From: Eledone cirrhosa
Lineage: Eukaryota
Length of the DNA: 64,000 nucleotides
NCBI GenBank assembly: GCA_964016885.1
Contig: OZ024757.1
Coordinates: 8,804,001 to 8,868,000, forward strand
Direction: 5' to 3'
Below the pieces are notes generated by a model. That model had not been told where the DNA came from. It saw only the letters and a list, made by a program, of their open reading frames with translations, and made no database searches. This document shows positions 1-64,000 of this stretch, one piece after another (the first letter of the stretch is position 1; each line of letters starts with the position of its first letter). A program made the translations under genes and the position numbers.

Positions 1-199
1 TTTAGGACTAATGTTATTGTAGAACATCTTGTAGGAAAATGCAGCTGTGGACCTTCCTCAGTTGCCGTAGTTGGGTCAATAAGTCAATGAATGGTCTTTT
101 AATGTCTTTAGATTATTTTGATAAGGATGTCAATATCAGAAACTTTAAATTTAACAAGACGTTGAGAGTTTGTTACAATTAAAATGGTGGACATATTTA

Positions 200-219
200 T
201 TATTTAAATGCTTTTTGAC
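200..219 (-). CDS. Putative terminal coding exon of minus-strand micro-exon gene (phase 1, ...GQKAFK*)
   Basis: Minus strand ttttttatgttgagatAG|gt caa aaa gca ttt aaa TAA, with AATAAA overlapping the stop. In frame with exon 337-399 across a 117-nt intron. Confidence 0.5.
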
Positions 220-336
220 CTATCTCAACATAAAAAAACACAGGTATATATAACATATAAATGAATATGAAAGAATGACATAATACATTAAAATATACAA
301 TATATTTTATAAAAGTGAGTTTAAATTACAACTTAC

Positions 337-399
337 CTTCCATAGTTGTAAGCGCAAATATGGGAGAATCATAGACAAAGGAATCTGCGGAAGAATTGG
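337..399 (-). CDS. 63-nt phase-1 exon (S)NSSADSFVYDSPIFALTTME
   Basis: Acceptor tttttttcttattttAG and donor AG|GTAAGT. 63 nt with no stop. Flanks are homologous to the other exons. Confidence 0.75.
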
Positions 400-567
400 C
401 TAAAATAAGAAAAAAATAAAAATTAAATGAAGATATACGATTGAACAATAGGCACATAAGTATACATTCAAAACCCCACACAAATATAAATACATATATT
501 TATATGTAGAACACAGGGAGGTTATAGACGCAGTAGTAGAGCACTCGGTCCATGGACGAGTTCCTTT

Positions 568-748
568 GAAGTTAGTTCCACAACAGTTAATAAACCATTT
601 TCAAGGACAAGGATTTCACCTTGCAGATTTCAACTCGAGTGTATGGGCTATAGCCGAAGAACGGAAGCCTTCCGTTCTACGGCTATAACCCAGTTACTCG
701 AGTTGAAAATCCGCAAGGTAAAACCCGTGGCCTCTTAGAACTAACTTC
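568..748. mobile_element. Palindromic MITE-like element with a ~100-nt internal hairpin
   Basis: gaagttagttc (568) and gaactaacttc (738-748) form inverted ends. A near-perfect fold-back spans 619-718, centred on ggaa-gcc-ttcc. Confidence 0.6.
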
Positions 749-945
749 TATATATATACATATATATGGTTTCCAAAAGTCCCATTGTGGTGAATTAATT
801 CTTGAGGACAAGGAAATAAGGAAGGTGGATAACGAAGACTTTGGTGAAAGCAAATCCCCGCACAGCTGTTTGAGAGCTTAAAGGAGATCTAGGAGTAAGC
901 ACTAGAAGAGTTTTTGAAAATGTGAATGTTTAAATTATAACTTGC

Positions 946-1008
946 ACTGTGTATATGTACAGTCATTCACGAATGTATCATTGACCGGAGTCTCTACGTG
1001 AGGCTCGT
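946..1008 (-). CDS. 63-nt phase-1 exon (H)[20 protein letters not shown] with GC donor
   Basis: Acceptor ttcgttattttttccAG. Donor GCAAGTTATAATTTAAAC sits at the position homologous to GTAAGTTATAATTTAAAC in sister exons. Confidence 0.6.
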
Positions 1009-1043
1009 CTGGAAAAAATAACGAAGAATATAATAGCAAACCC

Positions 1044-1101
1044 CTCTCTCTCACTTTTTCATCTTTCCCTCTCTCTCTCATTCTCTCTCTCACTCTTTCT
1101 C

Positions 1102-1157
<56 letters not shown>

Positions 1158-1215
1158 CATACATACATACATACATACATACATACATACATACATACAT
1201 ACATACATACATACA

Positions 1216-1249
<34 letters not shown>
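1044..1249. repeat. Compound microsatellite (CT)n/(TA)n/(TACA)n
   Basis: Directly visible; explains the YVCM/YI ORFs. Confidence 0.95.
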
Positions 1250-1250
1250 G

Positions 1251-1638
1251 AATTAGAATTGGTGCTCTGAAATAGCGATATATATATAAATGTATATATA
1301 TAGTGTATTTTGCAATACACTGTATGCTTAATTAAAAGTATTTCGAAGACCTGACGCTATTGTTTTAGGGTTGTGACAGTCTCACTCACTTTAATTTTCA
1401 GCAAGCAGGGGAGATAAAGCTAACAGAGTCCTGTTTCGCACTTTTTGGTGCTTATCAAAGCTAACTACTCCGTCTGTTTGCAGAAAATCATGAATGTTTG
1501 ATTCTTATAGAATTCTAGTAATAATCAGGAACTGATTATACAGAGCGGTTGCCGGTCAAGCAGAAATTGAAAATTAGAATTGGTGCTCTGAAATAGCGAT
1601 ATATATATGAATGTATATATATATATATAGTGTATTTT
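1251..1638 (-). mobile_element. ~321-bp terminally redundant hammerhead-bearing element (retrozyme/Penelope pLTR-like)
   Basis: aattagaattggtgctctgaaatagcgat...gtgtatttt at 1251 is repeated at 1572. The element contains a hammerhead motif on the minus strand and is embedded in TA microsatellite. Confidence 0.6.
1401..1482 (-). ncRNA. Type I hammerhead ribozyme, U3-A8 core variant
   Basis: Minus strand: agct-TTGATAA-gcac caaaaa gtgc-GAAA-cag gact ctg-TT-agct. All three stems pair, and stem I extends through ggag/ctcc and gcaaacag/ctgcttgc. Confidence 0.7.
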
Positions 1639-1652
1639 ACATATATATATAT

Positions 1653-1863
1653 CGTTCCAACGGCTCTAAAGCAACTCCGAGAGCTGCTTGCGAGTGATCA
1701 GGAAGGAGACCGACTGGTTCCCATCAACAGCAGGATGTAGAGGAGCTGACACAGGCGATGAAGGGCGTTGGTGGACCTGGTTGGCTCTACGCACGTCAAG
1801 GCTTTGGGATCACTAGCTTAGGATGTTCCCGGCCCCATAGAGCAAAAGTAAGAAGAAGAAGAA
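1653..1863 (+). mobile_element. Probable 3' end of an RTE-like LINE with (AAG)n tail
   Basis: GC-richer island ending in aagtaagaagaagaagaa. It carries a degenerate EELTQ..DEGRWW motif resembling the RTE C-terminal A-x-DR-x-x-WR motif. Confidence 0.4.
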
Positions 1864-1974
1864 TTTATGCTTGCTCACACACACACACACACACACACAT
1901 CCTATTCCACTAAAAAAACAGGTCGAAGGAAATGGTCTCTCTTGGAGTCTTGTCTGCAAAAAAATACGAAAGAA

Positions 1975-2105
1975 AATAATTGTTTCTACTTTAGGCACAA
2001 GACCAGCAATTACCCAGTTCATTACTGGTACTTTATTTTATCGACCCCGTAAGGATGAAAGGCAAAGTCAACCTCGGCGGGATTTGAACTCAGATCGTAA
2101 TAATA
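1975..2105 (-). mobile_element. tRNA-derived SINE fragment with Nin/Deu-like core (Octopus-type)
   Basis: Minus strand has a B box (gagttcaaatcc) followed by gcctttcatccttacggggtcgataaaataaagtaccag. Homologous to 16485-16665. Confidence 0.75.
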
Positions 2106-2109
2106 ACAA

Positions 2110-3015
2110 TCCTATATGTGTGCCATGGGAGGTGATTTTGGTCGAGTTGAAGATCGGGCAGAAGGTGTTGTGGTTGTTTGAACCAACTAGAACCTTTTCT
2201 CTGGTTCACGCTTTCTATGCTATGCTTCTCTCACACAAATCTAAAACTTTTGAAATTAGAAGACAGTGGCCTGTGTAAATGTGGGAAGATTTGAACCATG
2301 AAACACTGGTCCTGATGAACAGAAATATATGGCTTAGAGTTCTGGCTGATACAGTGGGTGTTAGGTTGAAGGGGTTGAACAACGGCAAGTTTTATAATGG
2401 AGAACATTGCAAGTTTGATATAAGAAATACGACTAACACAAAATTGAAGGGCATCTGGGTGATCTCATTTAACATGGATGGCAAATCCCACTGCCCCCTT
2501 TTTTCCATCTTGTCTTGTGGTGAATGGAATAGATCTTGGTGAACACTGTGAAGTTAACTGTCCCTTGAGAGGGGAACAGCCATGAGGCATTCAACAGAAA
2601 TTCCAGGAAGTACTGTGATTTGTTTGAACTCTGTAGAACCTGCGAATGGGAGGCATCCTGTTTCCATGTAAAGAGAGGTGTCAGAGGATTTGTTGAAACC
2701 AGGGCTCTCTCGCTCCTCAGGGTACTTGGACTGGTGGCAAAGGAAAGGGAACACTCTGAGAAACACGAGGAAGCGAGTCATTACATCTGATTGAAATAAA
2801 TGGTGCTCTTGATGCATTGAGGTGGAACATCAGACTCAATTAAGATTGTGTTGTGCAGCAGGAGTTTCCTTGCCAACATCGGAGGGTGGACCTGAGTAAC
2901 TCTCGTGTCGCAGTAGAAGGGGCTGAAACACGTACAGAGTTACCTCACCACCTGATGAGACATCGACTCCTGTATTTGATGACGGGGTACAGCAACAAAT
3001 TCAGCTCAGAACTGA
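2110..3015 (-). mobile_element. Decayed APE-endonuclease region of an RTE-like LINE
   Basis: Disrupted minus-strand frames give ETGCLPFAGS, KGAVGFAIH, VSRISYIKL and LAVVQPLQPNT. Their order matches the APE motifs ETR, GVGFAI, SxRIxxLRL and IIxVYAPT. Confidence 0.5.
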
Positions 3016-3395
3016 GTATTTATATATTTGTACACACGCACATATATATATATATATATATGTGTGTGTTGTACACTTTACAAGGTGTTTTGAGTAAATT
3101 CAGTCACATGTCTACCGTATATGTATTTCTATTAATATTTTGCCCATCTCTCTTTGCTCTTTGCTTTTGTTGAAAGACAGCCTTAATATTTCGTCCATTC
3201 TTCAATGTATCTTGTGGGAAAGATGGTGGGATTCAAATGGATTTTATTTTAAACAATAAAGTTTATTCTGGTTTCTGTTAAGTCGTATTTCATATAATTT
3301 TTAATATTCTGGACTGAAGTAAGTCGTTATAAATTTAATGTTCAAAACCTATATTTATTTCTGAACAATTTAATAGTGTTTAAATTATAACTTAC

Positions 3396-3458
3396 GATTA
3401 GTAAAAATATCTTTATACTTGAGTGACTCATAAGTAGCAGACTCTCTGTAAAGCTTGT
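3396..3458 (-). CDS. 63-nt phase-1 exon (H)KLYRESATYESLKYKDIFTN
   Basis: Acceptor attgtttatttcttccAG and donor GTAAGTTATAATTTAAAC. The downstream intron is homologous to the one following array exon A. Confidence 0.75.
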
Positions 3459-3512
3459 CTGGAAGAAATAAACAATATAATAGCAACCGTACACACACAT
3501 ACATATGTATAT

Positions 3513-3860
3513 AGTCCTGACCAACCCAGAGGTCCGACGATCTTTTGATTCCAGAGTCTGGCTAGATCGATATAGATCGAACCTTGAGCTAACCAATAAC
3601 GAACCACGCACAGCTGTCGCTTATTTAATGGGCTTTCTCCTCGAGTGTCCCTCTGTCGCTTTTTTAATGGGCTTTCTCCGCGAGTGTCCCTCGGAAATCT
3701 CCCCCCTATTGGGAAATTTTCTTTTGTTTCCTTTTTTAGTCAGTTCCTTTGTTTTATTTTCTTTTCACGCGGAAATGCCCATTTGCACCGTCCTGTGCTG
3801 TCCTTAATGTTATACTTTGTGTCAACCCTTGTGGTTAATAAAGAAAACATTATTATTATT
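3513..3860 (+). mobile_element. Probable LINE 3' end with AATAAA and (ATT)n tail; internal 39-bp tandem duplication
   Basis: T-rich 3' UTR, then ggttAATAAAgaaaac-attattattatt. ctgtcgctt..gagtgtccct is duplicated at 3614 and 3653. Confidence 0.45.
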
Positions 3861-3881
3861 ACAATTATCATTATTATTATT

Positions 3882-4016
3882 CTTTGAGTCTCAGTCATTA
3901 ATGTTATTTAACTGGAAAGTTTGTTCAAATGAATATCAAGCCGCTACCTGCATCCTCAGACATTCAGGACGTATCAGAGGGTTCTTGCTGGTCCCAGCAA
4001 GCATGCTTTTTGAAGT
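3882..4016 (-). mobile_element. 5'-truncated 3' end of an R4/Dong-like (RLE-type) non-LTR retrotransposon in (TAA)n
   Basis: Minus strand translates [13 protein letters not shown], matching the LQKAxLLGTARIL C-terminal motif. It is flanked on both sides by TAA repeats, the known Dong target. Confidence 0.65.
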
Positions 4017-4021
4017 TATTA

Positions 4022-4345
<324 letters not shown>

Positions 4346-6173
4346 ATCCTTCCTCTACAGGTTCTTCCTTCAGTATATTACCAGAGTACTGAGTTGTGTA
4401 CCACCCCATCACTGTGTCTGATACAGTGGCCTGTGAGTGACATCCTTCCTCTCCAGGTTCATCCCTCAGTATATTACCAGAGTTCTGAGTTGTGAACCAC
4501 CCCATCACTGTGTCTGATACAGTGGACTGTGAGTAACATCCATCCTCTACAAGTTCTTTCCTCAGTATATTACCAGAGTAGTGTGTTGTGTACCACCCCA
4601 TCACTGTGTCTGATACAGTGTCTTGCGAGTGACAACCTTTCTCTACAGGTTCTTCCTTCAGTATAGTACCAGAGTACTGAGTTGTGTACCACCCCATCAC
4701 TGTGTCTGATACAGTGTCTTGCGAGTGACAACCTTCCTCTACAGGTTTTTCCTTCAGTATATTACCAGAGTACTGATTTGTGTACCACCCCATCACTGTG
4801 TCTGATACAGTGGACTGTGAGTGACATCGTCATCTACTAGTTCTTCCTTAAGTATATTACCAGAGTACTGAGTTGTGTACCACCCATCACTGTGTCTGAT
4901 GCAGTAGCCTGTGAGTGACCTCCTTCCACTACAGGTTTTTCCTTCAGTATATTACCAGAGTACTGAGTTGTATACCACCCATCACTGTGTCTGATGCAGT
5001 GGCCTGTGAGTGACAACCTTACTCTACAGGTTCTTCCTTCAGTATACTACCAGAGTACTGATTTGTGTACCACGCCATCATTGTATCTGATACAGTGGCC
5101 TGTGACTGACAACCTTCCAGTACAGGTTCTTCCCTCAGTATATTACCAGAGTACTGAATTGTGTACCACCCCATCACTGTGTCTGATACAGTGGCCTGTG
5201 CGTGACATCTTCCTCTAATAGTTCTTCCTTCAGTATATTACCAGAGTACTCAGTTGTGTACCACCCCATCACTGTGTGTGATACAGTGGCCTGTGAGTGA
5301 CATACTTACTCTACAGGTTCTTCCTTCAGTATATTACCAGAGTACTGAGTTGTGTACCACCCCATCACCGTGTGTGATACAGTGGCCTGTGAGTGACATA
5401 CTTACTCTACAGGTTCTTCCCTCAGTATATTACCAGAGAACTGAGTTGTGTACCACCCCATCAGTATCTGATACAGTGGCCTGTGAGTAACATCCTTCCT
5501 CTACAGGTTCTTCCTTCAGTATATTACCAGAGTACTGAGTTGTGTACCACCCCATCACTGTGTCTGATACAGTGGCCTGTGATTAACATCCTTCATCTAC
5601 AAGTTCTTCCTTAAGTATATTACCCGAGTACTGAATTGTGTACCCCAACATCATTGTGTCTGATAGTGGCCTGTGAGTAACCTCCTTCCACTACAGGTTC
5701 TTCCCTCAGTATACTACCAGAATACTGAGTTGTGTACCACCCCATCACTGTGTCTGATACAGTGGCCTGTGAGTGACATCTTCCTCTACAGGTTCTTCCT
5801 TCAGTATATTCCCATAGTACTGAGTTGTGTACCAACCGATCAGTGTATCTGATACAGTGGCCTGTGAGTGACATCCTTCCTCTACAGGTGCATCATTCAG
5901 TATATTACCAGAGTACTGAGTTGTGTACCATCCCATCACTGTGTGTGATACAGTGGCCTGTGAGTGACATACTTCCTCTACAGATTCTTCCTTCAGTATA
6001 TTACCAGCGTACTGAGTTGTGTACCACCCCATCAGTGTACCTGATGCAGTGGCTTGTGAGTGACATACTTCCTCTACATGTTCTTCCCTTAGTATATTAC
6101 CAGAGTACTGATTTGTGTACCACCCCACCACTGTGCCTGATACAGTGGCCTGTGAGTGACATCCTTCCTCTAC
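4346..6173. repeat. 96-bp minisatellite, ~19 copies
   Basis: Unit atccttcctctacaggttcttccttcagtatattaccagagtactgagttgtgtaccaccccatcactgtgtctgatacagtggcctgtgagtgac; period 96 (4346 to 4442). Confidence 0.95.
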
Positions 6174-6311
6174 ATTAGTTCCAGCATACACAATATGTAG
6201 ACTTTCATGTTTACAAATATATAATGTAATCTCGATTTGACATTAATGTTGAAACACGTGTCATAGTTTTCTGTACAGACTAATAGAAAGTGTGTTTGAA
6301 ATACAACTTAC

Positions 6312-6377
6312 GTTCTTTGGTGACAGTGTCTTTTTTTATGCCAGGCTCAGAGACAAGGTTCTCTACAGATAAAATAA
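6312..6377 (-). CDS. Exon B variant (66 nt) ILSVENLVSEPGIKKDTVTKE
   Basis: ttccatatttcttccAG | 66 nt | GTAAGT; phase 1-1. Confidence 0.65.
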
Positions 6378-6663
6378 CTGGAAGAAATATGGAAGAAAAT
6401 AATAGGAATGCAAGAAGCTTTTGTTGGGAAGAGTTTGTTATCAACTTGAAGAAATGGTAGAATAAGACGTCGTATTTTGAATTACCTAGACCCATTTATT
6501 TAAATATGGGCTGTCTGGAATTATGAGACAAATATGGTAGTTTCCATCTGTGCATAAAGAACAAATATATATGATGGGATAACCAAATTTGACATTAATG
6601 TTGAAACACGTGTCATAGTTCTCTGTACAGACTAATAGAAAGTGTGTTTGAAGTACAACTTAC

Positions 6664-6729
6664 GTTCTTTGGAGACAGAGTCTGTTTTCATGCCTGGCTG
6701 AGAGACAAGGTTCTCTACAGGTGAAATAA
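6664..6729 (-). CDS. Exon B variant ISPVENLVSQPGMKTDSVSKE
   Basis: Canonical acceptor and GTAAGT donor. Lies in a 352-bp local duplication shared with the previous exon. Confidence 0.65.
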
Positions 6730-7350
6730 CTGGAAGAAATATGGAAGAAAATAATAGGAATGCAAGAAGCTTTTCTTGGGAAGAGTTTGTTATCAATTTG
6801 AAGAAATGGTAGAATAAGACGTCGTATTTTGAATTACCTAGACCCATTTAGTTATATATGGGCTGTCTGGAATTATGAGACAAATATGGTAGTTTCCATA
6901 TGTGTATAAAGAACAAATATAAATGATGGGATAACCAAATATGTAGAGCAATAGCTGATCTAGTCATACGAGGATAAGGAGTATGAACAACGAAGGAAGA
7001 CCTGAAATAGTGAAGAAGTGTCCGAGGAAATTTTGTTAAAGATGAGAACTCTGATCTGTAAGATTATTCCATCTACCTCAAAGTATCTTGTGCAACATTC
7101 ATCTTCTCTTTTTAACCAGATATGTCATTCTTTCATAGATAACTCTGATAATAGCCTGAAAAAGTGTATCTTTACTTTTGACATCATTGTAATGTCTCTA
7201 AGGATCGAGGTCAATAAAATGTTTATACTTGATTATGTAGGGAGATTGTAATATAATATTCTTGACTGAAATAAGTAGTTATAAATTTACTGATCAACAC
7301 ATAAATAAGTTTCTGAATAATTAATAGATCATTATAAATGAATAACTTAC

Positions 7351-7410
7351 TCTTTTCAGAAAGTTTGGTGTTGAGTGTTGCACTTCGAGAAGACAAATAT
7401 GAAGCGTCAG
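7351..7410 (-). CDS. Exon A variant (60 nt) [19 protein letters not shown]
   Basis: ttttgtttatgttttctAG | 60 nt | GTAAGT; phase 1-1. Confidence 0.65.
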
Positions 7411-7579
7411 CTAGAAAACATAAACAAAATAATAGTAAAACTGTATGTATATATATACAAATTTATATTACAAATACAGAAAACAGTTATTAGATTCATT
7501 ATCTCTGATATACTGATAAATACACCAGGTCCGAACACAAAAAGAACCAAGTTACCATGTCCTTGCCAGATATATATAT

Positions 7580-7618
<39 letters not shown>

Positions 7619-8059
7619 ACCACGGCGTCTTAGCTCCGTAAATATACATTTACTACCAAATTTTCTCTAATCATGATAACAGTCGTTATAACTAAAATGT
7701 ATTCTTACATAGACACGCATACCGTGTGTGTACACAGAATCTCAGTCACACACGCACACACATGGTTCACACACTCAAAAAGCCACCAAACCAACGGACA
7801 GACACACACAAACTGTTACTCGTTAATGTTATATACAACCCAATATACATATATGTACAGATCAACATACGCAAAACACTAGCATGACTTCACTTATATA
7901 TATATACACACTATTTTATTCATCAGTTCCAGCATACACAATATGTAGACTTTCATGTTTACAAATATATATTGTAATCTCGATTTGACATTAATGTTGA
8001 AAGACGTGTCATATTTCTCTGTACAGACTAATATAATGTGTGTTTGAAATACAATTTTC

Positions 8060-8125
8060 GTTCTTTGGAGACATCGTCTGCTTTTATGCCTGGCTCAGCG
8101 ACAAGGTTCTCTAAAGGAGAAATAA
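8060..8125 (-). pseudogene. Exon B variant with destroyed donor (GAAAAT)
   Basis: Acceptor and frame are intact but GTAAGT is replaced by GAAAAT. The same lesion occurs at 12147, 15677, 19773, 25323 and 63449. Confidence 0.55.
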
Positions 8126-8747
8126 CTGGAAGAAATATGGAAGTAAATAATAGGAATGCAAGAAGATTTTCTTGGGAAGAGTTTGTAGTCAATTTGAAGA
8201 AATGGTAGAATAAGGCGTCGTATTTTGAATTAGCTAGACCCATTTAGTTAAATATGGGCTCTCTGGAATTATGAGACAAATATGGTAGTTTCCATCTGGG
8301 CATAAATAACAAATATATATGATGGGATAAACAAATATGTAGAGCAATAGCTGATCTAGTCATACGAGGATAAGGAGTATGAACAACGAAGGAAGACCTG
8401 AAATAGTGAAGAAGTGTCGGAGGTAATTTTGTTAAAGATGAGAACTCTGATCTGTGAGATTATTCCATCTACCTCAAAGTATCTTGTGCAACATTCATCT
8501 TCTCTTTTTAACCAGATATGTCATTCTTTCATAGATAACTCTGATAATAGCCTGAAAAAGTGTATCTTTACTTTTGACCTCATTGTAATGTCTCTAAGGA
8601 TCGAGGTCAATAAAATGTTTATCCTTGATTATGTTAGGGAGATTGTAATATAATATTCTTGACTGAAATAAGTAGTTATAAATTTACAGATCAAAACATA
8701 AATAAGTTTCTGAATAATTAATAGATAATTTTTAATTTATAACTTAC

Positions 8748-8807
8748 TCTCTTCAGAAAGTTTGGTCTTGAGTGTTGCACTTCGAGAAGACAAATATGAA
8801 GCGTCAG
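8748..8807 (-). CDS. Exon A variant [19 protein letters not shown]
   Basis: Canonical splice sites, 60 nt. Confidence 0.6.
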
Positions 8808-8965
8808 CTAGAAAACATAAACAAAATAATAGTAAAACTGCATGTATATATACAAATTTATATTACAAATACAGAAAACAGTTATTAGATTCATTATCTC
8901 TGATATACTGATAAATACACCAGGTCCGAACACAAAAAGAACCGAAGTTACCATGTCCTAACCAA

Positions 8966-9050
<85 letters not shown>

Positions 9051-9401
9051 TATAGGACCACGGCGTCTTAGCTCCGTAAATATACATTTACTAACAAATT
9101 TTCTCTAATCATGATGACAGTCGTTATAACTAATATTTATTCTTACATACAAACGCATACAGGATGTGCTGAGAGAACCCCACACTCACACACGCGCATA
9201 CAGGTCTCACTCACTCAATAAGTCACCAACGGACAAAGGCACACGAACTGTTACTCGATAATGTTATATACAACCCAATATACATATACATTAGCAAAAC
9301 ACCACCATGAAATTACTTATATATACACACTATTTTATTCATCAGTTCCAGCATACACAATATATAGACTTCCATGTCTACAAATATATAATATATGATG
9401 T

Positions 9402-9716
9402 AATTGGGCTACTCAGCCATTAATATGCATAAGGTAAGTATATACGTTCAATAATTTGGCAGGAAGGTATACGTTGCTGACGATAGCTAATAAGCTTGAA
9501 ACTAGTACAGCATTCCTTTGTGAGTGTTGAACAAACGAGCAACGATGGTTGCTAGACACTACGGTTTAATACGGGATGTTTGTTTACAAACAAACCAAGC
9601 ATTATAATAAATGTTCGGTTAATCCATATGTACATATATACATATGTGTGCCTGTATGTATATATATATACATACTACTGTACGTCTGTATACATGTATG
9701 TATGTACTTATACATA

Positions 9717-9720
<4 letters not shown>
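9402..9720 (+). mobile_element. Penelope pLTR/retrozyme-like element (monomer) with minimal hammerhead at 9464-9518
   Basis: CTGACGA at 9477, then tagct-aata-agctt, GAAA-CTAG-TA and a downstream AATAAA. Confidence 0.6.
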
Positions 9721-9777
<57 letters not shown>

Positions 9778-10195
9778 GTAAATGAAACTTTCAGTATCAC
9801 GGCGTCTTAGCTCCATAAATATACATTTACTACCAAATTTTCTATAATCATGATGACAGGGGTAATAACTAAAATTAATTCTTACATGCATACGCATAGA
9901 AAGTGTGCACAGAGAACCTCACACTCACACTCGCACACACATGGCTCACACACTCAAAAGGCCATCAAACCAACGGACAAACACACACGAACAGTTACTC
10001 GATAATGTTATATACAACCCAATATACATATGTGTATACATCAACATACGCAAAACACCAACATGACTTCACTTCTATATATATATATACACACACTATT
10101 TTATTGATCAGTTCCAGCATACACAATATATAGACTTCCATGTTTACAAATATATAATGTAATAAAAAAAGTACAATGCACCCGCTGTCCTTGCC

Positions 10196-10247
<52 letters not shown>

Positions 10248-10733
10248 GTATTTATATAAATAAAAACATTCAGGATCACGGCGTCCTACCTTCGTGAACA
10301 TACATTTACTACCAAGTTTTCTTTAATCATGATGACAATTGTTATGCCTAAAATGTATTTTTACATACACACGAATATGGAGTGTGCACACAGAACCTCA
10401 CACTCGCTCACGCGCACACAGTGCTCAAACACATCATTACACAAAACACACTGCAAAAGCCACCAACGGACAAACGCACACGAACAGTTACTCGATAATG
10501 TTATATACAACCCAATATACATATATGTATACAGCAACATACGCAAAACACCAGCATGACCTCACTTATATATATATATACACACTATTTTATTCATTAG
10601 TTCCAGCATACACAATATGTAGACTTTCATGTTTACAAATATATGATGTAATCTCGATTTGACATTAATGTTGAAACACGTGTCATAGTTCATTGTACAG
10701 ACTAATAGAAAGTGTGTTTGAAATAAAACTTAC

Positions 10734-10799
10734 GTTCTTTGGAGACAGTATCTGTTGTTATGCCTGGCTGGGAGACAAGGTTCTCTACAGGTGAAATAA
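10734..10799 (-). CDS. Exon B variant
   Basis: Canonical splice sites, 66 nt. Confidence 0.6.
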
Positions 10800-11420
10800 C
10801 TGGAAGAAATATGGAAGAAAATAATAGGAATACAAGAAGCTTTTCTTGGGAAGAGTTTGTTATCAATTTGAAGAAATGGTAGAATAAGACGTCGTATTTT
10901 TAATTACCTAGACCCATTTAGTTATATATGGGCTGTCTGGAATTATGAGACAAATATGGTAGTTTCCATATGTGCATAAAGAACAAATATAAATGATGGG
11001 ATAACCAAATATGTAGAGCAATAGCTGATCTAGTCATACGAGGATAAGGAGTATGAACAAGGAAGGAAGACCTGAAATAGTGAAGAAGTGTCGGAGGAAA
11101 TTTTGTTAAAGATGAGAACTCTGATCTGTAAGATTATTCCATCTACCTCAAAGTATCTTGTGCAACATTCATCTTCTCTTTTTAACCAGATATGTCATTC
11201 TTTCATAGATAACTCTGATAATAGCCTGAAAAAGTGTATCTTTACTTTTGACCTCATTGTAATGTCTCTAAGGATCGAGGTCAATAAAATGTTTATACTT
11301 GATTATGTAGGGAGATTGTAATATAATATTCTTGACTGAAATAAGTAGTTATAAATTTACTGATCAAAACATAAATAAGTTTCGGAATAATTAATAGATA
11401 ATTTTAAATTAATAACTTAC

Positions 11421-11480
11421 TCTTTTCAGAAAGTTTGGTGTTGAGTGTTGCACTTCGAGAAGACAAATATGAAGCGTCAG
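11421..11480 (-). CDS. Exon A variant
   Basis: Canonical splice sites, 60 nt. Confidence 0.6.
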
Positions 11481-11639
11481 CTAGAAAACATAAACAAAAT
11501 AATAGTAAAAAAGTATGTATACATATACAAATTTATATTACAAATACAGAAAACAGTTATTAGATTCATTATCTCTGATATACTGATAAATACACCAGGT
11601 CCGAACACAAAAAGAACCAAGTTACCATGTCCTTGCCAG

Positions 11640-11691
<52 letters not shown>

Positions 11692-12834
11692 ATATATATA
11701 GGACCACGGCGTCTTAGCTCCGTAAATATACATTTACTACCAAATTTTCTCTAATCATGATAACAGTCGTTATAACTAAAATGTATTCTTACATAGACAC
11801 GCATACCGTGTGTGTACACAGAATCTCACAGTCACACACGCACACACATGGTTCACACACTCAAAAAGCCACCAAACCAACGGACAAACACACACACACT
11901 GTTACTCGTTAATGTTATATACAACCCAATATACATATATGTACACATCAACATACGCAAAACACTAGCATGACTTCACTTATATATATATACACACTAT
12001 TTTAATTCATCAGTTCCAGCATACACAATATGTAGACTTTCATGTTTACAAATATATAATGTAATCTCGATTTGACATTAATGTTGAAACACGTGTCATA
12101 TTTCTCTGTACAGACTAATATAATGTGTGTTTGAAATACAATTTTCGTTCTTTGGAGACATCGTCTGCTTATATGCCTGGCTCAGAGAGAAGGTTCTCTA
12201 CAGGAGAAATAACTGGCAGAAATATGGAAGTAAATAATAGGAATGCAAGAAGCTTTTCTTGGGAAGAGTTTGTAGTCAATTTGAAGAAATGGTAGAATAA
12301 GGCGTCGTATTTTGAATTAGCTAGACCCATTTAGTTAAATATGGGCTCTCTGGAATTATGAGACAAATATGGTAGTTTCCATCTGGGCATAAAGAACAAA
12401 TATATATGATGGGATAACCAAATATGTAGAGCAATAGCTGATCTAGTCATACGAGGATAAGGAGTATGAACAACGAAGGAAGACCTGAAATAGTGAAGAA
12501 GTGTCGGAGGAAATTTTGTTAAAGATGAGAACTCTGATCTGTGAGATTATTCCATCTACCTCGAAGAATCTTGTGCAACATTCATCTTTTCTTTTTAACC
12601 AGATATGTCATTCTTTTATAGATAACTCTGATAATAGTCTGAAAAAGTGTATCTTTACTTTTGACCTCATTGTAATGTCTCTAAGGATCGAGGTCAATAA
12701 AATGTTTATCCTTGATTATGTTAGGGAGATTGTAATATAATATTCTTGACTGAAATAAGTAGTTATAAATTTACAGATCAAAACATAAATAAGTTTCTGA
12801 ATAATTAATAGATAATTTTTAATTCATAACTTAC

Positions 12835-12894
12835 TCTCTTCAGAAAGTTTTGTCTTGAGTGTTGCACTCCGAGAAGACAAATATGAAGCGTCAG
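12835..12894 (-). CDS. Exon A variant
   Basis: Canonical splice sites, 60 nt. Confidence 0.6.
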
Positions 12895-13083
12895 CTAGAA
12901 AACATAAACAAAATAATAGTAAAACTGCATGTCTATATACAAAATTATATCACAAATACAGAAAACAGTTATTAGATTCATTATCTCTGATAAACTGATA
13001 AATACACCAGGTCCAAACACAAAAAGAACCAAGGTACCATGTCCTTGCCAAATATATGTATATACATACATATATATATATAT

Positions 13084-13148
<65 letters not shown>

Positions 13149-13499
13149 TATAGGACCACGGCGTCTTAGCTCCGTAAATATACATTTACTGACAAATTTT
13201 CTCTAATCATGATGACAGTCGTTATAACTAATATTTATTCTTACATACACAAGCATACAGGATGTGCTGAGAGAACCCCACACTCACACACGCACATACA
13301 GGTCTCACTCACTCAATAAGTCACCAACGGACAAAGGCACACAAACTGTTACTCGATAATGTTATATACAACCCAATATACATATACATTAGCAAAACAC
13401 CACCATGACATCACTTATATATACACACTATTTTATTCATCAGTTCCAGCATACACAATATATAGACTTCCATGTTTACAAATATATAATATATGATGT

Positions 13500-13816
13500 A
13501 ATTGGGCTACTCAGCCATTAATATGCATAAGGTAAGTATATACGTTCAATAATTTGGCAGGAAGGTATACGTTGCTGACGATAGCTAATAAGCTTGAAAC
13601 TAGTACAGCATTCCTTTGTGAGTGTTGAACTAACGAGCAACGATGGTTGCTAGATACTACGGCTTAATACGGGATGTTTGTTTACAAACAAACCAAGCAT
13701 TATAATAAATGTTCGGTTAATCCATATGTACATATATACATATGTGTGCCTGTATGTATATATATATATATTTACTACTGTACGTCTGTATACATATATG
13801 TATGTACTTATACATA

Positions 13817-13820
<4 letters not shown>
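13500..13820 (+). mobile_element. Second monomer of the hammerhead-bearing pLTR-like element
   Basis: CTGACGA at 13575; duplicate of 9402-9720. Confidence 0.6.
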
Positions 13821-13874
<54 letters not shown>

Positions 13875-14307
13875 TATATATATATTTGTGTAAATGAAAC
13901 TTTCAGTATCACGGCGTCTTAGCTCCATAAATATACATTTACTACCAAATTTTCCATAATCATGATGACCGGGGTAATAACTAAAATTAATTCTTACATG
14001 CATGCGCATAGAAAGTGTGCACAGAGAACCTCACACTCACACTCGCACACACATGGCTCACAAACTCAAAAGGCCATCAAACCAACGGACAAACACACAC
14101 GAACAGTTACTCGATAATGTTAAATACAACCCAATATACATATGTGTATACATCAACATACGCAAAACACCAACATGACTTCACTTCTATATATATACAC
14201 ACTATTTTATTCATCAGTTCCAGCATACACAATATATAGACTTCCATGTTTACAAATATATAATGTAATAAAAAAAGTACAATGCACAATCTGTCCTTGC
14301 CATTTAT

Positions 14308-14341
<34 letters not shown>

Positions 14342-14825
14342 GTATTTATATAAATGAAAACATTCAGGATCACGGCGTCTTACCTTCGTGAACATACATT
14401 TACTACCAAGTTTTCTTTAATCATGATGACAGTTGTTATGCCTAAAATGTATTTTTACATACACACGAATATGGAGTGTGCACACAGAACCTCACACTCG
14501 CTCACGCGCACACAGTGCTCAAACACATCATTACACAAAACACACTGCAAAAGCCACCAACGGACAAACGCACACGAACAGTTACTCGATAATGTTATAT
14601 ACAACCCAATATACATATATGTACAGATCAACATACGCAAAACACTAGCATGACTTCACTTATATATATATACACACTATTTTATTCATTAGTTCCAGCA
14701 TACACAATATGTAGACTTTCATGTTTACAAATATATAATGTAATCTCGATTTGACATTAATGTTGAAACACGTGTCATAGTTCTCTGTACAGACTAATAG
14801 ATAGTGTGTTTGAAATAAAACTTAC

Positions 14826-14891
14826 CTTTTTTGGAGACAGCATCTGTTTTTATGCATGGCTCAGAGATAATGTTGTCTACAGGACTCACAA
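14826..14891 (-). CDS. Diverged exon B variant VSPVDNIISEPCIKTDAVSKK
   Basis: ttccgtattcttttccAG | 66 nt | AG-GTAAGT. Confidence 0.6.
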
Positions 14892-15102
14892 CTGGAAAAG
14901 AATACGGAAGAAAATAATAGGAAAGCTAGAAGAGTTTCTTGGGAAGAGTTTGTTGTCAATTTGAAGAAAACGTAGAATAAGGTGTTGTATTTTAAATTAG
15001 CAAGAACAATTTAGTTATATATGGGCTGTCTGGTATTATGAGACAGATATTGTAGTTTCCCACTGGGCCTAAAGAACAAAAAGAGCCAAGTTACCATGTC
15101 CT

Positions 15103-15180
<78 letters not shown>

Positions 15181-16375
15181 ATATATATATATACATACAT
15201 ATTCACTTATTTATATAAATGCAACGTTTCAGGACCACGGCGTCTTAGCTCCGTAAATATACATTTACTACCAAATTTTCTCTAATCATGATAACAGTCG
15301 TTACAACTAAAATTTATTCTTACATACACACGCATACAGTGTGTGTACACAGAATCTCACCGTCACACACGCACACACATAGCTCACACACTCAAAAAGC
15401 CACCAAACCAACGGACAAACACACGCAAACTGTTATCCGTTAATGTTATATACAACCCAATATACATATGTGTATACATCAACATTCGCAAAACACTAGC
15501 ATGACTTCACTTATATATATATACACACTATTTTATTCATCAGTTCCAGCATACACAATATATAGACTTCCATGTTTACAAATATATAATGTATTCTCGA
15601 TTTGACATTAATGTTGAAACACGTGTCATAGTTTTCTGTACAGACTAATAGAAAGTGTGTTTGAAATACAATTTTCATTCTTTGGAGACAGCATTAGTAG
15701 GTATGCTTGGCTCAGAGACAAATTTCTCTACAGGTGAAATAACTGGAATAAAATACGGAAGAAAATATTAGGAAAGCTACAAGGTTTTCTTGGCAAGAGA
15801 TTGTTGTCAATTTGAGGAAATGGTAGAATAATGTGTCGTATCTTAAATTAGCTATAACTCTTTAGTTATATGTGGGGCGTCTGGAATCGTAATACAGATA
15901 TTACGGGTTCCCACTGGTCCTAAAGAACAAATATATATGATGGTATAACCAAATATTTAGAGCAATGCCGATCTACTGGATACGTGTATGAGGAGTATGA
16001 ACAACGAAGGGGGACCAGAAATAGTGAAGAAGTGTGGGAGGTAATTTTGTTAAATATGAGAACACCGATGTGTCTGATAATTCCATCTAACTCAATATAT
16101 CTAGTGCAACATTCACCTTCTCTTTTGAACCAGATATAATGTCATTCTATCTTAGATAACTCTGAAAATGCGCTGATAAGTTGCATCTTTACTTTTGACT
16201 ACATTGTAAGATCTCTGATGATGGAAGTGAATAAAATGTTTATCCTTGATTATATTAGTGTGTTTGTAATATAAAGTGTGATATTCATGACTAAATTAAG
16301 TAGTTACAAATTTACTGTTCAAAACATAAACAAATTACTGAATAATTAATAAATAATCTTTAAATTATAACTTAC

Positions 16376-16435
16376 TATTGTGAAAACGTTTGGTTTTTGA
16401 TGTTGCACTTCGAGAAGACACATAAGATGTGTCAG
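16376..16435 (-). CDS. Diverged exon A variant DTSYVSSRSATSKTKRFHN
   Basis: ttttctttatattttctAG | 60 nt | GTAAGT. Confidence 0.6.
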
Positions 16436-16484
16436 CTAGAAAATATAAAGAAAATAATAGTAAACCTATATGTATATATAGACA

Positions 16485-16665
16485 TAATTGTTTTTACATT
16501 TGGCACAAGGCCAGCAATTACCCAGTACATTACCGGAACTTTCTTTTATCGGCCCCGTAGGTATGAAAGGCAAAGTTAACCTCGGCGGTATTTGAACTCA
16601 CAATGGCAAGGGCCGTAGCACTATGCGTCAAAGCATCGCGTCCGAGTCTCTAACGATACTGCCAA
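16485..16665 (-). mobile_element. tRNA-derived SINE with Nin/Deu-like core
   Basis: Minus strand has an A-box-like tggcagtatcgttag, a B box gagttcaaatacc and the core gcctttcatacctacggggccgataaaag. Absent from the homologous position in other units. Confidence 0.75.
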
Positions 16666-17243
16666 ATAATATTACAAATACATGAAACAGTTATTAGACT
16701 CATTATCTCTGATATACTGATATATACACCAGGCCCGTTCACAAAAAGTACAATGCACCCATATTTCACGTATTTATATAAATGTAACGTTTAAGGACCA
16801 CGGCGTTTTAGCTCCGTAAATATACATTTACTACCAAATTTTCTCTAATCATGATAACAGTCGTTATATCTAAAATGTATTCTTACATACATACGCATAC
16901 CGTGTGTGTACACAGAATCTCACAGTCACACACGCACACACACATGGTTCACACACTCAATAAACCACCAAACCAACGGACAAACACACACAAACTATTA
17001 CTCGTTAATGTTATATACAACCCAACATACATATATGTACAGATCAACATACGCAAAACACTAGCATGACTTCACTTATATATATATATACACACTATTT
17101 TATTCATCAGTTCCAGCATACACAATATGTAGACTTTCATGTTTACAAATATATAATGTATTCTCGATTTGACATTAATGTTGAAACACGTGTCATAGTT
17201 CTCTGTACAGACTAATAGAAAGTGTGTTTGAAATAAAACTTAC

Positions 17244-17309
17244 GTTCTTTGGAGACGGCGTCTGTTTTTATGACTGGGTCAGAGAAAAGGTTATCTACAG
17301 CTAAATAAA
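17244..17309 (-). CDS. Exon B variant YLAVDNLFSDPVIKTDAVSKE
   Basis: Canonical splice sites, 66 nt. Confidence 0.6.
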
Positions 17310-17930
17310 CTGGAATAAATATGGAAGAAAATAATAGGAATGCAAGAAGCTTTTCTTGGGAAGAGTTTGTTATCAATTTGAAGAAATGGTAGAATAAGAC
17401 GTCGTAATTTGAAATACCTAGACCCATTTAGTTATATATGGGCTGTCTGGAATTATGAGACAAATATGGTAGTTTCCATCTGTGCATAAAGTACAAATAT
17501 ATATGATGGGATAACCAAATATGTAGAGCAATAGCTGATCTAGTCATACGAGGATAAGGAGTATGAACAACGAAGGAAGACCTGAAATAGTGAAGAAGTG
17601 TCGGGGGAAATTTTGTTAAAGATGAGAACTCTGATCTGTGAGTTATTCCATCTACCTCAAAGAATCTTGTGCAACATTCATCTTCTCTTTTTAACCAGAT
17701 ATGTCATTCTGTCATAGATAACTCTGATAATAGCCTGAAAAAGTGTATCTTTACTTTTGACCTCATTGTAATGTCTCTAAGGATCGAGGTCAATAAAATG
17801 TTTATCCTTGATTATGTTAGGGAGATTGTAATATAATATTCTTGACTGAAATAAGTAGTTATAAATTTACTGATCAAAACATAAATAAGTGTCTGAATAA
17901 TTAATAGATAATTTTTAATTCATAACTTAC

Positions 17931-17990
17931 TCCTTTCAGAAAATTTGGTCTTGAATGTTGCAATTCGAGAAGACAAATATGAAGCGTCAG
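17931..17990 (-). CDS. Exon A variant
   Basis: Canonical splice sites, 60 nt. Confidence 0.6.
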
Positions 17991-18144
17991 CTAGAAAACA
18001 TAAACAAAATAATAGTAAAACTGTATGTATATATACAAATTCATATTACAAATACAGAAAACAGTTATTAGATTCATTATCTCTGATATACTGATAAATA
18101 CACCAGGTCCGAACACAAAAAGAACCAAGTTACCTTGTCCTTGC

Positions 18145-18210
<66 letters not shown>

Positions 18211-18548
18211 ACCACGGCGTCTTAGCTCCGTAAATATACATTTACTAACAAATTTTCTCTAATCATAATGACAGTCGTTATATTTCTTCTTACATACACA
18301 CGAATACAGGATGTGCTGAGAGAACCCCACACTCACACACGCACATACAGGTCTCACTCACTCAATAAGTCACCAACGGAAAAACGCACACAAACTGTTA
18401 CTCGATAATGTTATATACAACCCAATATACATATACATTAACAAAACACCACCATGAAATTACTTATATATACACACTATTTTATTCATCAGTTCCAGCA
18501 TACACAATATATAGACTTCCATGTTTACAAACATATAATATATGATGT

Positions 18549-19285
18549 AATTGGCTACTCAGCCATTAATATGCATATGGTAAGTATATACGTTCAATAA
18601 ATTGGCAGGAAGGTATACGTTGCTGACGATAGCTAATAAGCTTGAAACTAGTACAGCGTTCCTTTGTGAGTGTTGAACAAACGAGCAACGATGGTTGCTA
18701 GACACTACGGCTTAATACGGGATGTTTGTTTACAAACACCAAGCATTATAATAAATGTTTGGTGAATCCATAAGTACATATATATATGTGTGCCTGTATG
18801 TATATATATATATACATACTACTGTACGTCTGTATACATATATGTATGTACGTGTACATACTTATATTTAAGTAACAGCCGTACTAAGAGTGGGAAATGA
18901 AATTTCGTTTCATATTTTCCGTTTATCGTTGTCGGTGAACCCGGCCGATTAACCCACTCGATATGCAAATTGGGCTACTCAGCCATTAATATGCACAAGG
19001 TAAGTATATACGTTCAACAATTTGGCAGGAAGGTATACGTTGCTGACGATAGCTAATAAGCTTGAAACTAATGCAGCGTTCCTTTGTCAGTGTTGAACAG
19101 ACGAGCAACGCTGGTTGCTAGACACCAGGCTTAATACGGGATGTTTGTTTACAAACAAACCAAGCATTATAATAAATGTTCGGTTAATCCATATGTACAT
19201 ATATATATATGTGTGCCTGTAAGTATATATATAAATACATACTACTGTACGTCTGTATACATATGTATGTACGTGTACATACTTA
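18549..19285 (+). mobile_element. Tandem (~1.75 x 420 bp) hammerhead-bearing pLTR/retrozyme-like element
   Basis: CTGACGA at 18623 and 19043, exactly 420 bp apart. Confidence 0.65.
18610..18664 (+). ncRNA. Minimal type I hammerhead ribozyme with palindromic stem III
   Basis: aagg tat acgttg-CTGACGA-t agct aata agct t-GAA ACTAGT A-cagcgt t cctt. ACUAGU is palindromic and the cleavage triplet is GUA. The 10.1-11.1 pair is a U-U mismatch. Confidence 0.65.
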
Positions 19286-20472
19286 TATATATATATATAT
19301 ATATATTTGTGTAAATGAAAACTTTCAGTATCACGGCGTCTTAGTTCCGTAAATATACATTTACTACCAAATTTTCTATAATCATGATGACAGTGGTAAT
19401 AACTAAAATTAATTCTTACATACATACGCATAGAAAGTGTGCACATAGAACCTCACACTCACACTCGCACACACATGGCTCACACACTCAAAAGGCCATC
19501 AAACCAACGGACAAACACACACGAACAGTTACTCGATAATGTTAAATACAACCCAATATACATATGTGTATACATCAACATACGCAAAACACCAACATGA
19601 CTTCACTTCTATATATATACACACTATTTTATTCATCAGTTCCAGCATACACAATATATAGACTTCCATGTTTACAAATATATAATGTAATCTCGATTTG
19701 ACATTAATGTTGAAACACGTGTCATAGTTTTCTGTACAGACTAATAGAAAGTGTGTTTGAAATACAATTTTCGTTCTTTGGAGACAACATTAATAGGTAT
19801 GCTTGGCTCTGAGACAAATTTCTCTACGGGGGAAATAACTGGAAAAAAATACGGAAGAAAATATTAGGAAAGCTACAAGGTTTTCTTGGCAAGAGTTTGT
19901 TGTCAATTTGAGGAAATGGTAGAATAAGATGTCTTATTTTAAATTAGCTATAACTCTTTAGTTATATGTGGGGCGTCTGGAATCGTAATACAAATATTAC
20001 GGTTTCCCACTGGTCCTAAAGAAAAAATATATATGATGGTATAACCAAATATTTAGAGCAATGCCCGATCTACTGGATACGTGTATGAGGAGTATGAACA
20101 ACGAAGGCGAACCAGAAATAGTGACGAAGTGTGGGAGGAAATTTTGTTAAATATGAGAACACCGATGTGTCTGATAATTCCATCTACCTCAATGTATCTA
20201 GTGCAACATTCACCTTTTCTTTTGAACCAGATATAATGTCATTCTTTCTTAGATAACTCTGAAAATGCGCTGAAAAGTTGTATCTTTACTTTTGACTACA
20301 TTGTAAGATCTCTGATGATGGAAGTGAATAAAATGTTTATCCTTGATTATATTAGTGTGTTTGTAATATAAAGTGTGATATACATGACTAAATTAAGTAG
20401 TTACACATTTACTGTTCAAAACATAAACAAATTACTGAATAATTAATAAATAATCTTTAAATTATAACTTAC

Positions 20473-20532
20473 TATGGTGAGAACATTTGGTTTTTGATGT
20501 TGCTTTTCGAGAAGACACATAAGATGTGTCAG
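20473..20532 (-). CDS. Diverged exon A variant
   Basis: Canonical splice sites, 60 nt; paralogue of 16376. Confidence 0.6.
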
Positions 20533-20581
20533 CTAGAAAATATAAAGAAAATAATAGTAAACTTATATGTATATATAGACA

Positions 20582-20762
20582 TAATTGTGTTTACATTGGT
20601 CACAAGGCCAGCAATTACCCAGTACATTACTGGAACTTTCTTTTATCGGCCCCGTAGGTATGAAAGGCAAAGTTAACCTCGGCGGTATTTGAACTCAGAA
20701 TGGCAAGGGCCGTAGCACTATGCGTCAAAGCAACGAGTCCGTCTCTCTAACAATACTGCCAA
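20582..20762 (-). mobile_element. SINE copy co-duplicated with its flanks
   Basis: Same sequence and same insertion site as 16485-16665. Confidence 0.75.
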
Positions 20763-21367
20763 ATAATATTACAAATACATGAAACAGTTATTAGACTCAT
20801 TATCTCTGATATACTGATATATACACCAGGCCCGTTCACAAAAAGTACAATGCACCCGCTGTCCTTGCCATTTATATATATATGTATTTATATAAATGAA
20901 AACATTCAGGATCACGGCGTCTTACCTTCGTGAATATACATTTACTACCAAGTTTTCTTTAATCATGATGGCAGTTGTTATGCCTAAAATGTATTTTTAC
21001 ATACACACGAATATGGAGTGTGCACACAGAACCTCACACTCGCTCACGCACACACAGTGCTCAAACACATCATTACACAAAACACACTGCAAAAGCCACC
21101 AACGGGCAAACGCACACAGACAGTTACTCGATAATGTTATATACAACCCAATATACATATATGTATACATCAACATACGCAAAACACCACCATGACCTCA
21201 CTTATATATATATACACATTATTTTATTCATTAGTTCCAGCATACACAATATGTAGACTTTCATGTTTACAAATATATAATGTAATCTCGATTTGACATT
21301 AATGTTGAAACACGTGCCATAGTTCTCTGTACAGACTAATAGAAAGTGTGTTTGAAATACAACTTAC

Positions 21368-21433
21368 CTTTTTTGGAAACAGCGTCTATTCTTATGCCTG
21401 GCTCAGAGACAAGGTTCTCTACAGGACTCACAA
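21368..21433 (-). CDS. Exon B variant VSPVENLVSEPGIRIDAVSKK
   Basis: Canonical splice sites, 66 nt. Confidence 0.6.
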
Positions 21434-21668
21434 CTGGAAGAGAAAACGGAAGAAAATAATAGGAAAGCTAGAAGGGTTTCTTGGGAAGAGTTTATTGTCA
21501 ATTTGAAGAAAACGTAAAATAAGGTGCTTTATTTTAAATTAGCTAGAACAATTTAGTTATATATGGGCTGTCTGGTATTATGAGACAAATATTGTAGTTT
21601 CCAACTTGCCCTAAAGAACAAAGAGAACCAAGTTACCATGTCCTTGCCATATATATATATATATATAT

Positions 21669-21740
<72 letters not shown>

Positions 21741-22219
21741 TTCACGTATTTATATAAATGTAACGTTTAAGGACCACGACGTCTTAGCTCCGTAAATATA
21801 CATTTACTACCAAATTTTCTCTAATCATGATAACAGTCGTTATATCTAAAATGTATTCTTACATACATACGCATACCGTGTGTGTACACAGAATCTCACA
21901 GTCACACACGCACACACACATGGTTCACAAATTCAATAAACCACCAAACCAACGGACAAACACACACAAACTGTTACTCGTTAATGTTATATACAACCCA
22001 ACATACATATATGTACAGATCAACATACGCAAAACACTAGCATGACTTCACTTATATATATATATACACACTATTTTATTCATCAGTTCCAGCATACACA
22101 ATATGTAGACTTTCATGTTTACAAATATATAATGTATTATCGATTTGACATTAATGTTGAAACACGTGTCATAGTTCTCTGTACAGACTAATAGAAAGTG
22201 TGTTTGAAATAAAACTTAC

Positions 22220-22285
22220 GTTCTTTGGAGACATCGTCTGATTTTATGCCTGGGTCAGAGAAAAGGTTATCTACAGCTAAATAAA
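22220..22285 (-). CDS. Exon B variant (YLAVDNLFSDP type)
   Basis: Canonical splice sites, 66 nt. Confidence 0.6.
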
Positions 22286-22906
22286 CTGGAATAAATATGG
22301 AAGAAAATAATAGGAATGCAAGAAGCTTTTCTTGGGAAGAGTTTGTTATCAATTTGAAGAAAAGGTAGAATAAGACGTCGTATTTTTAATTACCTAGACC
22401 CATTTACTTATATATGGGCTGTCTGGAATTATGAGACAAATATGGTAGTTTCCATCTGTGCATAAAGTACAAATATATATAATGGGATAACCAAATATGT
22501 AGAGCAATAGCTGATCTAGTCATACGAGGATAAGGAGTATGAACAACGAAGGAAGACCTGAAATAGTGAAGAAGTGTCGGGGGAAATTTTGTTAAAGATG
22601 AGAACTCTGATCTGTGAGTTATTCCATCTACCTCAAAGAATCTTGTGCAACATTCATCTTCTCTTTTTAACCAGATATGTCATTCTTTCATAGATAACTC
22701 TGATAATAGCCTGAAAAAGTGTATCTTTACTTTTGACCTCATTGTAATGTCTCTAAGGATCGAGGTCAATAAAATGTTTATCCTTGATTATGTCAGGGAG
22801 ATTGTAATATAATATTCTTGACTGAAATAAGTAGTTATAAATTTACTGATCAAAACATAAATAAGTTTCTGAATAATTAATAGATAATTTTAAATTAATA
22901 ACTTAC

Positions 22907-22966
22907 TCCTTTCAGAAAATTTGGTCTTGAATGTTGCAATTCGAGAAGACAAATATGAAGCGTCAG
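22907..22966 (-). CDS. Exon A variant
   Basis: Canonical splice sites, 60 nt. Confidence 0.6.
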
Positions 22967-23505
22967 CTAGAAAACATAAACAAAATAATAGTAAAACTGT
23001 ATGTATATATACAATTATATATTACAAATACAGAAAACAGTTATTAGATTCATTATCGCTGATATACTGATAAATACACCAGGTCCGAACACAAAAAGAA
23101 CCAAGTTACCTTGTCCTTGCCAAATATATATATATACATACATATATATATACACATATATATAGGACCACTGCGTCTTAGCTCCGTAAATATACATTTA
23201 CTAACAAATTTTCTCTAATCATGATGACAGTCGTTATAACTAATATTTCTTCTTAGATACACACGCATACAGGATGTTCTGAGAGAACCCCACACTCACA
23301 CACGCACATACAGGTCTCACTCACTCAATAAGTCACCAACGGAAAAACGCACACAAACTGTTACTCGATAATGTTATATACAACCCAATATACATATACA
23401 TTAGCAAAACACCACCATGACATCACTTATATATACACACTATTTTATTCATCAGTTCCAGCATACACAATATATAGACTTCCATGTTTACAAATATATA
23501 ATATA

Positions 23506-24047
23506 CTAGCAGTAAAGCCCGGCGTTGCTCGGGGTCGCTCAGTAGCTGTGTTAAAGTTACAATGTTAAGTTTCTTTTTTGGATTAAAGTCTGTCTGCACG
23601 ACTGTCTGTCTGCACGCCTAACGAAATTTACAGATACATATATTTTAAATAAACTTATACAATTTTTGCTTTTTTTTACGAAATATTTGCTTGTTTTACG
23701 TAGTAAAATAGACTTTAATAGACTTGTTTTCAAGTAAAAATATTGTTTTAAAAGGCTTTTATATGAAAATGAAGCAAAACGGAAGTTTAGTGTTCGAAAG
23801 AACGTAAGACGCTCAATGTAAACAGAACAAAGGGAAATAACTCGTCACTTACGCTCAAAAATCGATACATTAGATTCGATTTCGTCACATAGGGTGGGTC
23901 AATTTGAAATATTTTTTTTCCGATGTCTTCGCTAGGGCTCAATGTACAAGTATAGCAATGTCGGTGGAATTCCGTCAGAGATTCTAAGAGGAGATGTGTG
24001 CCAAAAATCGATAGACAGACAGACAACCACAGCTTTATATATATAGA
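23506..24047 (-). mobile_element. Non-autonomous Helitron (542 bp)
   Basis: Minus strand starts TCtatatatataaagc and ends with the hairpin cccgagcaacgccggg, 8 nt and CTAG. Inserted between A and T without TSD. Empty sites are present near 9395, 13493 and 18542. Confidence 0.88.
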
Positions 24048-24053
24048 TAATGT

Positions 24054-24792
24054 AATTGGGCTACTCAGCCATTAATATGCATAAGGTAAGTATATACGTT
24101 CAATAAATTGGCAGGCAGGTATACGTTGCTGACGATAGCTAATAATCTTGAAACTAGTACAGCGTTCCTTTGTGAGTGTTGAACAAACGAGCAACGATGG
24201 TTGCTAGACACTACGGCTTAATACGGGATCTTTGTTTACAAACACACCTAGCATTATAATAAATGTTTTGTGAATCCATACGTACATATATATATATATG
24301 TGTGCCTGTATGTATATATATATTCATACTACTGTACGTCTGTATACATATATGTATGTACGTGTACATACTTATATTTAAGTAACAGCCGCACTAAGAG
24401 TGGGAAATGAAATTTCGTTTCATATTTTCCGTTTATCGTTGTCGGTGAACCCGGCCGATTAACCCACTCGATATGCAAATTGGGCTACTCAGCCATTAAT
24501 ATGCACAAGCTAAGTATATACATTCAACAATTTGGCAGGAAGGTATACGTTGGTGACGATAGCTAATAAGCTTGAAACTAGTGCAGCGTTCCTTTGTCAG
24601 TGTTGAACAAACGAGCAACGATGGTTGCTAGACACTAGGCTTAATACGGGATGTTTGTTTACAAACAAACCAAGCATTATAATAAATGTTCGGTTAATCC
24701 ATATGTACATATATATATGTGTGTGCCTGTATGTATATATATATACATACTACTGTACGTCTGTATACATATATGTATGTACGTGTACATAC

Positions 24793-24795
<3 letters not shown>
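24054..24795 (+). mobile_element. Duplicate of the tandem hammerhead-bearing element
   Basis: CTGACGA at 24129 has a stem II mismatch; the second core at 24553 is mutated to GTGACGA. Confidence 0.6.
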
Positions 24796-24856
<61 letters not shown>

Positions 24857-26226
24857 TTGTGTAAATGAAACCTTTCAGTATCACGACGTCTTAGCTCCGT
24901 AAATATACATTTACTACCAAATTTTCTATAATCATGATGACAGTGGTAATAACTAAAATTAATTCTTACATACATACGCATAGAAAGTGTGCACAGAGAA
25001 CCTCACACTCACACTCGCACACACATGGCTCACACACTCAAAAGGCCATCAAACCAACGGACAAACACACACGAACAGTTACTCGATAATGTTAAATACA
25101 ACCCAATATACATATGTGTATACATCAACATACGCAAAACACCAACATGACTTCACTTCTATATATATACACACTATTTTATTCATCAGTTCCAGCATAC
25201 AAAATATATAGACTTCCATGTTTACAAATATATAATGTAATCTCGATTTGACATTAATGTTGAAACACGTGTCATAGTTTTCTGTACAAAATAATAGAAA
25301 GTGTGTTTGAAATACAATTTTCGTTCTTTGGAGACAGCATTAATAGGTATGCTTGGTTCAGAGACAAATTTCTCTACAGGTGAAATAACTGGAACAAATA
25401 TGGAAGAAAATAATAGGAATGCAAGAAGCCTTTCTTGGGAAGAGTTTGTTATCAATTTGAAGAAATGGTAGAATAAGACGTCGTATTTTGAATTACCTAG
25501 ACCCATTTAGTTATATATGGGCTGTCTGGAATTATGAGACAAATATGGTAATTTCCATATGTGCATAAAGAACAAATATATATGATGGGATAACCAAATA
25601 TGTAGAGCAATAGCTGATCTAGTCATACGAGGATAAGGAGTATGAACAACGAAGGAAGACCTGAAATAGTGAAGAAGTGTCGGAGGAAATTTTGTTAAAG
25701 ATGAGAACTCTGATCTGTGAGATTATTCCATCAACCTCAAAGTATCTTGTGCAACATTCATCTTCTCTTTTTAACCAGAAATGTCATTCTTTCATAGATA
25801 ACTCTGATAATAGCCTGAAAAAGTGTATCTTTACTTTTGACCTCATTGTAATGTCTCTAAGGATCAAGGTCAATAAAATGTTTATCCTTGATTATGTTAG
25901 GGAGATTGTAATATAATATTCTTGACTGAAATAAGTAGTTATAAATTTACTGATCAAAACATGAATAAGTTTCTGAATAATTAATACATAATTTTAAATT
26001 AATAACTTACTCTTTTCGGCAAGTTTGGTCTTGAGTGTTGCTCTTCGAGAAGACAAATATGAAGCGTCAGCTAGAAAACATAAACAAAATAATAGTAAAA
26101 CTGTATGTATATATATACAAATTTATATTACAAATACAGAAAACAGTTATTAGATTCATTATCTCTGATATACTGATAAATACACCAGGTCCGAACACAA
26201 AAAGAAACAAGTTACCATGTCCTTAC

Positions 26227-26300
<74 letters not shown>

Positions 26301-27612
26301 TATAGGAACACGGCGTCTTAGCTTCGTAAATATACATTTACTACTGAATTTTCTCTAATCTTGATAACAGTCGTTATAACTAAAATGTATTCTTACATAC
26401 ACACGCATACCGTGTGTGTACACAGAATCTCACAGTCACACACGCACACAGATGGTTCACAGACTCAAAATGCCACCAAACCAACGGAGAAACACACACA
26501 AACTGTTACTCGTTAATGTTATATACAACCCAATATACATATATGTACAGATCAACATACGCAAAACACTAGCATGACTTCACTTATATATATATATACA
26601 CACTATTTTATTCATCAGTTCCAGCATACACAATATGTAGACTTTCATGCTTACAAATATATAATGTAATCTCGATTTGACATTAATGTTGAAACACGTG
26701 TCATATTTCTCTGTACAGACTAATAGAAAGTGTGTTTGAAATAAAACTTACGTTCGTTGGAGACAGTGTCTATTGTTATGCCTGGCTGAGAGACAAGGTT
26801 CTCTACAGGTGAAATAACTGGAAGAAATATGGAAGAAAATAATAGGAATGCAAGAAGCTTTTCTTGGGAAGAGTTTGTTATCAATTTGAAGAAATGGTAG
26901 AATAAGACGTTGTATTTTGAAACAAATATGGTAGTTTCGATATGTGCATAAAGAACAAATATATATGATGGGATAACCAAATATGTAGAGCAATAGCTGA
27001 TCTAGTCATACGAGGATAAGGAGTATGATCAACGAAGGAAGACCTGAAATAGTGAAGAAGTGTCGGAGGAAATTTTGTTAAAGTTGAGAACTCTGATCTG
27101 TGAGATTATTCCATCTACCTCAAAGTATCTTGTGCAACATTCATCTTCTCTTTTTAACCAGATATGTCATTCTTTCATAGATAACTCTGATAATAGCCTG
27201 AAAAAGTGTATCTTTACATTTGACCTCATTGTAATGTCTCTAAGGATCAAGGTCAATAAAATGTTTATCCTTGATTATGTTAGGGAGATTGTAATATAAT
27301 ATTCTTGACTGAAATAAGTAGTTATACATTTACTGATCAAAACATAAATAAGTTTCTGAATAATTAAAAGATAATTTTAAATTAATAACTTACTCTTTTC
27401 GGCAAGTTTGGTCTTGAGTGTTGCACTTCGAGAAGACAAATATGAAGCGTCAGCTAGAAAACATAAACAAAATAATAGTAAAACTGTATGTATATATATA
27501 CAAATTTATATTACAAATACAGAAAACAGTTATTAGATTCATTATCTCTGATATACTGATAAATACACCAGGTCTGAACACAAAAAGAAACAAGTTACCA
27601 TGTCCTTACCAA

Positions 27613-27795
<183 letters not shown>

Positions 27796-28902
27796 TATAG
27801 GAACATGGCGTGTTAGCTTCGTAAATATACATTTACTACTGAATTTTCTCTAATCTTGATAACAGTCGTTATAACTAAAATGTATTCTTACATACACACG
27901 CATACCGTGTGTGTACACAGAATCTCACAGTCACACACGCACACACATGGTTCACACACTCAAAAAGCCACCAAACCAACGTAGAAACACACACAAACTG
28001 TTGGAGACAGTGTCTATTGTTATGTCTGGCTGAGAGACAAGGTTCTCTACAGGTGAAATAACTGGAAGAAATATGGAAGTAAATAATAGGAATGCAAGAA
28101 GCTTTTCTTGGGAAGAGTTTGTTATCAATTTGAAGAAATGGTAGAACAAGACGTTGTATTTTGAATTACCTAGACCCATTTAGTTATATATGGGCTGTCT
28201 GGAATTATGAGACAAATATGGTAGTTTCGATATGTGCATAAAGAACAAATATATATGATGGGATAACCAAATATGTAGAGCAATAGCTGATCTAGTCATA
28301 CGAGGATAAGGAGTATGATCAACGAAGGAAGACCTGAAATAGTGAAGAAGTGTCGGAGGAAATTTTGTTAAAGTTGAGAACTCTGATCTGTGAGATTATT
28401 CCATCTACCTCAAAGTATCTTGTGCAACATTCATCTTCTCTTTTTAACCAGATATGTCATTCTTTCATAGATAACTCTGATAATAGCCTGAAAAAGTGTA
28501 TCTTTACATTTGACCTCATTGTAATGTCTCTAAGGATCAAGGTCAATAAAATGTTTATCCTTGATTATGTTAGGGAGATTGTAATATAATATTCTTGACT
28601 GAAATAAGTAGTTATACATTTACTGATCAAAACATAAATAAGTTTCTGAATAATTAAAAGATAATTTTAAATTAATAACTTACTCTTTTCGGCAAGTTTG
28701 GTCTTGAGTGTTGCACTTCGAGAAGACAAATATGAAGCGTCAGCTAGAAAACATAAACAAAATAATAGTAAAACTGTATGTATATATATACAAATTTATA
28801 TTACAAATACAGAAAACAGTTATTAGATTCATTATCTCTAATATACTGATAAATACACCAGGTCTGAACACAAAAAGAAACAAGTTACCATGTCCTTACC
28901 AA

Positions 28903-29075
<173 letters not shown>

Positions 29076-30191
29076 TACATATATATAGGAACATGGCGTG
29101 TTAGCTTCGTAAATATACATTTACTACTGAATTTTCTCTAATCTTGATAACAGTCGTTATAACTAAAATGTATTCTTACATACACACGCATACCGTGTGT
29201 GTACACAGAATCTCACAATCACACACGCACACACATGGTTCACACACTCAAAAAGCCACCAAACCAACGGAGAAACACACACAAACTGTTGGAGACAGTG
29301 TCTATTGTTATGTCTGGCTGAGAGACAAGGTTCTCTACAGGTGAAATAACTGGAAGAAATATGGAAGTAAATAATAGGAATGCAAGAAGCTTTTCTTGGG
29401 AAGAGTTTGTTATCAATTTGAAGAAATGGTAGAATAAGACGTTGTATTTTGAATTACCTAGACCCATTTAGTTATATATGGGCTGTCTGGAATTATGAGA
29501 CAAATATGGTAGTTTCGATATGTGCATAAAGAACAAATATATATGATGGGATAACCCAATATGTAGAGCAATAGCTGATCTAGTCATACGAGGATAAGGA
29601 GTATGAACAACGAAGGAAGACCTGAAATAGTCAAGAAGTGTCGGAGGAAATTTTGTTAAAGATGAGAACTCTGATCTGTGAGATTATTCCATCTACCTCA
29701 AAGTATCTTGTGCAACATTCATCTTCTCTTTTTAACCAGAAATATCATTCTTTTATAGATAACTCTGATAATAGCCTGAAAAAGTGTATCTTTACTTTTG
29801 ATCTGATTGTAATGTCTCTAAGGATCAAGGTCAATAAAATGTTTATCCTTGATTATGTTAGGGAGATTGTAATATAATATTCTTGACTGAAATAAGTAGT
29901 TATACATTTACTGATCAAAACATAAATAAGTTTCTGAATAATTAATAGATAATTTTAAATTAATAACTTACTCTTTTCGGCAAGTTTGGTCTTGAGTGTT
30001 GCACTTCGAGAAGACAAATATGAAGCGTCAGCTAGAAAACATAAACAAAATAATAGTAAAACTGTATGTATATAGATACAAATTTATATTACAAATACAC
30101 AAAACAGTTATTAGATTCATTATCTCTGATATACTGATAAATACACCAGGTCCGAACACAAAAAGAACCGAAGTTACCATGTCCTTACCAA

Positions 30192-30278
<87 letters not shown>

Positions 30279-30732
30279 TATAGGAACACGGCGCCTTAGC
30301 TTCGTCGTAAATATACATTTACTACTGAATTTTCTCTAATCTTGATAACAGTCGTTATAACTAAAATGTATTCTTACATATACACGCATACCGTGTGTGT
30401 ACACAGAATCTCACAGTCACACACGCACACACATGGTTCACACACTCAAAAAGCCACCAAACCAACGGAGAAACACACACAAACTGTTACTCGTTAATGT
30501 TATATACAACCCAATATACATATATGTACAGATCAACCTACGCAAAACACTAGCATGACTTCACTTATATATATATATACACACTATTTTATTCATCAGT
30601 TCCAGCATACACAATATGTAGACTTTCATGTTTACAAATATATGATGTAATCTCGATTTGACATTAATGTTGAAACACGTGTCATAGTTCTCTGTACAGA
30701 CTAATAGAAAGTGTGTTTGAAATAAAACTTAC

Positions 30733-30798
30733 GTTCGTTGGAGACAGTGTCTATTGTTATGCCTGGCTGAGAGACAAGGTTCTCTACAGGTGAAATAA
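30733..30798 (-). CDS. Representative array exon B ISPVENLVSQPGITIDTVSNE
   Basis: ttccatatttcttccAG | 66 nt | GTAAGT; repeated in each unit through 61182-61247. Confidence 0.6.
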
Positions 30799-31420
30799 CT
30801 GGAAGAAATATGGAAGAAAATAATAGGAATGCAAGAAGCTTTTCTTGGGAAGAGTTTGTTATCAATTTGAAGAAATGGTAGAATAAGACGTTGTATTTTG
30901 AATTACCTAGACCCATTTAGTTATATATGGGCTGTCTGGAATTATGAGACAAATATGGTAGTTTCGATATGTGCATAAAGAACAAATATATATGATGGGA
31001 TAACCAAATATGTAGAGCAATAGCTGATCTAGTCATACGAGGATAAGGAGTATGAACAACGAAGGAAGACCTGAAATAGTGAAGAAGTGTCGGAGGAAAT
31101 TTTGTTAAAGATGAGAACTCTGATCTGTGAGATTATTCCATCTACCTCAAAGTATCTTGTGCAACATTCATCTTCTCTTTTTAACCAGAAATGTCATTCT
31201 TTCATAGATAACTCTGATAATAGCCTGAAAAAGTGTATCTTTACTTTTGACCTGATTGTAATGTCTCTAAGGATCAAGGTCAATAAAATGTTTATCCTTG
31301 ATTATGTTAGGGAGATTGTAATATAATATTCTTGACTGAAATAAGTAGTTATACATTTACTGATCAAAACATAAATAAGTTTCTGAATAATTAATAGATA
31401 ATTTTAAATTAATAACTTAC

Positions 31421-31480
31421 TCTTTTCGGCAAGTTTGGTCTTGAGTGTTGCACTTCGAGAAGACAAATATGAAGCGTCAG
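31421..31480 (-). CDS. Representative array exon [20 protein letters not shown]
   Basis: tttatgttttctAG | 60 nt | GTAAGT; repeated in each unit through 61870-61929. Confidence 0.6.
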
Positions 31481-31639
31481 CTAGAAAACATAAACAAAAT
31501 AATAGTAAAACTGTATGTATATATATACAAATCTATATTACAAATACAGAAAACAGTTATTAGATTCATTATCTCTGATATACTGATAAATACACCAGGT
31601 CCGAACACAAAAAGAAACAAGTTACCATGTCCTTACCAA

Positions 31640-31744
<105 letters not shown>

Positions 31745-33105
31745 TATAGGAACACGGCGTCTTAGCTTCTTCGTAAATATACATTTACTACTGAATTTTC
31801 TCTAATCTTGATAACAGTCGTTATAACTAAAATGTATTCTTACATACACACGCATACCGTGTGTGTACACAGAATCTCACAGTCACACACGCACACACAT
31901 GGTTCACACACTCAAAAAGCCACCAAACCAACGGAGAAACACACACAAACTGTTACTCGTTAATGTTATATACAACCCAATATACATATATGTACAGATC
32001 AACATACGCAAAACACTAGCATGACTTCACTTATATATATATATACACACTATTTTATTCATCAGTTCCAGCATACACAATATGTAGACTTTCATGTTTA
32101 CAAATATATGATGTAATCTCGATTTGACATTAATGTTGAAACACGTGTCATAGTTCTCTGTACAGACTAATAGAAAGTGTGTTTGAAATAAAACTTACGT
32201 TCGTTGGAGACAGTGTCTATTGTTATGCCTGGCTGAGAGACAAGGTTCTCTACAGGTGAAATAACTGGAAGAAATATGGAAGAAAATAATAGGAATGCAA
32301 GAAGCTTTTCTTGGGAAGAGTTTGTTATCAATTTGAAGAAATGGTAGAATAAGACGTTGTATTTTGAATTACCTAGACCCATTTAGTTATATATGGGCTG
32401 TCTGGAATTATGAGACAAATATGGTAGTTTCGATATGTGCATAAAGAACAAATATATATGATGGGATAACCAAATATGTAGAGCAATAGCTGATCTAGTC
32501 ATACGAGGATAAGGAGTATGAACAACGAAGGAAGACCTGAAATAGTGAAGAAGTGTCGGAGGAAATTTTGTTAAAGATGAGAACTCTGATCTGTGAGATT
32601 ATTCCATCTACCTCAAAGTATCTTGTGCAACATTCATCTTCTCTTTTTAACCAGAAATGTCATTCTTTCATAGATAACTCTGATAATAGCCTGAAAAAGT
32701 GTATCTTTACTTTTGACCTGATTGTAATGTCTCTAAGGATCAAGGTCAATAAAATGTTTATCCTTGATTATGTTAGGGAGATTGTAATATAATATTCTTG
32801 ACTGAAATAAGTAGTTATACATTTACTGATCAAAACATAAATAAGTTTCTGAATAATTAATAGATAATTTTAAATTAATAACTTACTCTTTTCGGCAAGT
32901 TTGGTCTTGAGTGTTGCACTTCGAGAAGACAAATATGAAGCGTCAGCTAGAAAACATAAACAAAATAATAGTAAAACTGTATGTATATATATACAAATCT
33001 ATATTACAAATACAGAAAACAGTTATTAGATTCATTATCTCTGATATACTGATAAATACACCAGGTCCGAACACAAAAAGAAACAAGTTACCATGTCCTT
33101 ACCAA

Positions 33106-33210
<105 letters not shown>

Positions 33211-34571
33211 TATAGGAACACGGCGTCTTAGCTTCTTCGTAAATATACATTTACTACTGAATTTTCTCTAATCTTGATAACAGTCGTTATAACTAAAATG
33301 TATTCTTACATACACACGCATACCGTGTGTGTACACAGAATCTCACAGTCACACACGCACACACATGGTTCACACACTCAAAAAGCCACCAAACCAACGG
33401 AGAAACACACACAAACTGTTACTCGTTAATGTTATATACAACCCAATATACATATATGTACAGATCAACATACGCAAAACACTAGCATGACTTCACTTAT
33501 ATATATATATACACACTATTTTATTCATCAGTTCCAGCATACACAATATGTAGACTTTCATGTTTACAAATATATGATGTAATCTCGATTTGACATTAAT
33601 GTTGAAACACGTGTCATAGTTCTCTGTACAGACTAATAGAAAGTGTGTTTGAAATAAAACTTACGTTCGTTGGAGACAGTGTCTATTGTTATGCCTGGCT
33701 GAGAGACAAGGTTCTCTACAGGTGAAATAACTGGAAGAAATATGGAAGAAAATAATAGGAATGCAAGAAGCTTTTCTTGGGAAGAGTTTGTTATCAATTT
33801 GAAGAAATGGTAGAATAAGACGTTGTATTTTGAATTACCTAGACCCATTTAGTTATATATGGGCTGTCTGGAATTATGAGACAAATATGGTAGTTTCCAT
33901 ATGTGCATAAAGAACAAATATATATGATGGGATAACCAAATATGTAGAGCAATAGCTGATCTAGTCATACGAGGATAAGGAGTATGAACAACGAAGGAAG
34001 ACCTGAAATAGTGAAGAAGTGTCGGAGGAAATTTTGTTAAAGATGAGAACTCTGATCTGTGAGATTATTCCATCTACCTCAAAGTATCTTGTGCAACATT
34101 CATCTTCTCTTTTTAACCAGAAATGTCATTCTTTCATAGATAACTCTGATAATAGCCTGAAAAAGTGTATCTTTACTTTTGACCTGATTGTAATGTCTCT
34201 AAGGATCAAGGTCAATAAAATGTTTATCCTTGATTATGTTAGGGAGATTGTAATATAATATTCTTGACTGAAATAAGTAGTTATACATTTACTGATCAAA
34301 ACATAAATAAGTTTCTGAATAATTAATAGATAATTTTAAATTAATAACTTACTCTTTTCGGCAAGTTTGGTCTTGAGTGTTGCACTTCGAGAAGACAAAT
34401 ATGAAGCGTCAGCTAGAAAACATAAACAAAATAATAGTAAAACTGTATGTATATATATACAAATCTATATTACAAATACAGAAAACAGTTATTAGATTCA
34501 TTATCTCTGATATACTGATAAATACACCAGGTCCGAACACAAAAAGAAACAAGTTACCATGTCCTTACCAA

Positions 34572-34666
<95 letters not shown>

Positions 34667-37408
34667 TATAGGAACACGGCGTCTTAGCTTCTTCGTAAAT
34701 ATACATTTACTACTGAATTTTCTCTAATCTTGATAACAGTCGTTATAACTAAAATGTATTCTTACATACACACGCATACCGTGTGTGTACACAGAATCTC
34801 ACAGTCACACACGCACACACATGGTTCACACACTCAAAAAGCCACCAAACCAACGGAGAAACACACACAAACTGTTACTCGTTAATGTTATATACAACCC
34901 AATATACATATATGTACAGATCAACATACGCAAAACACTAGCATGACTTCACTTATATATATATATACACACTATTTTATTCATCAGTTCCAGCATACAC
35001 AATATGTAGACTTTCATGTTTACAAATATATGATGTAATCTCGATTTGACATTAATGTTGAAACACGTGTCATAGTTCTCTGTACAGACTAATAGAAAGT
35101 GTGTTTGAAATAAAACTTACGTTCGTTGGAGACAGTGTCTATTGTTATGCCTGGCTGAGAGACAAGGTTCTCTACAGGTGAAATAACTGGAAGAAATATG
35201 GAAGAAAATAATAGGAATGCAAGAAGCTTTTCTTGGGAAGAGTTTGTTATCAATTTGAAGAAATGGTAGAATAAGACGTTGTATTTTGAATTACCTAGAC
35301 CCATTTAGTTATATATGGGCTGTCTGGAATTATGAGACAAATATGGTAGTTTCCATATGTGCATAAAGAACAAATATATATGATGGGATAACCAAATATG
35401 TAGAGCAATAGCTGATCTAGTCATACGAGGATAAGGAGTATGAACAACGAAGGAAGACCTGAAATAGTGAAGAAGTGTCGGAGGAAATTGTGTTAAAGAT
35501 GAGAACTTTGATCTGTGAGATTATTCCATCTACCTCAAAGTATCTTGTGCAACATTCATCTTCTCTTTTTAACCAGAAATGTCATTTTTTCATAGATAAC
35601 TCTGATAATAGCCTGAAAAAGTGTATCTTTACTTTTGACCTCATTGTAATGTCTCTAAGGATCAAGGTCAATAAAATGTTTATCCTTGATTATGTTAGGG
35701 AGATTGTAATATAATATTCTTGACTGAAATAAGTAGTTATACATTTACTGATCAAAACATAAATAAGTTTCTGAATAATTAATAGATAATTTTAAATTAA
35801 TAACTTACTCTTTTCGGCAAGTTTGGTCTTGAGTGTTGCACTTCGAGAAGACAAATATGAAGCGTCAGCTAGAAAACATAAACAAAATAATAGTAAAACT
35901 GTATGTATATATATACAAATTTATATTACAAATACACAAAACAGTTATTAGATTCATTATCTCTGATATACTGATAAATACACCAGGTCAGAACACAAAA
36001 AGAACCGAAGTTACCATGTCCTTACCAAATATATATATATACATATATATAGGAACACGGCGTCTTAGCTTCTTCGTAAATATACATTTACTACTGAATT
36101 TTCTCTAATCTTGATAACAGTCGTTATAACTAAAATGTATTCTTACATATACACGCATACCGTGTGTGTACACAGAATCTCACAGTCACACACGCACACA
36201 CATGGTTCACACACTCAAAAAGCCACCAAACCAACGGAGAAACACACACAAACTGTTACTCGTTAATGTTATATACAACCCAATATACATATATGTACAG
36301 ATCAACCTACGCAAAACACTAGCATGACTTCACTTATATATATATATACACACTATTTTATTCATCAGTTCCAGCATACACAATATGTAGACTTTCATGT
36401 TTACAAATATATGATGTAATCTCGATTTGACATTAATGTTGAAACACGTGTCATAGTTCTCTGTACAGACTAATAGAAAGTGTGTTTGAAATAAAACTTA
36501 CGTTCGTTGGAGACAGTGTCTATTGTTATGCCTGGCTGAGAGACAAGGTTCTCTACAGGTGAAATAACTGGAAGAAATATGGAAGAAAATAATAGGAATG
36601 CAAGAAGCTTTTCTTGGGAAGAGTTTGTTATCAATTTGAAGAAATGGTAGAATAAGACGTTGTATTTTGAATTACCTAGACCCATTTAGTTATATATGGG
36701 CTGTCTGGAATTATGAGACAAATATGGTAGTTTCCATATGTGCATAAAGAACAAATATATATGATGGGATAACCAAATATGTAGAGCAATAGCTGATCTA
36801 GTCATACGAGGATAAGGAGTATGAACAACGAAGGAAGACCTGAAATAGTGAAGAAGTGTCGGAGGAAATTTTGTTAAAGATGAGAACTCTGATCTGTGAG
36901 ATTATTCCATCTACCTCAAAGTATCTTGTGCAACATTCATCTTCTCTTTTTAACCAGAAATGTCATTCTTTCATAGATAACTCTGATAATAGCCTGAAAA
37001 AGTGTATCTTTACTTTTGACCTGATTGTAATGTCTCTAAGGATCAAGGTCAATAAAATGTTTATCCTTGATTATGTTAGGGAGATTGTAATATAATATTC
37101 TTGACTGAAATAAGTAGTTATACATTTACTGATCAAAACATAAATAAGTTTCTGAATAATTAATAGATAATTTTAAATTAATAACTTACTCTTTTCGGCA
37201 AGTTTGGTCTTGAGTGTTGCACTTCGAGAAGACAAATATGAAGCGTCAGCTAGAAAACATAAACAAAATAATAGTAAAACTGTATGTATATATATACAAA
37301 TTTATATTACAAATACAGAAAACAGTTATTAGATTCATTATCTCTGATATACTGATAAATACACCAGGTCCGAACACAAAAAGAAACAAGTTACCATGTC
37401 CTTACCAA

Positions 37409-37481
<73 letters not shown>

Positions 37482-38841
37482 TATAGGAACACGGCGTCTT
37501 AGCTTCTTCGTAAATATATATTTACTACTGAATTTTCTCTAATCTTGATAACAGTCGTTATAACTAAAATGTATTCTTACATACACACGCATACCGTGTG
37601 TGTACACAGAATCTCACAGTCACACACGCACACACATGGTTCGCTCACTTAAAAAGCCACCAAACCAACGGAGAAACACACACAAACTGTTACTCGTTAA
37701 TGTTAAATACAACCCAATATACATATATGTACAGATCAACATACGCAAAACAATAGCATGACTTCACTTATATATATATACACACTATTTTATTCATCAG
37801 TTCCAGCATACACAATATGTAGACTTTCATGTTTACAAATATATGATGTAATCTCGATTTGACATTAATGTTGAAACACGTGTCATAGTTCTCTGTACAG
37901 ACTAATAGAAAGTGTGTTTGAAATAAAACTTACGTTCGATGGAGACAGTGTCTATTGTTATGCCTGGCTGAGAGACAAGGTTCTCTACAGGTGAAATAAC
38001 TGGAAGAAATATGGAAGAAAATAATAGGAATGCAAGAAGCTTTTCTTGGGAAGAGTTTGTTATCAATTTGAAGAAATGGTAGAATATGACGTTGTATTTT
38101 GAATTACCTAGACCCATTTAGTTATATATGGGCTGTCTGGAATTATGAGACAAATATGGTAGTTTCGATATGTGCATAAAGAACAAATATATATGATGGG
38201 ATAACCAAATATGTAGAGCAATAGCTGATCAAGTCATACGAGGATAAGGAGTATGAACAACAAAGGAAGACCTGAAATAGTCAAGAAGTGTCGGAGGAAA
38301 TTTTGTTAAAGATGAGAACTCTGATCTGTGAGATTATTCCATCTACCTCAAAGTATCTTGTGCAACATTCATCTTCTCTTTTTAACCAGAAATGTCATTT
38401 TTTCATAGATAACTCTGATAATAGCCTGAAAAAGTGTATCTTTACTTTTGACCTCATTGTAATGTCTCTAAGGATCAAGGTCAATAAAATGTTTATCCTT
38501 GATTATGTTACGGAGATTGTAATATAATATTCTTGACTGAAATAAGTAGTTATAAATTTACTGATCAAAACATAAATAAGTTTCTGAATAATTAATAGAT
38601 AATTTTAAATTAATAACTTACTCTTTTCGGCAAGTTTGGTCTTGAGTGTTGCACTTCGAGAAGACAAATATGAAGCGTCAGCTAGAAAACATAAACAAAA
38701 TAATAGTAAAACTGTATGTATATATATACAAATTTATATTACAAATACAGAAAACAGTTATTAGATTCATTATCTCTGATATACTGATAAATACACCAGG
38801 TCCGAACACAAAAAGAACCGAAGTTACCATGTCCATACCAA

Positions 38842-38926
<85 letters not shown>

Positions 38927-40307
38927 TATAGGAACACGGCGTCTTAGCTTCTTCGTAAATATACATTTACTACTGAATTTTCTCTAATCTTGATAACAGT
39001 CGTTATAACTAAAATGTATTCTTACATACACACGCATACCGTGTGTGTACACAGAATCTCACAGTCACACACGCACACACATGGTTCACACACTCAAAAA
39101 GCCACCAAACCAACGGAGAAACACACACAAACTGTTAGTCGTTAATGTTATATACAACCCAATATACATATATGTACAGATCAACATATGCAAAACACTA
39201 GCATGACTTCACTTATATATATATATACACACTATTTTATTCATCAGTTCCAGCATACACAATATGTAGACTTTCATGTTTACAAATATATGATGTAATC
39301 TCGATTTGACATTAATGTTGAAACACGTGTCATAGTTCTCTGTACAGACTAATAGAAAGTGTGTTTGAAATAAAACTTACGTTCGTTGGAGACAGTGTCT
39401 ATTGTTATGCCTGGCTGAGAGACAAGGTTCTCTACAGGTGAAATAACTGGAAGAAATATGGAAGAAAATAATAGGAATGCAAGAAGCTTTTCTTGGGAAG
39501 AGTTTGTTATCAATTTGAAGAAATGGTAGAATAAGACGTTGTATTTTGAATTACCTAGACCCATTTAGTTATATATGGGCTGTCTAGAATTATGAGACAG
39601 ATATGGTAGTTTCCATATGTGCATAAAGAACAAATATATATGATGGGATAACCAAATATGTAGAGCAATAGCTGATCTAGTCATACGAGGATAAGGAGTA
39701 TGAACAACGAAGGAAGACCTGAAATAGTGAAGAAGTGTCGGAGGAAATTTTGTTAAAGATGAGAACTCTGATCTGTGAGATTATTCCATCTACCTCAAAG
39801 TATCTTGTGCAACATTCATCTTCTCTTTTTAACCAGAAATGTCATTTTTTCATAGATAACTCTGATAATAGCCTGAAAAAGTGTATCTTTACTTTTGACC
39901 TCATTGTAATGTCTCTAAGGATCAAGGTCAATAAAATGTTTATCCTTGATTATGTTAGGGAGATTGTAATATAATATTCTTGACTGAAATAAGTAGTTAT
40001 ACATTTACTGATCAAAACATAAATAAGTTTCTGAATAATTAATAGATAATTTTAAATTAATAACTTACTCTTTTCGGCAAGTTTGGTCTTGAGTGTTGCA
40101 CTTCGAGAAGACAAATATGAAGCGTCAGCTAGAAAACATAAACAAAATAATAGTAAAACTGTATGTATATATATACAAATTTATATTACAAATACAGAAA
40201 ACAGTTATTAGATTCATTATCTCTGATATACTGATAAATACACCAGGTCCGAACACAAAAAGAATCGAAGTTACCATGTCCTTACCAAATATATATATAT
40301 ACATTTT

Positions 40308-40365
<58 letters not shown>

Positions 40366-41744
40366 TATAGGAACACGGCGTCTTAGCTTCTTCGTAAATA
40401 TACATTTACTACTGAATTTTCTCTAATCTTGATAACAGTCGTTATAACTAAAATGTATTCTTACATACACACGCATACCGTGTGTGTACACAGAATCTCA
40501 CAGTCACACACGCACACACATGGTTCACACTCAAAAAGCCACCAAACCAACGGAGAAACACACACAAACTTTTACTCGTTAATGTTATATACAACCCAAT
40601 ATACATATATGTACAGATCAACATACGCAAAACACTAGCATGACTTCACTTATATATATATATACACACTATTTTATTCATCAGTTCCAGCATACACAAT
40701 ATGTAGACTTTCATGTTTACAAATATATGATGTAATCTCGATTTGACATTAATGTTGAAACACGTGTCATAGTTCTCTGTACAGACTAATAGAAAGTGTG
40801 TTTGAAATAAAACTTACGTTCGTTGGAGACAGTGTCTATTGTTATGCCTGGCTGAGAGACAAGGTTCTCTACAGGTGAAATAACTGGAAGAAATATGGAA
40901 GAAAATAATAGGAATGCAAGAAGCTTTTCTTGGGAAGAGTTTGTTATCAATTTGAAGAAATGGTAGAATAAGACGTTGTATTTTGAATTACCTAGACCCA
41001 TTTAGTTATATATGGGCTGTCTGGAATTATGAGACAAATATGGTAGTTTCGATATGTGCATAAAGAACAAATATATATGATGGGATAACCAAATATGTAG
41101 AGCAATAGCTGATCTAGTCATACGAGGATAAGGAGTATGAACAACGAAGGAAGACCTGAAATAGTGAAGAAGTGTCGGAGGAAATTTTGTTAAAGATGAG
41201 AACTCTGATCTGTGAGATTATTCCATCTACCTCAAATTATCTTGTGCAACATTCATCTTCTCTTTTTAACCAGAAATGTCATTTTTTCATAGATAACTCT
41301 GATAATAGCCTGAAAAAGTGTATCTTTACTTTTGACCTCATTGTAATGTCTCTAAGGATCAAGGTCAATAAAATGTTTATCCTTGATTATGTTAGGGAGA
41401 TTGTAATATAATATTCTTGACTGAAATAAGTAGTTATACATTTACTGATCAAAACATAAATAAGTTTCTGAATAATTAATAGATAATTTTAAATTAATAA
41501 CTTACTCTTTTCGGCAAGTTTGGTCTTGAGTGTTGCACTTCGAGAAGACAAATATGAAGCGTCAGCTAGAAAACATAAACAAAATAATAGTAAAACTGTA
41601 TGTATATATATACAAATTTATATTACAAATACAGAAAACAGTTATTAGATTCATTATCTCTGATATACTGATAAATACACCAGGTCCGAACACAAAAAGA
41701 ACCGAAGTTACCATGTCCTTACCAAATATATATATATACATTTT

Positions 41745-41838
<94 letters not shown>

Positions 41839-43217
41839 TAGGAACACGGCTTCTTAGCTTCTTCGTAAATATACATTTACTACTGAATTTTCTCTAATCT
41901 TGATAACAGTCGTTATAACTAAAATGTATTCTGACATACACACGCATACCGTGTGTGTACACAGAATCTCACAGTCACACACGCACACACATGGTTCACA
42001 CACTCAAAAAGCCACCAAACCAACGGAGAAACACACACAAACTGTTACTCGTTAATGTTATATACAACCCAATATACATATATGTACAGATCAACATACC
42101 CAAAACACTAGCATGACTTCACTTATATATATATATACACACTATTTTATTCATCAGTTCCAGCATACACAATATGTAGACTTTCATGTTTACAAATATA
42201 TGATGTAATCTCGATTTGACATTAATGTTGAAACACGTGTCATAGTTCTCTGTACAGACTAATAGAAAGTGTGTTTGAAATAAAACTTACGTTCGTTGGA
42301 GACAGTGTCTATTGTTATGCCTGGCTGAGAGACAAGGTTCTCTACAGGTGAAATAACTGGAAGAAATATGGAAGAAAATAATAGGAATGCAAGAAGCTTT
42401 TCTTGGGAAGAGTTTGTTATCAATTTGAAGAAATGGTAGAATAAGACGTTGTATTTTGAATTACCTAGACCCATTTAGTTATATATGGGCTGTCTGGAAT
42501 TATGAGACAAATATGGTAGTTTCGATATGTGCATAAAGAACAAATATATATGATGGGATAACCAAATATGTAGAGCAATAGCTGATCTAGTCATACGAGG
42601 ATAAGGAGTATGAACAACGAAGGAAGACCTGAAATAGTGAAGAAGTGTCGGAGGAAATTTTGTTAAAGATGAGAACTCTGATCTGTGAGATTATTCCATC
42701 TACCTCAAAGTATCTTGTGCAACATTCATCTTCTCTTTTTAACCAGAAATGTCATTTTTTCATAGATAACTCTGATAATAGCCTGAAAAAGTGTATCTTT
42801 ACTTTTGACCTCATTGTAATGTCTCTAAGGATCAAGGTCAATAAAATGTTTATCCTTGATTATGTTAGGGAGATTGTAATATAATATTCTTGACTGAAAT
42901 AAGTAGTTATACATTTACTGATCAAAACATAAATAAGTTTCTGAATAATTAATAGATAATTTTAAATTAATAACTTACTCTTTTCGGCAAGTTTGGTCTT
43001 GAGTGTTGCACTTCGAGAAGACAAATATGAAGCGTCAGCTAGAAAACATAAACAAAATAATAGTAAAACTGTATGTATATATATACAAATTTATATTACA
43101 AATACAGAAAACAGTTATTAGATTCATTATCTCTGATATACTGATAAATACACCAGGTCCGAACACAAAAAGAATCGAAGTTACCATGTCCTTACCAAAT
43201 ATATATATATACATTTT

Positions 43218-43275
<58 letters not shown>

Positions 43276-44634
43276 TATAGGAACACGGCGTCTTAGCTTC
43301 TTCGTAAATATACATTTACTACTGAATTTTCTCTAATCTTGATAACAGTCGTTATAACTAAAATGTATTCTTACATACACACGCATACCGTGTGTGTACA
43401 CAGAATCTCACAGTCACACACGCACACACATGGTTCACACTCAAAAAGCCACCAAACCAACGGAGAAACACACACAAACTTTTACTCGTTAATGTTATAT
43501 ACAACCCAATATACATATATGTACAGATCAACATACGCAAAACACTAGCATGACTTCACTTATATATATATATACACACTATTTTATTCATCAGTTCCAG
43601 CATACACAATATGTAGACTTTCATGTTTACAAATATATGATGTAATCTCGATTTGACATTAATGTTGAAACACGTGTCATAGTTCTCTGTACAGACTAAT
43701 AGAAAGTGTGTTTGAAATAAAACTTACGTTCGTTGGAGACAGTGTCTATTGTTATGCCTGGCTGAGAGACAAGGTTCTCTACAGGTGAAATAACTGGAAG
43801 AAATATGGAAGAAAATAATAGGAATGCAAGAAGCTTTTCTTGGGAAGAGTTTGTTATCAATTTGAAGAAATGGTAGAATAAGACGTTGTATTTTGAATTA
43901 CCTAGACCCATTTAGTTATATATGGGCTGTCTGGAATTATGAGACAAATATGGTAGTTTCGATATGTGCATAAAGAACAATTATATATGATGGGATAACC
44001 AAATATGTAGAGCAATAGCTGATCTAGTCATACGAGGATAAGGAGTATGAACAACGAAGGAAGACCTGAAATAGTGAAGAAGTGTCGGAGGAAATTTTGT
44101 TAAAGATGAGAACTCTGATCTGTGAGATTATTCCATCTACCTCAAAGTATCTTGTGCAACATTCATCTTCTCTTTTTAACCAGAAATGTCATTTTTTCAT
44201 AGATAACTCTGATAATAGCCTGAAAAAGTGTATCTTTACTTTTGACCTCATTGTAATGTCTCTAAGGATCAAGGTCAATAAAATGTTTATCCTTGATTAT
44301 GTTAGGGAGATTGTAATATAATATTCTTGACTGAAATAAGTAGTTATACATTTACTGATCAAAACATAAATAAGTTTCTGAATAATTAATAGATAATTTT
44401 AAATTAATAACTTACTCTTTTCGGCAAGTTTGGTCTTGAGTGTTGCACTTCGAGAAGACAAATATGAAGCGTCAGCTAGAAAACATAAACAAAATAATAG
44501 TAAAACTGTATGTATATATATACAAATTTATATTACAAATACAGAAAACAGTTATTAGATTCATTATCTCTGATATACTGATAAATACACCAGGTCCGAA
44601 CACAAAAAGAAACAAGTTACCATGTCCTTACCAA

Positions 44635-44741
<107 letters not shown>

Positions 44742-46115
44742 AACACGGCGTCTTAGCTTCCTCGTAAATACACATTTACTACTGAATTTTCTCTAATCTT
44801 GATAACAGTCGTTATAACTAAAATGTATTCTTACATACACACGCATACCGTGTGTGTACACAGAATCTCACAGTCACACACGCACACACATGGTTCACAC
44901 ACTCAAAAAGCCACCAAACCAACGGAGAAACACACACAAACTGTTACTCGTTAATGTTATATACAACCCAATATACATATATGTACAGATCAACATACGC
45001 AAAACACTAGCATGACTTCACTTATATATATATATACACACTATTTTATTCATCAGTTCCAGCATACACAATATGTAGACTTTCATGTTTACAAATATAT
45101 GATGTAATCTCGATTTGACATTAATGTTGAAACACGTGTCATAGTTCTCTGTACAGACTAATAGAAAGTGTGTTTGAAATAAAACTTACGTTCGTTGGAG
45201 ACAGTGTCTATTGTTATGCCTGGCTGAGAGACAAGGTTCTCTACAGGTGAAATAACTGGAAGAAATATGGAAGAAAATAATAGGAATGCAAGAAGCTTTT
45301 CTTGGGAAGAGTTTGTTATCAATTTGAAGAAATGGTAGAATAAGACGTTGTATTTTGAATTACCTAGACCCATTTAGTTATATATGGGCTGTCTGGAATT
45401 ATGAGACAAATATGGTAGTTTCCATATGTGCATAAAGAACAAATATATATGATGGGATAACCAAATATGTAGAGCAATAGCTGATCTAGTCATACGAGGA
45501 TAAGGAGTATGAACAACGAAGGAAGACCTGAAATAGTGAAGAAGTGTCGGAGGAAATTTGGTTAAAGATGAGAACTCTGATCTGTGAGATTATTCCATCT
45601 ACCTCAAAGTATCTTGTGCAACATTCATCTTCTCTTTTTAACCAGAAATGTCATTCTTTCATAGATAACTCTGATAATAGCCTGAAAAAGTGTATCTTTA
45701 CTTTTGACCTCATTGTAATGTCTCTAAGGATCAAGGTCAATAAAATGTTTATCCTTGATTATGTTAGGGAGATTGTAATATAATATTCTTGACTGAAATA
45801 AGTAGTTATACATTTACTGATCAAAACATAAATAAGTTTCTGAATAATTAATAGATAATTTTAAATTAATAACTTACTCTTTTCGGCAAGTTTGGTCTTG
45901 AGTGTTGCACTTCGAGAAGACAAATATGAAGCGTCAGCTAGAAAACATAAACAAAATAATAGTAAAACTCTATGTATATATATACAAATTTATATTACAA
46001 ATACAGAAAACAGTTATTTGATTCATTATCTCTGATATACTGATAAATACACCAGGTCCGAACACAAAAAGAAACAAGTTACCATGTCCTTACCAAATAT
46101 ATATATATACATTTT

Positions 46116-46219
<104 letters not shown>

Positions 46220-47599
46220 TATAGGAACACGGCTTCTTAGCTTCTTCGTAAATATACATTTACTACTGAATTTTCTCTAATCTTGATAACAGTCGTTATA
46301 ACTAAAATGTATTCTGACATACACACGCATACCGTGTGTGTACACAGAATCTCACAGTCACACACGCACACACATGGTTCACACACTCAAAAAGCCACCA
46401 AACCAACGGAGAAACACACACAAACTGTTACTCGTTAATGTTATATACAACCCAATATACATATATGTACAGATCAACATACGCAAAACACTAGCATGAC
46501 TTCACTTATATATATATATACACACTATTTTATTCATCAGTTCCAGCATACACAATATGTAGACTTTCATGTTTACAAATATATGATGTAATCTCGATTT
46601 GACATTAATGTTGAAACACGTGTCATAGTTCTCTGTACAGACTAATAGAAAGTGTGTTTGAAATAAAACTTACGTTCGTTGGAGACAGTGTCTATTGTTA
46701 TGCCTGGCTGAGAGACAAGGTTCTCTACAGGTGAAATAACTGGAAGAAATATGGAAGAAAATAATAGGAATGCAAGAAGCTTTTCTTGGGAAGAGTTTGT
46801 TATCAATTTGAAGAAATGTTAGAATAAGACGTTGTATTTTGAATTACCTAGACCCATTTAGTTATATATGGGCTGTCTGGAATTATGAGACAAATATGGT
46901 AGTTTCGATATGTGCATAAAGAACAAATATATATGATGGGATAACCAAATATGTAGAGCAATAGCTGATCTAGTCATACGAGGATAAGGAGTATGAACAA
47001 CGAAGGAAGACCTGAAATAGTGAAGAAGTGTCGGAGGAAATTTGGTTAAAGATGAGAACTCTGATCTGTGAGATTATTCCATCTACCTCAAAGTATCTTG
47101 TGCAACATTTATCTTCTCTTTTTAACCAGAAATGTCATTCTTTCATAGATAACTCTGATAATAGCCTGAAAAAGTGTATCTTTACTTTTGACCTCATTGT
47201 AATGTCTCTAAGGATCAAGGTCAATAAAATGTTTATCCTTGATTATGTTAGGGAGATTGTAATATAATATTCTTGACTGAAATAAGTAGTTATACATTTA
47301 CTGATCAAAACATAAATAAGTTTCTGAATAATTAATAGATAATTTTAAATTAATAACTTACTCTTTTCGGCAAGTTTGGTCTTGAGTGTTGCACTTCGAG
47401 AAGACAAATATGAAGCGTCAGCTAGAAAACATAAACAAAATAATAGTAAAACTCTATGTATATATATACAAATTTATATTACAAATACAGAAAACAGTTA
47501 CTTGATTCATTATCTCTGATATACTGATAAATACACCAGGTCCGAACACAAAAAGAAACAAGTTACCATGTCCTTACCAAATATATATATATACATTTT

Positions 47600-47681
<82 letters not shown>

Positions 47682-49055
47682 AACACGGCGTCTTAGCTTC
47701 CTCGTAAATACACATTTACTACTGAATTTTCTCTAATCTTGATAACAGTCGTTATAACTAAAATGTATTCTTACATACACACGCATACCGTGTGTGTACA
47801 CAGAATCTCACAGTCACACACGCACACACATGGTTCACACACTCAAAAAGCCACCAAACCAACGGAGAAACACACACAAACTGTTACTCGTTAATGTTAT
47901 ATACAACCCAATATACATATATGTACAGATCAACATACGCAAAACACTAGCATGACTTCACTTATATATATATATACACACTATTTTATTCATCAGTTCC
48001 AGCATACACAATATGTAGACTTTCATGTTTACAAATATATGATGTAATCTCGATTTGACATTAATGTTGAAACACGTGTCATAGTTCTCTGTACAGACTA
48101 ATAGAAAGTGTGTTTGAAATAAAACTTACGTTCGTTGGAGACAGTGTCTATTGTTATGCCTGGCTGAGAGACAAGGTTCTCTACAGGTGAAATAACTGGA
48201 AGAAATATGGAAGAAAATAATAGGAATGCAAGAAGCTTTTCTTGGGAAGAGTTTGTTATCAATTTGAAGAAATGGTAGAATAAGACGTTGTATTTTGAAT
48301 TACCTAGACCCATTTAGTTATATATGGGCTGTCTGGAATTATGAGACAAATATGGTAGTTTCCATATGTGCATAAAGAACAAATATATATGATGGGATAA
48401 CCAAATATGTAGAGCAATAGCTGATCTAGTCATACGAGGATAAGGAGTATGAACAACGAAGGAAGACCTGAAATAGTGAAGAAGTGTCGGAGGAAATTTG
48501 GTTAAAGATGAGAACTCTGATCTGTGAGATTATTCCATCTACCTCAAAGTATCTTGTGCAACATTCATCTTCTCTTTTTAACCAGAAATGTCATTCTTTC
48601 ATAGATAACTCTGATAATAGCCTGAAAAAGTGTATCTTTACTTTTGACCTCATTGTAATGTCTCTAAGGATCAAGGTCAATAAAATGTTTATCCTTGATT
48701 ATGTTAGGGAGATTGTAATATAATATTCTTGACTGAAATAAGTAGTTATACATTTACTGATCAAAACATAAATAAGTTTCTGAATAATTAATAGATAATT
48801 TTAAATTAATAACTTACTCTTTTCGGCAAGTTTGGTCTTGAGTGTTGCACTTCGAGAAGACAAATATGAAGCGTCAGCTAGAAAACATAAACAAAATAAT
48901 AGTAAAACTCTATGTATATATATACAAATTTATATTACAAATACAGAAAACAGTTATTTGATTCATTATCTCTGATATACTGATAAATACACCAGGTCCG
49001 AACACAAAAAGAAACAAGTTACCATGTCCTTACCAAATATATATATATACATTTT

Positions 49056-49139
<84 letters not shown>

Positions 49140-49299
49140 TATAGGAACACGGCTTCTTAGCTTCTTCGTAAATATACATTTACTACTGAATTTTCTCTAA
49201 TCTTGATAACAGTCGTTATAACTAAAATGTATTCTGACATACACACGCATACCGTGTGTGTACACAGAATCTCACAGTCACACACGCACACACATGGTT

Positions 49300-50519
49300 C
49301 ACACACTCAAAAAGCCACCAAACCAACGGAGAAACACACACAAACTGTTACTCGTTAATGTTATATACAACCCAATATACATATATGTACAGATCAACAT
49401 ACGCAAAACACTAGCATGACTTCACTTATATATATATATACACACTATTTTATTCATCAGTTCCAGCATACACAATATGTAGACTTTCATGTTTACAAAT
49501 ATATGATGTAATCTCGATTTGACATTAATGTTGAAACACGTGTCATAGTTCTCTGTACAGACTAATAGAAAGTGTGTTTGAAATAAAACTTACGTTCGTT
49601 GGAGACAGTGTCTATTGTTATGCCTGGCTGAGAGACAAGGTTCTCTACAGGTGAAATAACTGGAAGAAATATGGAAGAAAATAATAGGAATGCAAGAAGC
49701 TTTTCTTGGGAAGAGTTTGTTATCAATTTGAAGAAATGTTAGAATAAGACGTTGTATTTTGAATTACCTAGACCCATTTAGTTATATATGGGCTGTCTGG
49801 AATTATGAGACAAATATGGTAGTTTCGATATGTGCATAAAGAACAAATATATATGATGGGATAACCAAATATGTAGAGCAATAGCTGATCTAGTCATACG
49901 AGGATAAGGAGTATGAACAACGAAGGAAGACCTGAAATAGTGAAGAAGTGTCGGAGGAAATTTGGTTAAAGATGAGAACTCTGATCTGTGAGATTATTCC
50001 ATCTACCTCAAAGTATCTTGTGCAACATTCATCTTCTCTTTTTAACCAGAAATGTCATTTTTTCATAGATAACTCTGATAATAGCCTGAAAAAGTGTATC
50101 TTTACTTTTGACCTCATTGTAATGTCTCTAAGGATCAAGGTCAATAAAATGTTTATCCTTGATTATGTTAGGGAGATTGTAATATAATATTCTTGACTGA
50201 AATAAGTAGTTATACATTTACTGATCAAAACATAAATAAGTTTCTGAATAATTAATAGATAATTTTAAATTAATAACTTACTCTTTTCGGCAAGTTTGGT
50301 CTTGAGTGTTGCACTTCGAGAAGACAAATATGAAGCGTCAGCTAGAAAACATAACAAAATAATAGTAAAACTGTATGTATATATATACAAATTTATATTA
50401 CAAATACAGAAAACAGTTATTAGATTCATTATCTCTGATATACTGATAAATACACCAGGTCCGAACACAAAAAGAACCGAAGTTACCATGTCCTTACCAA
50501 ATATATATATATACATTTT

Positions 50520-50565
<46 letters not shown>

Positions 50566-51945
50566 TATAGGAACACGGCGTCTTAGCTTCTTCGTAAATA
50601 TACATTTACTACTGAATTTTCTCTAATCTTGATAACAGTCGTTATAACTAAAATGTATTCTGACATACACACGCATACCGTGTGTGTACACAGAATCTCA
50701 CAGTCACACACGCACACACATGGTTCACACACTCAAATAGCCACCAAACCAACGGAGAAACACACACAAACTGTTACTCGTTAATGTTATATACAACCCA
50801 ATATACATATATGTACAGATCAACATACGCAAAACACTAGCATGACTTCACTTATATATATATATACACACTATTTTATTCATCAGTTCCAGCATACACA
50901 ATATGTAGACTTTCATGTTTACAAATATATGATGTAATCTCGATTTGACATTAATGTTGAAACACGTGTCATAGTTCTCTGTACAGACTAATAGAAAGTG
51001 TGTTTGAAATAAAACTTACGTTCGTTGGAGACAGTGTCTATTGTTATGCCTGGCTGAGAGACAAGGTTCTCTACAGGTGAAATAACTGGAAGAAATATGG
51101 AAGAAAATAATAGGAATGCAAGAAGCTTTTCTTGGGAAGAGTTTGTTATCAATTTGAAGAAATGTTAGAATAAGACGTTGTATTTTGAATTACCTAGACC
51201 CATTTAGTTATATATGGGCTGTCTGGAATTATGAGACAAATATGGTAGTTTCGATATGTGCATAAAGAACAAATATATATGATGGGATAACCAAATATGT
51301 AGAGCAATAGCTGATCTAGTCATACGAGGATAAGGAGTATGAACAACGAAGGAAGACCTGAAATAGTGAAGAAGTGTCGGAGGAAATTTGGTTAAAGATG
51401 AGAACTCTGATCTGTGAGATTATTCCATCTACCTCAAAGTATCTTGTGCAACATTCATCTTCTCTTTTTAACCAGAAATGTCATTCTTTCATAGATAACT
51501 CTGATAATAGCCTGAAAAAGTGTATCTTTACTTTTGACCTCATTGTAATGTCTCTAAGGATCAAGGTCAATAAAATGTTTATCCTTGATTATGTTAGGGA
51601 GATTGTAATATAATATTCTTGACTGAAATAAGTAGTTATACATTTACTGATCAAAACATAAATAAGTTTCTGAATAATTAATAGATAATTTTAAATTAAT
51701 AACTTACTCTTTTCGGCAAGTTTGGTCTTGAGTGTTGCACTTCGAGAAGACAAATATGAAGCGTCAGCTAGAAAACATAAACAAAATAATAGTAAAACTC
51801 TATGTATATATATACAAATTTATATTACAAATACAGAAAACAGTTATTTGATTCATTATCTCTGATATACTGATAAATACACCAGGTCCGAACACAAAAA
51901 GAAACAAGTTACCATGTCCTTACCAAATATATATATATACATTTT

Positions 51946-52035
<90 letters not shown>

Positions 52036-53396
52036 TATAGGAACACGGCTTCTTAGCTTCTTCGTAAATATACATTTACTACTGAATTTTCTCTAATCTT
52101 GATAACAGTCGTTATAACTAAAATGTATTCTGACATACACACGCATACCGTGTGTGTACACAGAATCTCACAGTCACACACGCACACACATGGTTCACAC
52201 ACTCAAAAAGCCACCAAACCAACGGAGAAACACACACAAACTGTTACTCGTTAATGTTATATACAACCCAATATACATATATGTACAGATCAACATACGC
52301 AAAACACTAGCATGACTTCACTTATATATATATATACACACTATTTTATTCATCAGTTCCAGCATACACAATATGTAGACTTTCATGTTTACAAATATAT
52401 GATGTAATCTCGATTTGACATTAATGTTGAAACACGTGTCATAGTTCTCTGTACAGACTAATAGAAAGTGTGTTTGAAATAAAACTTACGTTCGTTGGAG
52501 ACAGTGTCTATTGTTATGCCTGGCTGAGAGACAAGGTTCTCTACAGGTGAAATAACTGGAAGAAATATGGAAGAAAATAATAGGAATGCAAGAAGCTTTT
52601 CTTGGGAAGAGTTTGTAATCAATTTGAAGAAATGGTAGAATAAGACGTTGTATTTTGAATTACCTAGACCCATTTAGTTATATATGGGCTGTCTGGAATT
52701 ATGAGACAAATATGGTAGTTTCGATATGTGCATAAAGAACAAATATATATGATGGGATAACCAAATATGTAGAGCAATAGCTGATCTAGTCATACGATGA
52801 TAAGGAGTATGAAAAACGAAGGAAGACCTGAAATAGTGAAGAAGTGTCGGAGGAAATTTTGTTAAAGATGAGAACTCTGATCTGTGAGATTATTCCATCT
52901 ACCTCAAAGTATCTTGTGCAACATTCATCTTCTCTTTTTAACCAGAAATGTCATTCTTTCATAGATAACTCTGATAATAGCCTGAAAAAGTGTATCTTTA
53001 CTTTTGACCTCATTGTAATGTCTCTAAGGATCAAGGTCAATAAAATGTTTATCCTTGATTATGTTAGGGAGATTGTAATATATTATTCTTGACTGAAATA
53101 AGTAGTTATACATTTACTGATCAAAACATAAATAAGTTTCTGAATAATTAATAGATAATTTTAAATTAATAACTTACTCTTTTCGGCAAGTTTGGTCTTG
53201 AGTGTTGCACTTCGAGAAGACAAATATGAAGCGTCAGCTAGAAAACATAAACAAAATAATAGTAAAACTGTATGTATATATATACAAATTTATATTACAA
53301 ATACAGAAAACAGTTATTAGATTCATTATCTCTGATGTACTGATAAATACACCAGGTCCGAACACAAAAAGAAACAAGTTACCATGTCCTTACCAA

Positions 53397-53495
<99 letters not shown>

Positions 53496-54869
53496 AACAC
53501 GGCGTCTTAGCTTCCTCGTAAATACACATTTACTACTGAATTTTCTCTAATCTTGATAACAGTCGTTATAACTAAAATGTATTCTTACATACACACGCAT
53601 ACCGTGTGTGTACACAGAATCTCACAGTCACACACGCACACACATGGTTCACACACTCAAAAAGCCACCAAACCAACGGAGAAACACACACAAACTGTTA
53701 CTCGTTAATGTTATATACAACCCAATATACATATATGTACAGATCAACATACGCAAAACACTAGCATGACTTCACTTATATATATATATACACACTATTT
53801 TATTCATCAGTTCCAGCATACACAATATGTAGACTTTCATGTTTACAAATATATGATGTAATCTCGATTTGACATTAATGTTGAAACACGTGTCATAGTT
53901 CTCTGTACAGACTAATAGAAAGTGTGTTTGAAATAAAACTTACGTTCGTTGGAGACAGTGTCTATTGTTATGCCTGGCTGAGAGACAAGGTTCTCTACAG
54001 GTGAAATAACTGGAAGAAATATGGAAGAAAATAATAGGAATGCAAGAAGCTTTTCTTGGGAAGAGTTTGTTATCAATTTGAAGAAATGGTAGAATAAGAC
54101 GTTGTATTTTGAATTACCTAGACCCATTTAGTTATATATGGGCTGTCTGGAATTATGAGACAAATATGGTAGTTTCGATATGTGCATAAAGAACAAATAT
54201 ATATGATGGGATAACCAAATATGTAGAGCAATAGCTGATCTAGTCATACGAGGATAAGGAGTATGAACAACGAAGGAAGACCTGAAATAGTGAAGAAGTG
54301 TCGGAGGAAATTTGGTTAAAGATGAGAACTCTGATCTGTGAGATTATTCCATCTACCTCAAAGTATCTTGTGCAACATTCATCTTCTCTTTTTAACCAGA
54401 AATGTCATTCTTTCATAGATAACTCTGATAATAGCCTGAAAAAGTGTATCTTTACTTTTGACCTCATTGTAATGTCTCTAAGGATCAAGGTCAATAAAAT
54501 GTTTATCCTTGATTATGTTAGGGAGATTGTAATATAATATTCTTGACTGAAATAAGTAGTTATACATTTACTGATCAAAACATAAATAAGTTTCTGAATA
54601 ATTAATAGATAATTTTAAATTAATAACTTACTCTTTTCGGCAAGTTTGGTCTTGAGTGTTGCACTTCGAGAAGACAAATATGAAGCGTCAGCTAGAAAAC
54701 ATAAACAAAATAATAGTAAAACTCTATGTATATATATACAAATTTATATTACAAATACAGAAAACAGTTATTTGATTCATTATCTCTGATATACTGATAA
54801 ATACACCAGGTCCGAACACAAAAAGAAACAAGTTACCATGTCCTTACCAAATATATATATATACATTTT

Positions 54870-54933
<64 letters not shown>

Positions 54934-56313
54934 TATAGGAACACGGCTTCTTAGCTTCTTCGTAAATATACATTTACTACTGAATTTTCTCTAATCTTGA
55001 TAACAGTCGTTATAACTAAAATGTATTCTGACATACACACGCATACCGTGTGTGTACACAGAATCTCACAGTCACACACGCACACACATGGTTCACACAC
55101 TCAAAAAGCCACCAAACCAACGGAGAAACACACACAAACTGTTACTCGTTAATGTTATATACAACCCAATATACATATATGTACAGATCAACATACGCAA
55201 AACACTAGCATGACTTCACTTATATATATATATACACACTATTTTATTCATCAGTTCCAGCATACACAATATGTAGACTTTCATGTTTACAAATATATGA
55301 TGTAATCTCGATTTGACATTAATGTTGAAACACGTGTCATAGTTCTCTGTACAGACTAATAGAAAGTGTGTTTGAAATAAAACTTACGTTCGTTGGAGAC
55401 AGTGTCTATTGTTATGCCTGGCTGAGAGACAAGGTTCTCTACAGGTGAAATAACTGGAAGAAATATGGAAGAAAATAATAGGAATGCAAGAAGCTTTTCT
55501 TGGGAAGAGTTTGTTATCAATTTGAAGAAATGTTAGAATAAGACGTTGTATTTTGAATTACCTAGACCCATTTAGTTATATATGGGCTGTCTGGAATTAT
55601 GAGACAAATATGGTAGTTTCGATATGTGCATAAAGAACAAATATATATGATGGGATAACCAAATATGTAGAGCAATAGCTGATCTAGTCATACGAGGATA
55701 AGGAGTATGAACAACGAAGGAAGACCTGAAATAGTGAAGAAGTGTCGGAGGAAATTTGGTTAAAGATGAGAACTCTGATCTGTGAGATTATTCCATCTAC
55801 CTCAAAGTATCTTGTGCAACATTCATCTTCTCTTTTTAACCAGAAATGTCATTTTTTCATAGATAACTCTGATAATAGCCTGAAAAAGTGTATCTTTACT
55901 TTTGACCTCATTGTAATGTCTCTAAGGATCAAGGTCAATAAAATGTTTATCCTTGATTATGTTAGGGAGATTGTAATATAATATTCTTGACTGAAATAAG
56001 TAGTTATACATTTACTGATCAAAACATAAATAAGTTTCTGAATAATTAATAGATAATTTTAAATTAATAACTTACTCTTTTCGGCAAGTTTGGTCTTGAG
56101 TGTTGCACTTCGAGAAGACAAATATGAAGCGTCAGCTAGAAAACATAACAAAATAATAGTAAAACTGTATGTATATATATACAAATTTATATTACAAATA
56201 CAGAAAACAGTTATTAGATTCATTATCTCTGATATACTGATAAATACACCAGGTCCGAACACAAAAAGAACCGAAGTTACCATGTCCTTACCAAATATAT
56301 ATATATACATTTT

Positions 56314-56359
<46 letters not shown>

Positions 56360-57739
56360 TATAGGAACACGGCGTCTTAGCTTCTTCGTAAATATACATT
56401 TACTACTGAATTTTCTCTAATCTTGATAACAGTCGTTATAACTAAAATGTATTCTGACATACACACGCATACCGTGTGTGTACACAGAATCTCACAGTCA
56501 CACACGCACACACATGGTTCACACACTCAAATAGCCACCAAACCAACGGAGAAACACACACAAACTGTTACTCGTTAATGTTATATACAACCCAATATAC
56601 ATATATGTACAGATCAACATACGCAAAACACTAGCATGACTTCACTTATATATATATATACACACTATTTTATTCATCAGTTCCAGCATACACAATATGT
56701 AGACTTTCATGTTTACAAATATATGATGTAATCTCGATTTGACATTAATGTTGAAACACGTGTCATAGTTCTCTGTACAGACTAATAGAAAGTGTGTTTG
56801 AAATAAAACTTACGTTCGTTGGAGACAGTGTCTATTGTTATGCCTGGCTGAGAGACAAGGTTCTCTACAGGTGAAATAACTGGAAGAAATATGGAAGAAA
56901 ATAATAGGAATGCAAGAAGCTTTTCTTGGGAAGAGTTTGTTATCAATTTGAAGAAATGTTAGAATAAGACGTTGTATTTTGAATTACCTAGACCCATTTA
57001 GTTATATATGGGCTGTCTGGAATTATGAGACAAATATGGTAGTTTCGATATGTGCATAAAGAACAAATATATATGATGGGATAACCAAATATGTAGAGCA
57101 ATAGCTGATCTAGTCATACGAGGATAAGGAGTATGAACAACGAAGGAAGACCTGAAATAGTGAAGAAGTGTCGGAGGAAATTTGGTTAAAGATGAGAACT
57201 CTGATCTGTGAGATTATTCCATCTACCTCAAAGTATCTTGTGCAACATTCATCTTCTCTTTTTAACCAGAAATGTCATTCTTTCATAGATAACTCTGATA
57301 ATAGCCTGAAAAAGTGTATCTTTACTTTTGACCTCATTGTAATGTCTCTAAGGATCAAGGTCAATAAAATGTTTATCCTTGATTATGTTAGGGAGATTGT
57401 AATATAATATTCTTGACTGAAATAAGTAGTTATACATTTACTGATCAAAACATAAATAAGTTTCTGAATAATTAATAGATAATTTTAAATTAATAACTTA
57501 CTCTTTTCGGCAAGTTTGGTCTTGAGTGTTGCACTTCGAGAAGACAAATATGAAGCGTCAGCTAGAAAACATAAACAAAATAATAGTAAAACTCTATGTA
57601 TATATATACAAATTTATATTACAAATACAGAAAACAGTTATTTGATTCATTATCTCTGATATACTGATAAATACACCAGGTCCGAACACAAAAAGAAACA
57701 AGTTACCATGTCCTTACCAAATATATATATATACATTTT

Positions 57740-57829
<90 letters not shown>

Positions 57830-59190
57830 TATAGGAACACGGCTTCTTAGCTTCTTCGTAAATATACATTTACTACTGAATTTTCTCTAATCTTGATAAC
57901 AGTCGTTATAACTAAAATGTATTCTGACATACACACGCATACCGTGTGTGTACACAGAATCTCACAGTCACACACGCACACACATGGTTCACACACTCAA
58001 AAAGCCACCAAACCAACGGAGAAACACACACAAACTGTTACTCGTTAATGTTATATACAACCCAATATACATATATGTACAGATCAACATACGCAAAACA
58101 CTAGCATGACTTCACTTATATATATATATACACACTATTTTATTCATCAGTTCCAGCATACACAATATGTAGACTTTCATGTTTACAAATATATGATGTA
58201 ATCTCGATTTGACATTAATGTTGAAACACGTGTCATAGTTCTCTGTACAGACTAATAGAAAGTGTGTTTGAAATAAAACTTACGTTCGTTGGAGACAGTG
58301 TCTATTGTTATGCCTGGCTGAGAGACAAGGTTCTCTACAGGTGAAATAACTGGAAGAAATATGGAAGAAAATAATAGGAATGCAAGAAGCTTTTCTTGGG
58401 AAGAGTTTGTAATCAATTTGAAGAAATGGTAGAATAAGACGTTGTATTTTGAATTACCTAGACCCATTTAGTTATATATGGGCTGTCTGGAATTATGAGA
58501 CAAATATGGTAGTTTCGATATGTGCATAAAGAACAAATATATATGATGGGATAACCAAATATGTAGAGCAATAGCTGATCTAGTCATACGATGATAAGGA
58601 GTATGAAAAACGAAGGAAGACCTGAAATAGTGAAGAAGTGTCGGAGGAAATTTTGTTAAAGATGAGAACTCTGATCTGTGAGATTATTCCATCTACCTCA
58701 AAGTATCTTGTGCAACATTCATCTTCTCTTTTTAACCAGAAATGTCATTCTTTCATAGATAACTCTGATAATAGCCTGAAAAAGTGTATCTTTACTTTTG
58801 ACCTCATTGTAATGTCTCTAAGGATCAAGGTCAATAAAATGTTTATCCTTGATTATGTTAGGGAGATTGTAATATATTATTCTTGACTGAAATAAGTAGT
58901 TATACATTTACTGATCAAAACATAAATAAGTTTCTGAATAATTAATAGATAATTTTAAATTAATAACTTACTCTTTTCGGCAAGTTTGGTCTTGAGTGTT
59001 GCACTTCGAGAAGACAAATATGAAGCGTCAGCTAGAAAACATAAACAAAATAATAGTAAAACTGTATGTATATATATACAAATTTATATTACAAATACAG
59101 AAAACAGTTATTAGATTCATTATCTCTGATGTACTGATAAATACACCAGGTCCGAACACAAAAAGAAACAAGTTACCATGTCCTTACCAA

Positions 59191-59289
<99 letters not shown>

Positions 59290-60663
59290 AACACGGCGTC
59301 TTAGCTTCCTCGTAAATACACATTTACTACTGAATTTTCTCTAATCTTGATAACAGTCGTTATAACTAAAATGTATTCTTACATACACACGCATACCGTG
59401 TGTGTACACAGAATCTCACAGTCACACACGCACACACATGGTTCACACACTCAAAAAGCCACCAAACCAACGGAGAAACACACACAAACTGTTACTCGTT
59501 AATGTTATATACAACCCAATATACATATATGTACAGATCAACATACGCAAAACACTAGCATGACTTCACTTATATATATATATACACACTATTTTATTCA
59601 TCAGTTCCAGCATACACAATATGTAGACTTTCATGTTTACAAATATATGATGTAATCTCGATTTGACATTAATGTTGAAACACGTGTCATAGTTCTCTGT
59701 ACAGACTAATAGAAAGTGTGTTTGAAATAAAACTTACGTTCGTTGGAGACAGTGTCTATTGTTATGCCTGGCTGAGAGACAAGGTTCTCTACAGGTGAAA
59801 TAACTGGAAGAAATATGGAAGAAAATAATAGGAATGCAAGAAGCTTTTCTTGGGAAGAGTTTGTTATCAATTTGAAGAAATGGTAGAATAAGACGTTGTA
59901 TTTTGAATTACCTAGACCCATTTAGTTATATATGGGCTGTCTGGAATTATGAGACAAATATGGTAGTTTCGATATGTGCATAAAGAACAAATATATATGA
60001 TGGGATAACCAAATATGTAGAGCAATAGCTGATCTAGTCATACGAGGATAAGGAGTATGAACAACGAAGGAAGACCTGAAATAGTGAAGAAGTGTCGGAG
60101 GAAATTTGGTTAAAGATGAGAACTCTGATCTGTGAGATTATTCCATCTACCTCAAAGTATCTTGTGCAACATTCATCTTCTCTTTTTAACCAGAAATGTC
60201 ATTCTTTCATAGATAACTCTGATAATAGCCTGAAAAAGTGTATCTTTACTTTTGACCTCATTGTAATGTCTCTAAGGATCAAGGTCAATAAAATGTTTAT
60301 CCTTGATTATGTTAGGGAGATTGTAATATAATATTCTTGACTGAAATAAGTAGTTATACATTTACTGATCAAAACATAAATAAGTTTCTGAATAATTAAT
60401 AGATAATTTTAAATTAATAACTTACTCTTTTCGGCAAGTTTGGTCTTGAGTGTTGCACTTCGAGAAGACAAATATGAAGCGTCAGCTAGAAAACATAAAC
60501 AAAATAATAGTAAAACTCTATGTATATATATACAAATTTATATTACAAATACAGAAAACAGTTATTTGATTCATTATCTCTGATATACTGATAAATACAC
60601 CAGGTCCGAACACAAAAAGAAACAAGTTACCATGTCCTTACCAAATATATATATATACATTTT

Positions 60664-60727
<64 letters not shown>

Positions 60728-62050
60728 TATAGGAACACGGCTTCTTAGCTTCTTCGTAAATATACATTTACTACTGAATTTTCTCTAATCTTGATAACAG
60801 TCGTTATAACTAAAATGTATTCTGACATACACACGCATACCGTGTGTGTACACAGAATCTCACAGTCACACACGCACACACATGGTTCACACACTCAAAA
60901 AGCCACCAAACCAACGGAGAAACACACACAAACTGTTACTCGTTAATGTTATATACAACCCAATATACATATATGTACAGATCAACATACGCAAAACACT
61001 AGCATGACTTCACTTATATATATATATACACACTATTTTATTCATCAGTTCCAGCATACACAATATGTAGACTTTCATGTTTACAAATATATGATGTAAT
61101 CTCGATTTGACATTAATGTTGAAACACGTGTCATAGTTCTCTGTACAGACTAATAGAAAGTGTGTTTGAAATAAAACTTACGTTCGTTGGAGACAGTGTC
61201 TATTGTTATGCCTGGCTGAGAGACAAGGTTCTCTACAGGTGAAATAACTGGAAGAAATATGGAAGAAAATAATAGGAATGCAAGAAGCTTTTCTTGGGAA
61301 GAGTTTGTTATCAATTTGAAGAAATGTTAGAATAAGACGTTGTATTTTGAATTACCTAGACCCATTTAGTTATATATGGGCTGTCTGGAATTATGAGACA
61401 AATATGGTAGTTTCGATATGTGCATAAAGAACAAATATATATGATGGGATAACCAAATATGTAGAGCAATAGCTGATCTAGTCATACGAGGATAAGGAGT
61501 ATGAACAACGAAGGAAGACCTGAAATAGTGAAGAAGTGTCGGAGGAAATTTGGTTAAAGATGAGAACTCTGATCTGTGAGATTATTCCATCTACCTCAAA
61601 GTATCTTGTGCAACATTCATCTTCTCTTTTTAACCAGAAATGTCATTTTTTCATAGATAACTCTGATAATAGCCTGAAAAAGTGTATCTTTACTTTTGAC
61701 CTCATTGTAATGTCTCTAAGGATCAAGGTCAATAAAATGTTTATCCTTGATTATGTTAGGGAGATTGTAATATAATATTCTTGACTGAAATAAGTAGTTA
61801 TACATTTACTGATCAAAACATAAATAAGTTTCTGAATAATTAATAGATAATTTTAAATTAATAACTTACTCTTTTCGGCAAGTTTGGTCTTGAGTGTTGC
61901 ACTTCGAGAAGACAAATATGAAGCGTCAGCTAGAAAACATAACAAAATAATAGTAAAACTGTATGTATATATATACAAATTTATATTACAAATACAGAAA
62001 ACAGTTATTAGATTCATTATCTCTGATATACTGATAAATACACCAGGTCC
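49300..62050. repeat. Four-unit higher-order repeat, period 5794 bp
   Basis: Homologous positions 49948/55742/61536, 51374/57168, 52844/58638 and 54298/60092 share diagnostic variants. Confidence 0.92.
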
Positions 62051-62087
62051 GAACACAAAAAGAAACAAGTTACCATGTCCTTACCAA

Positions 62088-62176
<89 letters not shown>

Positions 62177-62499
62177 AACACGGCGTCTTAGCTTCCTCGT
62201 AAATATACATTTACTACTGAATTTTCTCTAATCTTGATAACAGTCGTTATAACTAAAATGTATTCTTACATACACACGCATACCGTGTGTGTACACAGAA
62301 TCTCACAGTCACACACGCACACACATGGTTCACACACTCAAAAAGCCACCAAACCAACGGAGAAACACACACACACTGTTACTCGTTAATGTTATATACA
62401 ACCCAATATACATATATGTACAGATCAACATACGCAAAACACTAGCATGACTTCACTTATATATATATACACACTATTTTAATTCATCAGTTCCAGCAT

Positions 62500-62901
62500 A
62501 CACAATATGTAGACTTTCATGTTTACAAATATATAATGTAATCTCGATTTGACATTAATGTTGAAACACGTGTCATAGTTCTCTGTACAGACTAATAGAA
62601 ATTGTGTTTGAAATAAATCTTACCTTTTTTGGAGACAGCGTCTCTTTTTATGACTGGCTCAGAGATAATGTCCTCTACAGGACTCACAACTGGAAAAGAA
62701 TACGGAAGAAAATAATAGGAAAGCTAGAAGGGTTTCTTGGGAAGAGTTTGTTGTCAATTTGAAGAAAACGTAGAATAAGGTGTTAGTATTTTAAATTAGC
62801 TAGAACAATTTAGTTATATATGGGCTGTCTGGTATTATGAGACAAATATTGTAGTTTCCCATTGGGCCTAAAGAACAAAAAGAACCAAGTTACCATGTCC
62901 T

Positions 62902-62970
<69 letters not shown>

Positions 62971-64000
62971 CATATTCAAGTATTTTTATAAATGCACGAT
63001 TCAGGACCACGGCGTCTTATCTCCGTAAATATACATTTACTACCAAATTTTCTCTAATCATGATAACAGTCGTTACAACTAAAATTTATTCTTACATACA
63101 CACGCATACAGTGTGTGTACACATAATCTCACCGTCACACACGCACACACATAGCTCACACACTCAAAAAGCCACCAAACCAACGGACAAACACACGCAA
63201 ACTGTTACTCGTTAATGTTATATACAACCCAATATACATATGTGTATACATCAACATACGCAAAACACTAGCATGACTTCACTTATATATATATACACAC
63301 TATTTTATTCATCAGTTCCAGCATACACAATATATAGACTTCCATGTTTACAAATATATAATGTATTCTCGATTTGACATTAATGTTGAAACACGTGTCA
63401 TAGTTTTCTGTACAGACTAATAGAAAGTTTGTTTGAAATACAATTTTCATTCTTTGGAGACAGCATTAGTAGGTATGCTTGGCTCAGAGACAAATTTCTC
63501 TACAGGGGAAATAACTGGAATAAAATACGGAAGAAAATATTAGGAAAGCTACAAGGTTTTCTTGGCAAGAGATTGTTGTCAATTTGAGGAAATGGTAGAA
63601 TAATGTGTCGTATTTTAAATTAGCTATAACTCTTTAGTTATATGTGGGGCGTCTGGAATCGTAATACAGATATTACGGGTTCCCACTGGTCCTAAAGAAC
63701 AAATATATATGATGGTATAACCAAATATTTAGAGCAATGCCGATCTACTGGATACGTGTATGAGGAGTATGAACAACGAAGGGGGACCAGAAATAGTGAA
63801 GAAGTGTGGGAGGTAATTTTGTTAAATATGAGAACACCGATGTGTCTGATAATTCCATCTACCTCAATGTATCTAGTGCAACATTCACCTTTTCTTTTGA
63901 ACCAGATATAATGTCATTCTTTCTTAGATAACTCTGAAAATGCGCTGAAAAGTTGTATCTTTACTTTTGACTACATTGTAAGATCTCTGATGATGGAAGT
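62500..64000 (-). repeat. Return to the older cassette block (copy of ~14.7-16.2 kb)
   Basis: Same order of diverged exon B, donor-less exon B (63449-63514) and diverged spacer as at 14826-16230. Confidence 0.9.
62624..62689 (-). CDS. Diverged exon B variant VSPVEDIISEPVIKRDAVSKK
   Basis: ttttccAG | 66 nt | AG-GTAAGA; paralogue of 14826. Confidence 0.6.

What the first reader, a model, noticed from the sequence alone, without database searches (positions are those of the whole stretch)
6312..22285. Exons are hypervariable while their flanking introns are nearly identical
Hand count for exon B at 6664 versus 17244: 12 differences in 66 nt, changing 9 of 21 residues (ISPVENLVSQPGMKTDSVSKE vs YLAVDNLFSDPVIKTDAVSKE). 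The adjacent 66 nt of intron differ at only 1 position on one side and 2 on the other. Exons 6312 and 6664 differ at 8 positions. None of these variants has an indel or a stop. Exon-faster-than-intron divergence is known from toxin and immune-recognition genes under diversifying selection. It also independently supports the exon boundaries.
Basis: partly seen in the sequence, partly recalled or inferred. Interest (0 to 1): 0.85.

Follow-up and report, generated by a model that had tools for sequence, protein, structure and literature searches.

The report
Orphan exon-array gene, homogenised introns
This is a real, apparently undescribed animal gene family built from long runs of tiny repeated exons, whose introns look young because copies keep overwriting each other while the exons stay different; the process is known from colour-vision and blood-group genes, and nothing here looks like a toxin or an immune receptor.

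Summary
The claim of no stop is wrong: exon 12147 has TAA, and 4 of 11 copies in range lack a GT donor. The exons belong to a 70-kb minus-strand gene: a basic, Cys-bearing first exon, 76 phase-1 exons of 60 or 66 nt, and four short terminal exons. It would encode a 1,585-aa Ser/Thr-rich protein with no signal peptide and no homologue found. The genome holds 17 first-exon copies. dN/dS is only 1.3-1.6 (p 0.025-0.07). Synonymous sites also exceed the introns, even in exon 1, where dN/dS is below 1. Recent variants are equally dense in exons and introns, so there is no ongoing hypermutation. Chimeric units show recombination, one switching at an exon edge. Best reading: conversion homogenises the introns while selection keeps the exons distinct, with mild positive selection on a few codons of exon B. 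The mechanism is known; the family and its architecture appear new. Expression and function are unproven.

The parts
337..399 (-). 63-nt phase-1 exon, third unique exon after the array; the last exon lies just outside the window (L006, about 540 nt below window position 1)
946..1008 (-). 63-nt phase-1 unique exon with a GC donor
   Evidence: same exon in paralogues
3396..3458 (-). 63-nt phase-1 unique exon
   Evidence: the region matches 10 loci at 98-100%
4346..6174 (.). intronic 96-bp minisatellite, 19 copies, reading frame broken
6312..6377 (-). exon B (66 nt), last array exon, GT donor
7351..7410 (-). exon A (60 nt), GT donor
8060..8125 (-). exon B copy with GA in place of the GT donor (probably skipped)
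8748..8807 (-). exon A
10734..10799 (-). exon B, GT donor
11421..11480 (-). exon A
12147..12212 (-). exon B pseudo-exon: GA donor and in-frame TAA; the same stop is in 3 paralogues
12835..12894 (-). exon A
14826..14891 (-). exon B, lineage II
15677..15742 (-). exon B, lineage III, GA donor
16376..16435 (-). exon A, lineage III
17244..17309 (-). exon B with type-I flanks but 14 of 66 nt different from the block exon (13 replacement, 1 silent); introns of this unit differ by about 3%
17931..17990 (-). exon A, 6 of 60 nt different from the block exon
19773..19838 (-). exon B, lineage III, GA donor
20473..20532 (-). exon A, lineage III
21368..21433 (-). exon B, lineage II
22220..22285 (-). exon B, sister of 17244, type-I flanks
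22907..22966 (-). exon A
25323..25388 (-). chimeric B unit: type-I upstream intron, lineage-III exon with GA donor; ancestry switches at the acceptor
26011..61929 (-). homogenised block of A+B units of about 1,450 bp, each with an (AT)n tract; 22 of 23 full B exons identical; two truncated B copies at 27996 and 29284
62624..62689 (-). exon B, lineage II
63449..63514 (-). exon B, lineage III, GA donor (GT at the same position in paralogue C18:9376399). Three more array exons and exon 1 lie beyond the window (L007:148-207, 1075-1140, 2037-2102; exon 1 L007:6233-6458)

Best explanation
The region is the 3' part of one member of a lineage-specific multigene family (17 first-exon copies). Each member examined in its array region has a conserved basic, Cys-bearing first exon followed by a tandem array of 60-nt (A, basic) and 66-nt (B, acidic) phase-1 exons. 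SHOWN: units are amplified and exchanged by unequal crossover and gene conversion within and between genes; introns are less diverged than both silent and replacement exon sites; recent variants are equally dense in exon and intron; stops are purged from exons with GT donors. INFERRED: conversion keeps resetting intron divergence, while tracts that overwrite an exon are selected against or add variants from diverged donors, so exons keep older divergence (silent sites included) and become patchworks; mild positive selection acts on B codons 12-17. GA-donor copies are skipped in frame and can act as conversion donors. INFERRED FUNCTION (about 35%): an intracellular, disordered protein of about 1,600 aa, targeted to the nucleus or a membrane by the Arg/Lys- and Cys-rich N-terminus, with alternating basic and acidic blocks and Ser/Thr-Pro phosphorylation sites, whose length and block make-up differ between paralogues, as in ampliconic germline gene families.
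For: Whole-unit comparison: introns about 3%, A 6/60, B 14/66. Cross-lineage tree lengths: B exon 2.17 vs introns 1.17 and 1.07, with dS 1.52 and dN 2.41; A exon 1.56 vs 0.82 and 0.84, with dS 1.37 and dN 1.74. In 7 comparisons involving the distant D family (D1), pS is 0.23-0.64 against flanks of 0.11-0.27. Exon 1 vs D1: 31/220 different, pS 0.21, pN 0.125, against intron 1 at 47/822 (p 1e-4). A SINE-like repeat in intron 1, 19-28% diverged from other copies nearby, differs by only 9-13 of about 199 nt in all 8 distant paralogues tested, while array introns differ by about 22%. B25323 switches ancestry at the acceptor. A paralogue's exon (C28:126784219) has the 5' 29 nt of the 62624 type and the 3' part of the 21368 type. 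Upstream, exon and downstream trees conflict in all 12 cross tests (AU p<0.02). Recent variants: 19/960 in exons vs 57/2905 in introns, ratio 1.01 (95% CI 0.6-1.7), N:S 14:5. M2a vs M1a for B: p 0.001, codons 12, 14, 15, 17. The model is described for opsin and RH genes in PMC3924837 (section 3.2 read).
Against: No RNA evidence for the splicing pattern or the protein. Omega near 1 gives little sign of what selection would be protecting. The M2a test also fired on an intron control read as codons (p 0.03), and recombination inflates it. Among distinct alleles of the type-I live exons N:S is 20:4, not different from neutral (p 0.28). In single pairs dN/dS ranges from 0.44 to 3.0. G/C sites change about 1.5-1.8 times faster than A/T sites in introns, so base composition explains part of the excess. 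Intron near exons looks somewhat more conserved than deep intron in the D1 comparison (about 0.17 vs 0.28), which points to some intron constraint. AU tests favour each partition's own tree by construction. No second species was available to separate conversion from constraint.
Confidence: 0.6

Rival explanations
1. Strong diversifying selection on amino acids alone drives the exon peak, as in toxin or immune-recognition genes.
For: Omega 1.58 for B across lineages (LRT 3.98); pooled 1.45, p 0.025; B17244 vs the block has 13 replacement to 1 silent change; within-block live variants N:S 22:3 (p 0.10); codons 12-17 change most.
Against: dS is itself 1.3-1.7 times the intron rate and about twice the flanks in deep pairs; exon 1 shows the same peak with dN/dS below 1; none of six family-level tests is significant; no signal peptide, membrane stretch or recognition domain.
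Confidence: 0.17
2. Introns are under purifying selection (splicing elements for short exons, or RNA structure for editing) while the exons evolve close to neutrally, constrained only against stops and frameshifts.
For: Omega near 1 in A exons; flanks are less diverged than deep intron in the D1 comparison.
Against: A decayed SINE-like copy is equally young; whole 600-nt introns are 97% identical around diverged exons; recent variants in array flanks (0.020) are not rarer than in the unique 3' introns (0.013); chimeras show exchange directly.
Confidence: 0.13
3. An exon-targeted process (hypermutation, or conversion templated by spliced cDNA from other family members) adds changes only inside exons.
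For: The peak begins at the acceptor; one ancestry switch maps to the exon edge; 16 of 30 minority alleles in type-I exons occur in other lineages.
Against: Recent variants show no exon excess (ratio 1.01, upper bound 1.7); sharing is as high in introns (12 of 16 and 9 of 20); in B25323 the foreign ancestry continues past the donor into the intron, which cDNA cannot supply; by inspection the exon-1 changes are mostly not CpG transitions.
Confidence: 0.07
4. The array is non-coding satellite DNA, or a dead gene, and the exon calls are chance.
For: No homologue found; 50 of 157 B copies seen in the close family have a non-GT donor; 2 of 17 first exons are broken.
Against: An open 1,585-codon frame through 68 array exons; 1 stop in 530 GT/GC-donor copies against about 8 expected in live lineages; the same 60/66-nt phase-1 layout is kept at 35-47% exon divergence in D1; exon 1 has pN below pS.
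Confidence: 0.03

Closest known systems
Divergence peaks under gene conversion: human red/green opsin exon 5, RHCE/RHD (PMC3924837, section 3.2 and passages read)
   Same: Introns more alike than exons between paralogues; peak confined to the exon; conversion evident; dead copies can serve as donors.
   Different: There two gene copies and known selected residues; here the peak repeats at dozens of tiny exons within a gene and across 17 paralogues, and the selected function is unknown.
NPIP/morpheus on LCR16a (PMC7419210, PMC2812944, passages read)
   Same: Lineage-specific family in interspersed near-identical duplications, fast exons, variable repeat region; testis-biased in monkeys.
   Different: NPIP has extreme positive selection, a predicted N-terminal transmembrane segment and repeats inside one last exon; here omega is 1.3-1.6, there is no hydrophobic stretch and each repeat is its own exon. 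No sequence similarity found.
Argiope MaSp2 and flagelliform spidroin genes (PMC9779670, passages read)
   Same: Two exons plus two homogenised introns form an alternating repeated unit, homogenised within a gene and diverging between genes. The authors knew no other eukaryotic gene with alternating homogenised introns; this is one.
   Different: Spidroins are secreted fibre proteins with large Gly/Ala-rich exons; MaSp2 introns turn over faster than exons between genes, the reverse of this family.
Schistosome micro-exon genes (PMC8293314, passages of a review read)
   Same: Symmetric short exons that can be skipped in frame; lineage-specific; raised dN/dS; duplicated.
   Different: MEG exons are 36 nt or shorter and the proteins carry signal peptides; here exons are 48-78 nt, recently tandem-duplicated with their introns, and there is no signal peptide.
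ANKRD36/ANKRD30-type exon arrays; conotoxin and snake PLA2 genes (recalled, no call supports the details)
   Same: Tandem two-exon units with introns (ANKRD36); exon-faster-than-intron divergence (toxins).
   Different: No ankyrin domain, no secretion signal, no cysteine framework in the repeats.

Membership tests
Conversion-with-selection divergence peak (opsin/RH type) | Introns more similar than the enclosed exon between paralogous copies | tested here: met
   54 of 55 pairs; exon 1 vs intron 1
Conversion-with-selection divergence peak (opsin/RH type) | Direct evidence of conversion or crossover | tested here: met
   chimeras; partition trees conflict
Conversion-with-selection divergence peak (opsin/RH type) | Silent exon sites raised along with replacement sites | tested here: met
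   4-fold sites alone are only 1.3-1.5 times the base-matched intron rate, not significant
Conversion-with-selection divergence peak (opsin/RH type) | Introns group by species, exons by orthologue, across species | not testable with these tools
   no relative genome is held
Secreted toxin genes with hypervariable exons | Signal peptide and small, usually disulfide-rich mature peptide | tested here: not met
   highest 19-residue hydropathy -0.09 near the N-terminus and 0.76 overall; 1,585 aa; about 0.4% Cys
Secreted toxin genes with hypervariable exons | dN/dS clearly above 1 in the variable exon | tested here: inconclusive
   0.80-1.62 by family, pooled 1.3 to 1.45
Immune or allorecognition receptors (Dscam, Ig/LRR types) | Extracellular recognition domain with signal peptide or membrane anchor | tested here: not met
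   no Pfam family above cut-off for exon 1 or 4 single exons; no hydrophobic stretch
Schistosome-type micro-exon genes | Symmetric exons skippable in frame | tested here: met
   all internal exons phase 1/1, lengths multiples of 3
Schistosome-type micro-exon genes | Exons of 36 nt or less and a signal peptide | tested here: not met
   60-66 nt typical; no signal peptide
Schistosome-type micro-exon genes | Combinatorial exon skipping in mRNA | tested here: inconclusive
   no run on record as RNA; no informative joints shown
NPIP-like core-duplicon / ampliconic family (works like) | Several interspersed copies above 97% identity, both orientations, no homologue outside the lineage | tested here: met
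   7 copies at 99-100% on C18 and C28; no homologue found
NPIP-like core-duplicon / ampliconic family (works like) | Testis or germline expression; sex linkage | not testable with these tools
   tissue of the runs not on record; no coverage test by sex possible
Spidroin genes with repeated introns | Alternating homogenised introns delimiting repeat units | tested here: met
Spidroin genes with repeated introns | Secreted Gly/Ala-rich silk protein with spidroin terminal domains | tested here: not met
   Ser 16%, Thr 9%, Gly 2%; no Pfam match

The most novel reading that the evidence does not exclude
A new animal diversification system: a 17-member orphan family whose intracellular proteins are assembled from tens to over 200 skippable 20-22-residue exon modules. 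Homogenised introns serve as recombination substrate for shuffling whole and half exons, GA-donor pseudo-exons serve as a silent donor library, and selection keeps modules and N-termini distinct, giving copy-, allele- and possibly cell-specific proteins for a germline conflict or intracellular self/non-self role.
Probability: 0.15. Interest if true: 0.85.

Novelty: new variant of a known kind. Interest (0 to 1): 0.52.

Why it matters
It gives a compact natural test bed for conversion-versus-selection theory: hundreds of replicated exon/intron pairs at three depths of divergence in one genome, with live and dead exons as internal controls. It adds an example of alternating homogenised introns outside spider silk. 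It also points to a large, fast-evolving orphan family (probably cephalopod) for which no protein-database match was found; the clade is inferred, not shown. It is also a caution that exon-faster-than-intron divergence does not by itself show positive selection.

Tried and rejected
RNA: no RNA holder listed (4 runs of unknown kind, one study). Two runs were laid on window 300-20299. X4 has depth near exon 3396 and none in most array bins, which would fit a transcript sample, but no exon-exon joint was among the 15 of 203 joints shown, the stretch omitted the main block, and 95% likeness may drop spliced pieces, so nothing is concluded about expression or skipping. Homology: exon-1 protein against longer proteins, 0 of 41 candidates scored; ESM Atlas, no usable hit; Pfam, only PEHE at E 0.052, below cut-off; a 5-sequence profile against 1.84 billion representatives gave 2 hits, a Vibrio VCBS repeat protein and a cod repeat protein, both judged repeat-inflated chance. 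The array exons could not be searched: they are shorter than the tool's minimum. A neighbouring C2H2 zinc finger did not fix the clade. Sex linkage of C18 was considered after reading part 1 of 5 of PMC10925132 and not tested. CpG hypermutation of exon 1 was rejected by inspection. The distinct-allele intron counts (47/300, 20/110) include non-homologous flank and were not used. Within-block intron counts are inflated by indels and only show that exons are not more variable there. One search read the last exon one base off (corrected). Rows left out of the trees: P_127957 (B); six A copies with non-homologous flanks; GA-donor copies for the codon fits. Rescue of GA-donor exons by a nearby cryptic GT was rejected by reading the sequence: the next GT adds 7 nt. 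Earlier scan notes: none found.
Full report
WHAT IS THERE. The window is C18:8,804,001-8,868,000 of a 3.0-Gb genome. From 6.3 kb on it is a tandem array of units of about 1,450 bp. On the minus strand each unit holds a 60-nt exon A and a 66-nt exon B, both phase 1/1. There are 34 A and 39 B copies in the window, 35 and 41 with the upstream flank. Upstream lies a 226-nt first coding exon (L007:6233-6458). Downstream lie three unique 63-nt exons (3396, 946, 337) and a short last exon. Joining the 68 array exons with GT donors gives an open frame of 1,585 aa: Ser 16%, Thr 9%, few aromatic residues, 18 Lys/Arg in the first 45 residues, and no hydrophobic stretch. A exons are basic (mean +1.9) and B exons acidic (-1.9). 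The organism looks like an octopus from a recalled SINE sequence, the microsatellite load and a surrounding C2H2 zinc-finger cluster (such expansions are described in PMC9068888, passages read). This is inference; one search did not fix the clade.

THE FAMILY. Exon 1 has 17 copies: 7 at 99-100%, 3 at 93% and 7 at 81-82%; 15 of 17 are open. I fetched two paralogues whole (C28:88-222 kb, called P93, and C18:9.33-9.38 Mb), 130 kb of a distant one (D1, whose array did not end within that stretch), both ends of five close copies, and pieces of others. Wherever array sequence was reached it has the same A/B layout, each subfamily with its own homogenised variant; D1 uses a three-exon unit. The degenerate copy D2 kept only a few recognisable exons in 60 kb, and one 10-kb piece held none. 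No protein homologue was found.

CHECK OF THE OBSERVATION. The counts 12/66 vs 2 and 1, and 8/66, are exact. The peak starts at the acceptor and ends about 10 nt before the donor. Two claims fail. B12147 has a stop, and 4 of the 11 B copies in range have GA instead of GT at the donor. Introns are nearly identical only within a lineage: 3-5% among type-I units but about 12% upstream across lineages.

ARE THEY EXONS? Probably. Of 530 copies with GT/GC donors 1 has a stop, against 4 of 52 without; about 8 stops would be expected among 198 changes in live lineages. Of 16 extra copies found by a gapped search, 6 have net in-frame length changes, 5 have frameshifts, 2 are the truncated window copies, and the other 3 are D2 or a46 rows, counted as printed. 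Direct RNA proof is lacking.

IS IT POSITIVE SELECTION? Only mildly. Omega was 1.54, 1.00, 1.48, 1.13, 0.80 and 1.62 in six family sets and 0.63 in GA-donor copies, none significant; pooled 1.3, p 0.07. Across lineages it is 1.58 for B (21 copies) and 1.27 for A (18 copies), pooled 1.45, p 0.025. A site model marks B codons 12, 14, 15 and 17 (p 0.001), but 1 of 4 intron controls also fired (p 0.03). Silent sites are raised too: dS tree length 1.52 vs 1.17 and 1.07 for B, 1.37 vs 0.82 and 0.84 for A. Base composition explains a part; the residual is 1.6-1.8-fold at first and second positions and 1.3-1.5-fold at 4-fold sites (computed).

IS IT HYPERMUTATION? Not now. At 15 matched exon positions across the close paralogues, variants number 19/960 in exons and 57/2905 in flanks, N:S 14:5 (ratio 1.01, CI 0.6-1.7). 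The exon excess therefore sits in older divergence.

IS IT CONVERSION? Yes, in good part. B25323 is type I over about 100 informative upstream sites and type III from the first exon site on. One paralogue's B exon is half one type and half another. Upstream, exon and downstream trees conflict (with the caveat that each tree is fitted to its own data). Exon 1 is the cleanest case because it is not arrayed. Against D1 it differs at 31/220, with pS 0.21 and pN 0.125, while the first 820 nt of intron 1 differ at 47/822 and a stretch upstream at 3/114. Silent divergence in exon 1 equals that of array introns between the same genes (about 0.22). So the exon is old and its flanks are young, and the flanks include a decayed SINE-like copy that is unlikely to be conserved by selection. 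The retained divergence is concentrated in the basic, Cys-bearing 5' half (25/132 vs 6/88).

MECHANISM. Shown: amplification, exchange, young introns, old and patchy exons, purged stops. Inferred: neutral conversion should cross exons at random, so repeated sparing of exons implies selection against overwriting them, perhaps reinforced by poor pairing of already diverged exons. This is the divergence-peak model described for opsin and RH genes (PMC3924837), which also notes that dead copies can persist as donors. For function I commit, at about 35%, to an intracellular disordered protein with a nuclear or membrane-targeting N-terminus (basic clusters; C14, P27, C28, Y29, R30 invariant in the 5 aligned copies) and a tunable body of alternating charged, phosphorylatable blocks, most likely germline-expressed by analogy with ampliconic families. 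The motif readings (nuclear signal, palmitoylation, Ser/Thr-Pro kinase sites) are recalled, not tested.

COMPARISON AND NOVELTY. It works like opsin/RH peaks and resembles NPIP, Argiope MaSp2 and schistosome MEGs in parts, but fails defining features of each gene family. Searches for a description of this family found none: 1 paper, unrelated; 20 of 49 listed, titles and abstract starts only. The library lacks most subscription papers, and no supplements were read; gene-family tables in cephalopod genome supplements could list it. Verdict: real feature, known mechanism, apparently new family and architecture; interest 0.52.

Noticed in passing
window 4346-6174: The 96-bp intronic minisatellite begins right after a truncated B downstream intron and weakly resembles exon B (6 of 1,000 shuffles score as high); parts read as open 32-residue repeats (165 and 245 aa ORFs) but the frame is broken.
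   Followed up: partly
L049-L060 (C18:5.16, 7.01, 7.79, 8.34 Mb): The unit holding a live A exon and a GA-donor B exon has itself been tandemly amplified 3-6 times in four close paralogues, which would give runs of basic A modules if B is skipped.
   Followed up: partly
L015 (C28:89641-89703) and L075 (C28:4671589): Both P-type copies examined carry a TAG in the exon matching window 337-399, so their C-terminus is truncated or the exon is skipped; 6 of 63 nt differ from the window against 2 of 160 in flanks.
   Followed up: no
L035-L042, L064-L068 (C28:43.29-43.41 Mb): The D1 array runs for more than 117 kb with three-exon units and higher-order patterns; its end was not reached.
   Followed up: partly
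window about 3260-3395: Read-through of the donor of exon 3396 meets a stop after 3 codons and an AATAAA about 130 nt further on: a possible alternative 3' end, deleted in P-type copies.
   Followed up: no
L003:4482-5345 and L005:1068-1868: C2H2 zinc-finger genes 15-36 kb downstream, members of a family with at least 40 close copies, many on C18.
   Followed up: partly
window 50.4-62.8 kb: Unit spacings repeat with a four-unit period (1426, 1470, 1454, 1444), a recent higher-order duplication of about 5.8 kb.
   Followed up: no
L007:7130-7800: A long (CCA/CCAGCA)n tract upstream of exon 1, next to LINE-derived sequence.
   Followed up: no
L043-L048 (C28:28.78 Mb): Copy D2 has a frameshifted exon 1 and few recognisable array exons, yet part of its intron 1 is 96% identical to the window's gene.
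   Followed up: no
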